A DNA stretch of 64,000 bases from the NCBI GenBank assembly GCA_000092065.1, contig CP000590.1; one strand, written 5' to 3'. The notes beneath the pieces were generated by a model, which worked only from the letters and a program-made list of their open reading frames with translations, was not told the DNA's origin and ran no database searches. Numbering within the stretch: position 1 is the stretch's first letter; every line of letters begins with the position of its first letter. The position numbers and the translations under genes were made by a program. The stretch is from Ostreococcus lucimarinus (lineage: Eukaryota). This document shows, one piece after another, positions 1-64,000 of the stretch.

Positions 1-1423
1 AGAGCATGATGTCACGAACCGCCTTACTTATGCTCGATGAAGCCACGGGGAGCAAGAACACAGCGGTGGCAATCACGGTGAACGCCATCGAGCGCCTGCG
101 ACCGATCTTGTCGACGATCATAATCGCGACGATCAAGCCTGGAATTTCGCCGAACGAGCTGAGAAAGATGTCGGCGTACTCGCCGTCGCTCAAATGTGGC
201 GCACCGTGCGCTAGACACGCCAACTCTCCCCCACGCTTGGACTCGTCGTCGCGCACGTTGAGTGACGTTGTGAGAAGGACAATGCCGTAGTACAAAAACG
301 CCACACCGAAGAAAATCACCCAAACCAAGAGAGACGTCTTCGCGTGCTTCTTGGACAGCAACGCGCGAACGCCGCTCGGAACGAACCTTTGCATCATCGT
401 AGAAGACGACGCTCCCGACGCGCCCATGCCATACGAAGTACGATCTTCGAACTCGCCACTCGATGACGCGCGATCGTTCGGCCCCACGAGCTCGCCCTGC
501 GGTAGAGATTTACCATTCGTCGCCGCGACGCGACGCAACGTCTCCTTCGCCTCCTCCATTCGACCGGCGTTTACCGAGTACAAGACGCTCTCCGGGACGA
601 TAAAGATGCATGCGATCAATCCAAGCAACGGCGCCGCTGAAATCAACAGTAAAACTCGCCACGAATGCCGCGGAAGCACGATCCACGCCAGCGCGGACTC
701 CAACATCGATCCCAGCGTCCAAAACGCCTCAATGTACGACAAGCGCGCGCCGCGATTTTCCCTCGGTAAAAACTCCATGAACAACCCGTACGCCACGGGT
801 ACCCCACCCAAACCAACGCCCACGAGGCATCTAAAGAACAACACGCTCCCGAAGCTCCCGCCCAGCGCGCTTCCGATCCCCGCCGCGAGCGTCGTCGTCG
901 AGCTGAACAGCAGCGCCGGCTTCCGACCGCGCGCGTCGCTCACCACTCCCCACGCCGGCGCCCCGAGAGCCATTCCCACGAACACCACGCTCGTCAGCGC
1001 GCCTTCCGCGTCGCTCGACACCCCGAATTCGCATCGCATCGCGGGTCCGATGAAACTGAGCAGCATCATCTCCATCGCGTCCGCCGCCCACGCGAAACCG
1101 ACGAAGCACAGCGCGTGGATTTGAAACTTCCCGAATCCCACGTGATCGAGCGCCTCGTTCGCGGTGTACGTTCGTCGACGCGCATCGTCGCCGTCGCCGT
1201 CGCCGTCGTCGTTCGGCGCGTCGAGGGCGACGACGACGAATTCGCCGCGCGGCGTCGCGGCGTCGAGCAGGCCGAGTCTTTGGTCGTCGGCGTCGTCATC
1301 GCGCGCGTCGTCGCGCGCGGTGGACGCCGCGCCGTCGGGCGCGCGCGGTGGACGCGGGATGTCGCCGCCGTCGTCGTCGTCGACGTCGGCGTCGACGTCG
1401 ACGTCGGGCGCGGCGGCGGACAT
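1..1423 (-). CDS. Major facilitator superfamily transporter (SV2/SVOP/organic-cation-transporter-like); 3' end cut by the window edge
   Basis: A minus-strand frame not in the ORF track (no in-window stop) is open from the window edge to the ATG at 1423-1421. It contains GKFQIHALCFVGFAWAADAMEMMLLSFIGP, then 12 TM-like hydrophobic segments and YADIFLSSFGEIPGLIVAIMIVDKIGRRRSMAF, the MFS D-K/R-x-G-R-R loop. The N-terminus is acidic and D-rich. The frame was cross-checked against ORF 24..323 and ORF 1164..1565. Confidence 0.7.
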   Translation of the reverse strand, partial: MSAAAPDVDVDADVDDDDGGDIPRPPRAPDGAASTARDDARDDDADDQRLGLLDAATPRGEFVVVALDAPNDDGDGDGDDARRRTYTANEALDHVGFGKFQIHALCFVGFAWAADAMEMMLLSFIGPAMRCEFGVSSDAEGALTSVVFVGMALGAPAWGVVSDARGRKPALLFSSTTTLAAGIGSALGGSFGSVLFFRCLVGVGLGGVPVAYGLFMEFLPRENRGARLSYIEAFWTLGSMLESALAWIVLPRHSWRVLLLISAAPLLGLIACIFIVPESVLYSVNAGRMEEAKETLRRVAATNGKSLPQGELVGPNDRASSSGEFEDRTSYGMGASGASSSTMMQRFVPSGVRALLSKKHAKTSLLVWVIFFGVAFLYYGIVLLTTSLNVRDDESKRGGELACLAHGAPHLSDGEYADIFLSSFGEIPGLIVAIMIVDKIGRRRSMAFTVIATAVFLLPVASSSISKAVRDIML

Positions 1424-1601
1424 CGCGATGTGGGGACGGCGCGCGCGTCGCGTCGAACGCGAACGCGAGCGAGCGCGGCGACGGTTTAGATGTCGGGTCG
1501 GTTCCCGATGTTACAAGAATGTGGACGCGCGAAATGCTCGCATCGCCCGCATCGCTAGGGTTTGAATGCACATCTACGACGCGCCGAGGGGCGAGAAAGA
1601 A

Positions 1602-2456
1602 TTACAGAGAAGAGACGCGCTCGTGCTGCGCCGCGTTGGCGACGTGTTGGCCGATTTGGCGCATGCACGCGTCCTCGCGGTAGAGCATGCCGCGCAACGT
1701 TTGGCCGTTGACGCGCACCGTCATGAAGTATCCCGTGTCGAAAGTGCCGTCGATGAGACCTTCGACTTTCATGCCGGTCAAATCGGCGCTTCCCGGAGGA
1801 TTGGTCGGCTTCAAGCCGTCTTGATCCATGACGTTGACGACGTCGTGCTGCAAAAAGTGCATCGGATCGTGCGCCGAAGCGTGGTGGTGATGGTGCATGT
1901 GCGACTTCGGGGCGTCGAATTGAGAGTTGACGACCACGGGCATCGAGCTCGGGTTGAACGGCATGAACAAGTCGCTCAAGTTGTGGTGGTCGTTCCCCCA
2001 CGCGTACGGGTCGCGCTCGTGGTGCGAGTGCTCGTCCGTGTGATCGACGTGATCCATGAACGCATTGTGGAACCCGTTATGCATCATCGGCGCCGAATCC
2101 TTCGCATTCGATGGCTTGCGCAACGACGTGTGATCCCCAGAGCTCGTCTTCGGAGGTCGACCGCGTCGACGTTTGGGCGCCGGGTCGCTCCCCGAGCCCG
2201 TGGCTTTCTGCTTCTTCGCGCGTCCGCCCGACGACGGCGCCTGCGGCATCCCACCCTCGGCGATCAATCGCGCCTGTTCGACGCGAGCCTTATCGATGTG
2301 TTTCTCCTTCTCTTCCCTCGTCATCGCCTTCCATCGATTACCGATCACCTTTTCGATGCCCATCTGCATCTCCGCGCGCGACAACAGCGTCGAGTCGCGC
2401 AGCACGAGTCGCATCTCGCTCGCGAACATGTTAAACGCCAACAAGTTCGGGCTCAT
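1602..2456 (-). CDS. HMG-box DNA-binding protein with an AT-hook and a His-rich region
   Basis: The N-terminal HMG box reads MSPNLLAFNMFASEMRLVLRDSTLLSRAEMQMGIEKVIGNRWKAMTREEKEKHIDKARVEQ. An AT-hook (KRRRGRPPK) and a His-rich tract follow. The ORF-track start at 2480 is a TTG, and the first ATG is at 2456. Confidence 0.55.
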   Translation of the reverse strand: MSPNLLAFNMFASEMRLVLRDSTLLSRAEMQMGIEKVIGNRWKAMTREEKEKHIDKARVEQARLIAEGGMPQAPSSGGRAKKQKATGSGSDPAPKRRRGRPPKTSSGDHTSLRKPSNAKDSAPMMHNGFHNAFMDHVDHTDEHSHHERDPYAWGNDHHNLSDLFMPFNPSSMPVVVNSQFDAPKSHMHHHHHASAHDPMHFLQHDVVNVMDQDGLKPTNPPGSADLTGMKVEGLIDGTFDTGYFMTVRVNGQTLRGMLYREDACMRQIGQHVANAAQHERVSSL

Positions 2457-3179
2457 GCTGAGCTCGCGATACGTTTTCAAATTCTACGCTCGCGACGAAA
2501 CGACGCGCGCCGTCAGTCCTCCGCGTTCGTTCCCGCGCGCGCGCGCGCGCGCCCCCCACGCGCCCCCTCCCACTTCCGGGTGTCTCCACGCGCCGCGTCC
2601 GCGTCTTATCCGCCCCCCGCGCGTCCCGCGCGTCCCGCGCGTCCCGCGCGCGCGTCCCGCGCGTCGCGCGCCCGTCCCATCGCTCGCGCGCGTCTCGCGC
2701 GTCACGCACCGTATCGCTCCCCTTCCGGCTGTACCGCGACATCGTCGCCGGCCGTCGCCCCCCGTCGTCGTCGCGCGCGCCCGGTCGTTGCCCGTCGTCG
2801 ATCCGCGCGCGCGTCGTCGACCCTCGCGTCGTCTCGCGCGGCCGTCGATCGATCGATCGATCGCGCGCGCGTGCCCGCGTTCGCGCGTTCGCGTCTCGCG
2901 CGTCGTCGACGCCGTCGCCGTCGTCGCGCACTGCGGCCGCGTCGTCGCTTCGCGCGCTGACGCGGCGCGGTGACTGCGCGCGGTCGATCTCGACCCGGGT
3001 GTTTCGCGCGCTTGAATACGTGAATACGCGCGCGATCGCGCCGTCGTCGCGCGCGCGGGCCTAGGCTAGGTTAATTCCCGCGAGGGGGGTCGAATTTAAT
3101 CGTCGAGGCTTTTTTTTATTTTTCGGCGCCGCGCGTCGACGTCGACGTCGTCGTCGCGCGATTCGAGGGGTTTGATGGT

Positions 3180-3291
3180 GATTACGTACGTGATATACGT
3201 AATCATGGGGTCGGTGTGTACCCCCCTCGTGATGGGGGGTACACGCGCCGGGGGCCGCGCGCGGGGCGTGTACCCCCGCGTGTACCCCCCT
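3180..3291. repeat. Cluster of inverted and direct repeats in a divergent promoter: a GATTACGTA..TACGTAATC palindrome, a GTGTACCCCCC / GGGGGGTACAC hairpin, and two more GTGTACCCCC copies
   Basis: Read directly from the sequence at 3180-3204 (palindrome), 3216-3244 (11-bp arms with a 7-nt loop), 3268-3277 and 3280-3290. The cluster lies in the 1.1-kb spacer between the divergent HMG-box gene and PAM16. Confidence 0.6.
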
Positions 3292-3544
3292 CTGTGGATC
3301 GTTTTTTCGAAAAAAGAAGTTTATTTCTCGCGACCCCTCGCGGCGCGGCGCGGCGGCGCGCGCGGGCCGACGCCTCCGCGCGGTCGGTCGCCGACGCGCG
3401 CGCGCTTGAATACGCGTCGCGGTTTTTTTTCACGAGCCGTCGACGCGCCGCGCGCGGCGCGATTGGCGTGCTCGCGAACGCGCGTCGATCGCGCGAGACG
3501 AACGCCGGACGTCGACGCGTCGAGCGAGCGCGTCGCGGACGGGC

Positions 3545-3991
3545 ATGGCGTCGCGCGCGCTCGCGAACCTGCTCGTCGCCGGCGGCGCCGCGCTCGCGCG
3601 CGCGGCGTCGCAGGCGTACCGCCAGGCGCTCGCGAACGCGCAGCGCACGGGCGTCGCGAGCGAGGCGGCGAACGCGGCGTCGGGCGCGCGGGGGGCGTTC
3701 GGGAGGAAGGCGATGACGGCGGAGGAGGCGCGACTCGTGCTGGGGGTCGAGGCCTCGGCGACGTACGCCGAGGTGCTCGCGCGGTACGAGCGGCTGTTCG
3801 CGAGCAACGAAAAGGGTGGGTCGTTTTACCTGCAGAGCAAGGTGTACAGGGCGCGGGAGAGCCTGGAGAGAGAGTACGACGAGGAGACGGTGCGAAGGGA
3901 GCGGGAGGCGGCGGCGGCGCGAAGGGACGGGACGCAGGGGGTCGTGGAGGACGGACGCGAGGCGGGGGGGGGGGGCGCGTCGTCGTCGTGA
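3545..3991 (+). CDS. PAM16: Mitochondrial import motor subunit PAM16/TIM16 (Magmas-like J-like domain)
   Basis: MTAEEARLVLGVEASATYAEVLARYERLFASNEKGGSFYLQSKVYRARESLE matches the degenerate J-domain of Pam16/Magmas. The size (148 aa) is typical. Confidence 0.8.
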   Translation: MASRALANLLVAGGAALARAASQAYRQALANAQRTGVASEAANAASGARGAFGRKAMTAEEARLVLGVEASATYAEVLARYERLFASNEKGGSFYLQSKVYRARESLEREYDEETVRREREAAAARRDGTQGVVEDGREAGGGGASSS

Positions 3992-4045
3992 ACGACGGCG
4001 GCGGCGCGCGTTTCGCGTTTCGCGTTTTAATGAAAGAGCTAGACG

Positions 4046-7000
4046 TTATAGAGGTTGAGGAGAATGGACGGTCGCGGCGATGTGGTGGCGAGCGAAACCG
4101 AGGGCGAAGGTAGCGGAGGCGCGATGACGCTCGACGACGTCTTCGAGCGCGGAGTTGAACTCGGTCGCGTCCGAGGCTTCGGCGGCGAACCACGCGAGAG
4201 CGCGGGATTTGGCGTCTTCGGCGTCCGCGATGAGGACGCCACACGCGGTCGAGCACGCGCGTCTGAACGTGTGGATTTCTGCCGATCGACTCGCGCGTTC
4301 CGCGCGCTCGCGGACGTCGCTGCCGCCGCACACGAGCGCCATAAATCGGGCGAGCGAATCGTAGGATAACGCGTGAAACGCGGCGGGGATGACGCCGCGC
4401 GCGAACATCGCGGGAGCGCTCCCGCTTTCGATCACGTTTTTCGGCCACTCACACAGTTTTGCGATGGCGTCAAATACGGTGTCCATGCGCGATTGCGACC
4501 AATCGTTGTCGACGACGACGTCGAGAAGCGCGAAGTCCACGTCTCGCGCGAGATCCGCTTGGGCGTTCGCACGCACCGGCGTACGTTTTGTCGCTCCGGT
4601 CTTGAGCTGATCCAACAGCGCGCGAATATTCGTCCAACTGACCGTCGCGTCGCAATCGACGATTTCGGTGCGCGCGCGATTTGCGATGGCGTCGAGCAAC
4701 AAGACGCGTCTTCGGAGCGAGTCGCGCGCGTCTGAAAAATACCACGCGTACGGGATTTCCGTGTTTTCATCGCCATGAGCGCTCGTTTCGATCGGATTCG
4801 ACCACCACTCCGCGCTCGACAGTGCGGGATCTTTTCCACAAGGCGCGAGCCAGGCCGGGTTGGTTTTGAAATCGTCCAAGTACGTCCACGCGTCGCTCGA
4901 TTCGTCGTCTTTGTCCCAGCGCGCGGTATCGGCGTTCGTGCGCGTCAAATCGCACACGTCCTCGGCGTACTCCATCAACCCTTCGAGCATGTTCAATCGG
5001 AACTCATCGATGTTGGGAAAATCATCCATGTCGCCCGCGAGGCGGTTGATGCCGTTGATGCCGATCATCAGATTCGCCGTCATGCCTGCGGCGATGGAGT
5101 GCGCGTCTCGAATCGTGCGGAAAAACTCCGCAAACTCGAGAACTTTCGTGTACTTTCCATTCATCGCAGCTAAAGTGGCGCTTTGTGAAACTTGCCGCTC
5201 GATTTCATGGCGTAACTGCTGTAGACGAGTGCCCAAAAATTCCTCGGTGATGCCGGGAGGCGCGCCACTCGAGCACGCGGGAAGGGCGTGATGCAACAGC
5301 GTAGACATCTGCACGTGCTTCATATCCACCAACTCCAACGTTTCGAGCGCCAGACCAGCGGCGCCTAGGAGCGTGTAGATCGCGGTCAAGCTGAACCTCA
5401 ACGACGCGTTGTATGGCGATTTCTTCAAGCCAACCTCGAGCGCCGCGGCGGCGGCGTAAAGCGCGTTGACGGCGCCGTCGTCGTCTCCATTTTCTTTGCA
5501 CGCAGCCGCTTCGCCGGCGAGTGCGCACGATGCTAAATACGGGAATACGTCTATGGCGGTTGGTTCTCGCGCGTCCGCATCGGCGAACAGATTCATATGA
5601 TCCCAGTACAAATTCATGAACCGACTCGCCGCGGCGCGGCCGCGGAGCGGCATCGACGCCGCTGGCGAATTCCTCGCGACGCCGTGCCAGGACGGACAAC
5701 ACGCGTTTAAATCGACACATATGAGCAGTGCAGACGTCACCCTCCGCAAAACCGTGATCGCGAGCTTCTTCGAAGCATCGTCTCCCGTCGTGACGCTCGG
5801 AATATGTTCCTCGCCGCGCCCTCGAAGTGTTTCGATCAGCCATTCGCGAGCACCGTCGGCGCCGCGAAGCGCCTGCGCATATCTTCGCATATCCTGCGCA
5901 CAACTGGTCCATGCCCCGAAACGTTCGTGATACGTCGCAACAGCCTCGGCGAGCGCACGATACCGCGTGTCTTCATCGCCTTCGTCTAATAACCTATACA
6001 TCAAGTCCACCTGCAAAATGTACGCCCCACGCCCGACTTCGCGTTCGCCACCCTTTTCCTCGGCGTTGGCGACGACGCTCTCGACAAACTTCGTCGCAGC
6101 GACGATATCGATGGACTTCATTTTCGGTCGAACGGTCGGAAAGTTCGATATGCGAGGAACTGATCTCCCGGATATCGACAATTTAGCATCCATCTCCTCG
6201 GCCAACGCCGCGTCGCCGCGACACAAATCCAAAATCGCGTTCATCGACATCCAATCATCCGGGGCGAGCTCGAGAACCTTTTCGTGATGCTTTCGCGCTT
6301 CCGCCATCTTCCCCGCCTTGAGGGCGTAACGCGCCCGCATGCGTTCGCGCTCGATCGGCATCGGCACGCACGTGTCTGCGAGCGCCGACTTCGTCAAATC
6401 GTACGCCTCGTCCGTTTGCCCCATCAACGCCATCGTCATCGCGTACATCGAGAACGAATCCTGATCCTTGATTTCATCCTTCCCACGAAGCTTACCAAGC
6501 ATCCCATTCGCGAGTTTCAACAGCGTTTCCGCCCCCATCCCGTTAGTTTCGCCGCTGGAAGTCGTAGTCTTCGCCTCCGCCGCCTCCGCCTCGCGTTGCG
6601 CCAACATCGACGTTATGGCTTTCAACAAATCCTTCGTATTCCCAGTCGCCTTATACATTCGCATGGCCACGCTCTGTTGTTTTCCGAATTCCCACGTCTC
6701 GCCGTAATCCGCGTACAGCGTCTGTAGCGACGTCATGTGCGTCGGATTCAGTCGCAGCGTGTGTTCGAGCAGCTTGCGCATTTCGCTCCGCCTGGACATC
6801 TCTTTAAACGTCATCAGCACCACGCGCAAGACGTCTTCGTCCACCGCGCCCTCGTCACGGATCGCGACGGCGATGTTCAATGCGTCCTGTTCGTTCGCCA
6901 TCGCATCCGCGCGCCACAGCGCGAGAGCTTTCAGCGCGCGCGCGAGTTGGAAACGCGGATGCTTTTTGAGCGTCTTGTCGAGCGACTTTAACGCCCGCGC

Positions 7001-7072
7001 GGGGTCTTCGCGGTCTAGGGCGTCGTACGCCGGGTTGAGCTCGCGCTGTGAATCTCTTGGGTTGAGCTGCAT
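4046..7072 (-). CDS. NAA25: N-terminal acetyltransferase B (NatB) auxiliary subunit, NAA25/MDM20-like TPR protein
   Basis: The N-terminus reads PAYDALDREDPARALKSLDKTLKKHPRFQLARALKALALWRAD and the whole protein is TPR-like, following the NAA25 pattern (YD.LD..N.K.A...KLLKKHP...AKALKALAL.R). It is 1008 aa. Confidence 0.6.
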   Translation of the reverse strand: MQLNPRDSQRELNPAYDALDREDPARALKSLDKTLKKHPRFQLARALKALALWRADAMANEQDALNIAVAIRDEGAVDEDVLRVVLMTFKEMSRRSEMRKLLEHTLRLNPTHMTSLQTLYADYGETWEFGKQQSVAMRMYKATGNTKDLLKAITSMLAQREAEAAEAKTTTSSGETNGMGAETLLKLANGMLGKLRGKDEIKDQDSFSMYAMTMALMGQTDEAYDLTKSALADTCVPMPIERERMRARYALKAGKMAEARKHHEKVLELAPDDWMSMNAILDLCRGDAALAEEMDAKLSISGRSVPRISNFPTVRPKMKSIDIVAATKFVESVVANAEEKGGEREVGRGAYILQVDLMYRLLDEGDEDTRYRALAEAVATYHERFGAWTSCAQDMRRYAQALRGADGAREWLIETLRGRGEEHIPSVTTGDDASKKLAITVLRRVTSALLICVDLNACCPSWHGVARNSPAASMPLRGRAAASRFMNLYWDHMNLFADADAREPTAIDVFPYLASCALAGEAAACKENGDDDGAVNALYAAAAALEVGLKKSPYNASLRFSLTAIYTLLGAAGLALETLELVDMKHVQMSTLLHHALPACSSGAPPGITEEFLGTRLQQLRHEIERQVSQSATLAAMNGKYTKVLEFAEFFRTIRDAHSIAAGMTANLMIGINGINRLAGDMDDFPNIDEFRLNMLEGLMEYAEDVCDLTRTNADTARWDKDDESSDAWTYLDDFKTNPAWLAPCGKDPALSSAEWWSNPIETSAHGDENTEIPYAWYFSDARDSLRRRVLLLDAIANRARTEIVDCDATVSWTNIRALLDQLKTGATKRTPVRANAQADLARDVDFALLDVVVDNDWSQSRMDTVFDAIAKLCEWPKNVIESGSAPAMFARGVIPAAFHALSYDSLARFMALVCGGSDVRERAERASRSAEIHTFRRACSTACGVLIADAEDAKSRALAWFAAEASDATEFNSALEDVVERHRASATFALGFARHHIAATVHSPQPL

Positions 7073-7230
7073 GGCGCGCGTCGAACGTCGCGCGCGCGCG
7101 GGACGATGGACGAGCGCCGGCGTGTGCTGCGCCGGTGCTCAAGCGCGGCGGCTGCGAGGTCGGCGGATCGAAACCGCGATATCAATCACCGTAGTCGATG
7201 TCGTGTTGATTACAAGCGGGTGCGCGCGCA

Positions 7231-9069
7231 CTAATCACGTTCGCCGAACATCTCGTCGAAGCTCGACGTGAGCTTGTCTCCGATGTCCTTGAGATCGAAG
7301 CCCGAAGACGACGGCACTTTCGCTTGTCGATTTGGACGCTCGGCCAGAGTGCGCTCGACTTTATCGACGCCATAGCTCGCCAAAGTTTCTGTGGCCACCA
7401 TTCCTAAATTTTTACGCGCGGTGTCCACGTCGTCGATGTTGCCATCCTCTTCGAACTCGCGCAGCTGTGCCTCGGTGAAACCGCCCTCCTTACGCGTGCC
7501 GCTGCGAGCGACGCGGAAGAGTAACCACTTTCCGAACGCGTTCTCGTCGTTCGTTTCCGAGTCCTCGTCCGGAAGTGGGAACAACTTTTCGGCGACGGTC
7601 AACGCCGAGCTTTTACCTCGAACGAATCGCGAGCCGCGAGCGCCGAGCGCCGCCGGTCGCGAGCGGCCTTCGGTGGCCATGAGACCCTTGACCAAGCGCC
7701 AGCCGGCGCGATCGTCCAAGTCGAGCACTTCGAAACCTTCTTCTACTTCAGGTCTCTTCATCACGCGCGAAGCGATGTTATTTCTCCACGCCACGAGATC
7801 GTTACCGTTGTCCTCTAACTCTCGACGGAACTTGATCAAATCGTCGTCCTTCCGCAAGTTTGGCAGGCACATTTGCAAGAACATAACCCCGGTGCTGTAC
7901 ATGTCGAAACGATCTGGGAGGTTGAGCTGCCACAGCACGGGCGACAGAGCTAATGCTACGGGAAGCACAGGTGCCTCTGGGGTCTGTCTACTCATAATGT
8001 ACTCCTCTGGCGCCTTGAAGCGAGGGTCAAAGATGAAATCCTTTGGCGAATAGTTGACGCCAGATCGCAAATCTGCCGCGGCGCCGAGATCAATCAAACG
8101 AAACTTTCCGCTCGATTCGTCAAATAAAATATTTTCTGGCTTGACGTCGCGGTGAACGATACCGGTACCGTGCACGCGCGCGAGCGCGTCTAAGATTTGA
8201 TCCAAGATTTTACCGATGATGATGGACTTGCGTCGCGCCCCCGGCGGTAACCCTCCCGGGGCCTCGCCGTCTTTAAACATGTACGGCTCGACGTTATACG
8301 GGAAATTCTTGTCCTTCATGAGCTCAAACAGCGTACTTTTCCCTTCGTATTTCCACACCAGCCACAGCGACGGCTCGTCGTCTCCCTTCTTCACCGGCGG
8401 ACCCTCGAACGCGGAGACAAAGTCGGCGCACGCCCCCGGGCACGCTATTTGCAACCGCGAGTTCATCCAAACCTCCGCCTCTCCGTAGTCCGTCGCTCGC
8501 TTCAGCACGTACTTTTTCTGGTCGTTCACCCCCGTCGCCTCGTACACCACCCCAAACCCACCCTCTCCCAGTTTTTTCCCGAGCGCGAAATCCTCCAACG
8601 CGTACCGCTTTCGCAGCGTCCCCAACAGCGGTCGCAGCAGATAAAAGTCAACCACCCCCGGAATCACTCCCGGCGTGATCAGCCCGTACGTCGCGGCGAC
8701 CGCCAATATCGTCGCTCCCACCGGCGTGAGCAGCGGCGCGATCTCTCGTCGCAGCTCGGCGTCGAGCGTGCTTCGATATATCGCGTCCCCGCAGTTTTGC
8801 ACCGTGCACGGCAGCCCGACGCCGACGGCGACGTCGCCGAGCGCGCGATGCACCTCGCGCGCCGCGTCCGCGTGCGCGGGGTCGATCGCGCGCGTCTCCG
8901 TCGCGCGCGCGCGTCGTCGTCCGTCGCGCGCGCGCGCGCCCGCGACGCCGACCGCGACGTCGACGTCGCGACGTCGCGGACGCGTCGTCGTCGTTCGCGT
9001 CGCGCGTCGTCCCGCGTCGTCGCACCGCGCGCGCGCGAGCACCGACGGCGGTCGCGTCGGTCGCGCCAT
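7231..9069 (-). CDS. Chloroplast thylakoid Ser/Thr protein kinase, STN7/STN8-like
   Basis: DFALGKKLGEGGFGVVYEA...YVLKRATDYGEAEVWMNSRL...HGTGIVHRDVKPENILFDESSGKFRLIDLGAAADLRSGVNYSPKDFIFDPRFKAPEEYIMS is nearly colinear with STN7 motifs. There is a TM helix (ILAVAATYGLITPGVIPGVVDF) upstream of the kinase domain, and the ATG at 9069 opens a transit-peptide-like N-terminus (MARPTRPPSV). The ORF-track extension to 10110 is rejected because it runs through the opposite-strand IMP gene. Confidence 0.75.
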   Translation of the reverse strand: MARPTRPPSVLARARCDDAGRRATRTTTTRPRRRDVDVAVGVAGARARDGRRRARATETRAIDPAHADAAREVHRALGDVAVGVGLPCTVQNCGDAIYRSTLDAELRREIAPLLTPVGATILAVAATYGLITPGVIPGVVDFYLLRPLLGTLRKRYALEDFALGKKLGEGGFGVVYEATGVNDQKKYVLKRATDYGEAEVWMNSRLQIACPGACADFVSAFEGPPVKKGDDEPSLWLVWKYEGKSTLFELMKDKNFPYNVEPYMFKDGEAPGGLPPGARRKSIIIGKILDQILDALARVHGTGIVHRDVKPENILFDESSGKFRLIDLGAAADLRSGVNYSPKDFIFDPRFKAPEEYIMSRQTPEAPVLPVALALSPVLWQLNLPDRFDMYSTGVMFLQMCLPNLRKDDDLIKFRRELEDNGNDLVAWRNNIASRVMKRPEVEEGFEVLDLDDRAGWRLVKGLMATEGRSRPAALGARGSRFVRGKSSALTVAEKLFPLPDEDSETNDENAFGKWLLFRVARSGTRKEGGFTEAQLREFEEDGNIDDVDTARKNLGMVATETLASYGVDKVERTLAERPNRQAKVPSSSGFDLKDIGDKLTSSFDEMFGERD

Positions 9070-9405
9070 CTTCGCGTCCGCGCGCCGTCGTCGTCGTCGC
9101 GCAGTGCGGCGGCGCGACGCCGCGCGCGACGGTTTATCCGCGTCGACGCACCATCCGTCGCGTCTCACTGTTTGCCCATACGAAGGGTGCGTCGCGCCCC
9201 GCCGCGTCGCGCGCGCGCGCGGCACGCGGCGACGCGCGGCGCGACGGCGCGCGATGGCGTCGTTCTGGACGCGCGTCGCGCGCGAGGCGCGAGAGAGCGC
9301 CGGTTCGGTGCGCGCGCGACGCGCGAAGGCTCGAAGACTCGAAGACTCGAAGGCGCGACCGACGCGGACGCGCGCGAGGACTGACGGCGCGACCGCGACG
9401 CGCAG

Positions 9406-9909
9406 ATGGCGCGAATCGCGATCGTCGTCGCGGCGGTGAAGACGCACGCGATCGATCTCACGCTGTGCGTCGGACCGAGCATGATGCCGACGTTCAATCC
9501 GAGCGGGGACGTCGTGGCGGTGGAGAAGCGCGCGGCGCGGCGGCTGCGAAGCGGCGACGAACGATGCGCGCGACGAGGGGACGTCGTGCTCGCGACGTCG
9601 CCGACGAACCCGACGCAGTTGGTGTTTAAACGCGTCGTCGGCGTCGGCGGGGACGTGATCGACGTTCCGTACTCGAACGGGAGGAATTTTAGAGTGACGA
9701 CGACGCGCGTGCGAGTGCCGGTCGGGAGCGTGTGGTTGCAGGGCGATAACGCGAGAAATAGCACGGATAGTCGAGATTACGGGCCCGTGCCCGAGGATAT
9801 GATTCTCGGACGCGCGATCGTGCGCGTGTGGCCGCCGTCGGGGTTCGGATGGGTGGAAAATTCGATGGGAGACGCGCGGTTGGTTCGCGCCGGCGCGGAC
9901 GCCGCGTAG
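9406..9909 (+). CDS. Mitochondrial inner membrane peptidase subunit (IMP1/IMP2, signal peptidase S26 family)
   Basis: S26 catalytic motifs are present: GPSMMPTFNPSGDVV (the Ser box), VVLATSPTNP..FKRVVGVGGD (the Lys box) and VWLQGDNARNSTDSRDYGPVPEDMILGRAIVRVWP. Confidence 0.85.
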   Translation: MARIAIVVAAVKTHAIDLTLCVGPSMMPTFNPSGDVVAVEKRAARRLRSGDERCARRGDVVLATSPTNPTQLVFKRVVGVGGDVIDVPYSNGRNFRVTTTRVRVPVGSVWLQGDNARNSTDSRDYGPVPEDMILGRAIVRVWPPSGFGWVENSMGDARLVRAGADAA

Positions 9910-10161
9910 CGACTCTTTCGCGCGCGCGGCGTCGATCGCGGCGCGCGGCGTCGTCGCGGTAGATCTAGGTATTAAAACTTCAAATCGCATCGCTCGGTCG
10001 GCGTCGCCGCGTTCGCGTTCGCGGCGCGTTCGCTCGCGACGCTTCGCCTCGTTTCGCTCCCTCGAACGAGCTCTGAAATCGACGCGCTTTCGCGCGCAAA
10101 CTGTTGACATTTTTCAAAATTCGAACCGCGCGCGCGCGACGCCGCACACGCGGTCGTCGCC

Positions 10162-12606
10162 ATGGAGCGCGCGGTTCGCGAAGCGCACAGACGCGGGGGC
10201 GTAGAGCGCGCGACGTCGTCCGACCGCGGTGCCTCGCCGAGCGCCGCGCGCGCGGTGACGCCGGCGACGTTCTTCGCCCCGCTCATCGCGCGCGGCGGAT
10301 GGCGCTTCGTCGGACACGGTGCGCGAGCGCAGACGTACGGCGCGATGACGCTGGTGCCGCCGGGACACGAGAAACGGTTGAGAGGGAGTAATGCGCCGTG
10401 CATGACGCCGGGAGAGGAGTGGGAGGACGCGGACGACGAGGAGACGAGACGCGCGCTCAAGGCGTGCGGACTGCTCGTGGCGAAGAACGCCGCGCTGATG
10501 GATAAACCGAAAGCCGGACGGTCGAAACCTGCGCGCGTTGGGTTGCGAGACTACATCGCGCAAAATTTGAAGTGCATGATAAGCGCGATGGTGGCGATGC
10601 GGGTGAGCGCGACGGTGTATAGACATAAACGTTGGACGTTTGAGTGCTTCCGAGAGGTGTACCGAAAGCGCATGGAGTTGCGCAGGCGTCTCGAAAACTC
10701 ACGGGTCAGTGCGCTGGGGAAGGAGTCTCAGCGTTCGCTGACCACGCTTTTGCGTGCTTTCGACACGATGATGGAGCAAATGTGTGATCCTCGCGGGAAC
10801 ATTCGCGCGGCGTTTTACGACGGGATGGTGGCGTGTCCGTGGGACGTCGACTACGAATGGCAACAGAATGCAGCATTTCACGAAGACTTGTACAGCGTGC
10901 CGTACGCGACGAATGACGACCGCGATATGACACACTCATACGAAGTGCCAGATTTACCGGAGGCCTCACATAAGCGCGTGTTCGAAGGACAAGATTCGAT
11001 GTCGCAAGATTCGCGCGCGTCCACGGGCACGGACGACGCCGGGGTGATTGGCGGCAAGCGCAAGCAAGCCGATTATGCCGACGGTGTCACGGTGCGTCGG
11101 TGCCGAATCAAGCCTAGCATGGATGAGATTCCATCCATCGTGGCGTTAGAAATGGCCGCGGAGATTGACGTCGTTGCCGCCGCGACGGCACACTTCTTCG
11201 CCACGTGCGACTTATGCACCGATGGGCCAACCTTCCATGAGTATTTGACGCTGGTGACGTCAGCGTACGATTTTGCGTTCGCGACGGAAATGCAACTGTC
11301 ATTAGAGAACACGGTGATTCCTCAGATGCGCGAGAAGCAGTTTCCAGATGACGCCACTTTCCACTACACGCTTCTCGCGCAGTGCTACTCCTCGTCTTCT
11401 CAAGCGACGCAGTTACTCAAGCTACTCAGCAGCGATCCGAATCCGTTATTACACATCTCGTTGATGCAACGAATTGAAGGCGTATTCATCACGTCCAGAG
11501 ATGGACCCGACGATAAAGCAGACGCGAGGTTTGATCGTCTGATGCGGGACTACGCTGAAAGAGTGGCGTCGGCTCATCACAAACGACCGTGCTCCGTCAA
11601 TGGCTCGCATATGCAGTTGCACTATCCTCCGCCGATTCGCACGTGGATCGAAACGTGCAAATTATCGAATAGCCAACTTTACTCGCCCGCTGTGCCGAGT
11701 TTCGAGGCGCTAATCGAACTGCGTAGCTCATCGCCAAATGGTTGGGTGGAAATCTCGCGCGAAGGCACGGGCTATTGGACGGCCGTGATGACGAAGTGTG
11801 GCATACCCGCGCAGGCGGTGAACGTGCGCCTGGATATCAAGCGATACGGCCCAGAGGACGCGCGCGAACCTCCTCCTCCTCTTCCGCCGAGCTCAAGGCC
11901 GTTCGTGGGCATTCATTATGACTTACCTGACGTGTGCTCGGAATTTGGCAACTTTGGCTTGCTCCTCAACTGCATGCCTCGAGACGAAGATTTAGCAATT
12001 GAGTGTCTGAGAAATTACACTGGAAGCACAATCGCGTTAGTGGGCGAGTGGGTCGGCTCGACCGCTGGTTCGCGCTTCGTGCGTCGACTCGCAAAAAGGT
12101 TTGAGTTCGCGACCACCACAGTCTTGCCATGGATCGGCGATTCCGCGCACGAGCTCAGTATTTGGAAACGCCGAGCGGAAAAGTTGACGAAGCAGAAGCG
12201 TCGCGACGACGCGCTTTCTCGACGCGACGTGTTCCCCGCGGTGAAGAAATGCCAAGTCGCCGGCTGTCAATCGAAGTCGCGCACTATGTTCTGCTGTCGT
12301 CTCTGTCGCAGCGCCTTCGTGTGCTCCGAGCATCTGCACGCCTTGCATGATGAGTACGATCTCGCGCACGCCACCGAGCACTGCGTACGGCTCCTGCCGA
12401 CGCTCGATAGATTGCGAGGATACGAAGTCGAACTGGCGCACGGTGAAGGCAAGAAGCAAATGCGAAGCGAAACCATCATGGCGTTTAATCCATTCATCGC
12501 GGGTGTCGACTGCTGGATGGTGGACTATCGCAAAAGTTCAAATGACGTGTACGAAGACGTGCAAATAAGCGTGCCCCGAATCGAACGCGTGGAAAACTGG
12601 GAATGA
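10162..12606 (+). CDS. Hypothetical 814-aa protein with a C-terminal Cys/His-rich cluster (zinc-finger-like); low-GC gene
   Basis: A long single ORF starting at an ATG. The C-terminus reads KKCQVAGCQSKSRTMFCCRLCRSAFVCSEHLHALHDEYDLAHATEHC. No family is recognisable for the rest. The gene is about 52-55 % GC against about 70 % for its neighbours. Confidence 0.45.
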   Translation: MERAVREAHRRGGVERATSSDRGASPSAARAVTPATFFAPLIARGGWRFVGHGARAQTYGAMTLVPPGHEKRLRGSNAPCMTPGEEWEDADDEETRRALKACGLLVAKNAALMDKPKAGRSKPARVGLRDYIAQNLKCMISAMVAMRVSATVYRHKRWTFECFREVYRKRMELRRRLENSRVSALGKESQRSLTTLLRAFDTMMEQMCDPRGNIRAAFYDGMVACPWDVDYEWQQNAAFHEDLYSVPYATNDDRDMTHSYEVPDLPEASHKRVFEGQDSMSQDSRASTGTDDAGVIGGKRKQADYADGVTVRRCRIKPSMDEIPSIVALEMAAEIDVVAAATAHFFATCDLCTDGPTFHEYLTLVTSAYDFAFATEMQLSLENTVIPQMREKQFPDDATFHYTLLAQCYSSSSQATQLLKLLSSDPNPLLHISLMQRIEGVFITSRDGPDDKADARFDRLMRDYAERVASAHHKRPCSVNGSHMQLHYPPPIRTWIETCKLSNSQLYSPAVPSFEALIELRSSSPNGWVEISREGTGYWTAVMTKCGIPAQAVNVRLDIKRYGPEDAREPPPPLPPSSRPFVGIHYDLPDVCSEFGNFGLLLNCMPRDEDLAIECLRNYTGSTIALVGEWVGSTAGSRFVRRLAKRFEFATTTVLPWIGDSAHELSIWKRRAEKLTKQKRRDDALSRRDVFPAVKKCQVAGCQSKSRTMFCCRLCRSAFVCSEHLHALHDEYDLAHATEHCVRLLPTLDRLRGYEVELAHGEGKKQMRSETIMAFNPFIAGVDCWMVDYRKSSNDVYEDVQISVPRIERVENWE

Positions 12607-12675
12607 ATTATGCGTGGAATGACACTTAGAATTCTAGAAGCCTATCGATATCGTCTAATACGAAGGAATAATCGA

Positions 12676-13683
12676 TCAACGTTTCGCCGCCGGAGCGCCG
12701 AAAAGGTCTTTTAAAATCTCAAAAGACACAAAACGGATAGAATTTTGCGGCACAACCTTGAGTGTATTCGCCGCCCATCCGCGGAAGAAACCTTTCACGC
12801 CCTCAGTCCGCGCTATTGTCGTGATGGCGTCGTACATCCCGTTGTAAGTTTTGCCCTTCATTTGCATGCGTCGCCGAATGGTGTCGAGCGGGTAGCACAC
12901 GGTGGCGCTAAACGTGCCCGAAGCCCCACCGACGACCAAGTTAGACACCCTATCTTCCTTACCGTTTTCGCCATAGTACATCTTCTTTGCCATGTCGTAC
13001 GACGCAAAGTTAATCGCCGCGTAAGGGGCTATGCCAGCCAACGTCGGCCCGAGACCTTTGTAGAGCGCGCCGACGCCCTCGGTGCGGTACACCGTTCCAA
13101 AGCAGTGCATCATCCCGTTATACCCATGATTCGGTAGCGCCAAGCGTAACCTCACGGTGTCTAACGGGTGCGTGATGGCTGTTCCCGTCATACCCGCCAA
13201 AGCGCCCGCCAAAAGGCGCTGCGGTACCCCAAGCTTGCCTTGTTCGTCCGCCAACAGCGACTTGTAGTAATCGTTAGACGCCAACTGCGCCGCCGCGTAC
13301 GGCGCCACGCGAATGACGTTCACCCCGTTCCCTTTCCAGAAACTCAATATCCCCTCCTCGGCGTAAATCTTTCGAAACGCCTGCCCGACGCTCGTGTACG
13401 CCGTCGCCGACGTCCCGCTCGACGCCATCGCCTGGACTTGAAACAGCAGCTTGATCCGATCCAACGGCGCGCTCGCCGTCCGCGCGATGATTCCCGCGCC
13501 GCCGCCCGCGGCGACCGACCGGGATCCATCCAGCACCGCTAACGCGCGCTCCGCGATCGCGCTCGCCGCGAACGGCGCCTCTCGCGCCGTCGCGCGTCGC
13601 GCGTCCTCGCGTCGGGTCGCGCCGGTGGCGGCGCTTTTCGTCGCCGCCCATCGGCGCGCACGCGCGGCGGCGTCCCCGTCCAT
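12676..13683 (-). CDS. Mitochondrial carrier family (SLC25) protein, most similar to the CoA/adenine-nucleotide carrier subgroup
   Basis: Three carrier repeats with P-x-D/E-x-x-K/R signatures: ASAPLDRIKLLFQVQ, ITHPLDTVRLRLAL and VCYPLDTIRRRMQM. The first ATG is at 13683; the ORF-track start at 13788 is a TTG. Confidence 0.8.
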   Translation of the reverse strand: MDGDAAARARRWAATKSAATGATRREDARRATAREAPFAASAIAERALAVLDGSRSVAAGGGAGIIARTASAPLDRIKLLFQVQAMASSGTSATAYTSVGQAFRKIYAEEGILSFWKGNGVNVIRVAPYAAAQLASNDYYKSLLADEQGKLGVPQRLLAGALAGMTGTAITHPLDTVRLRLALPNHGYNGMMHCFGTVYRTEGVGALYKGLGPTLAGIAPYAAINFASYDMAKKMYYGENGKEDRVSNLVVGGASGTFSATVCYPLDTIRRRMQMKGKTYNGMYDAITTIARTEGVKGFFRGWAANTLKVVPQNSIRFVSFEILKDLFGAPAAKR

Positions 13684-13832
13684 GGCCGTCGATCGCTCGC
13701 GCCGCGACGTTCGCGCGTCCTCGAGCGCGCGCGCGGTCGAGCGCGCGCCGCGCGTCGTCGTGTGCGCGCGGCGCGATTCTATCCACAACGCGTCGGGACG
13801 AAAAAGCGCACTCCGTCGCGCGCGATCGCGCC

Positions 13833-14297
13833 ATGCACGCCGGCGCGCGCGCGACGTCGTCGTCGACGACGAGCGCGCGGCTCGGATGGCTCGTCGCGCT
13901 CGCGTTGGCGGCGCTGCACCTCGCGCGCGGGGTCCGGACGGTCGGGACGCGGCCGAGGAACGCGGCGGGGGCGTTCGTGCTCCACGTCGAGCTCGAATTC
14001 AAGACGGAGGCGGCGGCGAAAGAGCTGGTGACGGCGTGGGCGCGGTGCGCCGATTGGTGCAGGGCGAACGAGGCGGGACTGATGCACTACGAGATCGCGC
14101 GGAGCCAGACGGATCCGCTCAAGTATGGCATATTCGAACGGTACGCGAGTTTGGACGCGTACGCGTCGACGCACAAGTCGACGGAGGCGTACAGGACGTT
14201 TCGCCCGAAGATGCAGGCGTTGCAAGACAGCGGCGAGCTCGAGGTGAGTGGTTCGTCGTATTTCGAACTCGGCCACGGGTTCGTGTCGGGCTCGTGA
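13833..14297 (+). CDS. ABM-domain (antibiotic biosynthesis monooxygenase / Dabb-like stress-responsive) protein with an N-terminal targeting peptide
   Basis: FVLHVELEFKTEAAAKELVTAWARCADWCRANEAGLMHYEIARSQTDPLKYGIFERYASLDAYASTHKSTEAYRTFRPKM has the ferredoxin-like ABM fold signature. It sits head-to-head with the carrier gene, 150 bp away. Confidence 0.6.
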   Translation: MHAGARATSSSTTSARLGWLVALALAALHLARGVRTVGTRPRNAAGAFVLHVELEFKTEAAAKELVTAWARCADWCRANEAGLMHYEIARSQTDPLKYGIFERYASLDAYASTHKSTEAYRTFRPKMQALQDSGELEVSGSSYFELGHGFVSGS

Positions 14298-14360
14298 CGC
14301 GAATCGTAGCGTGGTCGTGTGTAGAATAGAGTTGAAATAACAGTTGGGCGGAAACGCGCG

Positions 14361-15304
14361 TCAGCAAAATGGTAGACGCGTGTTCGCGGAACGTCGAACT
14401 ATGGCGCTCGACACCGGAAACGCGTCGCACGCGCTACCGGGAGTGTCAAACGAAACCGCGAACACGCTTTGTCGAGGCAAAACCAAGGGCGACTCGGCCC
14501 AAATGTTGTCCCAGTTGAGCGCGGACACGTCCGCGTCGAGCGGCACCGGAACCGCGAACACGCGATGCTGACTATTGATCTCGCGCGCGTGTTCGGCGTT
14601 TTGCGCGCCAATTCTTTCGAAAGTCACGTAATCCCCGGGATAAAACGTGTGCGACGCCTCGACGGTGATGACGGCGTACCTAGCGTGTTCGTTGAAGCAC
14701 TGAATGTTTGTCACGACGTGTCGCTGGTTGCACTCCTTCACTTCTTCCTCAACTTGGCCCTGGCGAAGAGGGAAACCATTCCTAGATTTACTCTTTCGCC
14801 GCTGGCGATTGTTCATGCTCGCCGCTCGCCAGTATCCTCCGACGCGAATGGCGCGAGCGTCGACGGCGTCCGGCGCGGTGGACGCGACGTGCTTTCGCAA
14901 CCTCTCGGGCATGTCGTCCCACGAGAGCCAACGCACGTTATTAGCGTCGATGACGGAAAGTAACGTGCGTCCATCTCGAGACTTCGTCGCGTGTGCTTCG
15001 CGATTCGCGCTCGACGCTACGTTGGGCTGAACCTCGCGCAGCACCGGCTTGGGCGTCGTCGTCGTCTCCGTCGTCGTCTCCGTCGTCGTCTCCGTCACGA
15101 CGTCCTCCGTCGCGTCCTCCACGACCGCCGGCGTCGGTTCAGCATCTATATCTACCCCTAGTCCTAATAATAACTTCTTCCTCTGCTCGATCGCGCGCTC
15201 GTCCTCGCTATCGTCCTCCTCTTCGACGTACTCCACCGCGAGCAGCTCCGCCGACGCCTCGTCATCCATCCCGAGCGCCTGCCCCAAAACGCCCTCGATA
15301 TCGA

Positions 15305-15345
<41 letters not shown>

Positions 15346-15621
15346 TCTAAATCCAACCCAAACTTACTCGCCTCGACGAACAAATCACGCATCAGCGCGC
15401 GCGCCTCGACGCCGCCCAACCGCACCAAGTCGTCCAGCGTCGTCGTCGACGCCCCCTCATCCTCGCCAGACGTTCCCTCGTCCCCCGCTTCCGGCGCGTC
15501 CTCGTGCGCGTCCTCGTCCGCGTCCTCGTCCGCGTCATCGTCGTCGTCGCGTCGCGTCGTCGCCGAACCGTCGTCGTCGTCGCTTTCGACCGTTTCTTCG
15601 ACACCGTCGCCATCTTCTCCC

Positions 15622-15658
<37 letters not shown>

Positions 15659-15734
15659 GCAGGCCATCGAACAGACCGTCGTCGTCGTCGTCGTCCGGTC
15701 GCGCCGCGCGCGCGAGCGCGACCCCGGTCGCGCG

Positions 15735-15788
<54 letters not shown>

Positions 15789-15899
15789 GGTCGCGACGCG
15801 CGCGTCGTCGACGCGCGCGCGCGGCATCAGGCACGCGAGCGCGACGCACGCGAGCGCGACGCGCGTCTTCGCGCGCGCGCGCGCGCGCCGGCGACGCAT
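14361..15899 (-). CDS. Hypothetical acidic protein: signal-peptide-like N-terminus, (Ala-Thr)n and D/E-rich low-complexity runs, and a C-terminal globular region of unknown family
   Basis: From the ATG at 15899 the sequence reads MRRRRARARAKTRVALACVALACLMPRA (signal-like). ATATATATATATATATAT is encoded by a (GCCGTC)n hexanucleotide repeat at 15736-15786. There are D-runs and an EDEDED run (the (GTCCTC)n at 15305-15346). The ORF-track extension to 16571 looks like translated 5' region. Confidence 0.4.
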
Positions 15900-16134
15900 C
15901 GCGGCGCGGTGCGCGGCGCGCGAGGCCGCGGCTCGCCGCGTCGCGGCGTCGTCGCGTGTACCCCTTGACTGTACTGGGTCGTGAATCGATGATGTCCTCG
16001 AGGGGGAGGTACACGCGGTTCGTGACCCGGCGCGACGACGCGTGACGAAATATCTGACGAAATATCTTCGAGCGACGCCGCAGAGCGACGCGCGCGGGCG
16101 ACGGCGACGGCGACGGCGACGCGCGACGCGCGGC

Positions 16135-16169
<35 letters not shown>

Positions 16170-16263
16170 CGCGCGCGCGGGCGCGCGGGCGCGCGCGGAC
16201 GCGCCGACGTCGCGCGCGCGCGACGCGAATCGCGCGACGCCGGGTTCGAATCGGCGCGGCGCG

Positions 16264-17232
16264 ATGGCGCGCGAGGACGCGCGAGGACGCGTGGGCGCGG
16301 CCGCGGCGTCGTCGGGACGCGCGGGAACGAACGCGCGCGACGGCGCGGAGGCGCGCGGGACGGCGACGCTGACGGTGGACGTGGAGACGGCGGAGACGGA
16401 GGCGGAGGCGCGAGAGCGCGTGCGGTTCTTCGAACTCTGCGCGCCGAGCGCGCTCGGGACGTGGACGGACGAGCGGACGTGCGTGGTGGACGTGCGGGGA
16501 GGGATCGCGGCGCTGCAGGGGACGGGCGCGGAGCTGATCGCGTACCTTCGCGATCGGCTCGGGGTGATCATGGAGGTGGACGCCGAGCGGGAGCGCGTGC
16601 TGATTAATCACGAAATTCACAACGTCGTCATCGAGGCTGCGCGGATTTTGCACTTACAGATCGAGCAGGCGAAGATGGTGACGATAGCCCCGACGAATGG
16701 CGACGAGGCGGCGACGCCGACGCCGAAGATGGGGCTCTCGTCCTCCGTCGACGACGACGCGGTGATGCAAGAGGTGCTCGGCGACATCGAACCCGAAGAA
16801 CTCGAAGAGTTGCGTCGACAGCTCGAGAGCAAACGCGCGACGAGACAGCGATTGATCGAGACGCTCGGCGAACCGCGAGTGACGTGTCACTTACAACCCG
16901 TCGAGTTGACGAGCACGCTCGTGCGCGTGCGGTTGCCTCGAACGAGGTCGTTCACGGGCGACGATCCGCTGTACGGTGTAGGCGTCGCGCTTCGCGCGGT
17001 GGCGTCGACGACGCAAGACGGTGAGCCCACGTGGATTTTTCAGTGCGACATGGGCGGGTCCAAACTCCACGAAACTGATATTATGTATATTTCCAACAAC
17101 GCCATCTCGGTTCCCGAAGTTTGCCGACTCGTATCGGGACACAAACGGCGCAGCGTGGACAAACCACGTGACGTGATGGACGAATTTTTGCCGAGTTGTC
17201 GCACTGATGTGACGCAGTCTTCTGCGGCTTGA
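16264..17232 (+). CDS. Hypothetical protein (no recognisable domain)
   Basis: Open frame from the ATG at 16264 (MAREDARGR...). The upstream part of ORF 16042.. is a poly-R/T translation of a (CGA)n repeat. Support comes only from codon-like composition. Confidence 0.35.
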   Translation: MAREDARGRVGAAAASSGRAGTNARDGAEARGTATLTVDVETAETEAEARERVRFFELCAPSALGTWTDERTCVVDVRGGIAALQGTGAELIAYLRDRLGVIMEVDAERERVLINHEIHNVVIEAARILHLQIEQAKMVTIAPTNGDEAATPTPKMGLSSSVDDDAVMQEVLGDIEPEELEELRRQLESKRATRQRLIETLGEPRVTCHLQPVELTSTLVRVRLPRTRSFTGDDPLYGVGVALRAVASTTQDGEPTWIFQCDMGGSKLHETDIMYISNNAISVPEVCRLVSGHKRRSVDKPRDVMDEFLPSCRTDVTQSSAA

Positions 17233-17490
17233 GCGATCGCGCTCGCCGCGGCGTGTACACTTTTTCCTTTGTTAATACCGACGTAATACCACGTGTACGA
17301 ACGACGTAATACCCCGCGCGCGAACGCATCGCAACGAAACTACGCGGCGCGCGCTTTGATTGATTGGCGATTGTGACTAGTATGGCGTAATTACACAGTT
17401 TTCGTACTCTGCGGGTAAATACGGCCGCGACGTCGCGTCGGGCCGAAAGAAGAGAAGTCGTCTCGAGAAGGCGAATTTTTCGTCTCAATT

Positions 17491-18345
17491 CTATTCCGGG
17501 TTGATGACCGCCTTGATCTCGTCGTACATCACGAGCACGAGCGCACCACCGACGCCACGAAGAACGTTGGAGAAGGCACCCTTGAAGAAGGCACCCATAC
17601 CTTCTTGCGCATAAATCTTGACGAAGGCGTCCACGGTGCCGCTGTACAACTTCTTGCCCGCGCCAGAGTTCATCATCAAGCGACGACGAACAGTGTCGAA
17701 GGGGTAGGAGAGAACACCAGCCGCGTTGGTAGCGACTTGGGCCACGATGAACTTGAAGATGAAGGAAGAATCCTTGGTGAGGAGCGCACCCTTACCGGTG
17801 TCGTAGAGACCGAAGTAAGAACCGCGGTACACGATGATACCTTGCACGGAGACGCCGAAGCCTTGGTAGAGCGCCATCGGGCCGGAGCGCCTGGCAATCT
17901 TGGACAAGCAGTCGACCAAACCGGTGAATTCACGGTCGTTAGCCTTGCCGACATCGGCAGCGAGACGCGTACGCGCAAAATCAAGCGGGTAAACAATCAA
18001 CAAAGAACCGGCACCGGCCAAACCGCCCGAAGCCATGTTGACGGCGAAAAACGGCCAAAACGCGTCCTTCGGCGAGTAGCTCGGGAACAAACCCTTGATG
18101 GTATCCTTGAACGCAAAGTTGAACGCTTGCGTCGGGAAGTAACGCACGATGTTCGCGGTGTTACCTCTCCAGAACGAACCGAAACCTTGCTCGGCGCTCA
18201 CGCGCGTGAAGCAGTTGACGATGCCCGTGTATCGCGGCACTTCGCCCGACATGATTCTCGGGTTCGCGTCTTGCGTTTGAATCAAAAGTTTCACGCGTTC
18301 GATCGGCGCCGTGGCCGTCTTCGCGATGGAACCAGACACTCCACC
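17491..18345 (-). CDS. ADP/ATP translocase (mitochondrial adenine nucleotide translocator), exon 2 of 2
   Basis: [25 protein letters not shown]...RRRLMMNSG is the ANT signature (RRRMMM). The ORF-track 'M' at 18339 is a GTG. The frame continues up to an AG acceptor at 18346-18347 (tttgatgcgcgcag|GGTGGAGTG). Confidence 0.85.
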
Positions 18346-18684
18346 CTGCGCGCATCAAAACCAGCCAGTTTTCCGTCAGTCTCGAGTCCCTCGCGCGTCG
18401 TCTCGCGCGCCCGCGCGCGCGTCCGGATTGACTTTCCCATCATCCTTCGCATTTCCCATCTCACGGCGCGAATCACCCCCAGACTACGTCGAATCCCCCG
18501 CGCGCGACATTTATCTCGCGCCGCCCGATCGCCGCGATCGCGCCGCGTGCGTCGCCACCATCGCCGTCCTCGACGCGCGCGCGACCTCCCTCGCGCGCCC
18601 ATTCCGCGTCCAACCATCGCGCACGAATCTTCGCGCCCGCGCCGTCGCCCGCGTTTCCGTCGAGATCGCGTCGAGCGCGCGCAC

Positions 18685-18837
18685 CGCGGCGAGATCCTTC
18701 AAAAACGACGTCAAGTCGAACTCCTTCTTCGCCGCCGCCGCGAACGGCTTCGCGGCGACCGGCGCGCGCGCGCGATCGAATCGTCCGACCGCGGATCGCG
18801 CGAAACAATCGGCGTAAAATTCACGGTTGAGGGCCAT
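18685..18837 (-). CDS. ADP/ATP translocase exon 1 (presequence plus the start of helix 1)
   Basis: From the ATG at 18837 the exon reads MALNREFYADCFARSAVGRFDRARAPVAAKPFAAAAKKEFDLTSFLKDLAA, followed by the donor GTGCGC. Splicing to exon 2 gives FLKDLAA|[21 protein letters not shown], which matches the canonical ANT N-terminus ([26 protein letters not shown]). The intron 18346-18684 is 339 nt with a CTGAC branch point 28 nt before the AG. Confidence 0.75.
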
Positions 18838-18920
18838 GACGCGCGGGACGGGAGCGGTGCGTGGAGTGCCGCGCCGGCGCTCGCGCGCGCGATCCATCTT
18901 GCGCGGGGGTGGTGGCGTGT

Positions 18921-19004
18921 GTCCGACCGACCGACCGAGCGCACTGGGCAAACAGTCACGCGCTGGGCAAACAGTCACGCGTCGGTCGGTCGGTCGGTCG
19001 GTCG
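18921..19004. promoter_or_regulatory. Inverted repeat (GTCCGACCGACCGACCGAG / TCGGTCGGTCGGTCGGTCGGTCGC) flanking a 2x 19-bp tandem repeat (CTGGGCAAACAGTCACGCG), in the ANT / acyl-CoA synthetase divergent promoter
   Basis: Read directly from the sequence. The arms are about 20 bp, and the two direct copies are at 18943-18961 and 18962-18980. The element lies between the start codons at 18837 (minus strand) and 19110 (plus strand). Confidence 0.55.
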
Positions 19005-19109
19005 CGACGCCCGCGCGGCGGCAGAGCGCGGCGCGCGCGACGCGCGCGCACGACGCGCGCGGCGACGACGACGACGACGACGACGACCGCCGCGTCGTCC
19101 GCGCGCGCG

Positions 19110-20936
19110 ATGGCGACGCCGCGAATCGGCGTCGGACGGCGCGCGTGGCGTCGATGCGTCGAGGGCGCGCGCGCGACGACGACGACGGCGACGGCGACGA
19201 CGGCGGCGCGCGCGACGGCGCGCGCGAGCGGCGCGCGCGCGGCGACGACGACGACGCGCGCGCGCGCGCGCGAGGATCGAGCGACGGCGATCGGGGCGTG
19301 GGAGGCGATTCGCGAACGCGCGCGCGCGGCGCCGGACGCGACGGCGACGGCGAACGCGGCGGGCGACGGCGACGCGACGTACGCGGAGGTGATGGCGCTC
19401 GCGGCGCGCGTGGCGGAGGAGTTGAAGGCGCTGGACGTGCGGAAGGGCGATCGCGTGGGACTGGCGGCGACGGCGGGGATGGAGTATTGCGCGGCGGCGT
19501 ACGCGACGTGGGCGCGCGGGGGGGTGTCGGTGCCGATCGCGAGCTCGCACTCGGAGGAAGACGCGGCGTACGTGATGCGGCATTCGGGGATGCGGGTCGT
19601 GCTGATACCGCCGTTGGCGGACGGGGAGGAGGATTCGGAGACGTATGAGAAGTATGCGAGGGTGGCGACGCGGTTCGATTTGACGACGCTGCGGCTGCGG
19701 CACGTGCGGAGGCTCGACGCGGAATGGAAGGACGCCGACGCCGACGGCGCGGAGTTGGACGACGTCGTGAGCTCGCCAGATGATGGTGCGCTCATCATAT
19801 ACACGAGCGGAACCACCGGTCGACCCAAAGGGGCGTTGCACACGCACAGGTCGCTGTACGCGCAGTGCGCGGGCTTGATTGACGCGTGGCGTTGGGACCC
19901 GAGCGATCGAATCATCCACGCGTTGCCTTTGCATCACATCCACGGCATCGTCAACGCGTGGTTGTGCGCGCACGTCGTTGGCGCTACCGTGGAGTTCCAC
20001 CGTACGTTCACCCCTCGCGGGGTTTGGGCGCGACTTCGCGACGCGGCGCAGCCGCCGGTGACGGTTTTCATGGGCGTGCCGACGATGTACGTCATGCTCA
20101 TGCGCGCTTTGCAAGGGAACATGGCGCCTGAAGCGCGCGCGGAATCCATCGCCGCGGCGTCGAGACTACGCTTGACCGTGAGTGGGTCAGCGGCGTGCCC
20201 GGTGCCGGTGCTGGAGGATTGGCGCCGACTCACGGGACGAAGCTTGCTCGAGCGATACGGAATGACGGAGATCGGCATGGCGTTGAGCAATCCGTACGAA
20301 GAGTCCAAACACAAGCCTGGATACGTCGGATTGCCATTACCCGGTGTTCAAGTGAAGCTCGCACCTTTGGTTGGCGCGGACGGTGACGAGGACACGTCGG
20401 ATGTCGATTCCGGTGAGTATCTTCAAGGTCCGGGTGAGCTCCTCGTCAAAGGTGACAATTTGTTCACAGAGTACTATGACAACGCAGAGGCGACGTCGGA
20501 GAGCTTTGACGAAAGTGGATACTTTAAAACGGGAGATGTCGCAGCGATGGCAAGCGATGGGTTTTGGCGCATTCTCGGGCGCGCATCTGTGGACGTGCTT
20601 AAGATAGGAGGCTTCAAGGTGAGCGCGCTCGAAATCGAGGCGCGCCTGCTCGAAAATCCATCCATCGCCGAAGTCGCCGTATTGGGCATCCCGGACGAAG
20701 CGTACGGACAACGAGCGGTTGCGCTCGTCGTTCTCGCGCTCGACATGGAAACGGGCGAGCCCGCAAATTTGACGGAGGGTGATGTAACGCTGTGGGTTCG
20801 CCAAAATTTGGCGTCAAAGATGCATTTGCGCGTCGTCAAGTTTGCCGACAAAATGCCTCGAAACGCCATGGGCAAGGTGAACAAAAAGGACTTGCAAAGA
20901 ACGCACTTTGCCGAGTACTTTGAGCAGCAGCAGTAG
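19110..20936 (+). CDS. AMP-dependent synthetase/ligase (acyl-CoA synthetase, malonyl-CoA synthetase ACSF3/AAE13-like)
   Basis: AMP-binding motifs: IIYTSGTTGRPKGALHTHRSL (the P-loop-like box), YGMTE and GYFKTGDVAAMASDGFWRILGRASVDVLKIGGFKVSALEIE. The ATG at 19110 opens a targeting-like N-terminus (MATPRIGVGRRAWRR). The upstream part of ORF 18861.. is repeat translation. Confidence 0.75.
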   Translation: MATPRIGVGRRAWRRCVEGARATTTTATATTAARATARASGARAATTTTRARAREDRATAIGAWEAIRERARAAPDATATANAAGDGDATYAEVMALAARVAEELKALDVRKGDRVGLAATAGMEYCAAAYATWARGGVSVPIASSHSEEDAAYVMRHSGMRVVLIPPLADGEEDSETYEKYARVATRFDLTTLRLRHVRRLDAEWKDADADGAELDDVVSSPDDGALIIYTSGTTGRPKGALHTHRSLYAQCAGLIDAWRWDPSDRIIHALPLHHIHGIVNAWLCAHVVGATVEFHRTFTPRGVWARLRDAAQPPVTVFMGVPTMYVMLMRALQGNMAPEARAESIAAASRLRLTVSGSAACPVPVLEDWRRLTGRSLLERYGMTEIGMALSNPYEESKHKPGYVGLPLPGVQVKLAPLVGADGDEDTSDVDSGEYLQGPGELLVKGDNLFTEYYDNAEATSESFDESGYFKTGDVAAMASDGFWRILGRASVDVLKIGGFKVSALEIEARLLENPSIAEVAVLGIPDEAYGQRAVALVVLALDMETGEPANLTEGDVTLWVRQNLASKMHLRVVKFADKMPRNAMGKVNKKDLQRTHFAEYFEQQQ

Positions 20937-21030
20937 AGCAGCGGTGTAGCATTAATTTTGTATTGGTTGTAAATCACGATCATTGACAACGTATCTAAAA
21001 AATCGAATATCAGTACATGCCGTGTCGAGA

Positions 21031-23529
21031 TCATCGTGCCGTCGTCGACGCGAACTCTGGCAATGGGAAGTTGGAGAGAAGTTCGACGTCGGCCGGGGTC
21101 ACCGGAGGAGCTTCGCCGCGTAAGAATAGCGCAAGCGACGGCGGCGCGACAACTCTGTCGAGATACTTTTGCAATTCGTCGCCGTAAATTTTCTCCTTCT
21201 CTGCGAGTGCGGCGGTGAGTTCGCTCATGACTTCCGGGTTGGACCGAACGACATCGCACGCGACGAGCAAAGACGTGGTGAGCGTGTGCTTGACTTCCTT
21301 TTCGACGACAGCGTCAGCCTCACTTGCTTTATCGGAGCCGATGAGAAGATCTTCATTTCCTCCCGAAGACAGCGTAGAAACACTCATCGGGCCCAAGCTG
21401 GCGCTGAAACCCAATTCAGCGACGCTCTTGTACGCCAAGTTTGTCGCACGTTGAATATCGTCGCTCGCACCCGAGCTGATGCGCTTACACACCACCATTT
21501 CTGCCGCTCGTCCACCCATGAACGTCGTCACTTTCCCCAGGAGTTCATCCTTGTACATCAACCAACGATCTTCGGTTGGTGGGGTGTACGTAAAACCCAG
21601 AGCGCCTCCGCTTCGACTCACAATGCTCAGCGTTTCCGGACGCTCCGTGTCTGGAATCAGTCTTCCTACCGCCGCGGCGACGAGGGCGTGTCCCACTTCG
21701 TGCGCCGAGACCGTGCGCTTTTCCCCCGCAGTCAACAAGCTTCGCTTCTTCTCAATGCCCGCGATCGTACGAAGCACCGCGGCTTCAAAATCAGTGTAAC
21801 TCACAGTGCTCTTACCTTCGCGGCCCGCCAGTAGCGCCGCTTCGTTGACCAAATTTTCCAAGTCGGCGCCGGTGAAGCCCGCCGTCATTTGTGCGATGAT
21901 GTCGAGACCGGCGTCCTCGGCTAATGGAAGCGCCCGACGTCCGGTATGCACGGCCAAGATCTCGCGTCGACCTTGCTTATCTGGTCGATCGACGGAGATC
22001 GTACGGTCGAAACGTCCCGGGCGCCGCAACGCGGCGTCGAGCGTGTCGGCACGATTCGTAGCCGCGATGCAAATTACCATGGACTCTGTCTCAAACCCGT
22101 CGAGCTCGGTGAGCAACTGGTTTAGAGTTTGTTCGCGCTCGTCATTACCCATCCCTCGCATCTTACCGTCACCCCGGCTCTTCGCCACGGCGTCAATTTC
22201 ATCGATGAAGACGATGGACGGCGACTGCGCCTTGGCTCTTGCGAACACCTCGCGCACGCGCGCCGCACCCATGCCGACGTAGAGCTCAACAAACTCAGAT
22301 GCGGAGATCGAAATGAATGGAACGCCAGCTTCGCCTGCGACCGCGCGTGCGAGTAGTGTCTTGCCCGTCCCGGGTGCACCTACGAGCATGACGCCGCTCG
22401 GTGGCCGAGCGCCCAGCCGCGCGTACTTGGCCGGGTTCTTCAGAATATCGACGATTTCTTGGAGTTCTTCTTTCGCCTCATCCACGCCAGCAACGTCCGC
22501 GAACGTCGTCGTCGGCGGCGCGATCGCGTCGCGCGCGCGTCCGCCCCGCTGCACGCCGGGCATGGATATTCCACCCGGAGATCCCATCCCTCGCATCCCC
22601 GGACCGCCGAAATTGCCTTGACCTTGACCTCGAAACACGTTCACCAAGAGGACGAACATCAGCAACGCCACCCAAGGTGCAAAATTCGGTCCGTTCCTGG
22701 AATCTGGTGCGCTCACATCTACTCTATTCTTCAGCAAGACATCATACGGCATCGGCGCATCTTTTGGTCGCGACGTGTGATACACGACCTCGACCTCCCT
22801 CGGCTCGTCGAACGGCGTCCCCGTCGACCCCTCCGCTGCGGCGCTCGTCGTCACCATCTTCCTCGCCTTCGGCGCCCACGTGAGCTGATTCCCATCGATG
22901 TGCACCGCTCGCACCTCGTTTCTATTCGCACTATCCACGAACGCATCAAACCGCGTCGGTATCGGATGCGACTTCGTCGTCGTCTTCGCGCTCAGCGCGA
23001 ACGCCGTCGCGCTAAACGCGACGTAAAACAAAAACCCTTTCCCGACCAGTTTCGCCAGCTCCATCGGTTGCAGCACGTTCGCCACCCACCACGCCAACCC
23101 GCGCTCGGGTTCGCGCGGTCCGCGCTCATCGCTCGTCGGTTCGCCTCGTTCGCCTCGCGCGCTCGCCTCGGGCGCGCTCGGTGGTTGCTGATTCTCGCTC
23201 CCCTTCTCGCGTCTATCCGGGCCGTGCTCCCCCGGCGCGTTCGTCGACGTCGACGCTCGCGTCACGACGTCCTCGCGCGCGCGCCGCGCGCGTCCGATCG
23301 CGCCGTCCGTCACCGCGCGCGTGGTCGCGGCGGCGCCGACGACGATGACGTGGCGTCGCTCGCGCGCGTCTTCTCGCGCCCCCGGCGCGCGCGCGACGCG
23401 CGCGGCGCGCGGCGCGCGCGCGACGCGCATCGCGCGCGTCGGCGCGCGCGGTCCGGACGCGTCGGCGCGCATCGCGCGCGTCGGCGCCGCGCTCGAAATC
23501 GCCATCGCGACTCGAAGTGCCGACGGCAT
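21031..23529 (-). CDS. ftsH: ATP-dependent zinc metalloprotease FtsH (AAA+ domain plus M41 peptidase), organelle-targeted
   Basis: Walker [28 protein letters not shown], Walker [11 protein letters not shown], the second region of homology, and the HEVGHALVA zinc site. The N-terminus is an R/A-rich transit peptide with internal DNA repeats at 23380-23500. Confidence 0.85.
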
Positions 23530-23721
23530 AGCGCGACGACGCGACGTCCGACGGGCGCGCGCGTCGCGGCGGTGATGGCGCCCGCGCGCGTGGCGTGCGC
23601 GTGGCGCGCGCGCGATCGCGCGTCCTCGAGCGCGGCGCCGCGCGTGCGCGAGTACCTACGACTTCGTGAGATTTTAACGCGCGAGCTGAACGTGTGCGCG
23701 AGCAAGCGCGCGTCGCACGCG

Positions 23722-24336
23722 ATGGCGATACGATGCATGCGCAGGGTCGTTCCCGAAGGCTCGCTCGTGGACGGACCGACGAAGGAGGAGCTGCGAAGCG
23801 CGCCCGAGGAGTTTTGGACGCTGGAGTTTAAGAATCCGACGCGGCGAAGCGTCGTCGCGCGAGGCGCGGCGAGCGGAGACGGTCGCGGTGGTGGCGATGA
23901 CGACCGCGCGAACGAAGACGAGGTGAAGGGAACGTACACGTGCGACGAAGACGAGGTTGGGGAATTTTTAGCGTCGTCGGCGACGCGGTTTCATAGAGCG
24001 GCGCAGTCGTACGTCGTCGCGGGAGACGCGTTCGACGCGGGCGATTTCAACGTCAAGATTTGTCGCGTCGAGACGAGCTCGGGGCAGTACGTGGGGACTA
24101 TTTTAGATTTGAGTTATCGCGCGACGAACGACGCGCGCACGGCGAGCGCGGCGTTGAGGGAGTTCGCCGCGCACGCGACGTCGACGGCGAACGCCGCCGC
24201 CGAATCCGACGACGATTTGGGCGACTTCGTCCTCAAAGATCTTCGCGAGAGTTGTCCTTTGCGCGCGTATCGCGCGCCGGCCGGGGATTTACAGTGCGCC
24301 ATTAGCTACGTCGACGCCGTTCGCGCGCTTTTGTGA
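23722..24336 (+). CDS. Hypothetical 204-aa protein
   Basis: This is the in-frame ATG inside ORF 22459..24336; the upstream part of that ORF is antisense to FtsH. No domain is recognised. Support comes from coding-like composition only. Confidence 0.3.
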   Translation: MAIRCMRRVVPEGSLVDGPTKEELRSAPEEFWTLEFKNPTRRSVVARGAASGDGRGGGDDDRANEDEVKGTYTCDEDEVGEFLASSATRFHRAAQSYVVAGDAFDAGDFNVKICRVETSSGQYVGTILDLSYRATNDARTASAALREFAAHATSTANAAAESDDDLGDFVLKDLRESCPLRAYRAPAGDLQCAISYVDAVRALL

Positions 24337-24407
24337 TCCTCGAGCGCGTGTAATCCAGCGCTTCTCGTTCGCGGACGCGTCGAAGAGCAAAAAGCCGTTA
24401 GCGCCAC

Positions 24408-26180
24408 ATGACGACTCCCGCCGCGCCGCGCTGGCCGTCGCTCTCGGTCGAGCGCGCCGCGCCCGGCGCGAGCGACGGTGACGACGTCGACGACGACGCG
24501 TGGGTGTCGTTCGCCGAAGACGCCGCCGTGCGCGCGCGCGACGACGCCGAAACGGCGGTTCGCGACGCCGAGTTCGAACGCGCGCTCGAACGCGTGCGCG
24601 AGGCGAAGCGCGAGCGCGCGCGCGCGCAGGCGCGGAAGGCGACGACGCGGAGCGCATTTCTCGAAGACGACGCGCGAGAGGAGCGCGCGCGAGAGGACGA
24701 GGATGGGGAGGTTGGGGGCGACGTCGCGCGCGGCTGGCGCGGCGAGTTCGCGGCGCGGGACGGCGACCCGGCGCCGGCGCCGAGGACGCTTCCGCAAGCG
24801 TGGACGGCGCCGACGTTGAATTTAAACGTGGACGATGAGGACGTGGAGACGTTCGCGCGAGAGGCGGCGACGCGGGCGACGTGGGCGAGCGAGGCGGCGA
24901 CGGCGGCGACGCGGGAGTCGGACGCCGTGGCGGAGTTGACGCAGCACGTTCGACGGTTGAGCTCGGCGTTGAGCGCGTGCGAGCGCCGCGAGAGCGCGGC
25001 GGAGGCGGCGGCGACGGCGGAGGCGGAGCGCGCAGCGGCGACGGAGCACGAATATTTGCAAACAAAGGCGCGCTTGAAGGCGCGCGATTTGGACATAGGC
25101 GAGTTGAACCAAGTCGTCTTCGCGCTCAAGAGACGAGTCGACGAGTTGACGGACGCCCTGGACGAGGCGAGAAGGGACGGGGAAAAGTATAGAATGGAAA
25201 TCGCGGAGCTCAAAGTGAACGATTCCGAGCTCAGAAGGACGGTGGAGAAGAGGGCGGTGAGCGAACGCATGGCGTACAACGCGAACGAGAACACAAAGCG
25301 CGATATTTTGGCGTTACAGAGCAAGTGCCGGACGTTAGAGGAAGAGAACGGACGTTTGAGCGAACGTTTAGCGCAGAGTGAAGATCGAGGTTTCGAGGCG
25401 AGCAAGTCTGCGCAACGTTTTCATCAGCTCGCCGAGGCTTCGGCGCGAGAAAATGAGATTTTGCAACGCGCCAACGACGCCGCGGCGAATGAAAATGCGC
25501 GCTTAAACCAAGAGCTCAAAGAGTTGCACAAGGAAGTACGCGCCGCGCATACGCAGACAAGCGTCGATCGAGCAAACGTTAACGCGAGTGTTGCGTACGT
25601 ACCGCCACCCGCGCCGACGCGCGCACCTTTGGAACCAGTCTTGGAGCCGCAGGTGGCACAGCCCAAAATCTCGGCGCATACAGTTACACAAACCACTGCG
25701 CTGACGAAGCAGACTTCCGCACCGCTGGCGGATCCGAAAGTAAACGCACCATCGATTGTTACTCGCGTGCAAATGTTCGATAACTCGGAATACAAGCGAC
25801 GAATGCGAGAAGGGAGTGGATTCTTTTACGACATGCAGGGCGTCGACGCGCCCAAACCCAAACCGCCGGCGCGGCGCCCCGCTCCTTCTCAGCCTCGACC
25901 CGGCGAACGCTACGTCCCTCCCGCCGAGCCATTGGAGCGTTCGTTAAGTTACGACGAATGGATGGCTAAAATTTCAGCTTTGGAGCACGAGCACATGAAG
26001 CTCGCGCTCGATCGAGACCAAATAGAAGCCGAGCTCAACAAGCTTCCGCTCGGCGCAGGTCGAAACATGCTCGAGCGCGAGCGCAAACGCGAGCTCAACG
26101 ATCGCCTCACCCAGATTCGCGCGGCTTTGAAAATCAACCGCGAGTCGCTTCGAACGGTCAAAGATGCACGGCACGGGTAG
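24408..26180 (+). CDS. Coiled-coil protein (long heptad-repeat central region); the C-terminal 70 aa are weakly enkurin-like
   Basis: About 300 aa of E/R/K/L-rich coiled coil (ELTDALDEARRDGEKYRMEIAELKVNDSELRRTVEKRAV...). The C-terminus reads YDEWMAKISALEHEHMKLALDRDQIEAELNKLPLGAGRNMLERERKRELNDRLTQIRAAL. Confidence 0.5.
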   Translation: MTTPAAPRWPSLSVERAAPGASDGDDVDDDAWVSFAEDAAVRARDDAETAVRDAEFERALERVREAKRERARAQARKATTRSAFLEDDAREERAREDEDGEVGGDVARGWRGEFAARDGDPAPAPRTLPQAWTAPTLNLNVDDEDVETFAREAATRATWASEAATAATRESDAVAELTQHVRRLSSALSACERRESAAEAAATAEAERAAATEHEYLQTKARLKARDLDIGELNQVVFALKRRVDELTDALDEARRDGEKYRMEIAELKVNDSELRRTVEKRAVSERMAYNANENTKRDILALQSKCRTLEEENGRLSERLAQSEDRGFEASKSAQRFHQLAEASARENEILQRANDAAANENARLNQELKELHKEVRAAHTQTSVDRANVNASVAYVPPPAPTRAPLEPVLEPQVAQPKISAHTVTQTTALTKQTSAPLADPKVNAPSIVTRVQMFDNSEYKRRMREGSGFFYDMQGVDAPKPKPPARRPAPSQPRPGERYVPPAEPLERSLSYDEWMAKISALEHEHMKLALDRDQIEAELNKLPLGAGRNMLERERKRELNDRLTQIRAALKINRESLRTVKDARHG

Positions 26181-26408
26181 TCATGTCGACTTTGTTTGTA
26201 ATCCCGAGACTCGCTCGCGCGTTCGCGTCCTCCCTACGATGAGATCAAGCGCGCTCTCGCCGCAGTCTACGCCTCGCGCGCGCGCTCAAGACTCCCGAAC
26301 GCGCGCGCGAGCGAAGATCACTCTCGTCGCGCGTCGTTTTGGACGCGCCGTTCGCGCCACGACGCCCACGGTGCGACGCAGCGACGCGACGTCGACGACA
26401 ATCCAACC

Positions 26409-28394
26409 ATGCTTGCGCTCCCGAAATACCTCGCGCTGAGCGCCGGTGCGGTGACGTGCGTCGTCGCGCACGCGCTGTACACGCGGGAACAATACTTTCC
26501 GGCGATGGTGTACCTGAGCACGAGCAAAGCGGCGCTGGTGGCGATCGGAAACTTTGCGTTCGCTTTGATGTTGGTGTTGGCGCACGCCGTCAAGGCGACG
26601 TTTCTGGGGACGCTTCGGGAGGCGGAGGTCGAGCGGTTGTACGAACGCACGCGAGACGCAGTGATGGAGACGTGCCTAGCGATGACAATATTTCGAGAGG
26701 AGTTTAACTCGCGGTTCGTCGCGCTGTTCGTGAGCTTATTGTTCGTGAAGGCGTTTCACTGGTTGTACCAGGACAGGGTGCAGTACACGGAGACGGCGCC
26801 GACGCTGAGTCGGTTCACGCACGTGCGACTGGCGACGTTCATGGGAACGTTGTTGTTGGTGGATTTGAGCATGCTGAGCTACATCGTCGGGAACACGATC
26901 GAGAACGGACCGAGCGTGTTGTTGTTGTTTGGGTTTGAGTACGTGATTCTCGCCACAAAGCTCTTCGTCGGGTTCGCAAAGTACTTGATCATTAGCGCTG
27001 ATCGAATGCTGGACGGACAATGGCAAGGCAAAGGGACGTGTGTGTTTTATCTTGAGCTCGTGACGGATTTGTTACAGCTCTTTGTGTACTTTGTCTTCTT
27101 TTTGATCATTTTTGCGTACTACGGGATGCCAGTGCACCTCGTTCGAGATTTGTACGTGACGTTTAGAAACTTTAGAAAGCGAGTGGAAGAGTTCATTCGA
27201 TACCGTCGAGTGACTGCAAATTTGAACGATCGATTTCCTGATTCCACCGCCGAGGACTTATCCACGGGGGACGACGTGTGCATCATTTGCCGAGAGAATA
27301 TGGAAGTGGACGCGCAAGGCGGGAGCAAACCGAAGAAGTTGCCGTGCGGACACTCCTTTCATTTGCATTGCCTTCGGTCTTGGTTGGAACGCCAGCAAGC
27401 GTGCCCGACGTGCAGACAGTCTGTCTTACCCGAACGCGAACGACGCGCCAACGCTGCGCGGGAAGCGGCGGAAGAAGCGCAGTGGCAGCCTTTACCGCCA
27501 GAGCTGCAAGCCGGATACGTACCGCCAGAGGTGGCTGCGCAGTTGGACCGCGAGGTAGAAGAGTTTGCGCGCGACCAACGCAGGGGGGTGCAGGCACCAA
27601 ATGATGCCACCCGTGATCGAGTGCCACGCCATGCCGCAACTCTGAACAGACCACCGGAGGGAGTGCCGCCTCAGACGCCGCCCAGCTCACAACCGCGAAC
27701 TCCGCTCCAAACGTCACCGATGGAACACCCTCGACAGGCGCAGCAACTGCAGCAACAGTTCACACCATCGCGCGCTTGGAGTTCTCCAGAGGCTTTCACT
27801 GCAGCACGCGCGGCGCAGGAAGCCCGCAACGTGACATCAGAAACAATGGACGTAGAGTCATCGCACCGAGTCGCCACCGCCGTGGCCTCGGCGGTAGCCG
27901 CGGCGAGCGCGCAGGCGCAGCTCGCTTTCGCGAGCGTCGCTCCATTTGGCACGCCTGGACTCGTTGAGGTCGCGACTGCGCACGCCTCTGGTGCGCTCGC
28001 ACCTTTATCTCCTTTGCCCTCGCCCGGAACTCAGCGCCCTTCGTTCTCGCCCATGCCTCGCGACGCGTCGCCGGCGGTCCGTGTCGCTGTCGAAGCCGAG
28101 CGTCAAGCCACTTTAGACGCCTTGAACGCCCAGGTGCGCTTATTACAAGCGCAGATGGCCACGCTTCAGGTTCAAGCGAACGATGAAGAGCTCGAAGTCG
28201 CCACCAGAGCGGTTTCCGGCTCTCGCGGCAAGGAAATCGCGGACGAGGACGACGAGCCAGTCGCGGCGTCCGCGGCCAGCGCGTCCGCGACCACAACACC
28301 TCTGACATCGGCACAACCCATTCGTCGAGACGATGATGACGGTCCGGCCGCCGACCTGCGCCGCCGACGTTTGCAGGCCTTCCGTAGCGACTAG
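26409..28394 (+). CDS. HRD1: ER-associated degradation E3 ubiquitin ligase HRD1/synoviolin (multi-TM, RING-H2)
   Basis: Six N-terminal TM helices, then the RING-H2 CIICRENMEVDAQGGSKPKKLPCGHSFHLHCLRSWLERQQACPTCR, with a Pro/Gln-rich tail. Confidence 0.85.
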   Translation: MLALPKYLALSAGAVTCVVAHALYTREQYFPAMVYLSTSKAALVAIGNFAFALMLVLAHAVKATFLGTLREAEVERLYERTRDAVMETCLAMTIFREEFNSRFVALFVSLLFVKAFHWLYQDRVQYTETAPTLSRFTHVRLATFMGTLLLVDLSMLSYIVGNTIENGPSVLLLFGFEYVILATKLFVGFAKYLIISADRMLDGQWQGKGTCVFYLELVTDLLQLFVYFVFFLIIFAYYGMPVHLVRDLYVTFRNFRKRVEEFIRYRRVTANLNDRFPDSTAEDLSTGDDVCIICRENMEVDAQGGSKPKKLPCGHSFHLHCLRSWLERQQACPTCRQSVLPERERRANAAREAAEEAQWQPLPPELQAGYVPPEVAAQLDREVEEFARDQRRGVQAPNDATRDRVPRHAATLNRPPEGVPPQTPPSSQPRTPLQTSPMEHPRQAQQLQQQFTPSRAWSSPEAFTAARAAQEARNVTSETMDVESSHRVATAVASAVAAASAQAQLAFASVAPFGTPGLVEVATAHASGALAPLSPLPSPGTQRPSFSPMPRDASPAVRVAVEAERQATLDALNAQVRLLQAQMATLQVQANDEELEVATRAVSGSRGKEIADEDDEPVAASAASASATTTPLTSAQPIRRDDDDGPAADLRRRRLQAFRSD

Positions 28395-28459
28395 AAGAAC
28401 GACCATTTGTAAAAGCCACCGCCGAGCCCCGAGCCGTCACCAGTCCCCAACGCACCATC

Positions 28460-30103
28460 ATGGGTCAAAAGCGCTACGCACGCTCGCTCAAGCAAGACGA
28501 GCGCAGGCGCGAGCTCGCCGAGCTCGCCAAGCGCCCTCGCGCGCCGAGCATTCGGCAAAAAGTCGCCGCGTTCAACGCAGAGATATTGGAGACCGCCGAC
28601 CTGCAAGCCATTAAGTCGTGGGGCGGCGCGCGCGGCACCGTCGCGTCCGCGTCATCCGGCGACGCCGACGCCGAAGGCGTGGTCGACGCGCATTGCGTCG
28701 TGGTCGGGAACTTACCGGTCGATCTGAGGCCGGAGGATGTGAAGGCGGCGCTGACGCCGCTCGTGGTAGAAAAAGCGCGCGACGCCGGCGTGGACGCGGC
28801 GAAGGAACTCGTCGGTGATATCGGCGTCGGGGTGTTTGGACCGTGTAGACCGAAGACGAGACGCGATCGCGATCGCGAATTCAGAGGGTTTGCGGTGGTT
28901 CGATTTCGAAGTGCGAGCGGTGCGGCGGCGGCGGCGACGGCGCTTCACGGGACGACGTTTCGCACCAAGTCCGCGAAATGGCCCGAGCGAGTCTTGAACG
29001 CAAGATTAGATGATAAGGGTGAGTATGACGACGCTTACGTCCGTGGGCTACGCGGAAGCGCGCCGAAAATACCCGATAAAGTGTCAAAAAAGGAGCCGCG
29101 AAAGCGTTGGAAGATGGCCGAATTGGAAAATTTACCAATGCGACAGAAATGTCTCTCCACGCATACGCGTTTTAGCGATCTAGATGGCAAGCTTCGAGTG
29201 CGATTGCTGGAGTACTTAAGTACGGCGATACCTGCGATGCCTGAGCTCGCGGGTGTGGTGCTCGCGATGGAGCAGAGCGCGCCGCATTACTTGAGAATCA
29301 AAGAATTGATTGAATCCATCGAGTGCTTCAATGTGATTCTTGGACACTTAAACTCTGCGGAATCCACTGCTGGACGTTCGATGGACGATGTACGAGTGTA
29401 CGATACGTTTTTCGATCTCGCATGCGGCCACGGTCTCGTTGGCGTTTTACTTGCGTACGCGTTTCCGACGCGTACAGTGCGCTCGTTCGATCACACCAAA
29501 CGGGCAGCTTTCTTTGCGTTCTGTCATGCATTTGAGCAAATGCGCAAAACAATGACGCGAAAGCCTTGGACCGTGGGTGCGATTGACTGGGATACCGAAG
29601 AAATGTTCGTCGCGAGCAACCGATTGGAAGAAACGAATGACGCGAGCACGGCACCAAAGGATGTGCGCGACGACGAGGAGCCAGCGTTGTCGAACATCGT
29701 CTTCACTTTGGGTGACATTGACGACGCAAGAGCGCTCGTCAACGCATCGAGCTTCGTCGTCGCCCTTCATGGGTGCAACGAAGCCAACAAAGTCGCCGTA
29801 GAGATGGCCAAAAGTCAAGACGCCGTGTGGGCCGTCATGCCATGTTGCATCAAAGCTTCAATTTATTTGCCCGAGTGCATCGTCTCCAAGCTCGACGACG
29901 ACTCCAAGTACGGTTTCATGTGCGGCGTCATGTGTCAAAAATACGACGCACAGTTGATCCGCGCCATCGACACTCGCATCACAACTCGAGCGATCGTCTT
30001 GTGCGGCGGTATCAAGGGCTTTAAGAAGCATTGTTTCGTCATCGGGAACAATACCAAGATACAGCGCGAGCGCGAGCGCAAAATGGAGGCGCCGCTTCAC
30101 TAG
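28460..30103 (+). CDS. RRM-like domain fused to a Methyltransf_32-type SAM methyltransferase (METTL25/RRNAD1-like)
   Basis: VVVGNLPVDLRPEDVKAAL...FRGFAVVRF is RRM-like. VYDTFFDLACGHGLVGVLLA is motif I. VVALHGCNEANKV and MPCCIKAS are the LHACG and PCC motifs diagnostic of Methyltransf_32. Confidence 0.55.
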   Translation: MGQKRYARSLKQDERRRELAELAKRPRAPSIRQKVAAFNAEILETADLQAIKSWGGARGTVASASSGDADAEGVVDAHCVVVGNLPVDLRPEDVKAALTPLVVEKARDAGVDAAKELVGDIGVGVFGPCRPKTRRDRDREFRGFAVVRFRSASGAAAAATALHGTTFRTKSAKWPERVLNARLDDKGEYDDAYVRGLRGSAPKIPDKVSKKEPRKRWKMAELENLPMRQKCLSTHTRFSDLDGKLRVRLLEYLSTAIPAMPELAGVVLAMEQSAPHYLRIKELIESIECFNVILGHLNSAESTAGRSMDDVRVYDTFFDLACGHGLVGVLLAYAFPTRTVRSFDHTKRAAFFAFCHAFEQMRKTMTRKPWTVGAIDWDTEEMFVASNRLEETNDASTAPKDVRDDEEPALSNIVFTLGDIDDARALVNASSFVVALHGCNEANKVAVEMAKSQDAVWAVMPCCIKASIYLPECIVSKLDDDSKYGFMCGVMCQKYDAQLIRAIDTRITTRAIVLCGGIKGFKKHCFVIGNNTKIQRERERKMEAPLH

Positions 30104-30182
30104 CCGACGCTTGAACCTTCGCAAAACGTCGCCAATGTCAGACACGGCGTGATCGCACGCTCGCAGACAATCCATCGGCGAC

Positions 30183-30201
30183 ATGTCTAGCTCGTCTTGG
30201 A

Positions 30202-30233
<32 letters not shown>

Positions 30234-32066
30234 AGTTCGTCATCGCGATCGGCCGAAAAAGCGGCGGCGGCGCTCGTCGCGACGAACAAACGCAAAGAAC
30301 GATCCGACGCGGGCGTCTCCGAGCGAGCAGCGTCTCTCATTACGAGTGGACTGCTTCCGATCGCGCGTCACGCGCTCGTACCGGACCAAACGACCGAACC
30401 GGAAGCCCCTGTGGCGGGAGAGAGTCGGGAGAATGCAGCGCGAGGGCAAGACCGGGACCGACGCGGCGAGAGCTTGCGCATGATTAAGAGACGGAATGCC
30501 GAACAAAGAAGGAATGATTTGTGTCGTTACACGGTGCAAGGGGAGGTTTGTAAATTAGGTAAGAGGTGTGGGTACTCACACGACTTAGAGGCGTACGTGC
30601 GGTCGAAGCCGAACGACGTAAAGGGCGCGGCGTGCGTCTTCGTCACCGCGGCAAATGAAAAGTGCCCTTTCGGCGTGCGTTGTAGATTTGCTTCGAGTCA
30701 TGGTAAGCTGACGAGCGCTCGAAAGGTGGATTTTGCGACGAATTTACTCGATGATGCGATGCAGAAACGACTTTCAAAGAATGAGTATCCGTTCAAGCGC
30801 TCGGATGCAGCGCTGGCAAAAGCCGAGCTCGAGTTAAAGTGCCTGTCGTTTGCGCAAAAGGGTAAACTCGATCGCAAGCAAGGCTTCTTGGGACCGTTTG
30901 AGCCTGGGTGCGTGAATACGCGCGAGAGGCGCAAAGAACTCGATTTCAAGGGCAAGCTGTACGTGGCGCCGTTGACGACGGTTGGGAACTTGCCATTTCG
31001 GCGAGTTTGCACCGATCTCGGCGCCGACATTACCGTATCAGAGATGGCGATGGCGAGTAATTTGCTCAAGGGGGATCGTAAAGAGTGGGCGCTTCTTCGT
31101 CGTCACCCAAGCGAGAAGTGCTATGGTATACAAGTTTGCGGTGGATATCCAGATCTGATGGCAAGGTGTGCGGAATTGATCGACAACGAAGTCTCGTGTG
31201 ATTTCATCGACGTCAATATGGGATGCCCAATCGACGGCGTTTGCGCCAAGGGTGCCGGTAGCAGTCTCATGCGCGATACTGATCGATTGAAAAACGTTGT
31301 ACGGACAATGGCGGCGGTTTCTTCGACCCCCGTAACAATCAAGCTCCGCATGGGCTACTTTGACGACCCCTCGAAGTACGTTGCGCACGACATCATCCCG
31401 CGAGCGAAAGCTTGGGGAGCGTTTGCGGCAACTCTACACGGGCGCACTCGTGAGCAACGTTACTCGCGCCTCGCGGATTGGTCTTACATTCATCGTTGCG
31501 CCGACGTGGCGGCAAAGAGCGAGTTCACACTCATCGGTAACGGAGATGTGTACACGTACGAAGATTACAACGCCCAAGTCGCCGACAACAAAGTGGCGAC
31601 GTGTATGATCGGTCGCGGTGCCATCATCAAGCCCTGGCTCATGACTGAAATCAAAGAGCAGCGTCACTGGGACATAAGCGCCAATGAGCGATTAGATTTG
31701 TTCAAGGACTTTTGCCAATATGGGCTCGAACACTGGGGCAGCGACTCGATGGGAGTGGAGAAGACGCGCCGCTATCTCCTCGAGTGGATGAGTTACACCC
31801 ATCGATACGTCCCAATAGGACTATTGGAGCAAAACGTCGTTCCGAAACTCCACTTGCGTCCGATGCGTTACGTCGGACGATCGGACCTCGAAACCAAACT
31901 CGCGAGCGACAGACTCGAAGATTGGCTCGAGTTGAGTGAAATTTGCGGGCTTGGCAAACCCGACGCGTCGTTCAAGTTTGTTCCAAAACACGCTTCGAAT
32001 AGCTATACAAAAGAAAGCGCCGACGCTGCGGCGTCGTGGGTGGACGTCGGCGAAGAGAATGGGTGA
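30183..32066 (+). CDS. DUS3: tRNA-dihydrouridine(47) synthase DUS3-like, with N-terminal CCCH zinc fingers
   Basis: CCCH fingers CRYTVQGEVCKLGKRCGYSH and CVFVTAANEKCPFGVRCRFASSH. The DUS TIM-barrel reads LYVAPLTTVGNLPFRRVCTDLGADITVSEMAMA...IDVNMGCP...IKLRMGY. Confidence 0.85.
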
Positions 32067-32184
32067 AAGAAGGACAGCTTCGCGTTGTTCTTGTGTACAA
32101 AACGGTTATATAGCGGGTGCGTATTTCAATCCTCTTCGATCGTTTTTTTTTCGTTCCTTCGAGTCGCAGTCTTCTGTCAATCGA

Positions 32185-32303
32185 CGATCGCAGTGATGAT
32201 CATACCTTTACAAAGCTGGAATTACCAACTGAGGCTAGAATGATTTGGGGCGATGGAGCCCGGCCCTCTTACGCAGTGCAGAGCATAGGCAACTGAGCGA
32301 TTT
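32185..32303 (+). ncRNA. Candidate C/D-box snoRNA with a guide complementary to the 18S rRNA 530 loop
   Basis: The C box GTGATGA is at 32193-32199, the D' box CTGA at 32229-32232 and the D box CTGA at 32293-32296. The terminal stem is ATCGC (32187-32191) paired with GCGAT (32297-32301). The 13 nt immediately 5' of D', AGCTGGAATTACC (32214-32226), are the exact reverse complement of the universally conserved 18S sequence GGUAAUUCCAGCU. The candidate lies in a 480-bp lower-GC spacer with no ORF. Confidence 0.45.
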
Positions 32304-32548
32304 CAAAGACGGAAGACGACGGCGTGATTTTTCTCCCCCCTCGCCGCGGCGTCTTTTCGACCGACTGACATTTTTTTGTTTTCTTTCGTGTACCAACAGA
32401 CGCGCGTTAGCGTCTTGTATTTAGCATCATTAGACGTAGCCAACTACTACCGTTTCGCTTCGCCGCGCCGAAGAAATCCGTAACCGCCCGCCCCGCGCCG
32501 CACACCTCGCCGCCCGACGCCACTAACCCCCACCGATCGCGACGTTCG

Positions 32549-33304
32549 ATGTTCGCGTGCGCGTCCATCTCGCGCGCGAGCGCCGTCGCGTCCTTGACGC
32601 CCGCGCGCGCCGCCGTCGACCGAAGTTCGACGAGATCCATCGGCGTCCACGCGCGCGCGTCCGGTGACGCCCCGTTGACGCACCTGCGCCCGTCCACCGC
32701 GAATCGCGCGAATGAGATCGCGTTCGTAGCCGCGAAACCCGCGCCTGCGCCGCCGGTGAACAAGTTCCAGGAATTCGGTCGACAGTACTGGCCGGCGTTC
32801 GCCGCGCTGGAGGGCGTGGCGCTCGTCGGCGCCACGGTGAACGGGATCATGTTGCGTAAACGGCGCGAAGAGATCGAGCGATTGAACGCGCAGATGCGAG
32901 GAATCATGGCGAAATTGGACGAACGCGACAAAACGCTGACGAGCGAGGATGGAGATTCTGAGGCGAGCGAGGCGCTGAACGCGGCGAAATCCGCGCTGGC
33001 GAGCGACCACAACGACCGCGCCGCGGATTTATTCCTCAAGGCGATCGACGTCGCCACTCGCGCAGAAGACGGCGCGGCGGAGTTGAGTGCTCGCCGTGGC
33101 TACGCGATGGCGCTCGCCGCGCAGCGCAAGTTCGCCGACGCCGCGAGCACGCTCGAGGCGTATCTCCCGCGTTCCTCGGCTTTGAACCAGCGCGAAGGCG
33201 ACTCCGCCGTGTACGGTTTACTCGGGGACGTCTACACCGATCTCGGGGCGTTCGACAAGGCCGGCGCCGCCTACGACGCATGCATCAACGTCATGGACGA
33301 CTAG
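32549..33304 (+). CDS. Hypothetical organelle-targeted membrane-anchored protein with a C-terminal TPR-like region (FLU-like architecture)
   Basis: An S/A/R-rich transit-like N-terminus, one TM helix (YWPAFAALEGVALVGATVNGIML), a coiled segment, and TPR-like LGDVYTDLGAFDKAGAAYDACI. Confidence 0.4.
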   Translation: MFACASISRASAVASLTPARAAVDRSSTRSIGVHARASGDAPLTHLRPSTANRANEIAFVAAKPAPAPPVNKFQEFGRQYWPAFAALEGVALVGATVNGIMLRKRREEIERLNAQMRGIMAKLDERDKTLTSEDGDSEASEALNAAKSALASDHNDRAADLFLKAIDVATRAEDGAAELSARRGYAMALAAQRKFADAASTLEAYLPRSSALNQREGDSAVYGLLGDVYTDLGAFDKAGAAYDACINVMDD

Positions 33305-33509
33305 CCCTTCCGCCCGCTTCCGCGTAGCCTTTCTTAGCCGACGCCTCGCCAGAGTTGCGAGCCGAAAAAAATCTTAAGTCTATCCACACAAGATATTTTT
33401 CTCCAGCCTTTGACCCGCGCGCGCGCGCCCCGCACAGCGACGCGCGCGCGTCTCGAGCGCGCATCGCGAAGCGACACTCGCGCGCACCGCAGCAGCGCGC
33501 GCGAGCGTC

Positions 33510-34850
33510 ATGTCCGCCGCGCGCGCGCTCGCGTCGAGCGCGAACGCGAAGAATATTCAAACGTCCCGGAGGTCGTTATCATGCGCGCGCGAACGATCGC
33601 GCGCGGTGATGCGCGCGCGACGCGAACGCGCGGTCGAGAGCGGTGAAGTGTTGAATGTGAACGTCGTTGGGTCGGTGACGGGACGACGCGCGACGCGTGA
33701 GCGGCGTGGGGTGCGCGCGAGCGCGATGATGGGCGACGGGGACAGAGGCGAGCGCGGCGAGCGGGACGACGGCGAGGAGGACGAGGAGGTTGGAGGTCGG
33801 CGACGGCGACGAAGGGCGAGTCGAGGGCTTAATAAAGATGCGTCGGCGCGCGATGAGAAAAAAGAAGGGAAGAAGAAGACGCAGACGATGGCGGCGGAGT
33901 CCAAGGGCGAAGCCGAGACGGAGGCGCCTAGCGACGCCGAAGGGGGGTCGACGGCGGATTTCATCGAAAATGTAGTCGTGGATGCTCGCGAAGAGAGCTT
34001 TGCGTTGAAGAAGAAACGCATGGAATTGATTATCGAAGAGAAAGAGTGGGATTTAGAGTCACCGACGTCGAGCGAGGATGAGAAAATGATCAAGCTTGTG
34101 GAGTACGTTAATGCGGTGGAGGCGTTCAAGGAGTTGTGCTCGAGCGAGGTGCCGAACACCGTGGGCGATTTGCTCGGGCAGTACGTGACTGTGTATCACT
34201 TGGATTGTGATTCTCCAGGGTACGACGAGGCGCTCGCGTTTCTCGGAATCGATCCGGACGAGGACGAAGATGAGGACGAGCGCGACATGGAGGCCTGGCG
34301 CCGCGCGACAGCAAGCTTTGACTCTGGGTCCATGGACGAGGACGACGACTCTGATGACGAAGACGAAGACGATGAAGGCGAATACACGATTGAGATTTCG
34401 TACGGTCGCGGGGACGATTTCGATCCGATCAAAGGCTTGCACTGCGCGCAAGACGTCGAAGGCAACTGGCGTTGGCTCGAGGATGATTTAGGGAGAACTC
34501 TGTCAATGAAACCATTCGGAGAATTCACGCCCAAGCTCATGTCGGTCGAGTACATGCTCAAGGTTGGTTTGAACGTCAACTCACTTCACGAAGAAGTCGA
34601 TCCACTCGAGCTTCTTAACTTTTCAGGGTGCAAGTCGTGGGAGGACACGCTGAGAGCGAGTCAAGAGGCGACAGCGGCATTGCGCCAACTCGAAGACGAT
34701 GGATGGAAGGTGGATACTCGGAGCTGGTGCAACGAGCAAGATCATCTCATCGTGGTGAAGGAGCTCGTGCCATTACGCACGATGTCATTCGTCGACGGGT
34801 CAGTCACGGAGGACGAAAACGAAGAGGGACAGGAGGACGAAGATCGTTAA
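33510..34850 (+). CDS. Hypothetical acidic protein (D/E-rich low complexity; no recognised domain)
   Basis: Single ORF starting at an ATG. The C-terminal half is lower in GC and contains conserved-looking blocks (GLHCAQDVEGNWRWLEDDLG..., WCNEQDHLIVVKELVP). Confidence 0.4.
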   Translation: MSAARALASSANAKNIQTSRRSLSCARERSRAVMRARRERAVESGEVLNVNVVGSVTGRRATRERRGVRASAMMGDGDRGERGERDDGEEDEEVGGRRRRRRASRGLNKDASARDEKKEGKKKTQTMAAESKGEAETEAPSDAEGGSTADFIENVVVDAREESFALKKKRMELIIEEKEWDLESPTSSEDEKMIKLVEYVNAVEAFKELCSSEVPNTVGDLLGQYVTVYHLDCDSPGYDEALAFLGIDPDEDEDEDERDMEAWRRATASFDSGSMDEDDDSDDEDEDDEGEYTIEISYGRGDDFDPIKGLHCAQDVEGNWRWLEDDLGRTLSMKPFGEFTPKLMSVEYMLKVGLNVNSLHEEVDPLELLNFSGCKSWEDTLRASQEATAALRQLEDDGWKVDTRSWCNEQDHLIVVKELVPLRTMSFVDGSVTEDENEEGQEDEDR

Positions 34851-34955
34851 ACAAGTATCACCGCACGCAAGCACGCGCCGCACACGCATGTACCCAACTA
34901 TGTTGTAACGTAACTGAAGCGGCTGTATCAAATCTAAAATTACATTTTCAGTACA

Positions 34956-37900
34956 CTAGTACATAGCGTCTCGCTGAGACACCTTGAGGAGTACGAACGC
35001 CAACGCGAGATAGCACGACATGATGGTGAACAAAACCGTGATGTCGTGGGAAAATACCTCGTGCGTCGAGCCAAAACTAAAGAACTTCAGTACCTCTTTG
35101 CCATCCACGGGGACTTTGATGGGACCTTCTTGCGGAGGCGTATCGGTCGGTTTAGAATCGATTAGCTTCGGCGTAAAGTAAAATGTTCCAGCGTCGAGGA
35201 ACTCGTTTATCAAGAGCGCCTCGAATGCGTAGTTGACGAAGGATAAATCCTCGAGCCATGTCACCGCGACCGATCCGCCCGAATGAGGATCTTGCTTGTT
35301 CAGTAAGAATCCGCCGCACAGAATGGATATCAACAAGGCAAGAAGACCAATGACATTTGCGGAGGCGTTACTCGGACTGACGATACCGACACACATGCAC
35401 AGCGCCGACGCGGCGACATTGGTCATGATCAAAATCAACGCACAGCACAGTGCATTCGTCAGGTTGGCGTGCAAACCTACCATCCAATAGGTAATGAATG
35501 CAAACAATAGGGGAGGAGTGACGCGTAAAATCACGACATCGAAGAGGACGACGGCTGTGAAGTACGCATTGGTGCCGTACACACCGCTCGCTCGCTCGCG
35601 TCTGAACAGAATTTGATCCTCTTTCCATATCGGCAAAGAGGAGAGCGACATGAGCGTCAGATACAGAATGATGAAGAATAAACTGCCCATCCTATTTTGT
35701 ATCCCGCCCGTGTCTCGTCCACTGTTCCAAAAAATCAAGCCGAGTGCGATTGACATGCCTGCCGTAGACGCAAAGTGCAACATCAACAAAAACGGATGAC
35801 GAAAGGTCACTCTTGCGAGCCGTTGCCAAAGCAAGCACACTTGCTTGACGTACGGACTAACGTATTTCGGTACGATCAACGGTGGTTCATCGGAATCTTC
35901 GTATCGAATCGTCAAGGTGTCCGCGATGAGCAACGCGCTTTCGGCGACCTCGCTCTCGGTAAACGCTTGCACCATGCGCTTTACGTCCGAGCGGGGACTC
36001 TTCAGCACGACGTCCAGCATGTAGTCCGCGATGTGCAAGTCCGCGGAAGGCAAGCTGACGAACGACATGGAGTTGAAGTGCGCTGAAGCGAGTGCAGACG
36101 GACCAGAGTAAACAACGCTCCCGTCGCCACTCAGTACCAGGACGCGATCAAGCAGTCGGAAAATGTCTGGTCGTGGCTGGTGAATGCTCAGCAATACCGT
36201 CGTGCCCATCGCGCCGAGACCGGACAGGATATCCACTACCTTGGCGGCGTTCGTACTGTCCAGCCCAGTCGTGGGCTCGTCCAGGAACATAATGCCAGGG
36301 CTCATCAAAAGCTCCGTGGCGATGCTCACACGGCGCTTTTCTCCACCGGACAAGCCGCGCTGGAACTGGTCACCAATGAACGAGTCAGCGAGCTTCTCAA
36401 TGCCGAGAATCTGCATCGTCGAGTCCACGCAACGACAAATATCATCTAAAGGCGTTTCGGCTGGAAGCCGAAGTTTGGCGTGAAACAACAAGTGCTCGTA
36501 TACAGTTGCGTTACCTGGCAAAACATCGTCTTGGGTAACGTATCCGCTCAGGCGACGAATCTGAGATGACACCATGGGTTGTCCGTTTACACGAATGTCG
36601 CCGCGAATAACATGCGTGGATGGTGCTCGCCCTGCAAGAATATCCAACAGCGTCGTTTTCCCAGCACCCGATGGTCCAAGCATGGCGAATAAATCAGCAT
36701 GTTGCTCATGACAGGTGATCGAACCATCGCGCGACGTTCCTATGGAGTTCACTGGGCCAGCCACGCCCGTGACGTTCTTCAACACCCGGCGCCCAGACTT
36801 CAACGTGCACACTACGTCAACCCATGACAAGATGTACGGCTCGCGCGCATTGCCACTCTCGCTTAAAAGTGAAAGTGATAGATCTTCTTCATCAAGAGCG
36901 CTCGAAAACAATCCATTGCTTTCGGTATTGTCTAATACGAGACTGTCGGTTGGTTGATGTGCAAATCGCTCGCGCGCATCGGCAAAGTCATCCGCAACAT
37001 CTACTATTTGGGACGTGCCACTATTATTGTAACCATCCACCCTTCCATCGAACGAATCTGAGTCTTGCGCGGAGGTTTTTAGGAAGACGTAACAACCAAA
37101 TGCAAAGAGGAAGCCTTCGGCGATCAGAAACGTGACATCCCAGGGCGCGAGATACGGATGAAACCCGAACGTGAAAAGCACTTTCTCGCCGGGGACTGGA
37201 ATTTGCTTTGGAAGCTTCGGTCCGCTGGTGCCACTGGCGTTGCTCCAGCTTTGAGTAAGCGTGAATGTCAATGGATTGTCGACAAACTCGTTGACGACGA
37301 GCGCCTCGTAGCCGTGACTTATGAAACTCAAGTCGGCGATCCAGCGTGCATACCACGGAATGTGGTCTTTGTTCAGCAAGAACCCCCCAAAAAGAATCGC
37401 GAGTAAAAAGCACAGCGAAGCAACCATGTTCGCCGCAGATACGTTCCGATTCGCGGCGCCGACCGCCATGCACAAACACGTAGCGACGATGTTCGTCAGG
37501 ATCAACACGAAGACAAATTTCAACAGATTCAACTGACCACCCTCATTCAAACCGATCATACCGTACGAGAAGAATCCGAAGAAAAACGGAGGCAGGACAC
37601 GCATTGGTAGCAGATCGAATAATAGCATGCTCACGAAATATGCATCTGCGCTGTATACTCGACTCGCTCTTTCGCTCTTGAAGAGTAAACGATCCTCCTT
37701 CCAAACCGGCAGCGAAGACAATGACATTAATGTCAAAAAGAGCAAGATGAAGAATAAACTGCCCATCCTATTTTGGATACCTCCTTGATTTGTACCACTA
37801 TGCCAGAAAATCCCACCGACACCGCAAGCGACGACGAAAGACGAAATGAAGTGCACGTAAATCAAAAATGGATGCCGGTACATTTGCCGGAGCAACCGTC

Positions 37901-40151
37901 CACAAAGAAGCTTGACTTGCGTTCTAAACGTCGCTGTGTGCTTCTTATCGACGTCGTCGATTGCATCGCCGTCAATAGAGAGCAAGCTTGGGGAGACGCT
38001 GAATCTTTGTGCGCACAGCTCCGTGTGCGTAACTTTATTTGTAGCCTCTATGTCGCTCTCGGCAAACGCTTGCACCATGCGCTTTACGTCCGAGCGGGGA
38101 CTCTTCAGCACGACGTCCAGCATGTAGTCCGCGATGTGCAAGTCCGCGGAAGGCAAGCTGACGAACGACATGGAGTTGAAGTGCGCTGAAGCGAGTGCAG
38201 ACGGACCAGAGTAAACAACGCTCCCGTCGCCACTCAGTACCAGGACGCGATCAAGCAGTCGGAAAATGTCTGGTCGTGGCTGGTGAATGCTCAGCAATAC
38301 CGTCGTGCCCATCGCGCCGAGACCGGACAGGATATCCACTACCTTGGCGGCGTTCGTACTGTCCAGCCCAGTCGTGGGCTCGTCCAGGAACATAATGCCA
38401 GGGCTCATCAAAAGCTCCGTGGCGATGCTCACACGGCGCTTTTCTCCACCGGACAAGCCGCGCTGGAACTGGTCACCAATGAACGAGTCAGCGAGCTTCT
38501 CGATGCCGAGAATCTGCATTGTCGCTCGAACACGCTTGCGAATTGTACTTTGCCTTGTTTCGGCTGGAAGCCGAAGTTTGGCGTGAAACAACAAGTGCTC
38601 GTATACAGTCGCCGTTCCGGGCAACACGTCCTCGTCGATGACATATCCGCTTACCGCTCGCATATCTTCCACTGACGCGACTTTACCATTCATGAATATT
38701 TCACCAGCGCTGTCGTATACGTTGGAAGACAGTCGCCCGGACAGTCGATCGAGCAAGGTGGTTTTTCCAGCGCCGGAAGGTCCCATGAGCGCGCACATGC
38801 CGCCACGAACGTCGTCCATCCTTCCAGCCATGCCTGAAACGTCATTCAAAATACGTTTTCTCATGCCCTTCACCTCTACATACAGCCCACGCCACGTCAA
38901 TATCGTCGATGGTCCATCACGCGGTTGCATTGTCGATTCGAATCGCCGTACAGCTTCGATAGCTCCTCCCACCACGTCTTCGGTGTCTGCGTTCATGTCA
39001 ACGTCGTGTTCAAAGTACCGAAGACCGGCCTCAACTTTGACGTACGCCCAAGCGGCGCTCACTAAAACTAAAACAATCAATACCATCACGGCTCTTGTGA
39101 TCGTGTCCCCGGTCCAATACACAGGAGGGTCGAAATGGATCGGGCACGACCCGTCGCTGTCGACCATCTCGTACACGCAGCTCCCAGTGTGACACGTCAG
39201 CGCAAGCGTCGGAATGACGCCACTTTGTGTCCAATAACACACATTCGACCCGTCTTCACGAGTGCTATTCACACCGCACCAAAATTTCATCCCCTTGTTG
39301 CCTGGCGTCGACAGCGGATTGCAGGGATGTTGCCAGTACTTTTGCCCGGGGGCGTCTGGAATGCTCCCGCACCCAAAAGCGTTCCGCCCCGGGCACGGCT
39401 CCACCCAAGTTGGCGGACACGACACCACGCCCGCGCTACAATCATACACTGCACACGTCTCCGTCGCAGGCAACGGGTCTATGCACGACGTGATCGTTAA
39501 CGAACACTGCGTAAAGTTCCCGTCCCACACCGCTGGAGCCGCGTACTTGTACTTATCCGGCACATCCAAATTTTGATCCTGTCGCGGCATCCCCGCGTAC
39601 TCCACGACTTCAATTTTGTATTTCGACCGTCCATTCGACACCGTGCCCGGTAATACTCGCATATCGATCCTCGTCTTCGGCTGGAACTTGCAAAACGAAT
39701 CTGTCTTCGCGTCGCCGCCGCATCCGCACGAAAACGTCTTCCCGCCCGCTCCTCCCTCTACGTCCCCGATCGGTCTCAGCTCCTCTTCCGTCGGCGTCCA
39801 GCACTTCGACGTACACGCGCTCGCGCTTCTCAGGACGCCATTCACCTTTCTCTGTCCACACACCGATCGCGTCTGACACGCGTCGCACGTCGTCCCGCGC
39901 CAACCGTCGCCGCAACCAAGATTCGGATCCCCTTTCACCGCGCACGACGCGCAGTTCTCGGGATGCGGCGACGACGTTGCGATCGGCATCGTGCTTCGAG
40001 CGCACGGTGGCGACGTCGTCGCGATGGCGTTCGCGCACTGCGCGTGGGAGTCGGCTATCGAGTTGGCTTTTGCGCAGATTACCAGCGTCAATGCGGCGAC
40101 GAACGCGACGCGCACGACGCGCCGGCGCGCATTTCCGAGCGATGCGCGCAT
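34956..40151 (-). CDS. Full-size ABCG-type ABC transporter ((NBD-TMD)x2) with an N-terminal signal peptide, a Cys-rich ectodomain of about 350 aa and an extra TM helix
   Basis: The signal peptide is MRASLGNARRRVVRVAFVAALTLVICAKANS. The next 350 aa carry more than 40 Cys. A TM helix (AVMVLIVLVLVSAAWAYV) follows, then NBD1 (GPSGAGKTTLLDRLSGR...LSGGEKRRVSIATELL...MFLDEPTTGLD), TMD1, NBD2 (GPSGAGKTTLLDILAGR... with the same signature) and TMD2. ABCG family assignment comes from the NBD-before-TMD order and the VSGG-type signature. Confidence 0.8.
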   Translation of the reverse strand: MRASLGNARRRVVRVAFVAALTLVICAKANSIADSHAQCANAIATTSPPCARSTMPIATSSPHPENCASCAVKGDPNLGCGDGWRGTTCDACQTRSVCGQRKVNGVLRSASACTSKCWTPTEEELRPIGDVEGGAGGKTFSCGCGGDAKTDSFCKFQPKTRIDMRVLPGTVSNGRSKYKIEVVEYAGMPRQDQNLDVPDKYKYAAPAVWDGNFTQCSLTITSCIDPLPATETCAVYDCSAGVVSCPPTWVEPCPGRNAFGCGSIPDAPGQKYWQHPCNPLSTPGNKGMKFWCGVNSTREDGSNVCYWTQSGVIPTLALTCHTGSCVYEMVDSDGSCPIHFDPPVYWTGDTITRAVMVLIVLVLVSAAWAYVKVEAGLRYFEHDVDMNADTEDVVGGAIEAVRRFESTMQPRDGPSTILTWRGLYVEVKGMRKRILNDVSGMAGRMDDVRGGMCALMGPSGAGKTTLLDRLSGRLSSNVYDSAGEIFMNGKVASVEDMRAVSGYVIDEDVLPGTATVYEHLLFHAKLRLPAETRQSTIRKRVRATMQILGIEKLADSFIGDQFQRGLSGGEKRRVSIATELLMSPGIMFLDEPTTGLDSTNAAKVVDILSGLGAMGTTVLLSIHQPRPDIFRLLDRVLVLSGDGSVVYSGPSALASAHFNSMSFVSLPSADLHIADYMLDVVLKSPRSDVKRMVQAFAESDIEATNKVTHTELCAQRFSVSPSLLSIDGDAIDDVDKKHTATFRTQVKLLCGRLLRQMYRHPFLIYVHFISSFVVACGVGGIFWHSGTNQGGIQNRMGSLFFILLFLTLMSLSSLPVWKEDRLLFKSERASRVYSADAYFVSMLLFDLLPMRVLPPFFFGFFSYGMIGLNEGGQLNLLKFVFVLILTNIVATCLCMAVGAANRNVSAANMVASLCFLLAILFGGFLLNKDHIPWYARWIADLSFISHGYEALVVNEFVDNPLTFTLTQSWSNASGTSGPKLPKQIPVPGEKVLFTFGFHPYLAPWDVTFLIAEGFLFAFGCYVFLKTSAQDSDSFDGRVDGYNNSGTSQIVDVADDFADARERFAHQPTDSLVLDNTESNGLFSSALDEEDLSLSLLSESGNAREPYILSWVDVVCTLKSGRRVLKNVTGVAGPVNSIGTSRDGSITCHEQHADLFAMLGPSGAGKTTLLDILAGRAPSTHVIRGDIRVNGQPMVSSQIRRLSGYVTQDDVLPGNATVYEHLLFHAKLRLPAETPLDDICRCVDSTMQILGIEKLADSFIGDQFQRGLSGGEKRRVSIATELLMSPGIMFLDEPTTGLDSTNAAKVVDILSGLGAMGTTVLLSIHQPRPDIFRLLDRVLVLSGDGSVVYSGPSALASAHFNSMSFVSLPSADLHIADYMLDVVLKSPRSDVKRMVQAFTESEVAESALLIADTLTIRYEDSDEPPLIVPKYVSPYVKQVCLLWQRLARVTFRHPFLLMLHFASTAGMSIALGLIFWNSGRDTGGIQNRMGSLFFIILYLTLMSLSSLPIWKEDQILFRRERASGVYGTNAYFTAVVLFDVVILRVTPPLLFAFITYWMVGLHANLTNALCCALILIMTNVAASALCMCVGIVSPSNASANVIGLLALLISILCGGFLLNKQDPHSGGSVAVTWLEDLSFVNYAFEALLINEFLDAGTFYFTPKLIDSKPTDTPPQEGPIKVPVDGKEVLKFFSFGSTHEVFSHDITVLFTIMSCYLALAFVLLKVSQRDAMY
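35951..36418. repeat. Intragenic near-identical tract, copy 2 (in NBD2 of the ABCG gene), matching 38054-38521
   Basis: About 468 bp with 1-2 mismatches at a constant offset of 2103 bp. The ORF-track pairs 36092..36292 / 38195..38395 and 36184.. / 38287.. are identical antisense read-throughs of this tract. Confidence 0.8.
38054..38521. repeat. Intragenic near-identical tract, copy 1 (in NBD1 of the ABCG gene)
   Basis: See the 35951-36418 tract. The flanking regions of the two halves are clearly diverged at protein level (GRMDDVRGGMCALMGPSGAGK versus HEQHADLFAMLGPSGAGK). Confidence 0.8.
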
Positions 40152-40313
40152 GTCGTCGCGCGACGAATCGCCGCGCGCGTCGTCGCGCGCGAACTCGCGA
40201 CGACGACGCGCGGTGAGGTGGACTCTGCGGTCGAGCTGGGAGATTCTACGGCGCCGCGCGCGCTATTGATATTGATACCGTGGTCTAAACATCCGTCTAC
40301 GGTGTCCGGGCGA

Positions 40314-41861
40314 TCAGTCGAAGCTGCACCCTTTGATGCAAGTTCTTATGGCTTTCGCTTTTTCTCTCTCCACGAGCACGACTTTCTCTTGAACCATGTA
40401 AGCCTTCGCTTGACCTCCGCCGTCGGGCATGACCCACATGGGTAACTGCACGGTCGGCACGTCTTGAAGTTTCGCATCTTCGGCTTTGACCCATTTGTAT
40501 TTCGGAGTGAAATCGGGCTTGCCTCCGATGTAGTGGCGAGTGCCGTGTTTGACGGTGGCGGCTTCGTACGAATCGACGACGCGGCGAAAGGTCTGGAGCG
40601 AACCGAAGTGGTGCTCGATGGCTGCGTTCAGCGCGGCGTCGGCGTAGGCGTACAGCGCGGCGTCGCGAGTGGTGACATTCTTGATGGTCACTTCGAGCGC
40701 TTCTTTGTCTACCTTATCCACGTTAGTGCCGGTGTTGGAGAAGACGTACCGCAAATCCCGCACGCCAGCTATTTTCCCTACGACGTGCAGAAATTCGTTG
40801 AAACGTTCGGTAGTCCCGACAACATCAAACTGCCCCACGAGCGCCTCGACCCGCGCCCACTTTTCATCGCTCACCGTGATGCAGTCTTTCGTCCACTTAT
40901 CGTTTTTCTCATACGTCGGCGCGCGCAAGTGATGGACGCACTCCTCCCACAACAGCTCGCGCGTTTGCATATCCTGTTTCGTCGCCGCCCACTCGTGCAA
41001 GCTACGCCCCCACACGTTCTTCGTTGACTCCCCCGCTTGTTCTTTCTTTATTTCTTCCTCCATGCCATCGTGCACGTAATATGCGTAGTAACTCGCGTAC
41101 TGATCAACGGGTTTCCGCACCAAGTAGGACGTCGTCACCGAACACGAATCCGCAAACTCTTCCTTCATCGCCAACACATCCTCAAACACCACATTCGCGA
41201 AGTTCTGCGCGTTCCAACTATTTGGATAGTGCCCTCTCACCTCCACGAGCGTTCTCGGTGGCACTGCACGCGTGCCATTCACGTACGCTCTCGCCGCGTC
41301 CGTCCACGCCGTCTTCAGCGCCTCCCACTCTTCCCGCGAAGCGCCGTACGGTATCGGATACTCCCACTCACCGAGCACCGTCTGCCTTTCGAACCAAAAC
41401 CGCACCGTCGTCCCACCCGTTTTACTGACGTGTCTAAATAAGTGCAGCGCGCACGGCTCATCGCTCTTCGCCGTCGCCGTCGCCGTCGTCGTCGCGTTCG
41501 AAGTCGTCGTCGCCGCCGTCGCGTCCCGCTCGCCGACGCTCGCCGACGCCGTCTCCAACTCTCGCGCCGTCTCCACCGATCCATCCGCGCTCGTCGCGCC
41601 GGCGTCATCGCGCGCGTTCGACGACTCGTGAATGCTCTGTTCGGCGACGTCGAGCGCGACCGGGGCGCGCCAGACGAGCTCTGGTTTGGCTACGAAGACG
41701 GTTGAAGTAATCTGCGTTCGCGAGCTCGGCTCGACCGAGTCGCCGTCATCGAACGATTGCCGCTCGGCGCGCCAGCGGTGCGCGGATACGACGACGAGAA
41801 CGGCCAGGACGAGCGCGGCCGCGGCGCGAAAGGCGGTGAACCATCGCGCGCTAGCGCTCAT
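40314..41861 (-). CDS. Type II membrane sulfotransferase-like protein (Sulfotransfer_2-like 5'-PSB / 3'-PB motifs)
   Basis: An N-terminal TM anchor (WFTAFRAAAALVLAVLVVVSAHRW), then LHLFRHVSKTGGTTVRFWF (a 5'-PSB-like K-x-G-T-T) and YLVRKPVDQYASYYAY (a 3'-PB-like R-x-P-x-x-x-x-x-S-x-Y). The first ATG is at 41861. Confidence 0.5.
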   Translation of the reverse strand: MSASARWFTAFRAAAALVLAVLVVVSAHRWRAERQSFDDGDSVEPSSRTQITSTVFVAKPELVWRAPVALDVAEQSIHESSNARDDAGATSADGSVETARELETASASVGERDATAATTTSNATTTATATAKSDEPCALHLFRHVSKTGGTTVRFWFERQTVLGEWEYPIPYGASREEWEALKTAWTDAARAYVNGTRAVPPRTLVEVRGHYPNSWNAQNFANVVFEDVLAMKEEFADSCSVTTSYLVRKPVDQYASYYAYYVHDGMEEEIKKEQAGESTKNVWGRSLHEWAATKQDMQTRELLWEECVHHLRAPTYEKNDKWTKDCITVSDEKWARVEALVGQFDVVGTTERFNEFLHVVGKIAGVRDLRYVFSNTGTNVDKVDKEALEVTIKNVTTRDAALYAYADAALNAAIEHHFGSLQTFRRVVDSYEAATVKHGTRHYIGGKPDFTPKYKWVKAEDAKLQDVPTVQLPMWVMPDGGGQAKAYMVQEKVVLVEREKAKAIRTCIKGCSFD

Positions 41862-41922
41862 GGCGCGTTGCGCTGTGAGGCGCTCGCGCGCGGCGACTAC
41901 GACTACGTTACACCGAGGAGCG

Positions 41923-44091
41923 CTAGTCGCTCCAATCGGAATCGTCAGAATCACCACCGAGGTGTGATCCAGACAGGTCTAATTGCGCGGCTATGGCGGA
42001 GTTGAGCTCGCCGAGACCTTTGTTCGGTGGCGGTGGCGGTGGCGGTTTCTTTGGCGGCGAAATCGAGCGCGGCGGCGGCGGCGGCTTGGGCGGTTTGCCG
42101 ACGCTCGGGGGTGGCGACGGAGGAATGTTACGCGAGGATGGCGGCGGTGGTGGCGTTGGCGCTGGAGGGGGTGTTGTACCGCGCGAGGGCGTCGGCGAAG
42201 TCTCCGAATCAGAGATCACCGAGGACGTCGCGGATGTGAAATCGCTCGCGCTCGCTTGTTTCTTGCGAAGAGAAACGCCAGCTTGGATCGACGCCATGAG
42301 CATAGCGTGCGGATCGTTTGGATTCGGTGGATTTGGTGGTGATGGTGCAGCGTTCTCGTCCGGTGGCGCGTGCCCGCCAGGCGGTGGTGGAGGGGGAGGA
42401 GGTGGTGGAGGGGGAGGCGGAGGGGGAGCGCTCGGCGCGCTCGGCGCGCTCGCCTGCATCGAAGCAGGAGGCATCGCCACAGGGGCAGAACTTCCAGGGC
42501 GTGGAGGCACAGGACGTCCTTCTGCTAAGGCCTGGCGCGCCGTTGCTTTCCATTGTTTGTAAATAGCTCTCTCCTCCTTCGCCGCGCGGCGTCTCGCGCG
42601 ATCCGCCCGACGCTCCTCACGCTCGATGCGCGCACGTTCCATCGTCGTCAGCGGTCTCGATGGTGTTTCCGCCGCGAGTTCAGCGGCTTGCCACAGGGCA
42701 GTGTTTTCGCCGTTCGCGTTTGACGCAGGAGCGTCGCGATTAGAGGCATCGTCATCACGAAGTAACATGCCCCACATCTCTGCTTCCATCTTCGCCAAGT
42801 CCGCGCTCGCCCTGGCGAACGCTCGCAAGCCGCGCGTGAGCGCATTTCCTGACAACCGGTGAAATCTAGGAAGCTCGTCGCGCATGCGCTCGACTATCAT
42901 GTCGTATCGCTCCTTTGCCTCTTTCATCAAAGCCTCGGCGGCGAGACAATCCGGATCCACCGTGGCGAGCGCTCTGCCTTTTTGGCGAACCACCTCGTCA
43001 TACCGATCGCACGTGATTTCGTAGTGTAAGAGCGTTTCTGCACGATCTTCAAACGTCTCTCGCACCGCACCGAGCATCCGCAAGCAATCCTTGAACTCCC
43101 GCTTGAGCGCTTTCATGTGTTCAACGACTTGCAGCTCGTGCGCGTCCTCGCCAGTCAACGATTCTGCGCAATCTGCAAATGCACCGAGCACGGTTCCCAA
43201 CGACACGCACTTACTTCTACGCGCCAAAGGTCGACCCCAACCTGACTCACACTCTCCCATCGCGCGCGCGCTCTTTCCTAGTTCCAACAGCCTCGTCGCG
43301 TTCACACGCTGTTCCAACTGTTTCATGTACTCTCTCGCGCTCTCTCGAAAGCCCACAATCTGGTCCTCAATCTTCTTCGTGTACTCAATCACTTGCAAAT
43401 ATTGCGGGTCTTCATCCTTGAGCACGCTCGATATCGTCCGCGTGCTGCCGAACATCTGCCCGAACCACGAGGGATTCGCCGCGCTCGGGCTCGACGTTGA
43501 AGCGCCGCCGCCGACCGCCGCCCCTAACATCCGCCGCGCCATCGCATCGACGAACGCCCCTCGATCATTCTCCGTGAGAAACATCAACAGCGCTGTGGAG
43601 TTATACAGCATCGGGTGCTCGCCACATCGCGTCAAAAACTGCACGAGATGTTGCCTTCGCTTTTCGCACGCGTCGCCATCCAACGCCGTCGTCCGCGCGC
43701 GTTCGCCCTCCAATTCCGGCGCCTTCGGCAGCGGCGGGATCACCGCTCCCGGATACGACTCCCGCAATCGCGTTCGCAGCGTGACAAAGTCTCCGTACCG
43801 CCGCTGGACGTCGAACGTGGCGTGTCCATCGCGTAATTCACTTCGGCATTGCAAAATGTATTCTCTCGCCGTCGCGCGCGTTTTGACGCTGAACGCCACG
43901 TGCGCGTCTCGCGGATCGCTCGCGACGAGCGTAGGTGCGGTGAGTTGTATCTTCACCGCCCCGGGTTGTATCTTCTTGTCCCGGCGCGACGACGACGCGC
44001 GCGTGGACGCGACGGATGGCGCCATCGCGCGCGCGAATTTGAAGTCGGTTGCGCGCGGGGGCGGGCGCGGGGGCGTCTCCGCGAAACGCAT
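41923..44091 (-). CDS. Sorting nexin with PX and BAR domains, carrying a C-terminal poly-proline tract and a WH2-like motif
   Basis: PX domain: RRYGDFVTLRTRLRESYPGAVIPPLPKAP. A long helical BAR-like region follows. The C-terminus reads PPPPPPPPPPPPPPPPGGHAPP...DPHAMLMASIQAGVSLRKKQ, a WH2 consensus (LxxxIxxGxxLKK). An alternative ATG lies at 44025. Confidence 0.65.
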   Translation of the reverse strand: MRFAETPPRPPPRATDFKFARAMAPSVASTRASSSRRDKKIQPGAVKIQLTAPTLVASDPRDAHVAFSVKTRATAREYILQCRSELRDGHATFDVQRRYGDFVTLRTRLRESYPGAVIPPLPKAPELEGERARTTALDGDACEKRRQHLVQFLTRCGEHPMLYNSTALLMFLTENDRGAFVDAMARRMLGAAVGGGASTSSPSAANPSWFGQMFGSTRTISSVLKDEDPQYLQVIEYTKKIEDQIVGFRESAREYMKQLEQRVNATRLLELGKSARAMGECESGWGRPLARRSKCVSLGTVLGAFADCAESLTGEDAHELQVVEHMKALKREFKDCLRMLGAVRETFEDRAETLLHYEITCDRYDEVVRQKGRALATVDPDCLAAEALMKEAKERYDMIVERMRDELPRFHRLSGNALTRGLRAFARASADLAKMEAEMWGMLLRDDDASNRDAPASNANGENTALWQAAELAAETPSRPLTTMERARIEREERRADRARRRAAKEERAIYKQWKATARQALAEGRPVPPRPGSSAPVAMPPASMQASAPSAPSAPPPPPPPPPPPPPPPPGGHAPPDENAAPSPPNPPNPNDPHAMLMASIQAGVSLRKKQASASDFTSATSSVISDSETSPTPSRGTTPPPAPTPPPPPSSRNIPPSPPPSVGKPPKPPPPPRSISPPKKPPPPPPPNKGLGELNSAIAAQLDLSGSHLGGDSDDSDWSD

Positions 44092-44114
44092 TGATTTGAT
44101 TGCAGCTACGAGGG

Positions 44115-46166
44115 CTAGTTCCTCTTATTACTCAAGATCCCGGCGAAAGTCTCGTTGGGGATGTCTACGTTGCCTATGCGGCGCATGCGGCGCTTGCCTT
44201 CTTTTTGCTTTTCTAATAATTTCTTCTTGCGTGAAATGTCGCCGCCGTAACACTTGGCGGTGACGTTTTTACGCATCGCGGAGATGGTTTCGCGAGCGAT
44301 TACCTTACTGCCTAGCGCGGCTTGCAGAGCGACTTCGTAGAGCTGGCGCGGGAGAGCTTCCTTTAAGCGCGCGACGAGGTCGCGGCCGTGGCGCTGGGCT
44401 TTGCTGCGATGGACGAGCGTAGCCAAGGCGTCGACGACTGAGCCGTTGACAAGAACGTCCATGCGTACGATGTCACTCTTCGCCATCCCAGCGTCGTCGT
44501 AATCGAACGTCGCGTACCCACTCGAGCGAGATTTCAGCTCATCCGCAAAGTCGGCGGCGACTTCACCGAGTGGAAGCCTGTAGCGGAGAATCACTCGCGA
44601 ATCATCTAAAAAGTTTTGCTCGAGTTGCTCGCCGCGACGGTCCATGCACAATTCGACAACCTTCCCGACCACGTGCGGCTGGCAAATTATCGTGGCCTCG
44701 ACGAGAGGTTCTTCGATTTCCGTGCCTTTGGACGGGAAGCCACCCGATGGGATCGCGAGCGGTGATGTGCAATCGATATACGCTTCGTCGTTGGCGTGCT
44801 TGATGCGATACGGCACCGTCGGCGCGGTCGCGATGATTTCCGCGCCGAATTCCTCTTGTAGACGCTGGTGGAAAACATCGGCGTGCAGCAGACCGAGGAA
44901 TCCACACCGAAACCCCGCGCCGAGCGCGGTGCTGTTCTCCGTTTGCGCCGTCACGCTGGCATCATTCAAAGTCAGCTTACTCACCGCCGCTTTGAGCTTT
45001 TCAAAATCATCGGAATTCACCGGGTATAGTCCTTGAAAAACCATCGGTTTCGCCGGTCTAATCCCTGCGAGCGGTTCTACGGGTTCATTTTTCATGTGAA
45101 GCGTATCGCCAACTTTCGACGACCGCACGTCGCGGACGTTTGTGATCATGTAGCCGACTTGTCCGGCGTACATCGCGTCGGTCTTCGTCCGCTCGGGCGT
45201 CATCATCCCGAGCTCCAATACCTCGAAATGCTGACCACTGGCGCACGACGACACTTTATCCCCTTTTCTGATGACCCCATCCGCGACTTGCACGATGTTC
45301 ACCGCGCCTCGATAATCGTCGTAGTGGCAATCGAGCAACAACACGCGCAACGGCCCGTTTGGATCGCCAGACGGATGCGGCACGTGCTTCACCACAGCGC
45401 TCAAAACCTTCTCCGCATTGTGACCCGTCTTCCCAGAAACCTCTAAGACGTCTTCGCGTTCAACTCCGAATGCACGCTCCATCTGTTTCGCCACTCGCTC
45501 CACATCCGCGCTCGTCATATCCACCTTGTTCGCCGCTGGCACGATGGCCAAATTCCTATCGAGTGCTAAATAAAACGTAGCGATCGTCTGAGCCTCCACC
45601 CCTTGCGTCGCATCGACGAGCATGACCGCGCCATCGCACGCGCTCAACGATCTCGACACCTCAAAGCTAAAATCTGCGTGTCCAGGCGTGTCGATTAGGT
45701 TCAACAAGTACGCCTGTCCGTCGCTCGGCTCGCGGTGCAGGATGCTCACCGCCTGCGCCTTCACCGTGATCCCTCGTCGCCGTTCCACCGGCAGTGTGTC
45801 GAGGACTTGTTTATTGCTTCCATCTCGCTTTATCGCTCCAGTCAGTTCGAGCAATCGATCGGCCAGCGTGCTTTTGCCGTGGTCCACGTGCGCGATGATG
45901 CTAAAGTTTCTCGTGCGCTCGCGCGGAATCGCCGCGAGTTCGTCCGCGGTCGGCGGTCTCTCCTCCTTCAGCGCGTCTCGCGCGGACGCGTAAGACGCAC
46001 TCGTCGACGCGAACGCGCGCGCAGCGCACGAACGGACGATTCGGTCGACGAGGACTCGCCTGAGGGCCATGGTGCGACCGCCCGAGAGTGCAGCCGCGTC
46101 GGCGCGCGACGGGACCGCGAGCGGCGAGGGCGCGCGGCGATCACGACGATAGGATTGTGGACGCAT
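44115..46166 (-). CDS. GUF1: Translation factor GUF1/LepA (organellar elongation factor 4)
   Basis: [24 protein letters not shown] (G1), [12 protein letters not shown], and colinear LepA-specific C-terminal-domain blocks. The N-terminus is a presequence. Confidence 0.9.
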
Positions 46167-46225
46167 GAATTAATAACAATGGTTGAAATTGAGACGCGCG
46201 ACGGTCTAATGTGACGCGCGATGGT

Positions 46226-47743
46226 CTATTGCGCGCCGCCCATGCCCGAGACGTCTTGCGGGAACAAAGCCGCCAACTTCTCAAAGACGCCCATGATTTG
46301 CGGATCGTTTTGGTACTTGGTGATGTTCATCGGGTTCGTGGAGCAGTCCATGACGGCGGCCTGCACCTTGGGGTCTTGGAACGCTTGCGCCAACTCGGGG
46401 TCGGACATGATTTGCGTGAGCACGTCCTCCGGCTTCATGCCCATTTGCGCAAACTGCTCTTGCACTTCGGGAGAGTTGATGTCGGGCATGCTCATGCCGC
46501 CCGGAGCACCCATACCTCCAGCCTTCATTTGAAGCATGATTCCTTTCAATTGATCCTTGTACTGCGGGTTCGAGAGCAACATCTCGAACGTCTCCGGGTT
46601 GCGCATGAACTCGGGCAAGTACGGGTACATGAGCTTTTGCATCTCCGGATTGCGAATCATTTCTTGCATGTACTGCAAGTCCTCTTCGCTCACGTCATCC
46701 GTCGCAGCGCCCGCGGGGGCGGTGTCTTCGGCGTCGTCAAAGAACGGGTTGGACGACGGCGGCGCCGTCGTCGGCTCGACGACCGGGGTTTGTTGGTCGG
46801 CGAAACCGGCGAATTCAGACTTGACCGCCGGGCTCGGCTCCTCCGCCGTCGTCGGTTGCGTCGTAGTCGCGCTGCCTCGACCGGACGACGTCGGCGTCGC
46901 CGCGGTCGCCGGCTTCGGCGCCGCCGGCTTCGGCGGACTCGGCTTCACGTCCACCGGCGGCGTGGCGCTAGCGCCCGGAAACGGTGGAAACCCGCCCGCC
47001 GCGCCGGGCGTGCCCGGCGTGCCCGGCATGCCCGGCATGCCCGGCATCCCGCCCGGCATCCCGCCCGGCATCCCGCCCGGCATCCCGCCCCCGGCTTGAC
47101 TCGTGAACTGCTTCACCATCTGCTGCATCATCATCGACTGCATGTCTTGCTTCTTCGCCCCGAAAATCTTCCCGCCGACCGTCGCGAGCGCGACGCCCAA
47201 CCCGACCCACATCCACGCCGGCACGTCCGACCCCGACGACTTCTTCGCCACCGGCGGCGGCGGCGGCGCGTAATAATACTGCTGCGACCCCTGTCCCGTC
47301 GTCGGCGGGTACATCGTCGGCGGCATCGGCATCGGCATCGCCATCGACGCCGCGTTCGCGTCGCCGTTCGCTTCCGTCGCCAACCCCGCGTCCGCGTCCG
47401 CCTTCGCGTTCGCCCCATCGCGCCCGTTCGCCGCCGCGCGCGCGCCCATCGCCCCTCCGCGCCGTCCCCGCGTCGTCACCGATCGTCCCTCGCGTCTTCG
47501 CGCGCATCGCGCCGTCGGTCTCGTCGCCGTCGGTCTCGTCGCCGTCGCCGTCGTCGTCGCCATCGTCGTCCCGTATCGATGCGCGTTCGCGATCGATCGT
47601 CTCGCGTCGGTCGTCGGTCGTCGGTCGGCGGTCGGCGCGCGCGCGATCGATCGGTCGGCGGTCGCGTCGCGCGCGGCGCGTCGTCGTGTGCGGTCGCGTC
47701 GTCGGCGCGCGATCGATCGATCGATCGGATCGGGCGGATCCAT
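46226..47743 (-). CDS. Tic40-like protein: TM anchor, Pro/Gly-rich linker, C-terminal Sti1/Hip/Hop (DP) domains
   Basis: TM helix VPAWMWVGLGVALATVGGKIFGA; the repeat (GGMP)n; DP repeats MQEMIRNPEMQKLM...NPETFEMLLSNPQYKDQL and IMSDPELAQAFQDPKVQAAVMDCSTNPMNITKYQNDPQIMGVFEKLAALFP, which resemble the Tic40 C-terminus. The ORF-track start at 47773 is a GTG, and the first ATG is at 47743. Confidence 0.55.
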   Translation of the reverse strand: MDPPDPIDRSIARRRRDRTRRRAARDATADRSIARAPTADRRPTTDARRSIANAHRYGTTMATTTATATRPTATRPTARCARRREGRSVTTRGRRGGAMGARAAANGRDGANAKADADAGLATEANGDANAASMAMPMPMPPTMYPPTTGQGSQQYYYAPPPPPVAKKSSGSDVPAWMWVGLGVALATVGGKIFGAKKQDMQSMMMQQMVKQFTSQAGGGMPGGMPGGMPGGMPGMPGMPGTPGTPGAAGGFPPFPGASATPPVDVKPSPPKPAAPKPATAATPTSSGRGSATTTQPTTAEEPSPAVKSEFAGFADQQTPVVEPTTAPPSSNPFFDDAEDTAPAGAATDDVSEEDLQYMQEMIRNPEMQKLMYPYLPEFMRNPETFEMLLSNPQYKDQLKGIMLQMKAGGMGAPGGMSMPDINSPEVQEQFAQMGMKPEDVLTQIMSDPELAQAFQDPKVQAAVMDCSTNPMNITKYQNDPQIMGVFEKLAALFPQDVSGMGGAQ

Positions 47744-47754
47744 CGATGGATGCG

Positions 47755-47925
47755 CCGCCGACGACGAAATCACACGCGCGCGGCGCCGACGACGAAATCA
47801 CAAATCACACGCGCGCGGCGCCGACGACGAAATCACACGCGCGCGGCGCCGACGACGAAATCACAAATCACACGCGCGCGGCGCCGACGACGAAATCACA
47901 CGCGCGCGGCGCCGACGACGCGAAT
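47755..47925. repeat. Minisatellite: about 5 tandem copies of a 31/38-bp unit CGCCGACGACGAAATCACA(AATCACA)CGCGCGCGG in a divergent promoter
   Basis: Read directly from the sequence. The flanking features are (GATC)4 at 47711-47728 and the palindrome CCATCGATGG. It lies between the Tic40-like start (47743, minus strand) and the phosphatase start (48151, plus strand), and is translated spuriously in ORF 47686... Confidence 0.7.
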
Positions 47926-48150
47926 CATCCATCGATCCGCCGACCGACGGACGGCCGGGGCGGCGACGCGACGCGCGCGCGCGACACGACGGCGCGCGCC
48001 GGGACGACGACGCGCGACGCGCGAACGCGCCGTCGCGCGACGACGCGCGAGAAACGCGAGAAACGCGAACGGGCGCGACGCGATTCGACCGCGACCGCTA
48101 AGGAAGGACGGGGCGAACGCGCGCGAATCGACGGCGACGCGACGACGACG

Positions 48151-50385
48151 ATGGCGCTGGAGACGCCGAGCTCGCTCGGGAACGATGATCGCGCGGCGAT
48201 GATGATTCAGGCGGCGTATCGGAGGCATCAGGCGCGGGCGGACGCGGGACGAAGGGCGAAGACGACGGCGCTGGAGACGCTGGAGGAACACGAGGAGGCG
48301 ATGATCAACGGGAGGCAGGCGTTGGTGGTGAGGATGAACGAGAGGCTCCGCGGTGGGCTGCGAGGGAAGCTGGCGAGAGGGTTGGCGCGGATGCGGATCG
48401 CGAGGGCGTTGGGGGGGAAGGGACGGGACGACGCGGAGGCGGAGGAGGAGGCGCCGCTGCCGTCGCTCGGGGCGGCGGCGTTGGAGGATATCATCGATTC
48501 GTTGAAGCGAGGGAACGTGTTTTCGTTGATTGATGCGATGGCGATTTTACAAGCGGCGACGGTGCGGTTCGCGGAGGAAGAGAGCGTGAATTACGTGAAC
48601 GCCGAGCCGGGTGGATCCGTCGTCGTCGTGGGCGATTTGCACGGACAGTTGCACGATTTGCTCTTCGTGCTGAAAGAGCGAGGGATGCCGTCGGATAAGG
48701 TGAAGTACGTGTTCAACGGAGACTTGGTGGATCGAGGTAATCACGGGTGCGAAATCGCGCTGTTGTTGTGCGCGCTGAAGCTCGCGTCGCCGCGGTGCGT
48801 GTTCATCAACCGCGGCAACCACGAAGAAGCGTTCATCAACATTTACAGCGGCTTCGAGGAGGAGTGTCTACAAAAGTACGATCATAAAGTATTCCAGATG
48901 TTCCAAAGTTGCTTCGATTGGTTACCGTACGCGTGCGTGGTGAATGAGTCCGTGTTTGTCATCCACGGCGGCCCGCCGTGCGACGAGGGGGCGACGGTGG
49001 ATGAAGTGCGAACTTTACCGCGAGGGGCGGAGAGCGCGCGCGTGTCGGTGGACAAAAGGCGCGTGGGATGGTACAAAGAACTTGTTTGGAGCGATCCGCA
49101 TCCCGAGGCTACGTTCATAGGCAGCGTGCCTTCGCATCGCGGCGCTGGTGTACTTTGGGGCAAAGACGTCTCGGAAAGATTTCTGCAGAAAAACAAATTA
49201 GAAGTCATCATCCGCTCCCATCAGTGCGTGGCCGGCGGTGTCGAGACGTGCCACGGCGGCAAGGTGTTTACGCTGTTCTCCGCGTCTAGATATTGCGGTA
49301 CTGGCGAGAATAAAGGGGCTATTTTATCACTCATGCACGGTGATAGAACGCCACAGCCGCAAAACGCGCTCGTTTGGAGCATTCCATCGGGCACTGGGTT
49401 GTTGGGCTACGAGCGCATCAAGTCCGAGCGCAAGGGCAAGGAAGCGGTGAACGACGCCGTGGCGCAGCAAGCGAGCGAGTACATTATTGAAAACAAGGCT
49501 GATTTATACCGCCACTGGTCCACTGTTTCGGCGAAACGGCGCGAGCATTCGTACTTAATCAACCTGTTCGAGTGGGCGGACGGGTTGTCCAAGGTGCTGA
49601 AGATCAAAATATTATGGTCCAAGGTGTTCGACAAGCTCGTGAAAACGGAACACATCGAAATGATGAACGGCAAACGCTATGTAAAGTGGAAAGAGTTTCT
49701 GGGTGAGTACACCGTAAAGCTCAGGGGTGGCTGCAAGGAGTGGCAAGACCACGTCGTTTCGCGCATTACGTCGGCGGTATTACAATCCGGAAACGATTTG
49801 TTGACGGCGTTCGACGAGATGGATGCGGACAAAAACGGTGTCATCAGCCAAAACGAATTCAACACCGCCTTGCGGCGAAGCATACCGTCGCTCGCGATTC
49901 TCTCGGACGCGCAACTCGCCGCGGTATGGAGCGCGTTTGACGTGGACAATTCGGGCACGGTAGATTTCGAAGAGTTTGGCGAGATGCTCTCGAATTCGAT
50001 GCAATCCAGGGAGCGAGAGGGAAAAGTCGGCGTTCGCTGGAGCACGCGCACGCCAGAAAAATCAAACGCCTCCGGCGACTCTGACGCCTCGAACGAGTCT
50101 CAATGGGAGCAAAACCTCAGCGAAGCGTTTGGTCGACTCTTCTATTCCCATCGTAAAGAGCTCTACCACGTTTGGCACTCCAACTTTGACCTCGATGAAT
50201 CAAAGTCGCTCGCCAAGGAGGATTTCGTCTCCATGCTCCGCGCGCTCGACGAATCCACCGGTAAGCATTTATTCGACGACGAAGCCCTCGCCAAGCTCGC
50301 TGATGGCATGGACATCAACGGCGACGGAAGGATCGATTTCCAAGAATTCTGTACAAACATCGGTCGAATGGCGAACGAGTATTAG
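48151..50385 (+). CDS. Ser/Thr protein phosphatase with an IQ motif and C-terminal EF-hands (PPEF/rdgC-type PPP)
   Basis: IQ motif MMIQAAYRRHQARA. PPP catalytic motifs GDLHGQ, GDLVDRG, GNHE and the HGG region. Three EF-hand loops: DADKNGVISQNEF, DVDNSGTVDFEEF and DINGDGRIDFQEF. Confidence 0.8.
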   Translation: MALETPSSLGNDDRAAMMIQAAYRRHQARADAGRRAKTTALETLEEHEEAMINGRQALVVRMNERLRGGLRGKLARGLARMRIARALGGKGRDDAEAEEEAPLPSLGAAALEDIIDSLKRGNVFSLIDAMAILQAATVRFAEEESVNYVNAEPGGSVVVVGDLHGQLHDLLFVLKERGMPSDKVKYVFNGDLVDRGNHGCEIALLLCALKLASPRCVFINRGNHEEAFINIYSGFEEECLQKYDHKVFQMFQSCFDWLPYACVVNESVFVIHGGPPCDEGATVDEVRTLPRGAESARVSVDKRRVGWYKELVWSDPHPEATFIGSVPSHRGAGVLWGKDVSERFLQKNKLEVIIRSHQCVAGGVETCHGGKVFTLFSASRYCGTGENKGAILSLMHGDRTPQPQNALVWSIPSGTGLLGYERIKSERKGKEAVNDAVAQQASEYIIENKADLYRHWSTVSAKRREHSYLINLFEWADGLSKVLKIKILWSKVFDKLVKTEHIEMMNGKRYVKWKEFLGEYTVKLRGGCKEWQDHVVSRITSAVLQSGNDLLTAFDEMDADKNGVISQNEFNTALRRSIPSLAILSDAQLAAVWSAFDVDNSGTVDFEEFGEMLSNSMQSREREGKVGVRWSTRTPEKSNASGDSDASNESQWEQNLSEAFGRLFYSHRKELYHVWHSNFDLDESKSLAKEDFVSMLRALDESTGKHLFDDEALAKLADGMDINGDGRIDFQEFCTNIGRMANEY

Positions 50386-50485
50386 CGCTTCGTCTCTTTG
50401 TGTAACACCATTCCAACGCCTGCGCGCGAAACGCGAGCGCGTCGCGGCGGTCGCCGCCGCGCAGCGCTCCGAGCGTCACATCGCG

Positions 50486-51217
50486 ATGCGCGCCGTCGAC
50501 GCGCGCGCACCGCGCCGCCCCATCGCGCGCGTCTCGGCGTCGCCGCGCCGTCGCGCGTTCGCGCGCGCTTCGGGCCCGAGCGCGCTCGCCGGCACGGACT
50601 TGCCCGGCGGTGGACAAGAGTTGGTCGAATACGCCTCGGAGGGTAATCTGCGTCGTCTGAACGAGCTTCTCGACGGCGCGTACGCCGCGGACCCGCCGGA
50701 CGCGTCGTCGAAGGCGATACGAATCGCGCAGTTGCGCACGGCGGCGCAGCGCGCGATGGCGTGCGGGCAGGTGGAGACTCTGAAGCGCGTGCTCGAGTTC
50801 GGCGACGCGCGAGGCGTCGACTTTGGCTTTGGTTTGGGCAACGGAAGGCTCTGTGCGATCGAGGCGTGCGGACGAGGGCAAGACGACGTCGTGCGAGTAC
50901 TTTTTAAAGACGGCCGAGTGAGCACGGAGGTGGTGAATGGGTACGGGAGAACGGCGCTGCTCGAGGCCGCTCTGGAAAATAAACTCGAGTGCGTTCGCGC
51001 GTGCCTGGAGGCGGGCGCGAACGTTGATTTCACGACGAAGATGCAGGGGAACACAGCCGCGCATCTCGCAGCGCAGAGTGGACACGTCGAGGTGTTGAAT
51101 CTGCTTCGCGACGCGGGCGCGAGGATGGATATCGAGCGCTTCGGCGACTTGAAGACGGCGCTGCAGTTGCATCGAGAGGCGATCGCGAGAACGATGAAGA
51201 CGATGCTCGACAGATGA
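50486..51217 (+). CDS. Ankyrin-repeat protein (243 aa)
   Basis: Ankyrin repeats GRTALLEAALENKLECVRACLEAGANVD and GNTAAHLAAQSGHVEVLNLLRDAGARMD. The ATG at 50486 lies within ORF 49976.., whose 5' part overlaps the phosphatase. Confidence 0.55.
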   Translation: MRAVDARAPRRPIARVSASPRRRAFARASGPSALAGTDLPGGGQELVEYASEGNLRRLNELLDGAYAADPPDASSKAIRIAQLRTAAQRAMACGQVETLKRVLEFGDARGVDFGFGLGNGRLCAIEACGRGQDDVVRVLFKDGRVSTEVVNGYGRTALLEAALENKLECVRACLEAGANVDFTTKMQGNTAAHLAAQSGHVEVLNLLRDAGARMDIERFGDLKTALQLHREAIARTMKTMLDR

Positions 51218-51304
51218 CATCAGTAGCAACTATATATTCTTTTATTCTATGTACAACAGTCGCCGCTAGTTGTGCGCTCTCTCTCTGTTCGTCTAAATGC
51301 CGTC

Positions 51305-51745
51305 TTAAATCCCGCCCCCCGAGCCGAAATCGATGAGACCCAAATAATCATCCTTAATCGTCGCGATGCAGAAAATGTCGTTCGCGTCGATGCGCATGCC
51401 GACGATGCGCACTCGCACGGATGCGTCGCGTTGGATTCTAATCTGCTGGTCGTCGCTCACGTAACAATTTTCCCCCGAGCTATCAAACTGCATGTCCTCC
51501 GTGATGAGCGCGTTCGACACGAACAACTGCAGCGGCCCAGCCTCGGCGAAGAATCCAAACTTATTCACCTGCGTCACAACCGCGTCCATGACCTCGCCCT
51601 TGAACGGGCGAAACACGACACAATCGTACTTGATGTGAAACTTCGCTCGCGCCGTGCCGTCGTCCGTCACCACGCCTTCGCTCACCTCCGCCAGCCGCGT
51701 GACCATGACGATGAACCCATACCTTCCCGAGCACGTGCCCTCGAC
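51305..51745 (-). CDS. RPB7: RNA polymerase II subunit RPB7, exon 2 of 2
   Basis: VEGTCSGRYGFIVMVT...FRPFKGEVMDAVVTQVNKFGFFAEAGPLQLFVS...IRVRIVGMRIDANDIFCIATIKDDYLG is colinear with Rpb7 (EGTCTGKYGFVIAVT...FRPFKGEVVDAVVT...). The acceptor is the CAG at 51746-51748. Confidence 0.8.
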   Translation of the reverse strand, partial: VEGTCSGRYGFIVMVTRLAEVSEGVVTDDGTARAKFHIKYDCVVFRPFKGEVMDAVVTQVNKFGFFAEAGPLQLFVSNALITEDMQFDSSGENCYVSDDQQIRIQRDASVRVRIVGMRIDANDIFCIATIKDDYLGLIDFGSGGGI

Positions 51746-51930
51746 CTGCGATCGTTCAAGCGACCATCACTCGCGTCAGTCACCTCTTTCACGCCTTCTA
51801 TCCTTTCGCCGCGCGTCGCGCGCGCGCCTTCTATCCTTCGTTGTCCGCGGCCGTCTTAGGGTTCACCCGCGCGCCAGACGTCCTCGACGCCGCCGCGCCT
51901 CTCCCTCGCTTCGCTCGAGCGCCGCCGCAC

Positions 51931-52029
51931 CTCGTGTCGCAGTTTCTCCTCCAGCACCGCCTTCATCCTCGCCCCGAAGTGTCGCGGTTCGAGCGTGATG
52001 TTACGCTCGAGGTTGACGTGAAAGAACAT
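51931..52029 (-). CDS. RPB7: RNA polymerase II subunit RPB7, exon 1
   Basis: MFFHVNLERNITLEPRHFGARMKAVLEEKLRHE matches the Rpb7 N-terminus (MFFHI.LEH.I.LHPRYFGP.L...KL..EV). The donor is GTGCGG. The intron 51746-51930 is 185 nt with a CTGAC branch point 30 nt before the AG. The spliced product is 179 aa. Confidence 0.75.
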
Positions 52030-52321
52030 GACGATCGGCGATCGATGATCTCGCGACGACGACGACGACGCGCGCGCGAATCGCGGCTCGTTTCGACGCT
52101 TGGACGGTGCGACGCGCGCGTCAACGCGCGGTGTATGACTTCGCGAGCGTGCGGTCGACGATCTCGCCGGCGGGCGCGAAGTGACGATCACGATGTGAGC
52201 GGGCGCATTCTGAATCTACTCGCGCCGTGAGTCGAGAATCAAGACGCCGCGCGACGCGTGAGACTCGAGAGGACGGATCGCGGCGTGCGTTTACATTACG
52301 AATATTACATGACGAATGAGG

Positions 52322-55300
52322 TCACTTGCGGGGTGATGCGACTCGATTGGCCCATTTGGGCGTCGAAGCCGGCGCGGGGGCGTCGGTCGCGCGCTCGGCG
52401 TCGTCGTGACTGATGAACGCGCCGTGCACCTGTTTCGCCTCTGGGAATAACGCCGTGTATTCCGGATTGTCCTGCACGCGGTAACTCGGCAAACCAGAGA
52501 GTGAAGTTTCATGATCACCATCCTTTAACATGTTGTCTCGAGCTTCAGAGAAGTTGCTGAATTGCACGTCAGCCTTCCATTCGCTCGCTCCCAAGCCTTT
52601 ACAGCCGAGCAAGTAGAGCGCCGTATTACCGACGCTCGAGAAGAAGGCTTTGATGAGCAAGTAGATAAAGTACGCCATGAGTGGGATCAATTGGATCAAT
52701 CCATTGACGCGATAGAATCGCTCTTTGAAGTCGAGCTGTTCGTACTTGGTCATATTCGCTCTAACGGTCCAGAAATCGGAGTCGCGTTGGTCGTAAATTT
52801 CCTCGGCCCACCCGTCCAACCCAGTGAGAAAGTAGGACGGTATGTCCCACTGAGAGAACGCCCAAGATGAGAAGGCGAAGTGCGCCAAGCACGCCAGCGG
52901 GGCGTACGACATAAACTGTCTCGCCAACTTGTGATCATACAGCGAAGGGTAGCGCGAGTGACGTAAAATCATCGTCTTGTCGCTCCAGTACGCCAAGAAG
53001 CAATAGAACGCCGCCACCGGAACGAGCACTGGAGCGGCCGCGAAGAGAACGATTGCGGTAAATATCACCGTCATACACTGACCGTAACGTTCAGCGAGCG
53101 TAAATTTTGGTCGTTGATAAAGACGATTCAAGTTGTACTGCGTGGTGCACCATCGCGCCGTCCAATAACGCCAGAGTTGCGTGAGCCACATTTGCACAAG
53201 ACGCGACGGTCCAAACCACGAGGCGTTGATGAATGTAGTAATCATGAGCGATCTCATCACGAGCGCGTACCAGTCCAACGTCACGTCTTCGTAGCTTCCT
53301 CTGAACAAGATTGGGAAGCCTGAGAAACCCTTGATTTCGATGTTAACGAGTAACGGAAGAATCAGGGCGTTCGTGATGAGGGTGAAGAACGCAAAACGAC
53401 TCGTCGTTCTTTCCGTGGCAGATACAGTCTTGTGGCGCTCGAAGAGCGCAAACTTTCCCGACGTCCACAACAAGAGCATAGACGTCAATGCGACGACGGA
53501 CAGCCGACCGACTTCGAAACCAAAGATTAGTAGTTGATCGTAAAAGTAGTCTTTGCAGATGGTTGTCACGCGTCCCGACCGTATCGCGCTCTCACACATG
53601 CAGTCATAACAAATTTTCGCCGCACACTCATCGGCCTTCGTAGAGGCGTCCATGCCTCCATTCCATACTCCACCAGAATATCCATAAGCGTTAGCGCTAG
53701 AGACGCTTAATGAAGAGTACGCGCCCACGGCTTCGTAATATGGCGAGTATTGCGTCATGTCATACGACCACATTGCCGACTCGATGAATGGGTTGCAGTC
53801 TGAGCTCTCGACTTGTTTTCGGAAGTTGACGTTCGAAATCAATCCCAAATCGGTTTCGAGACTGTTTTCGTTGATGTTCCAGATCGCAGGGCAGTACATG
53901 TTATCAGAAGCCCCCGAGGCGAACAAGTCGCCACAGTTGACGAGTAATCGCCCGCCGGATTTTACCCAGTCGGTGGCAAAAACGACAAGGATAATGTTGC
54001 CGATGAGAAGACCAAGGATAGCAATCGTTGTAATCGCCCGTCGTACGAAGTATTGTTTCCAACCCACGTTAGCCATATTTTCCCACATGATATCAGAGGC
54101 TTCCACGGCTTGGGTAACCCGCAAGTAGTGAAATGCGTCGCCCTTGCCGTCTTCGCGAGGGTGGACGCGAAATCTCGTTCGCTTACTTCTGAAAAAATTA
54201 AAGTACGGAGCGTACTCGTCCAGACATGTCATTTTGTCCGACTCTTGTTCAAACGTGATGAAAGCGTAAACGATGTTAAAAGGCTCGAGCATACGCTGCT
54301 CGATTTTTTCCTTCAAGGCGTTCATCTTATCGCGTGCTTTGTAAAATTGTTTCCATTTGCGTTTGAAGGCGTAGTTTGCGTTGTAATCCTCGCCGCGCTT
54401 CTTCAGCGTGTGACGGATCGCGCTCAGTTCAGATTTCAGCTGTTCTGCACGTTTAAATAAGCGCGCACGATGTATTCGCGCGCGTAAAACTGCACCATAC
54501 GAACGAGCTATGACGACATCTGCCACGGGTCCGAATTCTTCAAAGTGCTCGCGCACTTCGTCCTCCGTCGCGTCTACTGGCAAGCCGGTCACTTGGAGCG
54601 AATAGTCCGCCAAAGTGAGTAAAGCTTCATCAACGCGGACGACAAAGCTTCGAATACGTCTGGATAAAATCGCCGTTATGAGCATGAACATCAAAACCAT
54701 GCAAACGTCCAAGCACGAGAGAACAGCCATGATGGTACGAATATCTATACCATACGCCGAAGCATAAACGCCCGCCGCCGTGACACCGAGTGTCGTCGTT
54801 ATTTCCGGCTCTACCTCGACGCTACTACTTTTATTGGCGATATACACATAGTGCGAGAGCGCGACAGACGCGAGCATTGTGATGTAGACAAACGTTTTAC
54901 CCAACGTCTTCAACTGAGCGAACCACAAGCTGATACCCGGGCCGAGAACGTCGAGATCGTCGCTCGTCGATTTCCACAAAGGAAGCTGGTTGCCCTCTTT
55001 GTCTAAAACCGCAGACTCAAGATTCTCCAATCGCGCGATGTGTCGGCGCGGTGCTTTGTACGCCGGGAGCTTTTCGCTCATGACAGCTTTGTAGTACGAG
55101 TCTTCCACGACTTGCTGCATCGGCTTATCCTCTGCGTGCGCGGTCTTCACCAGCACACCGGTCGGGCCCGTCGGCGCATTCATCGAATTGATTCGACTCT
55201 TCATTTTAGTAATCACTGTCGGAGCGCCATTCACAAACGTGCTGACATCACCGGCGTCTTCGTCGTCGGCGGCGCCGAGCGCCTCGTCCAACCGAAGCCT

Positions 55301-55765
55301 CCCCGCCTCTCGCGCCTCGACGTCAGCGCCCTCCTCGAGTTCTCGCACCCGTCGTCGCAGCGTCGCCGTCCACGTGTACGCCGGTACCGCCGCATCCTCT
55401 TCTTTTCGCTTCATTCGAAACCCTTCGTCTTCGTCCTCGTCTTCGTCGTCGCTCGCGTTCGCTTCCTCGCGTTGGCGTTCTCTCGCGAGCGTTTCAATCC
55501 TGTCTGATTTCATTTTCGCGTCCGCGTCCGCGCGCACGGCGTCCTCGTTCAATTTCGTCGCCATCGTATCGCGTCGCGAAAGTGTTCGAGCAATCGCGGG
55601 CGCGGGTTCGGGGTCGTTCGTCCGGGCGTCCGCGTCGCCGCCGCCGCGCGACACCGCGCGCGAAATTGAACGAAGAAGTCCAAGTCCAAGGTCTCCCAAA
55701 GCGGCGATGCCGCGGTCGATCGGGGCATCGGACGCGCGCGATGGATCGGGTTGCGCCGACGCCAT
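52322..55765 (-). CDS. OSCA/CSC1/TMEM63-like calcium-permeable stress-gated cation channel (RSN1_TM, PHM7_cyt and DUF221 7TM domains) with a long N-terminal extension and a Cys-rich inserted loop
   Basis: The cytosolic RRM-like domain reads QVTGLPVDATEDEVREHFEEFGPVADVVIARS...NIVYAFITFEQESDKMTC...ASDIMWENM, with multi-TM blocks before and after it. An extra loop of about 170 aa carries more than 12 Cys (CGDLFASGASDNMYCPAIWN...CAAKICYDCMCES). The first ATG is at 55765. The gene is about 50 % GC. Confidence 0.6.
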   Translation of the reverse strand: MASAQPDPSRASDAPIDRGIAALGDLGLGLLRSISRAVSRGGGDADARTNDPEPAPAIARTLSRRDTMATKLNEDAVRADADAKMKSDRIETLARERQREEANASDDEDEDEDEGFRMKRKEEDAAVPAYTWTATLRRRVRELEEGADVEAREAGRLRLDEALGAADDEDAGDVSTFVNGAPTVITKMKSRINSMNAPTGPTGVLVKTAHAEDKPMQQVVEDSYYKAVMSEKLPAYKAPRRHIARLENLESAVLDKEGNQLPLWKSTSDDLDVLGPGISLWFAQLKTLGKTFVYITMLASVALSHYVYIANKSSSVEVEPEITTTLGVTAAGVYASAYGIDIRTIMAVLSCLDVCMVLMFMLITAILSRRIRSFVVRVDEALLTLADYSLQVTGLPVDATEDEVREHFEEFGPVADVVIARSYGAVLRARIHRARLFKRAEQLKSELSAIRHTLKKRGEDYNANYAFKRKWKQFYKARDKMNALKEKIEQRMLEPFNIVYAFITFEQESDKMTCLDEYAPYFNFFRSKRTRFRVHPREDGKGDAFHYLRVTQAVEASDIMWENMANVGWKQYFVRRAITTIAILGLLIGNIILVVFATDWVKSGGRLLVNCGDLFASGASDNMYCPAIWNINENSLETDLGLISNVNFRKQVESSDCNPFIESAMWSYDMTQYSPYYEAVGAYSSLSVSSANAYGYSGGVWNGGMDASTKADECAAKICYDCMCESAIRSGRVTTICKDYFYDQLLIFGFEVGRLSVVALTSMLLLWTSGKFALFERHKTVSATERTTSRFAFFTLITNALILPLLVNIEIKGFSGFPILFRGSYEDVTLDWYALVMRSLMITTFINASWFGPSRLVQMWLTQLWRYWTARWCTTQYNLNRLYQRPKFTLAERYGQCMTVIFTAIVLFAAAPVLVPVAAFYCFLAYWSDKTMILRHSRYPSLYDHKLARQFMSYAPLACLAHFAFSSWAFSQWDIPSYFLTGLDGWAEEIYDQRDSDFWTVRANMTKYEQLDFKERFYRVNGLIQLIPLMAYFIYLLIKAFFSSVGNTALYLLGCKGLGASEWKADVQFSNFSEARDNMLKDGDHETSLSGLPSYRVQDNPEYTALFPEAKQVHGAFISHDDAERATDAPAPASTPKWANRVASPRK

Positions 55766-55943
55766 CGCTGCCGTCGCGCGCGCGCGCGCGCGATCGAACA
55801 CGGCGCGAAGTGCGGCGGCGCGTCGCGCGTAGACGCGCAAACGCAAAAGTTTGCGGTTCGGCGCCTCGCGCGAGCTCGATGAGGTTTTCGTTTCGGTTTG
55901 GAGAAGAAAATATTACAACGCGAGAGCGTGCGATGGAGTACGA

Positions 55944-56955
55944 TCACGCGGATAGTTTGGCGTCGCGCTCTTCGTGTTCCCACGGGGCGTCGCCGACTTG
56001 GTAGCCCCCTGCGCGGAAGCTTCGCAAGTAGTCCAACACGTAGCCGTTTTCGATGTTGTTCGGCTCAATGCCGAGATCGGAAAAACCGAGGCTGTCGGCC
56101 CGCTTGACGTAATCTCGGCTTTGAGCGTCGATGTACGATCGCGTCAAGCCCAACGGGGTGGGCATGGGGAACGGTACGCGTCGCAAAAGCCACTCGTGCG
56201 GACACGAGAGCGCCTTCATGATGAAACTCGGGATGTACGCCGTCGACTTGCGCGTGCGAATGGTTTTAAGAACCATCTTCGCAAGTTCGTCAAAAGTATA
56301 CACCTTATTCCCCGCGAGCTCGTACGTTCGCCCGCTCGTCAACTCGTCGTGGACGATTTGACGAATCGCCACCGCGACGTCATCCACGAACACGGGTTGG
56401 TGCTTGGTGTCGCCGCCATCGATGATAGGCACCGCTGGATACTTGCGCGAATGCTCGCCGAAAATGTTCAAGAATCTATCTTCGACGCCCACTATTTTGG
56501 CCGGCCGCACTATCGTAGCTGAAGGGAACGCCTCCCGCACCGCCGCCTCGCCGGCGGCTTTTGATCTGTAATACGCACTCGGGTGGTCTTCCTCGGCCCC
56601 CAAAGCGCTCACGTGAACCAGTCTACGCACGCCCACGTCGGCGCAAATCTCCGCCAATTTCTTTGGAAACGTCACGTTGACGTCTTCGAACGAAAAGTTA
56701 CGCGTCTCCCACTCTCGACCCACCATGTTGATGACGACGTTGCTCCGCTCTACGGCGTATCGAATCGTCTCCTCGTCTCTGATCCCGTAATCCAACTGCA
56801 CAATCTGCCCGAGGTCTCCCATCACTTTGAGATGTTGACGATCATTCTCCGAGCATCGCGTGGGTAGAATCATGCGCGACCCGCTCTTGGCGACGTGATG
56901 GACGACGTATCGTCCCAAAAAACCCGTCGAGCCGAAAACCGTGCACGTGATCCCG
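55944..56955 (-). CDS. NDUFA9: Complex I 39-kDa subunit NDUFA9 (NAD(P)-binding Rossmann, SDR-like), exon 2 of 2
   Basis: [92 protein letters not shown] is colinear with human NDUFA9 ([31 protein letters not shown]...MGDLGQ...NVVINLIGRDWETKNF). Confidence 0.85.
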
Positions 56956-57212
56956 CTGTTCGTCATCAAAAATCCCATTCGTCAGTCTCTCTGCTCGTCG
57001 GCGTCCACCGGCGACGACTCGCACGAGCGTCGTGCACCGACTCTCGACGCGATTTCCACGCCGGCGCGCCTTTGCGTCGCCGCGTCGCGTCGTCGCCGCT
57101 TTACTCGCGTCCTCAAACCTATCGCCCCGCGCTCGCTCGCGTCCAGTCCACCCGCGTTCGCTCGTCGCGCGCGATCGCGCGTCGCGTCGCGTCACCGATC
57201 GCTCGCGCGCAC

Positions 57213-57415
57213 CTGAACGACGACCGTCCGCCCGTGCCGACCGCGTCGCTCGTCACGCTCGGCGGTGGAACTTTGAAATCTTTGCCCGGTTTGATGCTCA
57301 TCGCGCGCGCGCTCGCGAAGAGCGCGGGGAGCGCCTGCGTGGACGCGCGCGCGTCGGTGACTCGCCACCGCGCGGCGGCGGACGTCGCCAAGCGTCGAGC
57401 GAGCGCGCGCGACAT
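57213..57415 (-). CDS. NDUFA9: NDUFA9 exon 1 (mitochondrial presequence)
   Basis: MSRALARRLATSAAARW...IKPGKDFKVPPPSVTSDAVGTGGRSSF followed by 'ag', then the donor GTGCGCGCG. The phase-2 splice to the acceptor aacag|C at 56955 yields [21 protein letters not shown], matching human [21 protein letters not shown]. The intron 56956-57212 has a CTGAC branch point 27 nt before the AG and contains the ORF-track pseudo-start ATGGGATTT. Confidence 0.7.
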
Positions 57416-57615
57416 CTCGCGATGGTAGCAGTCGCGCTCTGCCGATGAGAGGCGATCAGCTGGGGTTGCGCGCGCCGACGAGCGGCGGCGAAACGCGACG
57501 CGACGAACGCGACGCGCGCGACGCGACGACGAGCCGCGAACGATGAAAAAATGAGACCTTGGTAGAATTACAACGCGAACGCGCGCGTCTCTCGACGTCG
57601 ACGACGCGGGCGAAG

Positions 57616-58143
57616 TCATCGACATTTGACGACCAACGCGAGCGACCGCGAGACAGCCGCCGCGAACGCCGCTCGATCCTCCTCGGGCAACGAAACCAAT
57701 CTTTGATCTAAAACCGCCGCCAGCAACTCGCACGCGTTCGTGGCGACGCGCACGAGCGCGAGCTCGGGCGAGGTCGCCGCGCTCGCGCTCGCGGTCGCGT
57801 CGGAACCGCCGCTCGCGTTCGCGCTCGCGCCGTACCGCTCCGCGTCCGCCGCCCTTCGCTTCGCGCGTTCGTCCCAATCGATCGGCAGCCGTTTCTGCGT
57901 CGATTTCGCCTCGTCGTGCGACTTCTTTCCCGGCGGCGCCGGCGCCTGCGCGCGCCTTTCCGCGTCTATCTTCGACATCCAATAGGCCTCAACCTCTTCG
58001 CTCGTCTTGTACGACGCGTCGCCCTCGTCGCTCGCGCCGTACGCGCCTCGCGCGCTGAAGCTCGCGGTGGCCACTCTGCCCGGGTCGCTCACCGCGTTCG
58101 TGCGCTCGTTCCAGCCGTACGGCAACCCGGTGGCGGGATCCAT
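57616..58143 (-). CDS. Hypothetical 175-aa protein
   Basis: An ATG-initiated ORF in a head-to-head arrangement with the SnRK1 beta-gamma gene. No convincing domain is present; a WW-like start (LPYGWNERT) lacks the second Trp. Confidence 0.3.
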   Translation of the reverse strand: MDPATGLPYGWNERTNAVSDPGRVATASFSARGAYGASDEGDASYKTSEEVEAYWMSKIDAERRAQAPAPPGKKSHDEAKSTQKRLPIDWDERAKRRAADAERYGASANASGGSDATASASAATSPELALVRVATNACELLAAVLDQRLVSLPEEDRAAFAAAVSRSLALVVKCR

Positions 58144-58347
58144 CGCGTCGCGGCGTCGCGAATTGACGCCCGACGAGTCGTACGCACTTCGCGACGACCG
58201 ACGCGCCCTGGCGCGAAGACGCGCGACGCGAGCGTCGACCGCGCGCTCGATCGTCTCTTAGCGCTCGATCGCGGACGCGCGGGCGCGACGACGCGCGGGC
58301 GCGACGGAATCGAGACGCAATCGAGACGCAATCGAGACGCAATCGCC

Positions 58348-60165
58348 ATGAGCGCGCGCGGTGATCGCGGACGAGGCGCGCGCGACGACGACGCGGACGA
58401 GGCGGGGATCGATCGCGCGCGCACGCCGCAGAGCGCGCATCGCGCGGACGCGAACGGTGATCCGCACGCGCAGACGCCGACGATGCAGAATCAACACGGC
58501 GAGGCGTACCCGACGCGGTTTCAGTGGACGTACGCGGGCGCGAATAACGTGCACCTGTGCGGATCGTTCACGAATTGGTTGGAGACGGTGCCCATGGCGT
58601 GCGAGACGCACGGTGATGGGAATCGCGTGTTCACGGTGATGTGCGATCTGCCGCCGGGGTATCATCAGTATAAATTCATCGTGGACGGACAGTGGCGACA
58701 CGACGAAAATCAGGCGTTTATTCAGGACCCGCTGGGGAACGTGAATAATTGGTTGTACGTGAAACCGGCGGGGGGGGCGACGCCGCCGATGTCGAGCGCG
58801 CCGAGAACGGCGGAGATGGCGCCGAGAAGTGCGCCGGTGCCCGTGCCGGGGGCGATGATGAATCGATCGGCGATGAGCACGGAGAGCGGCGGGATGGACT
58901 GGGTGCGAGAGGCGGGCGGCATCGCGGGGGGGAGGGGAGAGACCGCGGCGCGCGCGGGATCCGTCAAGTCGAGGCGCACGAGCATGGACACGCAAAGCGC
59001 GCAGCGAGCGATGTCGGACGCCGACGCGGGGGCGGAGAGCGCGCAGAGCGGGGAGGCGGACACGAGCGGGGCGCGCGTGATGGAATTTTTGCAAAAGCAC
59101 ACTGCGTACGAGCTAATTCCGGAATCGAACAAGGTCGTGGTTTTAGACACGAAGCTTCCCATTCGTCAGGCATTTCACGCGTTTTACGAACAGGGCATCT
59201 ACGCCGCGCCACTGTGGGATGAGGACGCGCGCGATTTCATCGGATTGTTGAGCGCGGGCGACTTCATCGACATCATGCGTCGGTTAACCGCGACGCTGGC
59301 CGATCGCGAGGACTTGAGCGATGCAGATTTGGATCAGTACACGATTCAGCTCATTCGAGAGGAGTACGCAAAAGAGGATATTCAAGCGAAACCGCTCATT
59401 TGCGTGAAGCCGGAGGATTCGTTGTATCACGTAGCGTTAACCATGACCGAGGCCGGTGTGCACAACGTTCCAGTGCTGTCGCACGGCTCGGTGTGCCCGG
59501 CGGGTGGGTCGGCGGCCACGTCCACGACGACTGGCTCGCCGCAGTTATTGCATATGACCAATCTCGCAGAGGTCTTGGCGTGCTTAAACAGACATTTTAG
59601 AGGTATTCCGAGCGCGCTGCCGCTCTTTTCGCAACCCATCGGGGCGTTGCCGATCGGCACGTGGACCGAGCGCTACGGCGGCTCTCGCTCGAAGCCGATT
59701 CCGCCATTACCAGAAGGCGTCCAAGAGAGTTACTTAGTACGTGAGCTCTATCCCATACGCGCGGTCACCCCAGACGCGTCGATCGAGCAAGTTTTCGATG
59801 TCTTACACGGGATATCCGCGTTGCCCATCGTCAACGAGCACGGCGTGTTGATGGATCTTTACGCTCGCGGCGATGTCATCCGTCTGGCCGCCAACAGCGC
59901 GTACCGCGCCTCAATCAAGGATATGTGTGTCGCTCAAGCTCTCGGCGCGACTCGTCCGACTGCTCTGAACGAGCAAAACGATCCGTCTTCGACGCACTAC
60001 GGCCGTTTCAGCACGTGCGTTCGCGGCGACACCCTGCGCACCGCGCTCGAGATGTTATCACTCCCCAACATCCGTCGCTTGATCGTCGTCGATCCAACGA
60101 CCAAAGTTGTCGAGGGCGTCGTTTCTTTATCCGACGTGTTTAGTTTCTTGATCGAAAACGCGTGA
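58348..60165 (+). CDS. SnRK1/AMPK regulatory beta-gamma hybrid subunit (N-terminal CBM48 glycogen-binding module plus four CBS domains), AKINbetagamma-like
   Basis: CBM48: YPTRFQWTYAGANNVHLCGSFTNWLETVPM...GYHQYKFIVDGQWRHDENQAFIQDPLGNVNNWLYV. CBS pairs: VVVLDTKLPIRQAFHAFYEQGIYAAPLWDEDARDFIGLLSAGDFIDI, HNVPVL and LPIVNEHGVLMDLYARGDVIRLA. The ATG at 58348 is preceded by a 3x 11-bp tandem repeat (AATCGAGACGC). Confidence 0.8.
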   Translation: MSARGDRGRGARDDDADEAGIDRARTPQSAHRADANGDPHAQTPTMQNQHGEAYPTRFQWTYAGANNVHLCGSFTNWLETVPMACETHGDGNRVFTVMCDLPPGYHQYKFIVDGQWRHDENQAFIQDPLGNVNNWLYVKPAGGATPPMSSAPRTAEMAPRSAPVPVPGAMMNRSAMSTESGGMDWVREAGGIAGGRGETAARAGSVKSRRTSMDTQSAQRAMSDADAGAESAQSGEADTSGARVMEFLQKHTAYELIPESNKVVVLDTKLPIRQAFHAFYEQGIYAAPLWDEDARDFIGLLSAGDFIDIMRRLTATLADREDLSDADLDQYTIQLIREEYAKEDIQAKPLICVKPEDSLYHVALTMTEAGVHNVPVLSHGSVCPAGGSAATSTTTGSPQLLHMTNLAEVLACLNRHFRGIPSALPLFSQPIGALPIGTWTERYGGSRSKPIPPLPEGVQESYLVRELYPIRAVTPDASIEQVFDVLHGISALPIVNEHGVLMDLYARGDVIRLAANSAYRASIKDMCVAQALGATRPTALNEQNDPSSTHYGRFSTCVRGDTLRTALEMLSLPNIRRLIVVDPTTKVVEGVVSLSDVFSFLIENA

Positions 60166-60265
60166 GCGTCGCCGCCGTTTAATATCAAGTTCTGTACCAA
60201 ACCACTCCGTCGTCGCGCCGCGCCGTCGACCGCGCACGTCACACGCGCGCGCGCGTCACGCCACC

Positions 60266-63130
60266 ATGTCCGAGCCCACGTTCGGAGCGCTGCGTCGTGA
60301 CGTCCTCCTGACCTCGTTCAGCCGCCCCGCGGACGCACGCGCGCGCGACGGCGCCGCCGCCGCCGCCGCGGATGCGCCGTCAACCGCGCCGACATCCTGC
60401 GTCGCCCTCGCGCGTGCGCTGCGTCGAGGCGCCTACGACGACGTCCTGCGGTCGCCCACCGTCCTCGCCGCGCTCGGCGTCGACGCGAACGACGCGCGGG
60501 AAGACGCGCGCGCGCATTACGAAGCGCTGGGCGCCGCGGCGCGAGACGCGCGGGACGACGAAGGCGCGTTCGCCGTCGCGTGCGCGGGCGTCGCGGCGCT
60601 GTACGCGTTCGTGCGAGCGACAGTGACCGGACCGAGGATTGGAAATGCGCGAGCGACGCCTTTTCTGGACGCGACGGCGCGCGAGGCGAGGGACGAGGCG
60701 TGGGACGCGTACGCGCGAGAGCGGCTGTCGCTCGACGGGGAGGATTTAGTGGGGAGGTGCGATATGCCGCAGTATTTGTACCTGGCGCGCGTGCTTTTGC
60801 TCGATCGGTTCGCAACGTCGTTGGCGTGGCTGCAAACGTTAGACGTGCCGGCGTTGACCCTGAAGGACGCGCGCGCGGCGGTGCCCGTGGGCGCGGTGGC
60901 GAAGCGGACGTCGCACGACGCGATGTGCGCGTGGTTCGCGGCGCGCGTTGCCATCACGCAGCAGCGAGCGTTGGCGGGGCAGTCGCCGACGTTGCGTGGG
61001 GAATTATTGGGATTACATGCGTATAATTTAGCGACATTTGCGCCGGTGAGAGTGGAAGGGCAGACACCGCACCGCGAGGACGTCGTCTTCGAGGCGATGG
61101 CTCGCCTGGAGGCGTCGTTGATGGAACACCAATACGGACACGTCGACAGCGCTTATGTTTTGCAGCGCGGTGCGGCGGCGGCGTTCGGTTTGAAGCATGA
61201 GATCGGTGGTGTTTTAGGTTACCGAACGATTCATCAGCAAGATGCCAAGTCCCAGCTCGTGCTCAACGTTGAATTAGATTCGATGGATTGGGGCGAGAGC
61301 GACGACGAAGACGAGGACGAAGATGAGGGCGAGCTAGACGATTTAGAGCTCGAGGGACGTTCGCAGGCTATGGCACGCATCGCCACAGAATTGACGGGTT
61401 TAAGCGAAGACGGCAGTCAGATTCTTACGAGACCTCGTTTGATGGAAGGCATGCCACCGCCGGCGCAAATGCCCTCCGCGGCGCAAGCGATCCTCATCGC
61501 CGCGGCTATTACGGTTCGTAAAAAGCAAGCCGACGATGGGTTGAGAAGTTACGAAATGGCACCGTACACCGAATTTGTAGGTGCGCAGCAAAAGTCACAA
61601 CCAATTCTTCGTGCCGCGACGACGGTCTTGACGTCGAGATATGAACGCGATCGCGCGCGTACCCGCGAAAGATCGCTATTAGTGCTCGAAGACTTGGTAC
61701 AGACGCTCGAGCGTTCGCACCCGAAGGTGTCGTCTCGCATGCGCTTCGTATTTTCTACGTGGTTCCCTCCCGCGATGACGCTGAAGAAAGAACTCGGCGA
61801 GCAGCTCGTGAGCATCGGTATGGTTGGCGCAGCGCTCGAACTGTTTGAGGAGGTCGAGCTGTGGGATTCGCTCATCGTTTGCTTGAGTTTATTGGGCAAG
61901 AAACAACAAGCGGCCGACCTAGTGCGACGGCGCTTGCAGGCAGATGATACCAATCCTAAACTTTGGTGCGCGCTCGGTGACGCTCTCGATGACGAACAAT
62001 ACTACTGGAAAGCTTGGGAAGTGAGCGGCGAGCGCAACGCCAGGGCGAAGCGGTCTCTGGCGCGCCGCGCCGCGGCGAGAGAGGATTGGGCTAATGCCGC
62101 AGAGCACTGGATGGATGCGCTTAAAATTAACCCATTGTTTCCAGACGGATGGTTTTCCGGTGGATACGCGTGCTTGAAATGCGATCGAACCGACGACGCG
62201 CTCGCGGCTTTCGTGCGATGCACGCAAATAGACGTTGAAAACGGGCAGGCGTGGAACAACGTCGCGGCGCTAAGCATTCGTCTCGGACGGTTCACCGCGG
62301 CGCACACGGCTTTGTGCGAAGCGATCAAGCATCAACGCACAAGCTGGCACACCTGGGAAAATCACGCGATGGTATGCGCCAAGGTCGGGAAGTTCGCGAC
62401 GAGCGCTTTGGCGTTGCTCAAGGTGCTCGAACTCACGCAGGGCGCACGCGTGCACGTGGAGACCGTTCAGACTTTGCTTGAACGCGTGAGGGAAGCGCGA
62501 GCCGATCCGACGGGAGCGAAGTGGATTCAAGACGCCGCAAGCTGGGAACAAGAAGATGCCGCTGTCGAGGACGAAGAAGAGGAGTCGTGGGCAGATATGA
62601 AAATGGGCGACCTCGCAGCGGACATGCTTGCGGCGTTCTCTGGCATCGATTTGCCAACGATTTCTTACGCGGCGAAAACCGAATCTGCGCACCCTTCTGG
62701 CATGCCTCGCGTTGCCTTACAACTCGAAGCCGCGCTGGAGCAAGTTCTCGTTCGATCTGCAACCGGCGGTAGCGGTGGCGAGCGTAAAGTTCAAGAGACA
62801 TCGCAAATTTGGGCCATGCTCGGCGAGTACAAATCCATCCTTGGAGAGTACGAAGAAGCGACGGATGCCCGATTGAAGAGCGTTCGCGCGCTGGATTCTT
62901 CGGGATGGCGTAAAGACTTCGATTCGTACGAAGACTACGCCGCGGTGACAAAAGTCATGGTTGAAGGCGTTTTGAACGACATCGAAGCCGGTAGAGGCGG
63001 AAGCGCGGACAGTCTCAGGCTTCACGTCAAGAGTGTCGTCAAGGTTGGCGAAAAGCAAGGCTTCGAGGAATCAGACGCGTACGCGCAGATGTCTTCATTG
63101 CTCGAGAAAGTGAATGCATTATCTAGTTAG
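60266..63130 (+). CDS. TTC27: Tetratricopeptide repeat protein 27 (TTC27)-like
   Basis: C-terminal TPR array with the TTC27-typical blocks: LWCALGDALDDEQYYWKAWEVSGERNARAKRSLA, NPLFPDGWFSGGYACLKCDRTDDALAAFVRCTQIDVENGQAWNNVA and SWHTWENHAMVCAKVGKF. Confidence 0.55.
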   Translation: MSEPTFGALRRDVLLTSFSRPADARARDGAAAAAADAPSTAPTSCVALARALRRGAYDDVLRSPTVLAALGVDANDAREDARAHYEALGAAARDARDDEGAFAVACAGVAALYAFVRATVTGPRIGNARATPFLDATAREARDEAWDAYARERLSLDGEDLVGRCDMPQYLYLARVLLLDRFATSLAWLQTLDVPALTLKDARAAVPVGAVAKRTSHDAMCAWFAARVAITQQRALAGQSPTLRGELLGLHAYNLATFAPVRVEGQTPHREDVVFEAMARLEASLMEHQYGHVDSAYVLQRGAAAAFGLKHEIGGVLGYRTIHQQDAKSQLVLNVELDSMDWGESDDEDEDEDEGELDDLELEGRSQAMARIATELTGLSEDGSQILTRPRLMEGMPPPAQMPSAAQAILIAAAITVRKKQADDGLRSYEMAPYTEFVGAQQKSQPILRAATTVLTSRYERDRARTRERSLLVLEDLVQTLERSHPKVSSRMRFVFSTWFPPAMTLKKELGEQLVSIGMVGAALELFEEVELWDSLIVCLSLLGKKQQAADLVRRRLQADDTNPKLWCALGDALDDEQYYWKAWEVSGERNARAKRSLARRAAAREDWANAAEHWMDALKINPLFPDGWFSGGYACLKCDRTDDALAAFVRCTQIDVENGQAWNNVAALSIRLGRFTAAHTALCEAIKHQRTSWHTWENHAMVCAKVGKFATSALALLKVLELTQGARVHVETVQTLLERVREARADPTGAKWIQDAASWEQEDAAVEDEEEESWADMKMGDLAADMLAAFSGIDLPTISYAAKTESAHPSGMPRVALQLEAALEQVLVRSATGGSGGERKVQETSQIWAMLGEYKSILGEYEEATDARLKSVRALDSSGWRKDFDSYEDYAAVTKVMVEGVLNDIEAGRGGSADSLRLHVKSVVKVGEKQGFEESDAYAQMSSLLEKVNALSS

Positions 63131-63227
63131 CCCTTTGTAGTACAGTAGGATCGGGAAGCACTCTTACATTGTCTACTCTCGCGAAGTACCGTCGTGTGTT
63201 TCGCGTCTCAAAAAGCATTTCACGGCG

Positions 63228-64000
63228 TTACTCCATCCCTCCCAAGGAAAGATTGAGCAAATAATTTGCCGCGAGTTGTTCGTTCTTGTCGCACGCAAGG
63301 TACGCTTCGACGCAAATTTCTAATGGGAATCCTAATCCGGCGAGACGATCGATCGTTTCGCGCTCTTCTTGAGAGAGCTCGATCTGCGCGCCGTCGTCGT
63401 CGCCTTGCAGTTCCGGAGCAACACCGTCGCCAAAGCCCTCGGCCATGAGATCTCGGATATTTTCTGGCAGCGGCTCATTGAGCAGAGCCAAAAATTCCTC
63501 TTGATTGTTGTTGATCAAGTGGTAGAGTTGCGGATTTTGTCGCTGCAACTCGGCGAGCATCGGCTGAAGAATGTGTGGTTGACCTTGCACCATGGCTCGG
63601 ATCGCTTGAAACTGCGGGTTGTCTCGAAGGAAATCCAACATTTGGCCGTCGCCAGAGCGGTCGCCGGCCATGTCGGGGATTCCCTCCGGGAACAAATTCA
63701 ACGCGTTTCCGCCCAAAGCCGCGGACGCGTCTGGCGCATCGGCCGCGGGCGCCGCCGCGGCCGGCGGCGCCTGCGACGTCTCGGGAATCCCAGTCAGGAG
63801 GTACTCCACCGCTCTATCGGGGTTGTTAAACGCCGCTCGCATAGCATTCATGACTTGCTCTCGCTCGAATCCCATGGTCATGATTTGCGTCACGGCGGCT
63901 TCTAACTCGGCGCCCGAGACGAGCCCCGAATCGCCCCCCGCCGCCGCCGGCACCGCGGTCGCAGCCGCGGGCGTCGGCGCGCTCGACTCTGGCGTCGCCG
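63228..64000 (-). CDS. RAD23: UV excision repair protein RAD23 (UBA1, XPC-binding/STI1 domain, UBA2); 5' part with the UBL domain lies beyond the window
   Basis: UBA1: [43 protein letters not shown]-binding domain: [56 protein letters not shown]2: [36 protein letters not shown]. The frame stays open upstream through a P/A/T-rich linker to the window edge; the ORF-track 'M' at 63953 is a GTG. Confidence 0.8.

What the first reader, a model, noticed from the sequence alone, without database searches (positions are those of the whole stretch)
17491..18837. The ADP/ATP carrier needs a spliced 51-codon 5' exon that the ORF track misses
The long ORF starts at a GTG and begins mid-helix ([19 protein letters not shown]). 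339 bp upstream, an ATG-initiated exon encodes a presequence ending ...EFDLTSFLKDLAA, then a GTGCGC donor. Splicing to the CAG acceptor at 18346-18348 recreates the canonical ANT N-terminus (FLKDLAAGGVS...). The intron has a CTGAC branch point 28 nt upstream of the AG. The same GTGCG donor, CTGAC branch and CAG acceptor recur in the RPB7 and NDUFA9 introns.
Basis: partly seen in the sequence, partly recalled or inferred. Interest (0 to 1): 0.5.

Follow-up and report, generated by a model that had tools for sequence, protein, structure and literature searches.

The report
Ordinary intron in algal ADP/ATP carrier

Summary
On the minus strand, a 51-codon ATG exon (18837..18685) is followed by a 339-nt phase-0 intron (18684..18346; GTGCGC donor, GACTGACG branch motif, CAG acceptor). 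Exon 2 runs 18345..17491. The spliced 335-aa product is a full-length ADP/ATP carrier: E=1e-106 to bovine AAC1, and 92% identical over its full length to the annotated O. tauri ANT.

A transcript-like public contig (Logan SRR12718072) joins 18685 directly to 18345, with 1012/1012 identical bases. The annotated O. tauri gene and three further Ostreococcus lineages have an intron at the same codon boundary with the same signals. Exons are conserved against O. tauri (71% and 84%). The intron is not (51%, against 47% for shuffles).

The window is O. lucimarinus CCE9901. Its GTGCGTG / ACTGAC intron consensus was published in 2008, and an EST study lists its adenine nucleotide translocase among intron-containing clusters.

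Caveats:
- Motif counts alone are not above chance.
- "Presequence" is unproven.
- A non-conserved in-frame ATG lies 20 codons upstream.

Verdict: correct gene model, already known, low interest. Its only practical value is as an example of truncated eukaryotic gene calls in metagenome catalogues.

The parts
18685..18837 (-). Exon 1 coding part: ATG plus 50 codons, MALNREFYADCFARSAVGRFDRARAPVAAKPFAAAAKKEFDLTSFLKDLAA
   Evidence: Translation. The O. tauri exon-1 peptide maps exactly here, E=1e-19. 71% nucleotide identity to O. tauri exon 1, against 47% for shuffles. The last 30 nt are present in spliced contig L001.
18346..18684 (-). Spliceosomal intron: 339 nt, phase 0, four in-frame stops
   Evidence: Absent from L001, and GT..AG is the only canonical junction placement. 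51% identity to the O. tauri intron, which is about shuffle level. Same position in five Ostreococcus lineages. No Rfam family inside. Not a repeated element in the window.
18679..18684 (-). 5' splice site GTGCGC
   Evidence: Fits the published atypical consensus GTGCGTG of O. lucimarinus introns outside chromosome 2 (PMC2483917). Sister lineages have GTGCGT or GTACGT.
18374..18381 (-). Branch-site motif GACTGACG (branch A inferred at 18376)
   Evidence: This is the extended motif reported for 66.5% of EST-confirmed non-chromosome-2 introns. ACTGACG lies 27-30 nt from the 3' end in all five lineages. Use as the branch point is inferred, not shown.
18346..18348 (-). 3' splice site CAG
   Evidence: All five lineages end in CGCAG.
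17491..18345 (-). Exon 2 coding part: GGVSGSIAK...AVINPE plus the TAG stop (17493..17491)
   Evidence: Three Mito_carr repeats in the spliced product. E=1e-106 to bovine AAC1. Identical to L001.
17364..17490 (-). 3' UTR as far as the transcript contig reaches. TGTAA lies at 17395..17391.
   Evidence: L001 runs to 17364. TGTAA as the green-algal poly(A) signal is my own knowledge and was not tested here.
18895..18897 (-). Upstream in-frame ATG: a possible alternative start that would add MDRARERRRGTPRTAPVPRV
   Evidence: Present in sister strain L018 but absent from O. tauri, L013 and Bathycoccus. The transcription start site is unknown.
18619..18624 (-). Second in-frame GTGCGC: a potential alternative donor that would insert 20 residues into helix 1
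   Evidence: Found in the motif scan. The frame was checked in the read-through translation. L001 does not use it, and no orthologue has the insertion.

Best explanation
This is the nuclear gene for the mitochondrial ADP/ATP carrier (ANT/AAC, SLC25A4-6 family) of Ostreococcus lucimarinus CCE9901. It is transcribed from the minus strand and interrupted by one spliceosomal intron near its 5' end.

The pre-mRNA is spliced from the GTGCGC donor at 18684 to the CAG acceptor at 18346. The branch point is presumably the A of GACTGACG at 18376. Splicing joins a 51-codon first exon in phase 0 to the long ORF.

The resulting 335-aa protein has a ~40-residue N-terminal extension followed by a complete six-helix, three-repeat carrier. 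Without exon 1 the protein would lack the first half of transmembrane helix 1.

Shown: the exon boundaries, removal of the intron in a transcript-like sequence, conservation of the structure across the genus, and carrier family membership.

Inferred: the branch-point nucleotide, the start codon (18837 rather than 18897), mitochondrial import, any processing of the N-terminal extension, and ADP/ATP exchange activity.
For: - Coordinates and reading frames.
- Family: the spliced product gives E=1.3e-106 to bovine AAC1 (1okc) aligned from residue 43, and E~1e-88 to yeast AAC2/3. Pfam Mito_carr matches three times.
- Orthologue: 92% identity at 100% coverage to O. tauri "Adenine nucleotide translocator 1" (CEF99364.1 / XP_022839793.1 / OUS43338.1), with the same MALNREFYA...FLKDLAAGGVSGS N-terminus.
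- Transcript: Logan contig L001 matches the spliced model at 1012/1012 bases, and only the 18685|18345 placement gives GT..AG.
- O. tauri gene: its annotated model has a 305-nt intron at the same codon boundary, with GTGCGT, ACTGAC and CAG.
- Genus: three more Ostreococcus lineages show the same position and signals.
- Conservation profile against O. tauri: exon 1 71%, intron 51%, exon 2 84%.
- Organism: four window ORFs exactly match O. lucimarinus CCE9901 XP_ records.
- Literature: GTGCGTG and (G)ACTGAC(G) are the consensus for this species (PMC2483917). An adenine nucleotide translocase is listed among intron-containing EST clusters (PMC2367439 Table S2).
Against: - L001 is chimeric. Its first 178 nt are AT-rich and atpA-like, so it covers only 30 nt of exon 1. 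I could not establish whether the run is RNA-seq.
- No full-length transcript of this exact allele was found. The 335-aa product is not in the 15-billion-protein collection, and an exact junction search of JGI contigs found nothing.
- The splice motifs on their own are not enriched over chance in the window.
- The start codon is ambiguous because of an in-frame ATG at 18897 in a good context.
Confidence: 0.95

Rival explanations
1. Same splice, different start. Translation begins at the upstream in-frame ATG (18897), giving a 355-aa protein with a further Arg-rich 20-residue N-terminus.
For: There is no stop between 18897 and 18837, and both ATGs have a purine at -3 and G at +4. Sister strain L018 keeps the upstream ATG. 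Transcript-derived ORFs of a related lineage (P0002, P0005) also extend 9 codons upstream of MALNREF.
Against: The extension is not conserved. O. tauri, L013 and Bathycoccus have no in-frame upstream ATG, whereas MALN(R/K)EFYA is conserved. The O. tauri annotation starts at MALNREF. The 355-aa product is not on record. The transcription start may lie downstream of 18897.
Confidence: 0.1
2. The main donor is the second in-frame GTGCGC at 18624, giving a carrier with 20 extra residues (VRALDAISTETRATARARRF) between DLAA and GGVS. Alternatively, both donors are used.
For: The same hexamer as the used donor occurs there, in phase 0, with no stop before it.
Against: L001 uses 18684. No orthologue has an insertion there. 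The insertion would split transmembrane helix 1 as aligned to bovine AAC1. The O. tauri exon-1 homology ends exactly at 18685.
Confidence: 0.02
3. There is no splicing. The ORF alone is translated from the GTG at 18339 (282 aa) or the first ATG (253 aa), as metagenome gene callers annotate it.
For: The 282-aa and 253-aa products are what public pipelines record, on hundreds of contigs.
Against: Those are prokaryote-style calls made on a eukaryotic nuclear genome. The product would lack the first half of helix 1. A spliced sequence exists. Exon 1 is conserved as coding sequence while the intervening DNA is not.
Confidence: 0.01

Closest known systems
Ostreococcus tauri adenine nucleotide translocator 1 gene (CEF99364.1 / XP_022839793.1; OUS43338.1 'MC family transporter: ADP/ATP')
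   Same: The protein is 92% identical over its full length. The gene has the same two-exon structure, with a phase-0 intron at the same codon boundary (DLAA|GGVS) and the same GTGCG / ACTGAC / CAG signals. The divergent AMP-binding neighbour gene is also shared.
   Different: The intron is 305 nt rather than 339 nt, and the two introns are essentially unalignable. Exon 1 is 49 codons rather than 51.
Bovine AAC1 (PDB 1okc) and yeast AAC2/AAC3 (4c9g, 4c9j)
   Same: Full-length alignment with E=1e-106 to 1e-87. The three-repeat carrier fold and the PIERVK signature are shared. The residues aligned with bovine K22, R79, Y186 and R279 are identical, and the arginine triplet is conserved (the residue roles are from my own knowledge).
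   Different: The alga has an N-terminal extension about 38 residues longer than the bovine protein. Its hexapeptide is RRRLMM rather than RRRMMM, as in the O. tauri, Bathycoccus and related green-algal orthologues retrieved.
Strong-signal intron class of Ostreococcus lucimarinus outside chromosome 2 (Irimia & Roy 2008, PMC2483917)
   Same: The donor fits the GTGCGTG consensus at 6 of 7 positions, and the extended branch motif GACTGACG is present. The branch motif sits at a near-constant distance from the 3' splice site: 27-30 nt in five lineages, and 25-29 nt in the three introns of this window.
   Different: Nothing of substance. At 339 nt the intron is longer than the species median of 111 nt given in that paper's Table 2.
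Bathycoccus prasinos ANT gene (L011/L012 and 51 metagenome contigs)
   Same: An orthologous carrier (77% identity) with a single 5' phase-0 intron and the same AMP-binding neighbour.
   Different: The intron lies 10 codons further upstream (KKEV|DPLG). It is about 560 nt long and AT-richer, with a GTGAGT donor and no ACTGAC motif in the last 45 nt shown.

Membership tests
Mitochondrial ADP/ATP carrier (AAC/ANT, SLC25A4-6 subfamily of the mitochondrial carrier family) | Three tandem ~100-residue mitochondrial-carrier repeats | tested here: met
   Pfam PF00153 Mito_carr matches in 3 stretches, E=6.8e-68. The first repeat starts at residue 44, so it needs the end of exon 1.
Mitochondrial ADP/ATP carrier (AAC/ANT, SLC25A4-6 subfamily of the mitochondrial carrier family) | Closest similarity is to bona fide AACs rather than to other SLC25 members | tested here: met
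   E=1e-106 to 1e-87 to bovine, yeast and Thermothelomyces AAC structures. The next-best solved carriers (UCP1/UCP2, oxoglutarate carrier) give E=1e-19 or weaker.
Mitochondrial ADP/ATP carrier (AAC/ANT, SLC25A4-6 subfamily of the mitochondrial carrier family) | AAC hallmark arginine-rich hexapeptide (RRRMMM in most AACs) | tested here: inconclusive
   The sequence is RRRLMM, aligned with bovine RRRMMM. The arginine triplet is kept and the first Met is Leu. The same variant occurs in the O. tauri, Bathycoccus, Dolichomastix and Micromonas-like orthologues. The strict motif is not met; a conservative lineage variant is.
Mitochondrial ADP/ATP carrier (AAC/ANT, SLC25A4-6 subfamily of the mitochondrial carrier family) | Substrate-site residues (bovine K22, R79, Y186, R279; roles from my own knowledge of the 1OKC literature) | tested here: met
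   The aligned positions are identical in the phmmer alignment to 1okc.
Mitochondrial ADP/ATP carrier (AAC/ANT, SLC25A4-6 subfamily of the mitochondrial carrier family) | ADP/ATP exchange activity, with carboxyatractyloside or bongkrekic acid sensitivity | not testable with these tools
   This is a biochemical property.
Canonical U2-type spliceosomal intron of the Ostreococcus strong-signal class | GT...AG ends with the GTGCGTG-type donor | tested here: met
   The intron runs GTGCGCG...CAG. The consensus is from PMC2483917.
Canonical U2-type spliceosomal intron of the Ostreococcus strong-signal class | ACTGAC / GACTGACG branch motif near the 3' end | tested here: met
   GACTGACG lies at 18381..18374 with 29 nt after CTGAC. 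The motif is conserved in position in five lineages.
Canonical U2-type spliceosomal intron of the Ostreococcus strong-signal class | Precise removal from the transcript | tested here: met
   L001 lacks exactly 18684..18346. Caveats: the contig is chimeric and the library type is unknown.
   Read from the sequence, residues 1-42 contain 8 Arg/Lys but also 5 Asp/Glu. This is not a classical presequence composition. The last 9 residues of exon 1 align with helix 1 of the mature bovine carrier.
   This needs N-terminal proteomics or import assays.

The most novel reading that the evidence does not exclude
The single 5' intron of the ANT gene may be one ancestral Mamiellales intron that shifted by exactly 10 codons (30 nt, phase 0 kept) between Bathycoccus (KKEV|DPLG) and Ostreococcus (DLAA|GGVS). 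That would be a clean case of intron sliding. The alternative is loss in one lineage and independent gain next door, in a highly expressed gene where a 5' intron is kept by selection. The evidence here shows only that each position is fixed within its genus (5 Ostreococcus lineages; 51 Bathycoccus contigs and 2 genome assemblies). It does not say how the difference arose.
Probability: 0.1. Interest if true: 0.3.

Novelty: already known. Interest (0 to 1): 0.08.

Why it matters
Scientifically it matters very little. This is a housekeeping gene with a normal intron in a sequenced, annotated model picoalga. The orthologue in O. tauri is annotated with exactly this structure, and the splice signals were described in 2008.

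The practical point concerns annotation. Public metagenome catalogues hold this abundant alga's ANT as a truncated 282-aa "GTG-start" protein in about 850 blocks of the collection, always as the 282-aa product on the contigs examined. The correct 335-aa product is absent from a 15-billion-sequence collection. This illustrates how prokaryotic gene callers systematically damage eukaryotic genes in metagenomes.

Tried and rejected
1. Motif statistics as evidence. The donor/branch/acceptor combination is not enriched in the window (9 3'-modules against 14.9 +/- 3.9 expected), and a gapped pattern search found nothing useful. I did not use this as support.
2. Something hidden in the intron. Rfam at E<=1 finds nothing in 18346..18684. 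The only sub-threshold hits (mir-341, SECIS_2) lie in the promoter hairpin at 18909..19014.
3. Introner or repeat element. The intron has no other copy in the window, only short GC-rich low-complexity matches.
4. A conserved intronic element. An exact 12-mer, TGGGAAAGTCAA (18439..18428), is shared with the O. tauri intron but is absent from the L013 and L016 lineages, so I did not build on it.
5. More transcript evidence. An exact 39-nt junction search of JGI metagenome/metatranscriptome contigs gave 0 hits. A codon-degenerate junction search gave 51 contigs, all Bathycoccus.
6. The deposited CCE9901 gene model. Thirteen candidate products (full, long-start, alternative-donor, exon 2 only, partial starts) were looked up by exact sequence. 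Only prokaryote-style calls were found. Two neighbour-gene look-ups did not return the NCBI chromosome. How GenBank models this gene therefore remains unseen.
7. Population variation. Eight metagenome copies are at least 99.8% identical to the window, so they are uninformative for conservation.

Full report
**What is in the sequence**

The gene lies on the minus strand. The mechanical ORF list gives a 282-aa ORF (17491..18339) that starts at a GTG. Reading upstream in the same frame gives GGT GGA, then the CAG at 18348..18346, and then a TGA at 18357..18355, so the ORF cannot be extended.

An ATG at 18837 opens 51 codons (MALNREFYADCFARSAVGRFDRARAPVAAKPFAAAAKKEFDLTSFLKDLAA). These end at 18685 and are followed directly by GTGCGC. 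The interval 18684..18346 is 339 nt, carries four in-frame stops, has GACTGACG at 18381..18374 (29 nt follow CTGAC), and ends in CAG. All the coordinates and sequence strings in the finding are correct.

**Is it more than chance?**

The motifs alone are not. In the 64-kb window, CTGAC-N20-32-CAG occurs 9 times against 14.9 +/- 3.9 in dinucleotide-preserving shuffles. GTGCG occurs 290 times against 356.

The weight comes from other evidence.

- **Homology of the spliced product.** The 335-aa product aligns to bovine AAC1 (1okc) with E=1.3e-106, starting at query residue 43 (SFLKDLAAGGV against bovine [11 protein letters not shown]). It aligns to the yeast and Thermothelomyces AACs with E of about 1e-88. 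Pfam finds three Mito_carr repeats, the first starting at residue 44. The ORF-only product would begin ten residues before the PIERVK signature and so would lack the first half of helix 1.
- **Exon 1 on its own.** The 49-residue exon-1 peptide of O. tauri, searched alone against the whole window, hits exactly 18837..18685 with E=1e-19.

**Direct evidence for the splice**

The closest protein cluster includes P0003, encoded on a 1,190-nt Logan contig from run SRR12718072 (L001). Nucleotides 179-1190 of that contig equal the last 30 nt of exon 1 joined directly to exon 2 plus 127 nt of 3' UTR. The match to the spliced model is 1012/1012 identical. Of the two junction placements the sequence allows, only 18685|18345 gives GT..AG.

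There are caveats. The first 178 nt of L001 are foreign: AT-rich and encoding an ATP-synthase-alpha-like peptide. The contig is therefore an assembly or library chimera and covers only the end of exon 1. I also could not establish the library type. Even so, precise loss of a GT..AG interval is a splicing signature.

**Comparative evidence**

- **O. tauri.** The best full-length hit is the annotated O. tauri ANT (92% identity, 100% coverage) with the same N-terminus. Its deposited gene model spans 1,304 nt for a 332-aa product. The single 305-nt intron sits at the same codon boundary (DLAA|GGVS) and shows GTGCGT, ACTGAC 27 nt from the end, and CAG.
- **Other Ostreococcus lineages.** Three further lineages recovered from metagenome contigs (L018, L013, L016) have the intron at the same place, with lengths of 339, 210 and 299 nt. 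Their donors are GTGCGT, GTACGT and GTGCGT. ACTGACG lies 29-30 nt from the 3' end, and all end in CGCAG.
- **Conservation profile.** Against O. tauri, exon 1 is 71% identical and exon 2 is 84%. The intron (51%) and both flanks (50-53%) sit close to shuffle level, whose means are 47-48%. That is the profile expected of coding exons around a neutral intron.
- **Transcript-derived proteins.** Sister-lineage proteins from transcripts (P0002, P0005, P0229) also read ...FLKDLAAGG(V/I)SGS straight through.

**Organism and prior knowledge**

Four long ORFs of the window are identical to O. lucimarinus CCE9901 proteins XP_001420128.1, XP_001419954.1, XP_001419961.1 and XP_001419968.1, all on a 613,585-bp record.

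For this species, Irimia & Roy (2008, PMC2483917) reported three features of EST-confirmed introns outside chromosome 2: the atypical donor consensus GTGCGTG, ACTGAC in 87% of them, and GACTGACG in 66.5%. The ANT, RPB7 and NDUFA9 introns of this window all carry GACTGACG.

Lanier et al. (2008, PMC2367439) list "adenine nucleotide translocase" (CL59Contig1) in their table of intron-containing EST clusters for this species.

I could not see the deposited CCE9901 CDS for this gene. Thirteen candidate products were absent from the protein collection apart from prokaryote-style calls, and neighbour look-ups returned only metagenome contigs.

**Mechanism and open points**

This is ordinary U2-type splicing of a phase-0 5' intron.

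- **Inferred, not shown:** the branch nucleotide, the start codon, import into mitochondria, any processing of the N-terminus, and transport activity.
- **Start codon.** An in-frame ATG at 18897 would add 20 residues. It is absent from O. tauri, L013 and Bathycoccus, whereas MALN(R/K)EFYA is conserved, so 18837 is the better-supported start. The transcription start site is unknown.
- **Alternative donor.** A second in-frame GTGCGC at 18624 is a possible alternative donor, but L001 does not use it, and using it would insert 20 residues into helix 1.
- **"Presequence".** The label is not established. The extension has five acidic residues, and its last nine residues belong to the mature carrier's helix 1.
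- **RRRMMM hallmark.** The AAC hallmark RRRMMM reads RRRLMM here and in the related green-algal orthologues retrieved.

**Verdict**

Both the observation and the interpretation are correct, but the feature is ordinary and already known at the level of the orthologue's annotation and the published intron consensus.

The one practical lesson concerns catalogues. Public metagenome collections hold this gene as a truncated 282-aa call in about 850 blocks of the collection, and every contig examined showed the 282-aa call. The correct product is not on record.

The mildly curious side observation is that Bathycoccus has its single 5' intron 10 codons upstream of the Ostreococcus position.

Noticed in passing
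window 52029..51745 (minus strand): The RPB7 gene has a 33-codon first exon (52029..51931) and a 185-nt intron (51930..51746), with GTGCGG, then GACTGACG, then N29 ending in CAG. Splicing gives ...KLRHE|VEGTCSGRYGF, which matches human POLR2G across the junction.
   Followed up: partly
window 57415..56955 (minus strand): The NDUFA9-like gene has a first exon at 57415..57213 (ending in phase 2) and a 257-nt intron (57212..56956), with GTGCGC, then GACTGACG, then N25 ending in CAG. The junction reads ...GRSSF-S-GITCTVFG, parallel to human ...SSVSGIVATVFG.
   Followed up: partly
L011/L012 2501..4113; L019-L069: In Bathycoccus the ANT gene also has one 5' phase-0 intron (~560 nt, GTGAGT donor), but it lies 10 codons upstream of the Ostreococcus position (KKEV|DPLGFFKDLAAGGVS). 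This was consistent in 50 metagenome genomic contigs. L060 is a spliced Bathycoccus transcript. It could reflect intron sliding, or loss plus gain.
   Followed up: partly
window 18439..18428 (minus strand, inside the intron): An exact 12-mer, TGGGAAAGTCAA, is shared with the otherwise unalignable O. tauri intron, at a similar distance (~50-60 nt) upstream of the branch motif. It is absent from two more distant Ostreococcus lineages, although L016 keeps a related TATGAGTTGGG...GTCAAACGAAT. It could be residual homology or a small intronic element.
   Followed up: partly
window 18921..19000: The divergent promoter region between the ANT gene and the AMP-binding (acyl-CoA synthetase-like) gene holds two tandem copies of GCGTGACTGTTTGCCCAG (18980..18963 and 18961..18944). 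They are flanked by inverted (CGAC)n / (GTCG-type) tetranucleotide runs that can form a hairpin. This explains the sub-threshold mir-341 and SECIS_2 Rfam hits.
   Followed up: no
L001 1..178: The transcript-like Logan contig is chimeric. Its first 178 nt are AT-rich and encode an ATP synthase alpha-like peptide ([26 protein letters not shown]...), probably organellar. The joint contains a 24-nt perfect palindrome (TCAAACACAAAGCTTTGTGTTTGA).
   Followed up: no
window 17391..17395 (minus strand): A TGTAA pentamer lies 27 nt upstream of the point where the transcript contig ends (17364). This fits the green-algal poly(A) signal (my own knowledge) and implies a 3' UTR of about 127 nt.
   Followed up: no
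window 12676..13788 (minus strand): A second mitochondrial-carrier-family gene (Mito_carr, called as 335 or 370 aa on metagenome contigs) lies about 4 kb from the ANT gene. O. tauri also has a second Mito_carr gene near its ANT (L002 11074..11955).
   Followed up: no
L070 15658..22445 (ENA ERZ27284522 k141_476851): One metagenome contig shares the window's gene order up to about 15.6 kb of the locus. It then continues with different genes (FAD_binding_4, Beta-lactamase, RNase_H/RVT_3) instead of the ANT region. This is either a strain rearrangement or a misassembly.
   Followed up: no
window 18291..18617 (minus strand) and the equivalent positions in L003-L010 and L071-L079: Metagenome pipelines call a spurious 108- or 128-aa ORF inside or across the ANT intron and exon 1, with no Pfam hit. 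This is a by-product of running prokaryotic gene callers on this high-GC eukaryotic DNA.
   Followed up: no

Follow-up and report, generated by a model that had tools for sequence, protein, structure and literature searches.

The window (the whole 64,000-nucleotide stretch of the Ostreococcus lucimarinus contig CP000590.1 that was analysed) contains a gene that probably encodes a full-size, internally duplicated ABCG transporter of the Adp1 type, which Ostreococcus shares with many other algae and for which we also propose a mechanism. From the N- to the C-terminus, the protein consists of a signal-peptide-like N-terminus, a Cys-rich domain of approximately 320 aa, one TM helix and a tandem (NBD-TMD)x2 core. 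This architecture is not unprecedented: its forerunner is the yeast Adp1 type, which has received little study and of which this protein is a doubled version. The features, in window positions, are as follows.

34956..40151, minus strand: complete CDS of the ecto-ABCG full-size transporter, 1731 aa plus stop, one unbroken ORF
40065..40151, minus strand: signal-peptide-like N-terminus, aa 1-29 (MRASLGNARRRVVRVAFVAALTLVICAKA then NS), with a basic n-region, a hydrophobic core and A-x-A at -3/-1
39096..40064, minus strand: Cys-rich ectodomain, aa 30-352, with 26 Cys and the N-x-S/T sequons N212 and N295
39858..39953, minus strand: EGF-like module, aa 67-98 (C-x2-C ... C-x2-GW-x-G-x2-C-x2-C-x5-C), aligning with fungal Adp1-like ectodomains
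39177..39740, minus strand: predicted 8-stranded beta-barrel, aa 138-325
39033..39095, minus strand: TM0, the extra (13th) transmembrane helix, aa 353-373 (AVMVLIVLVLVSAAWAYV), KD 2.41
38052..38834, minus strand: NBD1, approximately aa 440-700, Pfam ABC_tran
38064..38501, minus strand: NBD1 copy of the gene-conversion tract (CDS 1651-2088), 438/438 nt identical to the NBD2 copy
37062..37922, minus strand: TMD1, aa 744-1030, six TM helices, Pfam ABC2_membrane at 744-956
35952..36734, minus strand: NBD2, approximately aa 1140-1400, Pfam ABC_tran at 1152-1295
35961..36398, minus strand: NBD2 copy of the gene-conversion tract (CDS 3754-4191), identical to 38064-38501
34959..35846, minus strand: TMD2, aa 1436-1731, six TM helices, second ABC2_membrane stretch

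A Pfam search of the protein returned two ABC_tran domains (6.8e-48) and two ABC2_membrane domains (4.6e-74) with an NBD ahead of each TMD, the reverse domain order that is the hallmark of ABCG proteins, and thereby bore out the complete (NBD-TMD)x2 core described in the first-pass annotation, whose three quoted peptides are all found in the protein. The KD profile contains 13 TM peaks, TM0 followed by six in TMD1 (763, 798, 839, 879, 908 and 1006) and six in TMD2 (1455, 1490, 1535, 1573, 1599 and 1704). All motifs of NBD1 are canonical (Walker A G457PSGAGKT, Q-loop S501GYV, signature L566SGGE, Walker B I586MFLDEP and H-loop S621IHQP), as are those of NBD2 (Walker A at 1159, Q-loop at 1202, signature at 1267, Walker B at 1287 and H-loop at 1322). 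The best solved relatives by sequence are Pdr5 (1.3e-80), Cdr1, ABCG2 (1.7e-76), ABCG25, ABCG16, ABCG1 and ABCG5/G8, whereas ABCA and ABCB structures match through the NBD only, at 1e-27 or weaker.

The protein deviates from the canonical ABCG plan, in which a cytosolic N-terminus starts with the NBD; here approximately 430 aa, comprising the signal-like segment, the Cys-rich domain and TM0, stand ahead of NBD1. A 2026 survey pictured ABCGs with a cytoplasmic N-terminus (PMC13257379). The earlier remark that this is not a standard architecture thus remains correct with respect to canonical ABCGs, but fungal Adp1-type ABCGs provide a precedent (PMC2848647).

In Ostreococcus, the gene is single-copy and intron-free. 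Its GC content is 0.54 compared to 0.61 for the window. A foreign origin suggested by the low GC content was rejected: the dip is confined to the TMDs and the linker, GC3 is only mildly below that of the neighbours, the locus is syntenic in another Ostreococcus clade, and homologues occur throughout the Mamiellophyceae. Numerous plus-strand ORFs overlie the gene and were set aside as the antisense ORFs usual at high GC. The neighbouring genes encode a TPR protein, an acidic protein, a 547-aa membrane protein without a Pfam match and a PX-BAR sorting nexin, and no functional link from these neighbours to the ABCG was found. No tie was established between the window gene and the O. tauri ABC gene ostta09g01615, which was reported to be cold-induced and ABCG11-like.

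The cleavable-looking signal peptide of the first-pass annotation has the expected features: a hydrophobic core of 13 residues (KD 2.87) lies within aa 15-33, is preceded by Arg residues and is followed by A-K-A and then N, so that cleavage at this site is plausible. The core is present in 13/13 aligned homologues with complete N-termini, and the AF2 model has a low-confidence helix at aa 5-25. The single TM helix that had been placed before NBD1 was recovered at aa 353-373 by KD and by AF2, in which a helix at 350-374 with pLDDT 83-95 covers TM0. Such a helix stands ahead of the first Walker A in every homologue surveyed, and in 16/17 homologues the number of K/R residues after TM0 is at least that before it (more in 10, equal in 6, including the window protein). 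Because the signal peptide would target the N-terminus to the lumen of the ER, the Cys-rich domain should lie on the outer or organelle-lumen face, an orientation that is also suggested by analogy with yeast Adp1. TM0 would then return the chain across the membrane and leave both NBDs in the cytosol, which is a requirement of every ABCG. On that side we find an acidic linker of approximately 60 aa, the two canonical NBDs and an inter-half linker, both linkers being of low complexity.

Residues 31-370 contain 26 Cys (7.6%), the signal peptide one and the whole protein 46; more than 40 cysteines had been attributed to the ectodomain, which is an overstatement. In 17 green and brown algal sequences, 20 Cys positions never vary and a further two reach at least 90% conservation, so that the Cys enrichment is not due to chance; the even number in the mature domain is compatible with 13 disulfides. 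W84, E124, K138, Q157, H275, Q309 and Y327 are also invariant, and the sequons N212 and N295 are kept in Mamiellophyceae. No Pfam match was found in aa 1-384 of the window protein, and curated EGF models matched below threshold only (EGF_2, E 0.039, in 1/17 algal members, with none in the window protein). The AF2 model of the ectodomain (pLDDT 83, pTM 0.76) predicts the EGF-like module and the 8-stranded beta-barrel, the latter with only weak calycin-like structural matches. Foldseek searches of this model against the PDB and the viral BFVD yielded no significant match, and a link to prasinovirus proteins was dropped on the latter result.

An exhaustive profile search recovered the ectodomain in 322 proteins among 1.84 billion representatives; a word-indexed search with the ectodomain, which gave four fragments, missed even a 99% identical full-length protein, and the rarity count is therefore that of the profile search. 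Among the 150 matches listed, 14 exceed 900 aa, and 13 of these carry a Walker A motif and the remaining one an ABC signature, i.e., among the long matches listed the ectodomain occurs on no scaffold other than an ABC transporter.

The fusion of this domain to an ABCG is widely conserved. Proteins of 1731 aa with 99% identity are encoded on at least 20 metagenome contigs, other Ostreococcus clades have full-length orthologues with 75-80% identity, and another Ostreococcus clade shares the gene order PX gene, ABCG, TPR gene. An MMETSP transcript from Ostreococcus sp. RCC789 (P0009; 1734 aa, 99% coverage) has the same architecture and, together with the conservation across many algal lineages, supports the ectodomain, TM0 and (NBD-TMD)x2 core being one polypeptide, as had been supposed. 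The same N-terminal plan was found in Mamiellophyceae (including Micromonas-like prasinophytes), Bryopsis, Caulerpa, Volvox, Astrephomene, Stichococcus, Prasinoderma, Pedinophyceae, Ectocarpus and Chrysoparadoxa, in which homologues with complete N-termini carry 24-31 Cys and a single TM ahead of the first Walker A. Asking whether the fusion is conserved in related algae thus recovered the same architecture in many lineages. Literature searches found no published description of this algal ecto-ABCG architecture.

An artefact could have produced the gene in two ways, either by reading through a separate secreted Cys-rich gene in the 5′ 1.1 kb or by an assembly duplication of a half-size, 1030-aa gene such as P0014. 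Forms of 1030 aa, which correspond to the full gene minus exactly one 701-aa unit, are indeed frequent in databases (one NCBI record among them), and the 438-nt identical tract is the type of repeat that misleads assemblers. However, the junction shows neither a stop codon nor a frame change, and more than 10 lineages have kept the fusion, with intron-containing genomes and a transcriptome among the sources. Because TMD1 and TMD2 are only approximately 48% identical and each has its own separate orthologue in other Mamiellophyceae, assembly duplication is excluded. Forms of 1030 aa are to be expected if the gene is collapsed at the identical NBD tract, and full-size and 1030-aa forms are both present in every clade. 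We consider an artefact scarcely credible; judged by these comparisons, the ecto-ABCG fusion is real. Because many family entries have collapsed to half size at the identical NBD tract, counts of algal ABCG copies and architectures that are based on short reads are unreliable.

At the protein level, NBD1 and NBD2 share an identical run of 153 aa. At the syntenic locus of another Ostreococcus clade (L001), the copies match each other at 428/433 positions and are approximately 80% identical to the window tract. This pattern indicates that intragenic gene conversion holds both ATP sites nearly identical. Because the sites are canonical and homogenised by conversion, the motor is expected to resemble that of a symmetric homodimeric half-transporter of the ABCG2/Adp1 type. 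Nothing relevant was found in the literature on NBD gene conversion in ABC transporters.

To place the protein among the ABCGs, each core half was compared pairwise with a set of proteins that was assembled without yeast Adp1 and WBC proteins. Both halves scored best against fungal half-size ABCGs (35-38% identity, 320-366 bits), whereas PDR and other full-size ABCGs of the comparison set reached at most 237 bits. The best-scoring fungal proteins combine a signal peptide with approximately 30 Cys and a TM ahead of the NBD, and these proteins of the Adp1 plan are, by pairwise score and among the proteins sampled, the closest non-algal relatives of both core halves. The link from these Mucorales proteins to Adp1 is based on the published description, one NCBI name ('putative ATP-dependent permease') and pan-fungal matches that include a Saccharomycotina yeast. 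Adp1 (S. cerevisiae YCR011C) belongs to ABC-G group VII of Kovalchuk & Driessen 2010 and to clade V of Winski et al. 2022. In this protein, a soluble domain with EGF repeats replaces the first NBD, and among fungi the group is an ancient one (PMC2848647; PMC9426558). Its Asn-165 is N-glycosylated, and hence the domain is lumenal (PMC3433913). The function of the fungal Adp1 family is poorly known (PMC2848647), but Adp1 is identical to Gxa1, which was named as a glutathione export ABC protein (PMC4302092; PMC7470746). The window protein has the corresponding traits, namely a Cys-rich N-terminal domain with an EGF-like motif, in a presumably lumenal location, and a TM between this domain and the NBD.

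The ectodomains themselves were compared by hhalign, in which the algal profile aligned with a 30-sequence fungal profile over 279 colinear columns (prob 95.6%, E 1.2e-8, signal peptide and TM0 included). After trimming the signal peptide and TM0, the probability was 88% (E 3e-6), compared to 0.7% for the reversed-sequence control. Under stringent settings, only the EGF-like stretch aligned (hhalign prob 88% over 28 columns; hmmsearch E about 1e-7). Identity over the aligned columns is approximately 16%, the fungal relatives match EGF models below threshold only, and the AF2 model of the Phycomyces ectodomain (pLDDT 43) is too poor for a fold comparison. The results suggest that the algal and fungal ectodomains are probably homologous.

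On this basis, we propose that the protein is an ATP-driven exporter whose motor would work as a symmetric two-site type (ABCG2/Adp1), unlike the asymmetric PDR pumps, and whose diverged TMD1 and TMD2 may give the substrate an asymmetric route. At the exit face, the one ectodomain would be anchored next to TMD1 and would most likely bind or receive an exported small molecule or a partner, and signalling by it appears unlikely. Glutathione export by yeast Adp1/Gxa1 is, by analogy, the only experimental lead on the substrate; because the core identity is only approximately 36%, the yeast substrate is not transferable to the algal protein. The predicted calycin-like barrel would fit a small hydrophobic ligand. 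A more specific form of the proposal, which we regard as quite unlikely and put forward as speculation, is that an exported thiol (such as glutathione) or lipid passes directly from the ABCG exit to the ectodomain, which would be a disulfide-locked lipocalin-like barrel acting as a built-in extracellular acceptor. If true, the protein would be a single-chain 'pump plus carrier' of an ancient design common to fungi, green algae and ochrophytes, and NBD gene conversion would have been selected across whole algal classes to preserve a symmetric two-site motor.

The ectodomain could instead have no direct part in substrate handling and be needed for folding, for leaving the ER, for sorting or dimerisation, or for anchoring the protein to a matrix or cell covering. 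EGF-like modules often mediate protein-protein contacts, the sequons N212/N295 are conserved in Mamiellophyceae, and the fold has no confident match to any ligand-binding family, all of which would suit such a role. However, Ostreococcus is a naked cell that has no wall to attach to, and the same transporter has retained the domain from fungi (as the probable homologue) to the green and brown algae, 22 Cys and the seven invariant residues being fixed; because of this long retention and these fixed residues, a specific, pump-coupled function is suggested, and we judge a purely structural or logistic role unlikely. The receptor-like or sensor role that had been proposed initially, in which the ectodomain senses an external ligand or a surface cue and gates the pump, or the protein signals instead of transporting, found no support, because the cytosolic side consists of two canonical NBDs and no signalling output domain was detected there by Pfam. 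An extracytosolic domain that is conserved, rich in disulfides and equipped with an EGF-like module could bind a ligand, and there is one ectodomain per pump. Nevertheless, the two ATP sites and the two TMDs have all remained intact and conserved, which is expected of a working transporter, the restriction of the ectodomain to ABC transporters among the long matches listed provides no example of its use on another scaffold, and export is the activity to which the yeast relative has been linked, which together make this role very unlikely.

These findings have several consequences. A conserved algal clade that extends through the green lineages from Prasinoderma to Volvox and includes brown and other ochrophyte algae possesses ABCGs with a structured, disulfide-rich domain that is predicted to lie on the far side of the membrane, and the probable tie to the enigmatic yeast Adp1/Gxa1 group places Adp1 in a far wider evolutionary context. 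The single, intron-free gene in Ostreococcus offers a tractable algal model for the function of exit-side domains in ABC exporters. If the substrate were glutathione or a lipid, the transporter would also have a bearing on release into seawater by picophytoplankton.

Disulfide-rich luminal or extracellular domains that receive or deliver substrate at the exit side are known from the ECDs of ABCA1/ABCA4 and the N-terminal domain of NPC1, which serve here as an analogy; their domain positions and folds differ from those of the window protein, and no sequence or fold kinship was found. For the barrel, calycin-type beta-barrels (lipocalins, avidins, FABP/nitrobindin-like proteins and the APCDD1 barrel) are a candidate likeness by weak matches only. 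The half-size WBC-type ABCGs (ABCG2, ABCG1, ABCG5/G8 and AtABCG25) share the NBD and the type-V/ABC2 membrane fold, and the symmetric canonical ATP sites are those of homodimeric ABCG2, but WBC-type proteins are without a signal peptide, ectodomain or TM0, and their extracellular part is the EL3 loop alone. PDR-type transporters (Pdr5, Cdr1 and plant ABCG29-44) have the same NBD-TMD-NBD-TMD order within one polypeptide with an identity of only approximately 30%. They are distinguished by a cytosolic N-terminus, the domains PF08370, PF14510 and PF06422 and one degenerate ATP site, whereas both sites of the window protein are canonical; among the Pfam matches, PDR_assoc (PF08370), ABC_trans_N (PF14510) and PDR_CDR (PF06422) were absent from the window protein and from the 99% identical P0005, while plant and fungal PDR matches do carry these PDR-specific domains. 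The closest likeness is to Adp1/Gxa1, with which the window protein shares a signal peptide, a Cys-rich, EGF-containing and probably lumenal domain, one TM helix and an ABCG NBD-TMD. The fungal ectodomain contains a further EGF-like module, and the algal one has the insert ACTS..PTxEE..GKxFSCxCGGD. Adp1-type proteins are half-size and presumably dimerise, each having a single NBD and a single TMD, whereas in the window protein a tandem (NBD-TMD)x2 carries one ectodomain only.

The gene at 34956..40151 on the minus strand is one unbroken open reading frame of 1731 aa, in which Pfam identified two ABC_tran and two ABC2_membrane domains, each NBD preceding its TMD in the ABCG order, and no match within residues 1-384. 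A hydropathy scan of the protein revealed an N-terminal hydrophobic core (aa 15-33) with a basic n-region ahead and A-K-A directly before N30, a strongly hydrophobic helix at aa 353-373 (TM0) and then six peaks per TMD, 13 in total. Reading frame, Pfam and hydropathy thus agree with the first-pass annotation of one continuous frame encoding a signal-like N-terminus, a Cys-rich region, a TM helix and (NBD-TMD)x2, and the three peptides that it cited are all found in the protein. Its figure of more than 40 ectodomain cysteines has to be lowered, as aa 31-370 contain 26 (7.6% versus 1.4% elsewhere), with one more in the signal segment and 46 in the full 1731-aa protein. Because 26 is an even number, it is compatible with 13 disulfides; the ectodomain also carries sequons at N212 and N295.

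A search with the full-length protein returned one 1731-aa match at 99% identity, together with full-length relatives (1734-1784 aa) that share 75-80% identity at 98-100% coverage. Because one of the latter, P0009, is an MMETSP transcriptome protein from Ostreococcus sp. RCC789, this congener carries ectodomain and ABCG core on one transcript. The 1731-aa form was recovered from no fewer than 20 independent metagenome contigs. On L001, a 76-kb contig from another Ostreococcus clade, the gene is flanked by the same PX-domain gene and TPR gene as in the window, so the locus has been passed on vertically.

Two database records are irregular. The L001 orthologue (10001-15213 of the polished long-read ENA contig myrmidon_3__contig_7800_pilon) is split by frameshifts into about seven short gene calls, one of them P0003; since other contigs carry intact 1736-aa versions from this clade (P0007), these frameshifts look like leftover indel errors rather than a pseudogene. 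P0004 (391 aa, from an 18-kb metagenome contig) joins the ectodomain end, TM0 and NBD1 start of an Ostreococcus homologue (77% identical) to an acetyl-CoA-synthetase-like C-terminal part with an AMP-binding C domain, and is probably a chimeric metagenome assembly.

GC content is 0.52 at 34001-38000 versus 0.61 for the whole window. This dip falls within the TMDs and the linker between the halves, where GC3 is 0.46-0.61, and amino-acid composition accounts for most of it. Taken as a whole, the gene has a GC3 of 0.64, mildly lower than that of its neighbours (0.66-0.83); with synteny conserved and GC3 only mildly low, there is no sign of a foreign origin. The upstream neighbour (40314-41957, minus strand) is an ORF of 547 aa that has a hydrophobic segment at its N-terminus and matches no Pfam family; further upstream lies a PX-BAR (Vps5-like) sorting nexin with a long proline-rich tail (41923-44091, minus strand). 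Because the GTG start of the 547-aa ORF overlaps the sorting-nexin stop region by 35 nt, translation probably begins at an ATG further downstream.

For all strong matches we inspected the sequence preceding the first Walker A, taking counts from homologues with complete N-termini. The same plan, 24-31 cysteines followed by one strong TM helix, occurs in green lineages and ochrophytes, so the fusion is conserved across many algae.

Lineages in which the N-terminal plan is present
Other Mamiellophyceae (probably), proteins of 1800-2070 aa
Ulvophyceae, Bryopsis and Caulerpa
Chlorophyceae, Volvox and Astrephomene
Trebouxiophyceae, Stichococcus
Prasinoderma and a pedinophyte
Ochrophytes, Ectocarpus and Chrysoparadoxa

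In an alignment of 17 ectodomains, 20 cysteines are invariant and two near-invariant; W84, E124, K138, Q157, H275, Q309 and Y327 are also invariant, and every aligned homologue with a complete N-terminus has a hydrophobic N-terminal core. In 16 of the 17 sequences, the stretch after TM0 has no fewer basic residues than the one before: 10 have more, and 6, the window protein among them, have the same number. This is only weakly consistent with an N-out/C-in topology. A profile built from this alignment and scored against 1.84 billion representative proteins (E ≤ 1e-3) matched only 322. Among the 150 matches listed, 14 exceed 900 aa, 13 of them with a Walker A and the remaining one with an ABC signature; the short matches look like fragments. 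These counts and motifs indicate that the ectodomain is rare, under constraint and, among the matches listed, found solely on this transporter.

An AlphaFold2 model with the 17-sequence alignment as input was confident (pLDDT 83, pTM 0.76); it shows the EGF-like part as short hairpins, aa 138-322 as eight long strands, and a helix at 350-374 that corresponds to TM0. Foldseek against the PDB gave no match at E ≤ 1e-3, the best sub-significant ones being FABP-, nitrobindin- or lipocalin-like barrels, and a fold search of a viral library gave nothing. Pfam on the algal ectodomains yielded at most EGF_2, below threshold, in a single member. The most apt description of the ectodomain fold is therefore an EGF-like module joined to a barrel that is rich in disulfides and resembles calycins in topology only.

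The two NBDs share a tract that is identical at all 438 of 438 nucleotides.

Conversion tracts in the window
38064-38501, minus strand, NBD1 copy (CDS 1651-2088)
35961-36398, minus strand, NBD2 copy (CDS 3754-4191)

The corresponding L001 tracts (11685-12120 and 13774-14211) are mutually identical at 428 of 433 positions but share only about 80% identity with that of the window. Inside many lineages the NBD1 and NBD2 protein sequences coincide over runs of 150-245 aa, and they are 100% identical in the homologues P0039 and P0213; compared between lineages, NBDs are 45-65% identical. TMD1 and TMD2 have separate, clear orthologues throughout Mamiellophyceae, so the duplication predates this class, beyond which orthology is ambiguous. 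The sameness of the NBDs reflects sustained intragenic gene conversion (concerted evolution), and the identical tract accounts for many database proteins (within P0011-P0021 and P0046-P0051, including the NCBI record P0014) of about 1030 aa. These lack exactly one 701-aa (2103-nt) unit of the full protein, with the junction inside the identical tract, and give the family a half-size appearance. They are most likely assembly collapses over that tract; real alleles from unequal crossover are a less likely source.

By sequence, the closest solved structures are Pdr5, Cdr1, ABCG2, ABCG25, ABCG16, ABCG1 and ABCG5/G8, and the protein contains no PDR-specific Pfam domains. Walker A, Q-loop, signature, Walker B and H-loop are canonical in both NBDs, whereas in PDR pumps, as known from Pdr5 and the PDR literature, one ATP site is degenerate. 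Outside the algal and ochrophyte clade, each core half scores best against half-size ABCGs of fungi (Mucorales and a chytrid), with 320-366 bits and 35-38% identity across some 600 aa; PDR and other full-size ABCGs in the comparison set reach at most 237 bits. These fungal relatives have a signal-like N-terminus, about 30 cysteines and a TM helix ahead of the NBD, which is the published layout of yeast Adp1. In Adp1, Asn-165 carries an N-glycan, so the corresponding domain lies in the secretory lumen (PMC3433913). The yeast protein has been named Gxa1, a glutathione export ABC protein (PMC4302092; PMC7470746), and cells deleted for it take up less of a glutathione-coated quantum dot (PMC4225547).

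Fungal ectodomain profile matches span Mucoromycota, Glomeromycota, Basidiomycota and Ascomycota, including a Saccharomycotina yeast. When algal and fungal ectodomains are compared stringently, the alignment is confined to the EGF-like motif (hhalign 88%, 28 columns; hmmsearch E ~1e-7). A permissive comparison, using a 30-sequence fungal profile and greedier hhalign alignment, gave 95.6%, E 1.2e-8 and 279 colinear columns, pairing Cys-containing motifs over the full domain, such as VWDGNFTQCSLTITSC with FWVDQVESFYCHLNTC and LALTCHTGSCVYE with IFLSCSSGECLHY. Without signal peptide and TM0 the values were 88% and E 3e-6, and the reversed-sequence control gave 0.7%. The AlphaFold model of the fungal ectodomain was of too low quality for fold comparison. 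Homology of the two ectodomains is thus probable, not proven.

The protein is a single chain in which a secretory-type N-terminus leads into a Cys-rich domain under constraint and then TM0; both of its NBDs are canonical, and TMD1 and TMD2 have diverged to 48% identity. The ectodomain would be luminal or extracellular and both NBDs cytosolic, with a motor of two equivalent ATP sites, as in homodimeric ABCGs, that most likely exports a small molecule. The single ectodomain, presumably tethered beside TMD1 at the exit face, most likely binds or receives substrate or a partner there. Glutathione is a candidate substrate by analogy, being the only clue offered by the closest relative that has been studied; the modelled calycin-like barrel would also suit a small hydrophobic ligand. 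The receptor or sensor role suggested in the first-pass annotation finds no support, because the protein has no output domain.

A literature search found no paper describing this algal ecto-ABCG family. It goes unmentioned in a published inventory of Chlamydomonas ABC proteins, and the ABCG N-terminus is still listed as cytoplasmic in a 2026 survey of ABC architectures (PMC13257379). A 2026 preprint reports low-temperature expression and an H3K27me3 mark at higher temperature for the O. tauri ABC transporter ostta09g01615, termed ABCG11-like and at most a candidate orthologue of this gene. Fungal Adp1 is a clear precedent for the design; the algal version, an Adp1-like ABCG, is full-size, has a single ectodomain and is homogenised by conversion.

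Follow-up and report, generated by a model that had tools for sequence, protein, structure and literature searches.

Evidence for recurrent gene conversion between the two halves of a full-size ABCG-type transporter gene in Ostreococcus

How can two halves of a single gene, diverged along most of their length, share a coding segment that is almost letter for letter the same? The question is raised by a gene on the minus strand (34956..40151) of a 64,000-nt stretch of Ostreococcus lucimarinus DNA, here called the window; no tRNAs were found within these 64 kb. In the ORF list the gene is a single, intron-less reading frame of 1731 amino acids. The analysis described below leads us to conclude that it is, very probably, an anciently duplicated (NBD-TMD)x2 ABCG gene in which the 3' two-thirds of both NBD-coding segments are near-identical as a result of recurrent intragenic gene conversion.

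The transporter and its near-identical tract

The domain order of the whole protein is a signal-like helix, a Cys-rich ectodomain, a TM helix and then NBD1-TMD1-NBD2-TMD2. The N-terminal part (39012..40151, minus strand) lies outside the repeat and encodes the signal-like helix, the Cys-rich, beta-rich ectodomain (aa ~30-345) and the TM helix (aa 350-377). Behind it, in Pfam searches, ABC_tran is followed by ABC2_membrane, twice, which places each NBD ahead of an ABC-2-type TMD. The solved structures closest by sequence match are Cdr1, Pdr5 and ABCG2 (E 1e-76 to 7e-80), and also ABCG25, ABCG1 and ABCG5/8. The protein is 99% identical to one database entry (P0001) and 75-80% identical to the other Ostreococcus orthologues, including CEF99370.1 of O. 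tauri. From these similarities, the gene product is predicted to be a full-size ABCG-type transporter of Ostreococcus.

Both halves carry GPSGAGKTT, LSGGE, the DEPT Walker B with its Glu and the SIHQP H-loop, that is, two canonical ATP sites; the sole exception among the motifs compared is the Q-loop Gln, which is absent from NBD1 of Ostreococcus. The protein resembles ABCG2, Pdr5 and Cdr1 in its reverse NBD-TMD order and its ABC2_membrane TMD, but differs from all three in having the extra N-terminal ectodomain and TM helix. ABCG2 is a half-transporter, whereas the window protein is full-size. In Pdr5 and Cdr1, one ATP site is degenerate and PDR-specific domains are present; by motif comparison, the degenerate nucleotide-binding site that is a hallmark of PDR proteins was found in neither half of the window protein. 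The PDR-specific domains ABC_trans_N (PF14510), PDR_assoc (PF08370) and PDR_CDR (PF06422) were not among its 24 Pfam hits, nor in the precomputed Pfam lists of close orthologues, whereas the plant and fungal PDR matches do have PDR-specific domains. The locus delimits a green-algal full-size ABCG clade characterized by two canonical ATP sites and a Cys-rich ectodomain.

When the gene was compared with itself at a fixed offset of 2103 nt, positions 35950..36421 (minus strand, NBD2, aa 1244-1402) and 38053..38524 (minus strand, NBD1, aa 543-701) matched over 472 nt with three mismatches, at 35960, 36399 and 36417, against a background identity of 25% for the rest of the gene. The first-pass annotation had described a 468-bp tract at 35951-36418 and 38054-38521; tract and offset are borne out, but the "1-2" mismatches it gave are in fact three in that span. 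A stretch of 153 amino acids is exactly the same in the two halves (aa 544-696 and 1245-1397). Within the tract, codons are identical at 153 of the 155 positions with the same amino acid, compared with 27-58% in the flanks. The synonymous p-distance between halves (pS) is 0.017 in the tract; in both flanks it is saturated, at 0.77 for the NBD's 5' part and 0.76 for the TMD. This comparison of tract and flanks, which had been suggested as a check, upholds the view that the halves are diverged overall outside the tract.

Motif positions within the tract were taken from an alignment to Cdr1/Pdr5. On the gene strand it begins 23 codons upstream of the signature motif and contains the end of the helical subdomain, the signature LSGGE, Walker B, D-loop, H-loop and the C-terminal NBD strands and helices. 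It ends in these C-terminal helices and the linker, about 45 aa short of the Pfam ABC2_membrane start (aa 744). The earlier description was therefore right in including the ABC signature, Walker B and H-loop, but not in extending the tract to the start of the TMD.

At the 5' edge of the main tract (gene strand) lies a diverged patch of 32 nt, 36422..36453 (minus strand, aa 1234-1243, PLDDICRCVD), which differs from its half 1 partner at 38525-38556 (RQSTIRKRVR) at 23 of 32 nt. Beyond the patch is a second identical block in the TVYEHLLFHAKLRLP region, where the 53 nt of 36454..36506 (minus strand) match 38557..38609 (minus strand) exactly; pS within the gene is 0.17 for aa 513-532. The identity pattern is thus a mosaic of a 53-nt block, a 32-nt diverged patch and the main tract, and the sharp boundaries reported in the first-pass annotation are confirmed. 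One further exact match, of 30 nt, occurs in TMD2 (NRMGSLFFI, 35670..35699, minus strand), with its partner at 37746-37775 in TMD1 and an offset of 2076. This match may be a micro-conversion; the equivalent spot is clearly homogenised in a Micromonas-like locus (L006), over 40 aa with 35 of 40 codons identical.

Orthologues, strains and assemblies

Viewed alone, the window shows what one recent private event would leave behind, whether a single conversion or a partial NBD duplication of very recent date, and both had been proposed. A search for the tract in orthologues, also suggested earlier, makes such a single event very unlikely. Each Mamiellophyceae orthologue examined carries a tract of its own, written in its own codons. 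At the DNA level, a gene-specific, nucleotide-identical tract occupies the corresponding NBD position in each of the five Ostreococcus species examined, in Bathycoccus, in two Micromonas-like loci, in a Prasinoderma-like locus and in Volvox; a tract was also found in Bryopsis. In the four remaining Ostreococcus species the nucleotide-identical tract is 428-487 nt long; Bathycoccus has 558 nt, the two Micromonas-like loci have 250 and 239 nt, and the Prasinoderma-like locus has 742 nt. The edges also vary between species, from -17 to -389 nt (5') and from +220 to +413 nt (3') relative to the SGGE codon. In the window and in L001, L003 and L004 the second block is nearly the same in the two halves, with codons particular to each species, but this does not hold for L002; the diverged patch is unlike in the two halves of each of the five Ostreococcus species, but Bathycoccus has it homogenised.

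Nor is anything newly duplicated: the divergence of both flanks is ancient, and across genera each half is orthologous to its counterpart. In trees and pairwise scores for the Mamiellophyceae, the TMDs cluster by half (TMD1 with TMD1 65-91%, TMD1 with TMD2 47-51%, and the converse for TMD2), whereas the NBD core clusters by species. Outside the Mamiellophyceae (Volvox, Bryopsis, Prasinoderma) the half-by-half orthology signal is flat. Since the tract is saturated at synonymous sites between species while the Mamiellophyceae TMDs group by half, the internal duplication must be old and the NBD core must be evolving in concert. It should be noted that trees based on the NBD would mistakenly place a separate, recent duplication in every species. 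What had been taken for a single recent event is better read as the latest round of a recurrent process, and from these comparisons gene conversion at this locus appears to be both ongoing and long-lived.

Given how conserved the protein is, the copies might be held alike, with no recombination, by purifying selection alone, whether on the protein or on some element at the nucleotide level, an RNA structure for instance. The core is indeed extremely conserved, with 78 aa almost invariant across Ostreococcus and a between-species pN of 0.02-0.09 for the tract. However, tract pS is 0-0.034 within the genes of the five Ostreococcus species and 0.62-0.77 between species, as saturated as the flanks. 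Core third positions differ by 0-8% within genes and by 31-82% between species, and core nucleotide distances are 0-4% and 16-46%, respectively. Outside the tract, the same amino acids are coded differently in the two halves. Moreover, at the genomic locus of Volvox carteri, where 271 nt are 97% identical between halves, the identity begins at least 30 nt inside an intron and stops at the end of the half 2 exon, where an intron exists in one half only. Because the identity includes synonymous and intron sites, it is not caused by purifying selection on the protein, and we give almost no credence to purifying selection, of either kind, as the whole explanation.

The tract was missing from Caulerpa, Stichococcus, Ostreobium, Ectocarpus, Mesostigma and P0283. 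The idea that lineages with no tract had also lost one catalytic site was considered and found no support, given the canonical motifs retained in both NBDs of Caulerpa, Stichococcus, Ostreobium, P0283, Ectocarpus and Mesostigma. Because these lineages keep such motifs in both NBDs, homogenisation is unnecessary for function. As a control, 49 other two-NBD ABCG matches were compared, in which the longest run of identical residues between halves did not exceed 17; in 94 of 101 two-NBD representatives there were fewer than 20 identical residues in a row. No internal homogenisation was seen among the PDR-type matches examined.

Variation among strains of the window's species adds a further line of evidence. 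The window has C/C at the paired sites gene nt 1803 (window 38349) and nt 3906 (window 36246), and L012 and L013, two metagenome assemblies from this species, have T/T. This shared SNP lends modest support to conversion, being a single site. The mismatches at 1650/3753 and 2089/4192 occur in the window strain only, and strain polymorphism shifts the 3' edge of the tract. Non-allelic intragenic gene conversion, as first suggested for this locus, thus agrees with every test applied: synonymous identity of the tract, saturated flanks, mosaic edges and polymorphism present in both copies.

A repeat of this kind might also be wrongly homogenised or mis-joined during assembly or polishing, and it does mislead assemblers. 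The unit between the tracts (36422..38524, minus strand) is 2103 nt, or 701 codons, in frame, and collapsed models of 1030 aa have the structure of an NBD1/TMD2 chimera, as would result if a crossover, single-strand annealing or an assembler shortcut joining the tracts had taken this unit out. They come from short-read, k-mer-based metagenome contigs, including those of the window's species, and from at least four Ostreococcus species overall. One of them (P0010) matches the window at 99.8% in the N-domain, 100% in the pre-tract NBD1 and 99.3% in TMD2, and contigs L009-L011 change register within the tract. Another model (P0280) is apparently looped, with an exact repeat of 729 aa at the Bathycoccus offset. 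Private SNPs common to three contigs prompted us to consider the 1030-aa form as one true deletion allele. This is disfavoured by the occurrence of collapsed models on several haplotype backgrounds that match full-length ones (P0014 is of the P0133 type, P0013 resembles P0130, and P0007-10 resemble P0129), and because of this the collapsed form is more likely an assembler shortcut than a real allele. The repeat thus misleads assembly and annotation through in-frame collapsed genes and one apparently looped model.

None of this makes the tract itself suspect, and we regard an artefact as scarcely credible. The collapsed repeat once raised as an alternative would leave one copy, whereas the reference genomes have the two-copy form. 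The same two-copy tract recurs in the independent same-species assemblies L012 and L013, in the reference genomes of O. tauri (two strains), B. prasinos, M. pusilla, Volvox carteri and V. africanus, and in the P. coloniale protein set and an MMETSP transcriptome; the window also keeps its three copy-specific differences.

Mechanism and the possible role of selection

A plausible mechanism can be outlined, in which recombination pathway, template choice and rate are all read from sequence comparison. When one tract suffers a break or a stalled fork, homologous recombination would repair the damage from the other tract, which lies 2.1 kb away and would serve as template. The cells are haploid; the template would lie on the same chromatid or its sister, and the outcome would be a non-crossover. 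Strong purifying selection on the catalytic core would hold the copies similar enough for recombination to continue. Heteroduplex extension would halt at diverged or indel-bearing flanks, namely the Q-loop side and the patch upstream and the half-specific linker downstream, with half-specific constraint presumably acting on each flank. Crossover or annealing products would lose exactly 701 codons in frame and are presumably purged by selection. In nine of nine species the tract exceeds the remainder of the gene in GC3; this would be compatible with GC-biased repair, although codon bias in so strongly conserved a segment, instead of biased conversion, could be the reason.

Conversion might supply homogenised alleles from which selection favours identical NBD cores, for example to provide two equivalent ATP sites in a pseudo-symmetric dimer; the pattern would then be adaptive and not a mechanical by-product. 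The persistence of the pattern in many lineages, its rather constant 3' edge and the canonical Walker A, signature, Walker B Glu and H-loop at both ATP sites are consistent with this, and a similar proposal has been made for long-lived mammalian conversion pairs (PMC2720389). We consider it unlikely, however: Caulerpa, Stichococcus, Ectocarpus, Mesostigma and P0283 are canonical in both NBDs with no tract, tract length varies from 239 to 742 nt, and the synonymous and intron identity can be explained with no selection at the protein level. A bolder proposal, to which we assign still less probability, is that the repeat represents adaptive intragenic recombination, hundreds of millions of years old, which either allows an in-frame switch between the full-size protein and a 1030-aa NBD1/TMD2 half-transporter or is selected for identical NBD cores. 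If the switch were real, some of the collapsed forms found in several Ostreococcus species would be true structural alleles and not assembler errors.

Taken as recurrent conversion, the locus is an unusually clean natural case of concerted evolution limited to part of a two-copy internal duplication, with sharp edges and in many algal lineages. The hosts have small haploid genomes, and population samples and mutation-accumulation lines exist. Conversion rate, tract length and GC bias could therefore be measured at this locus.

Comparison with known cases of concerted evolution

The trypanosomatid ABCA genes TcABC1 and LtrABC1.1 reportedly have two NBDs that are unusually alike at the nucleotide level. 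If so, they show the same NBD1/NBD2 homogenisation in one full-size ABC gene, but in the ABCA family and in another eukaryotic supergroup. In Candida krusei, ectopic gene conversion among PDR-type ABCG paralogues is reported by Lamping et al. 2017 (Genetics 205:1619); judging by its title, that study concerns conversion between paralogous ABCG genes, whereas the algal case is between halves of one gene. In a literature search, NBD1/NBD2 conversion in ABCG proteins or green algae was not found; Xiong et al. 2015 do not mention such conversion, a review of trypanosome ABC proteins does not mention NBD identity, and a paper on Tetrahymena ABC proteins mentions concerted evolution for tandem genes only.

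The process itself, concerted evolution by gene conversion, is already known, and this gene is a clear new example of it. Spidroin repeats (PMC3933166), the WD repeats of Podospora hnwd (PMC2873952) and the domains of modular PKS/NRPS (PMC4256081) are internal units that evolve in concert by recombination. These are multi-copy tandem or modular arrays whose copy number changes, whereas the algal gene has exactly two copies. It also differs from them in that its unit is homogenised in part, with the TMDs, linkers and 5' part of the NBD diverged to saturation. Closer parallels are the BMP8A/B, DDX19A/B and TUBG1/2 pairs, paralogous segments with long-lived concerted evolution by ongoing gene conversion (Carson & Scherer 2009, PMC2720389). 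As in the algae, the duplication predates the compared lineages, the identity includes non-coding or synonymous sites, and homogenisation has been long-lasting for no clear reason (PMC2720389). The mammalian pairs are two separate genes, however, whereas the algal partners are two halves of one ORF, 2.1 kb apart and in direct orientation, so that a crossover between them would truncate the gene itself.

The ABCG gene and its homogenised tract

The gene occupies 34956-40151 on the minus strand as a single intron-less ORF of 1731 aa. Its Pfam domains, ABC_tran then ABC2_membrane, occur twice in that order, and among proteins of solved structure it is closest to Cdr1, Pdr5 and ABCG2 (E from about 1e-76 to 7e-80); the product is therefore a full-size ABCG-type transporter. 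PDR-specific domains were not found by Pfam in the window protein, although they are present in its plant and fungal matches. NBD1 is preceded by a Cys-rich ectodomain of about 350 aa and a single TM helix. O. tauri CEF99370.1 and a protein from the Ostreococcus sp. RCC789 transcriptome are among the orthologues of 75-80% identity, and marine metagenomes repeatedly contain a protein 99% identical to the window's ABCG. The window as a whole is gene-dense and compact (61% GC), with no tRNAs found within its 64 kb; its lowest GC is in the ABCG gene region (34001-38000), 0.52 vs about 0.61 overall. The gene is flanked by ORFs of 446 aa (33510-34850, plus strand; very acidic, with long D/E runs) and 547 aa (40314-41957, minus strand), neither with a significant Pfam family. 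This neighbour position is kept in related contigs, and both ORFs also flank the gene in the metagenome contig L009. Elsewhere the window has a tandem repeat at 47752-47920 (63-nt unit, 2.7 copies, 99% identity), inside or adjoining long ORFs, and CGA/CGT trinucleotides form long runs in three places (15.0-16.4 kb, 19.06 kb and 30.2 kb).

The first-pass annotation had described a near-identical tract in the two halves of this gene, differing by 1-2 nt and reaching the start of the TMD. The tract itself was confirmed: 35950-36421 and 38053-38524, a constant 2103 nt apart, differ at 3 of their 472 nt (35960, 36399 and 36417), not at one or two. At this offset, identity is 25% in the remainder of the gene. 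The copies correspond to aa 543-701 and aa 1244-1402 on the gene strand and, by alignment to Cdr1/Pdr5, span the end of the helical subdomain, the signature, Walker B, the D-loop, the H-loop and the NBD C-terminal helices. The 3' end falls in the NBD instead of at the TMD, some 45 aa short of the TMD domain. The proposed comparison of synonymous divergence between tract and flanks bore the annotation out: Nei-Gojobori estimates between halves were pS 0.017 and pN 0.006 in the main tract vs 0.77 and 0.37 in the 5' part of the NBD and 0.76 and 0.37 in the TMD. Where both halves have the same amino acid, codons are identical at 153 of 155 positions in the tract and at 27-58% in the flanks. The pattern is a mosaic. 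Directly upstream on the gene strand, the halves are fully diverged over a 32-nt patch, followed by an exact 53-nt block (36454-36506 / 38557-38609) and, further upstream, a graded decay. The first TM helices hold a second, smaller homogenised spot (GGIQNRMGSLFF...), which covers 40 aa in the Micromonas-like locus L006 (aa 880-919 and 1799-1838; 35/40 identical codons) and is only an exact run of 30 nt in the window (35670-35699 / 37746-37775).

Recurrence in species and strains

Each full-length orthologue recovered by protein search carries an exact internal repeat of its own in the same place, which rules out an event private to the window genome. The longest such repeat is 97-165 aa in Ostreococcus orthologues, 180 aa in Bathycoccus prasinos, 86 aa in Micromonas pusilla CCMP1545, 244 aa in Prasinoderma coloniale, 81 aa in Volvox carteri / V. 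africanus and 63 aa in Bryopsis. At the DNA level, all eight orthologues compared with the window gene have nucleotide-identical tracts. Their lengths are 428-487 nt for four further Ostreococcus species, 558 nt for Bathycoccus, 250 and 239 nt for two Micromonas-like loci (67% GC) and 742 nt for a Prasinoderma-like locus. The tract is present in all 5 Ostreococcus species compared and, in the sister-strain check that the annotation had called for, in two further strains of this species (L012 and L013). Tract pS is 0-0.034 within each of the 5 Ostreococcus genes but 0.62-0.77 between species, a saturation close to that of the flanks (0.61-0.89); third positions of the common core differ by 0-8% within genes and by 31-82% between species. 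This synonymous contrast is the decisive evidence of homogenisation.

In a tree of the core the two copies cluster by species, and in a TMD tree they cluster by half; Mamiellophyceae TMD1s match the window's TMD1 at 65-91% but its TMD2 at only 47-51%, with the converse for TMD2. This grouping indicates that the internal duplication predates the Ostreococcus-Bathycoccus-Micromonas split and that the NBD core has evolved in concert since. The half-by-half TMD signal is flat outside Mamiellophyceae, so one common duplication is not claimed for Volvox, Bryopsis and Prasinoderma.

Measured from the SGGE codon, the tract edges range across species from -17 to -389 nt (5') and from +220 to +413 nt (3'). 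Homogenisation of the short upstream block, with codons particular to each species, is seen in the window and in three other Ostreococcus species (L001, L003, L004), but not in a fourth, L002, in which the main tract begins earlier on the gene strand, 16-18 nt farther from the SGGE codon. Strains L012 and L013 are about 0.6-0.7% divergent from the window. At gene positions 1803 and 3906, homologous sites of the two copies (window 38349 and 36246), the window has C/C and both strains T/T; by a rough estimate the chance of independent parallel change is about 0.005, for this single site only. Two of the window's three tract mismatches (1650/3753 and 2089/4192) are absent from both strains, and one of them shifts the protein-level tract edge (153 vs 156 aa). 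The moving edges, the species-specific block and the strain differences are evidence that conversion is recurrent and current.

Tract boundaries, tract-less relatives and assembly artefacts

The Volvox carteri ABCG gene (L014, GL378333.1) is intron-rich, and its repeat (10198-10468 vs 17952-18222, 97% over 271 nt) starts 30 nt or more within the intron that precedes the exon and ends exactly at the half-2 exon end, while the half-1 exon runs on. Intron presence or absence appears to set the tract edge in Volvox; conversion acts on DNA and is bounded by structural differences. In Ostreococcus, sequence past the 3' edge is conserved within each half among species and unrelated between halves. 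Just upstream of the 5' edge (about 38630-38645, minus strand; aa 503-508 vs aa 1204-1209), the Q-loop glutamine is absent from NBD1 (IDEDV, VAEDI, TADDV, IAEDV) and kept in NBD2 (TQDDV) in all Ostreococcus species examined; in Bathycoccus, with a tract reaching farther 5', both NBDs have TQDDV. These flanks fit tracts unable to extend into heterologous, separately constrained sequence.

Between-half identical runs were at most 17 residues in 49 other two-NBD ABCG matches (plant PDRs, fungi, Mesostigma, Ectocarpus, Capsaspora). When a library of 1.84 billion representative proteins was scanned with aa 1-701, 94 of 101 two-NBD proteins among the best matches had fewer than 20 identical residues in a row; the exceptions were close family members (59-327 aa) and a more distant ABCG, P0331, with an exact NBD1/NBD2 repeat of 176 aa. 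P0331 is a metagenomic two-NBD ABCG of 1589 aa with a different N-terminus, 39% identical to the query NBD region; judged from this protein, NBD1/NBD2 homogenisation may extend beyond this ABCG clade. Caulerpa, Stichococcus and P0283 are family members without the tract, and in these, as in the outgroup two-NBD ABCGs of Ectocarpus and Mesostigma, the motifs of both NBDs are canonical. These cases argue that function does not depend on homogenisation, and they make an adaptive reading, in which it serves function, less favoured.

Misassembly as the source of the two identical copies is ruled out, since they recur across separate assemblies, in reference genomes and in a transcriptome. The repeat does produce opposite artefacts, collapsed and looped gene models. 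In the window's own species, eight 1030-aa proteins are built of N-domain, pre-tract NBD1, tract and TMD2; one of them, P0010, matches the window at 99.8%, 100% and 99.3% in N-domain, pre-tract NBD1 and TMD2. This form is an exact in-frame loss of 701 codons (window equivalent 36422-38524). The three loci examined for P0010 (L009:3001-6093, L010:3001-6093 and L011:916-4008) are on short-read metagenome contigs, two of which are named in the style of k-mer assemblers; all three change register within the tract. Equivalent forms occur in three other Ostreococcus species (P0015-P0017). The collapsed forms occur on several haplotype backgrounds, matching full-length haplotypes, and the models are therefore likely assembler shortcuts through the repeat, a real deletion allele being the less likely reading. 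Conversely, the Bathycoccus-like P0280 (1914 aa) has an exact 729-aa repeat at an 810-aa half-to-half offset, as if an assembler had gone twice round the repeat loop.

Mechanism and known systems

A damaged tract copy would be repaired by homologous recombination with the other copy as template, giving non-crossover conversion. Its requirement for near-identity would make the process self-sustaining in a segment already kept similar by purifying selection; mismatch-triggered rejection and indels would stop it at the flanks, and deletion products would be selected against. In all nine species compared, the tract exceeds the remainder of the gene in GC3, by 3-12 points (window: 0.74 and 0.62), which is compatible with GC-biased conversion but no proof of it. 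With two copies, between-copy divergence is expected to be about mu/c, and synonymous divergence of 0.01-0.03 roughly suggests a per-site conversion rate some 30-100x the mutation rate. The tract is a tractable system for measuring conversion, and it matters in practice to ABC phylogenetics and to anyone annotating picoalgal genomes and metagenomes.

Ectopic conversion reportedly occurs among the PDR paralogues (ABCG genes) of Candida krusei, and trypanosomatid ABCA genes are said to have near-identical NBDs. Homogenisation as such is well known, and full-text literature searches gave no account of NBD1/NBD2 conversion for ABCG genes or for green algae; the tract is therefore a new case of a known process. 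That process has homogenised mammalian gene pairs for over 100 million years (PMC2720389), and within genes it is described for spidroins (PMC3933166), WD-repeat genes (PMC2873952) and PKS modules (PMC4256081).

What the first reader, a model, noticed from the sequence alone, without database searches (positions are those of the whole stretch)
55944..57415. The NDUFA9 presequence lies in an upstream exon, and the ORF-track start codon sits inside the intron
ORF 55944..56978 begins [16 protein letters not shown] with no mitochondrial presequence. An upstream ATG at 57415 opens a presequence-like 67-codon exon ending GGRSSF plus 'ag', then the donor GTGCGCGCG. A phase-2 splice into aacag|C at 56955 gives [21 protein letters not shown], almost identical to human [21 protein letters not shown]. 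The apparent ATG at 56978 is therefore intronic, sitting just 3' of the CTGAC branch point. This is a clean case where naive ORF calling picks the wrong start.
Basis: partly seen in the sequence, partly recalled or inferred. Interest (0 to 1): 0.5.

Follow-up and report, generated by a model that had tools for sequence, protein, structure and literature searches.

The report
NDUFA9 first exon missed by ORF calling

Summary
Every coordinate in the finding checks out on the minus strand. Exon 1 runs from the ATG at 57415 to 57213 (67 codons plus AG). The intron is 57212..56956 (257 nt, GTGCGC...AACAG). Exon 2 is 56955..55944. The spliced product is 404 aa.

The splice is shown directly. Six environmental cDNA-type contigs lack exactly 57212..56956. 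One carries a poly(A) tail and two carry a SMART template-switch oligo. The exact 404-aa protein is already in the public protein collection. Genomic contigs of the same species keep the intron.

Five other Ostreococcus lineages and a Micromonas-like contig have an intron at the same phase-2 position. Each Ostreococcus intron has a single ACTGAC 25-38 nt before the acceptor, which is the published Ostreococcus branch-site consensus. A Bathycoccus-like contig has no intron there.

The conserved GTGGRSS motif of solved plant and algal NDUFA9 chains is restored only in the spliced product. The ATG at 56978 is intronic.

One refinement: exon 1 encodes about 39 Arg-rich, poorly conserved presequence-like residues and also about 28 residues of the mature protein. 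Mitochondrial targeting and the branch point are inferred, not shown.

Verdict: real, correctly interpreted, already-known biology, low interest.

The parts
57416..57428 (-). Minimal 5' UTR seen in cDNA. The transcription start site is not mapped. It probably lies between about 57555 and 57428.
   Evidence: cDNA contig L001 starts at window 57428. There is no ATG in any frame between the upstream gene's stop (57616) and 57415. The upstream gene's TGTAA signal is at 57572.
57213..57415 (-). Exon 1 coding part: the ATG at 57415, 67 codons and 2 nt (MSRALARR...GTGGRSSF + AG).
   Evidence: It is contiguous with exon 2 in cDNA contigs L001 and L015-L019.
57299..57415 (-). Predicted cleavable mitochondrial presequence, residues 1-39. 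It has 7 Arg, 1 Asp and net charge +6. A candidate R-3 processing motif is R37-A-M39|S40.
   Evidence: Composition is. The region is poorly conserved but Arg-rich in all six Ostreococcus lineages, and R-x-(M/Y/F)|(S/A) recurs at the same place. The function is inferred.
56956..57212 (-). Spliceosomal GT-AG intron, 257 nt, phase 2, 68% G+C.
   Evidence: It is absent from six cDNA-type contigs and present in the genomic metagenome contigs L002-L006. An orthologous intron sits at the same position in five other Ostreococcus lineages and one Micromonas-like contig.
56981..56986 (-). ACTGAC branch-site motif within GACTGACG. The predicted branch A is at 56982, 26 nt from the last intron base.
   Evidence: There is a single ACTGAC per orthologous intron, 25-38 nt from the acceptor. 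The published consensus is in PMC2483917. Use as a branch point is inferred.
56976..56978 (-). ATG of the naive 344-aa ORF. It is intronic and is not a start codon of the spliced mRNA.
   Evidence: The MGFLMTN residues have no counterpart in any ortholog.
55944..56955 (-). Exon 2 coding part, from the last base of the Ser68 codon to the TGA stop at 55946..55944. It contains the Rossmann GxxGxxG motif (G76-S-T-G79-F-L-G82) and the rest of the NDUFA9 SDR fold.
   Evidence: Pfam PF01370, PF13460 and PF05368 are on the product.
55891..55943 (-). 3' UTR of about 50 nt, with a TGTAA poly(A) signal at 55917..55913 and a poly(A) addition site at about 55894-55891.
   Evidence: L017 ends ...CCAAACCG followed by a run of 23 A. 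L001 ends at 55896 and L018 at 55895. TGTAA is located.
57114..57123 (-). GATAGGTTTG, a conserved island inside the intron of unknown meaning. It is included as part of the intron anatomy.
   Evidence: It is unique in the window as an exact match. It is exact in the orthologous introns of L009, L011/L012 and L013/L014 at a similar offset from the donor.

Best explanation
This is the nuclear gene for the NDUFA9 / 39-kDa subunit of mitochondrial complex I of an Ostreococcus green alga, very probably O. lucimarinus or a near-identical clade.

The gene has two coding exons on the minus strand. Translation starts at the ATG at 57415, the first AUG downstream of the neighbouring gene's poly(A) signal. 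Exon 1 (57415..57213) encodes an Arg-rich N-terminal extension of about 39 residues and the first 28 or so residues of the mature protein, including the conserved GTGGRSS motif. The extension most likely acts as a cleavable matrix-targeting presequence.

A canonical U2-type GT-AG intron (57212..56956) is removed, using the GACTGACG branch site at 56987..56980. Exon 1 joins exon 2 in phase 2, giving a 404-aa precursor. The mRNA is polyadenylated about 20 nt after a TGTAA signal.

The 344-aa ORF starting at 56978 is an artefact of prokaryote-style ORF calling. It begins in the intron and replaces conserved residues with MGFLMTN.

Shown: intron removal, the exact junction, polyadenylation, orthologous intron conservation and NDUFA9 homology. 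Inferred: start-codon choice, mitochondrial import, the cleavage site near M39|S40 and the branch adenosine.
For: 1. Sequence arithmetic gives exon 1 of 203 nt, an intron of 257 nt with GT..AG, and a spliced CDS of 1215 nt or 404 aa.

2. The exact 404-aa product is in the public collection (P0122). It sits on the 1276-nt contig L001, which aligns to 57428..57213 and 56958..55896, so the intron is precisely missing.

3. Five more contigs (L015-L019) lack exactly the same 257 nt. L017 ends in a poly(A) run. L015 and L019 begin with the SMART template-switch oligo GTGGTATCAACGCAGAGTACGGGG. They are therefore cDNA and not an intron-less allele. Genomic contig L002 is collinear with the window and includes the intron.

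4. A PDB sequence search gave top hits that are all complex I NDUFA9 / 39-kDa chains, with E values of 1.6e-92 to 3e-87. The alignments run across the junction: query 60-68 GTGGRSSFS matches GTGGRSSVS.

5. Orthologs in five other Ostreococcus lineages have an intron at the identical phase-2 site. These introns are 185-259 nt, all GT..AG, and each has one ACTGAC 25-38 nt from the acceptor. A Micromonas-like contig has a 132-nt intron at the same site. MMETSP Ostreococcus transcripts P0166 and P0167 and the O. tauri RefSeq model P0149 carry the same spliced junction.

6. Of EST-confirmed O. lucimarinus introns outside chromosome 2, 87% contain ACTGAC and 66.5% contain GACTGACG (PMC2483917). This intron has GACTGACG.

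7. There is no ATG between the upstream gene's stop and 57415. All lineages with a complete exon 1 have a 64-67-codon exon 1 beginning MS..(A)RR.

8. Residues 1-39 have 7 Arg, 1 acidic residue and net charge +6. Across nine sequences only M1 is invariant before residue 60, against 28 invariant positions among residues 60-102. This is the pattern expected of a presequence followed by mature protein.
Against: No targeting predictor (TargetP or MitoFates) could be run. My hydrophobic-moment test did not separate the N-terminus from its own shuffles: 62% of shuffles scored at least as high. The presequence call therefore rests on composition, position, the conservation pattern and family knowledge.

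The transcription start is unmapped. Some cDNA contigs (L015 and L019) run in from the upstream gene's capped 5' end at 58164. This most likely reflects assembly of overlapping transcripts in a very compact genome, but read-through transcripts are not excluded.

The in-frame internal Met39 (ATG at 57301) could serve as a secondary start. The O. tauri RefSeq model starts at the equivalent Met.

I could not confirm from metadata that JGI sample 3300028137 is a metatranscriptome.
Confidence: 0.95

Rival explanations
1. The naive single-exon ORF (ATG at 56978, 344 aa) is the real protein, and the upstream reading frame is a coincidence of GC-rich sequence.
For: The ORF is intact and starts with ATG. 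An identical 344-aa sequence (P0121) circulates in public collections, including NCBI-sourced data. GC-rich DNA does give long spurious open frames here, for example the 287-aa ORF at 57119..57982.
Against: All six cDNA-type contigs remove 57212..56956, which contains this ATG. MGFLMTN is not conserved in any ortholog. Prokaryote-style calls in each lineage diverge exactly before SGITCTVFG. The 344-aa form lacks GTGGRSS, which is conserved from plants to algae, and it has no N-terminal extension.
Confidence: 0.01
2. The contigs lacking the 257 nt come from genomic DNA of strains that have lost the intron, a presence/absence polymorphism, and not from spliced RNA.
For: Several of these contigs are multi-gene. 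Their full lengths reach 10.5 kb, and they carry genes on both strands, which looks genomic. No other intron lies in the overlapped span to act as a control.
Against: L017 ends in a non-templated poly(A) run at the expected distance after TGTAA. L015 and L019 start with a SMART template-switch oligo. L001 and L018 also end at the same poly(A) site. These are hallmarks of cDNA libraries. Multi-gene contigs are expected from unstranded RNA assemblies of a genome with intergenic spacers of about 200 nt. Even if this rival were true, the same protein would result.
Confidence: 0.02
3. The splice is real, but translation starts mainly at the internal Met39 (ATG at 57301). The protein would then have no, or only a very short, cleavable presequence, as in the O. 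tauri RefSeq model of 359 aa.
For: The O. tauri RefSeq protein XP_022839800.1 (P0149) begins at the equivalent Met. The amphipathicity test on residues 1-39 was inconclusive.
Against: The ATG at 57415 is the first AUG of the 5' region and has a purine at -3. An in-frame 64-67-codon exon 1 with an Arg-rich MS..ARR start is kept in the five lineages for which a complete exon 1 was recovered, including the O. tauri-like genomic contig L009, and in the MMETSP transcripts. Met39 itself is not conserved: the aligned residue is Y or F in other lineages.
Confidence: 0.04

Closest known systems
NDUFA9 / 39-kDa (NUEM) accessory subunit of mitochondrial complex I, e.g. Vigna radiata 6x89 chain A9, Arabidopsis 7a23/7ar7, and the 39-kDa subunit in entry 9f5x
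   Same: There is full-length homology, with E values of 1.6e-92 to 3e-87 and alignments covering residues ~44-395. It has the SDR/Rossmann fold families PF01370, PF13460 and PF05368. The GxxGxxG nucleotide-binding motif is present. The conserved GTGGRSSxSGI segment precedes the Rossmann fold. There is an N-terminal extension ahead of the conserved part.
   Different: Nothing substantive differs. The N-terminal extension is species-specific in sequence, as presequences usually are. Association with complex I in this alga was not tested here.
Canonical Ostreococcus spliceosomal introns outside chromosome 2 (Irimia & Roy 2008, PMC2483917)
   Same: It has GT..AG ends, a strong donor of the GTGCGC type, and the extended branch motif GACTGACG close to the 3' splice site.
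   Different: At 257 nt it is longer than the median of 111 nt reported for predicted O. lucimarinus introns. Otherwise it is typical.
O. tauri RefSeq model XP_022839800.1 (359 aa) and MMETSP Ostreococcus transcripts (400 aa; UniRef A0A6U0ENS2)
   Same: They have the same exon 1/exon 2 junction, GGRSS(F/S)|SGITCTVFG, so the intron is already represented in public annotation of sister species.
   Different: The O. tauri model starts at the internal Met and lacks the Arg-rich first ~39 residues that its own genomic sequence can encode (L009). For the window's species, only the truncated 344- and 309-aa forms carry an NCBI source tag.

Membership tests
NDUFA9 / 39-kDa subunit of complex I | Full-length sequence homology to subunits seen in solved complex I structures | tested here: met
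   In one search the best 30 PDB matches are all NDUFA9, 39-kDa or NUEM chains. The top E value is 1.6e-92, with aligned region 60-395 of 404.
NDUFA9 / 39-kDa subunit of complex I | SDR Rossmann fold with an N-terminal GxxGxxG dinucleotide-binding motif | tested here: met
   G76-S-T-G79-F-L-G82 is invariant across the alignment. Pfam Epimerase, NAD_binding_10 and NmrA are on the product.
NDUFA9 / 39-kDa subunit of complex I | Conserved GTGGRSSxSG segment immediately N-terminal to the Rossmann fold | tested here: met
   It is present only in the spliced product (residues 60-69). It aligns to [10 protein letters not shown] of the Vigna and Arabidopsis chains and is invariant at G60, G62, G63, R64, S66, S68 and G69.
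NDUFA9 / 39-kDa subunit of complex I | Cleavable N-terminal mitochondrial presequence | tested here: inconclusive
   The composition fits: 7 Arg, 1 Asp, net +6 and 62% A/S/T/L in residues 1-39. An R-x-(M/Y/F)|(S/A) motif recurs in six lineages. The hydrophobic-moment test was not above shuffles, and no TargetP or MitoFates was available.
NDUFA9 / 39-kDa subunit of complex I | Physical presence in assembled complex I with bound NADPH | not testable with these tools
   This needs proteomics or structure determination of Ostreococcus complex I.
U2-type GT-AG spliceosomal intron (Ostreococcus non-chromosome-2 class) | Precise removal from mature polyadenylated mRNA | tested here: met
   Six cDNA-type contigs share the identical junction, and poly(A) and template-switch oligo sequences are present.
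U2-type GT-AG spliceosomal intron (Ostreococcus non-chromosome-2 class) | GT donor, AG acceptor and an ACTGAC/GACTGACG branch motif near the 3' end | tested here: met
   the donor is GTGCGCGC, the acceptor is GAACAG, and ACTGAC is at 56986..56981. The consensus is from PMC2483917.
U2-type GT-AG spliceosomal intron (Ostreococcus non-chromosome-2 class) | Use of A56982 as the lariat branch point | not testable with these tools
   This needs lariat-derived reads or primer extension.

The most novel reading that the evidence does not exclude
The most novel reading not excluded concerns the intron, which may be more than a spacer. It carries a short island, G(C/G)GATAGGTTTG(A/G)G at 57114..57123, that is exact in four of six Ostreococcus lineages while the surrounding intron has diverged beyond alignment. 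It could be a conserved cis-regulatory element for this respiratory-chain gene, for example a transcription-factor or splicing-regulator site, or an intron-mediated enhancer.

Separately, the truncated public models (344 and 309 aa for this species, 359 aa for O. tauri) hint that reference Ostreococcus annotations may systematically lose short 5' exons that encode organelle-targeting peptides.
Probability: 0.15. Interest if true: 0.3.

Novelty: already known. Interest (0 to 1): 0.1.

Why it matters
The practical value is annotation quality. Prokaryote-style or homology-poor gene calling on this compact algal genome yields a 344-aa or 309-aa NDUFA9. These forms lack the targeting sequence and a conserved N-terminal motif. 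Such truncated forms are the ones that dominate public collections. Any localisation prediction or complex I subunit inventory based on them would be wrong for this protein. Biologically nothing here is unexpected: a nuclear complex I subunit with an N-terminal presequence and a canonical, lineage-typical intron.

Tried and rejected
- Intron-less allele instead of splicing. I rejected this because the contigs carry a poly(A) tail and template-switch oligos.
- Other introns in the span covered by the cDNA contigs (60620..53103), sought as an internal control. There are none, because the alignments show no other gap, so this control was unavailable.
- Amphipathic-helix test on residues 1-39 (Eisenberg moment, 18-residue window, 1000 shuffles). 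It was not significant, so it is not used as support.
- Rfam scan of 55700..57800 at E<=1, to look for an intron-hosted snoRNA or other RNA. There were no hits.
- Multiple alignment of the six orthologous introns. They are essentially unalignable apart from the ends, the ACTGAC motif and the GATAGGTTTG island.
- Naming the source genome through contig look-ups. Only metagenome and transcriptome contigs were returned, so the species assignment to O. lucimarinus remains an inference. It rests on 87% aa identity to O. tauri, shared synteny, 60.7% G+C and the intron signals.
- Literature search for the SRR run accession. It found nothing.
- A conserved alternative start inside the intron. In-frame intronic ATGs used by gene callers differ in position and sequence in every lineage, so this was rejected.

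Full report
**Observation.**
- The ATG is at 57415.
- Exon 1 is 57415..57213 (203 nt). It gives 67 codons, MSRALARRLATSAAARWRVTDARASTQALPALFASARAMSIKPGKDFKVPPPSVTSDAVGTGGRSSF, plus AG.
- The intron is 57212..56956 (257 nt) and runs from GTGCGCGCGA to GATGACGAACAG.
- Exon 2 starts at C56955 and runs to the TGA at 55946..55944.
- AG+C makes Ser68, so the junction reads [21 protein letters not shown]. The spliced CDS is 1215 nt, or 404 aa.
- The 344-aa ORF of the mechanical ORF list starts at the ATG at 56978. This lies 22 nt upstream of the acceptor and 2 nt after CTGAC (ACTGAC at 56986..56981).

Every coordinate and string in the finding is correct.

**Direct evidence for the splice.** An exact look-up showed that the 404-aa spliced product is already in the public protein collection (P0122, JGI only). 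A 472-aa version, P0128, has the same junction.
- P0122 is encoded on the 1276-nt contig L001. L001 aligns to the window in two blocks, 57428..57213 and 56958..55896. The 3-nt overlap is the CAG shared by the exon 1 end and the intron end. The 257 nt are therefore precisely missing.
- Five further contigs, L015-L019 from SRR28369xxx runs, have the identical deletion and no other gap between 60620 and 53103.
- These contigs are cDNA and not an intron-less allele. L017 ends ...CCAAACCG followed by 23 A. L015 and L019 begin with the SMART template-switch oligo GTGGTATCAACGCAGAGTACGGGG.
- Metagenomic DNA contigs of the same organism (L002-L006, 99.7% identical) retain the intron.

**What the gene is.** A sequence search of the PDB returns only complex I NDUFA9 / 39-kDa / NUEM chains at the top.
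- Vigna 6x89 gives 1.6e-92, entry 9f5x gives 1.7e-90, and Arabidopsis 7a23 and 7ar7 give 2e-89 and 3e-87.
- The alignments run straight across the exon junction. Query 60-68 GTGGRSSFS matches GTGGRSSVS.
- The Rossmann motif G76-S-T-G79-F-L-G82 follows, and Pfam Epimerase, NAD_binding_10 and NmrA hits are on record.

**Comparative evidence.** The closest database proteins are prokaryote-style calls from marine metagenomes. All of them lose similarity exactly before SGITCTVFG, for example ...TTRSGIT...LMLSGIT...RRNSGIT and ...SRRSGIT. This is the signature of a shared intron position.
- I fetched genomic loci for five other Ostreococcus lineages. In each I located GGRSS(F/S)+AG|GT...AG|(C/T)GG. 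The introns are 185-259 nt and phase 2. Each contains exactly one ACTGAC, whose branch A lies 25-38 nt before the acceptor.
- Transcriptome-derived proteins of one of these lineages (MMETSP P0166 and P0167, 400 aa), P0139 and the O. tauri RefSeq protein (P0149) carry the spliced junction.
- A Micromonas-like contig has a 132-nt intron at the same site. A Bathycoccus-like contig reads straight through, GTGGRSSYSGITAAVFG.
- Irimia & Roy 2008 report that 87.2% of EST-confirmed O. lucimarinus introns outside chromosome 2 contain ACTGAC and 66.5% contain GACTGACG (PMC2483917). The present intron has GACTGACG.

Actual branch usage is still an inference.

**Start codon and presequence.**
- The upstream gene, a 175-aa ORF at 58143..57616, has a TGTAA signal at 57572. 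There is no ATG in any frame between its stop and 57415. The ATG at 57415 is therefore the first AUG available to a scanning ribosome on any transcript that starts in the spacer. L001 starts 13 nt upstream of it.
- The exon 1 frame happens to stay open far upstream (ORF 57119..57982), which explains the 472-aa call P0128.
- Five of the six Ostreococcus lineages, counting the window's own, show a 64-67-codon exon 1 that starts MS..(A)RR. The exception is L010, whose short contig has no in-frame ATG upstream of the donor; the MMETSP transcripts of that lineage (P0166 and P0167) begin MSSAILRR.
- Residues 1-39 have 7 Arg, one Asp, net charge +6 and 62% Ala/Ser/Thr/Leu.
- In a nine-sequence alignment only M1 is invariant before residue 60, while 28 of the 43 positions in 60-102 are invariant.
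- At the end of the variable part every lineage has R-x-(M/Y/F) followed by S or A. In the window this is R37-A-M39|S40. In the others it is REY|A, RSM|A, RAF|A, RDF|S and RDF|S. From general knowledge this resembles the R-3 motif of the mitochondrial processing peptidase.
- I therefore predict a presequence of about 39 residues and a mature N-terminus near SIKPGKDFKVPPP.
- This part is inferred. No targeting predictor was available, and my hydrophobic-moment test was not better than shuffles.

**3' end.** TGTAA lies at 55917..55913. L001 and L018 end at 55896 and 55895, and L017's poly(A) starts after ...CCG at 55894. The 3' UTR is therefore about 50 nt.

**Rivals.**
- The naive ORF as the true protein is contradicted by all cDNA contigs and by the lack of conservation of MGFLMTN.
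- An intron-less genomic allele is contradicted by the poly(A) tail and the template-switch oligos.
- Initiation at Met39, as in the O. tauri RefSeq model, is possible as a minor event. It is disfavoured by first-AUG logic, by conservation of the longer exon 1 and by non-conservation of that Met.

**Comparison with what is known, and verdict.** This is an ordinary two-exon nuclear gene for a well-known complex I subunit, with a lineage-typical intron. The junction is already present in public transcript data and in the sister species' annotation. The only new element is that the forms of this species' protein carrying NCBI, ENA or Tara source tags are the truncated 344- and 309-aa ORFs, so the correct 404-aa model is an annotation improvement. 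The interest is low.

Noticed in passing
window 57114..57123 (- strand), inside the intron; also L009:1603-1612, L011:1537-1546, L013:1533-1542: The 10-mer GATAGGTTTG, within G(C/G)GATAGGTTTG(A/G)G, is unique in the 64-kb window. It is exactly conserved about 78-90 nt after the donor in the orthologous intron of four of six Ostreococcus lineages, while the rest of the intron does not align. It is absent from L007/L008 and L010. Its meaning is unknown. It contains an AG|GT.
   Followed up: partly
L009:1300-1520 (O. tauri-like genomic contig) versus protein P0149 (XP_022839800.1): The O. tauri RefSeq NDUFA9 model (359 aa) starts at an internal Met (MASAAKEFKVPPP). The genomic sequence has an in-frame upstream ATG that gives a 67-codon exon 1 with an Arg-rich start (MSLSRARRASTRLADV...). 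That reference model is probably N-terminally truncated too.
   Followed up: partly
window 58164 (- strand); L015 and L019 5' ends: Two cDNA contigs begin with a SMART template-switch oligo and then window base 58164, which is 21 nt upstream of the ATG (58143) of the neighbouring 175-aa gene. This probably marks that gene's capped 5' end. The same contigs continue into NDUFA9 and beyond, which suggests overlapping or read-through transcripts across spacers of about 200 nt.
   Followed up: partly
window 57572..57568 and 55917..55913 (- strand): TGTAA occurs only twice on the minus strand of 55800..57700. Each occurrence is about 30-45 nt after a stop codon, that of the 175-aa gene and that of NDUFA9. 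One is followed about 20 nt later by an observed poly(A) site. This is consistent with TGTAA acting as the poly(A) signal, as in other green algae (from general knowledge).
   Followed up: partly
L021:1833-1914 (Bathycoccus-like) and L020:1455-1586 (Micromonas-like): The phase-2 intron in the Ser codon before GIT is shared by the Ostreococcus and Micromonas-like contigs but is absent from the Bathycoccus-like contig. This implies either gain in the Ostreococcus/Micromonas ancestor or loss in Bathycoccus. The Micromonas-like intron has no ACTGAC, and CTCAC is its best branch-like motif.
   Followed up: no
window 52322..60165: The gene order is conserved across the Ostreococcus lineages: an AMPK-type CBM/CBS-domain protein (+ strand, about 58.3-60.2 kb), the 175-aa gene, NDUFA9, and a large PHM7_cyt (CSC1/OSCA-like) membrane protein (52322..55846). 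None of these neighbours shows an intron in the cDNA-covered span 60620..53103.
   Followed up: partly
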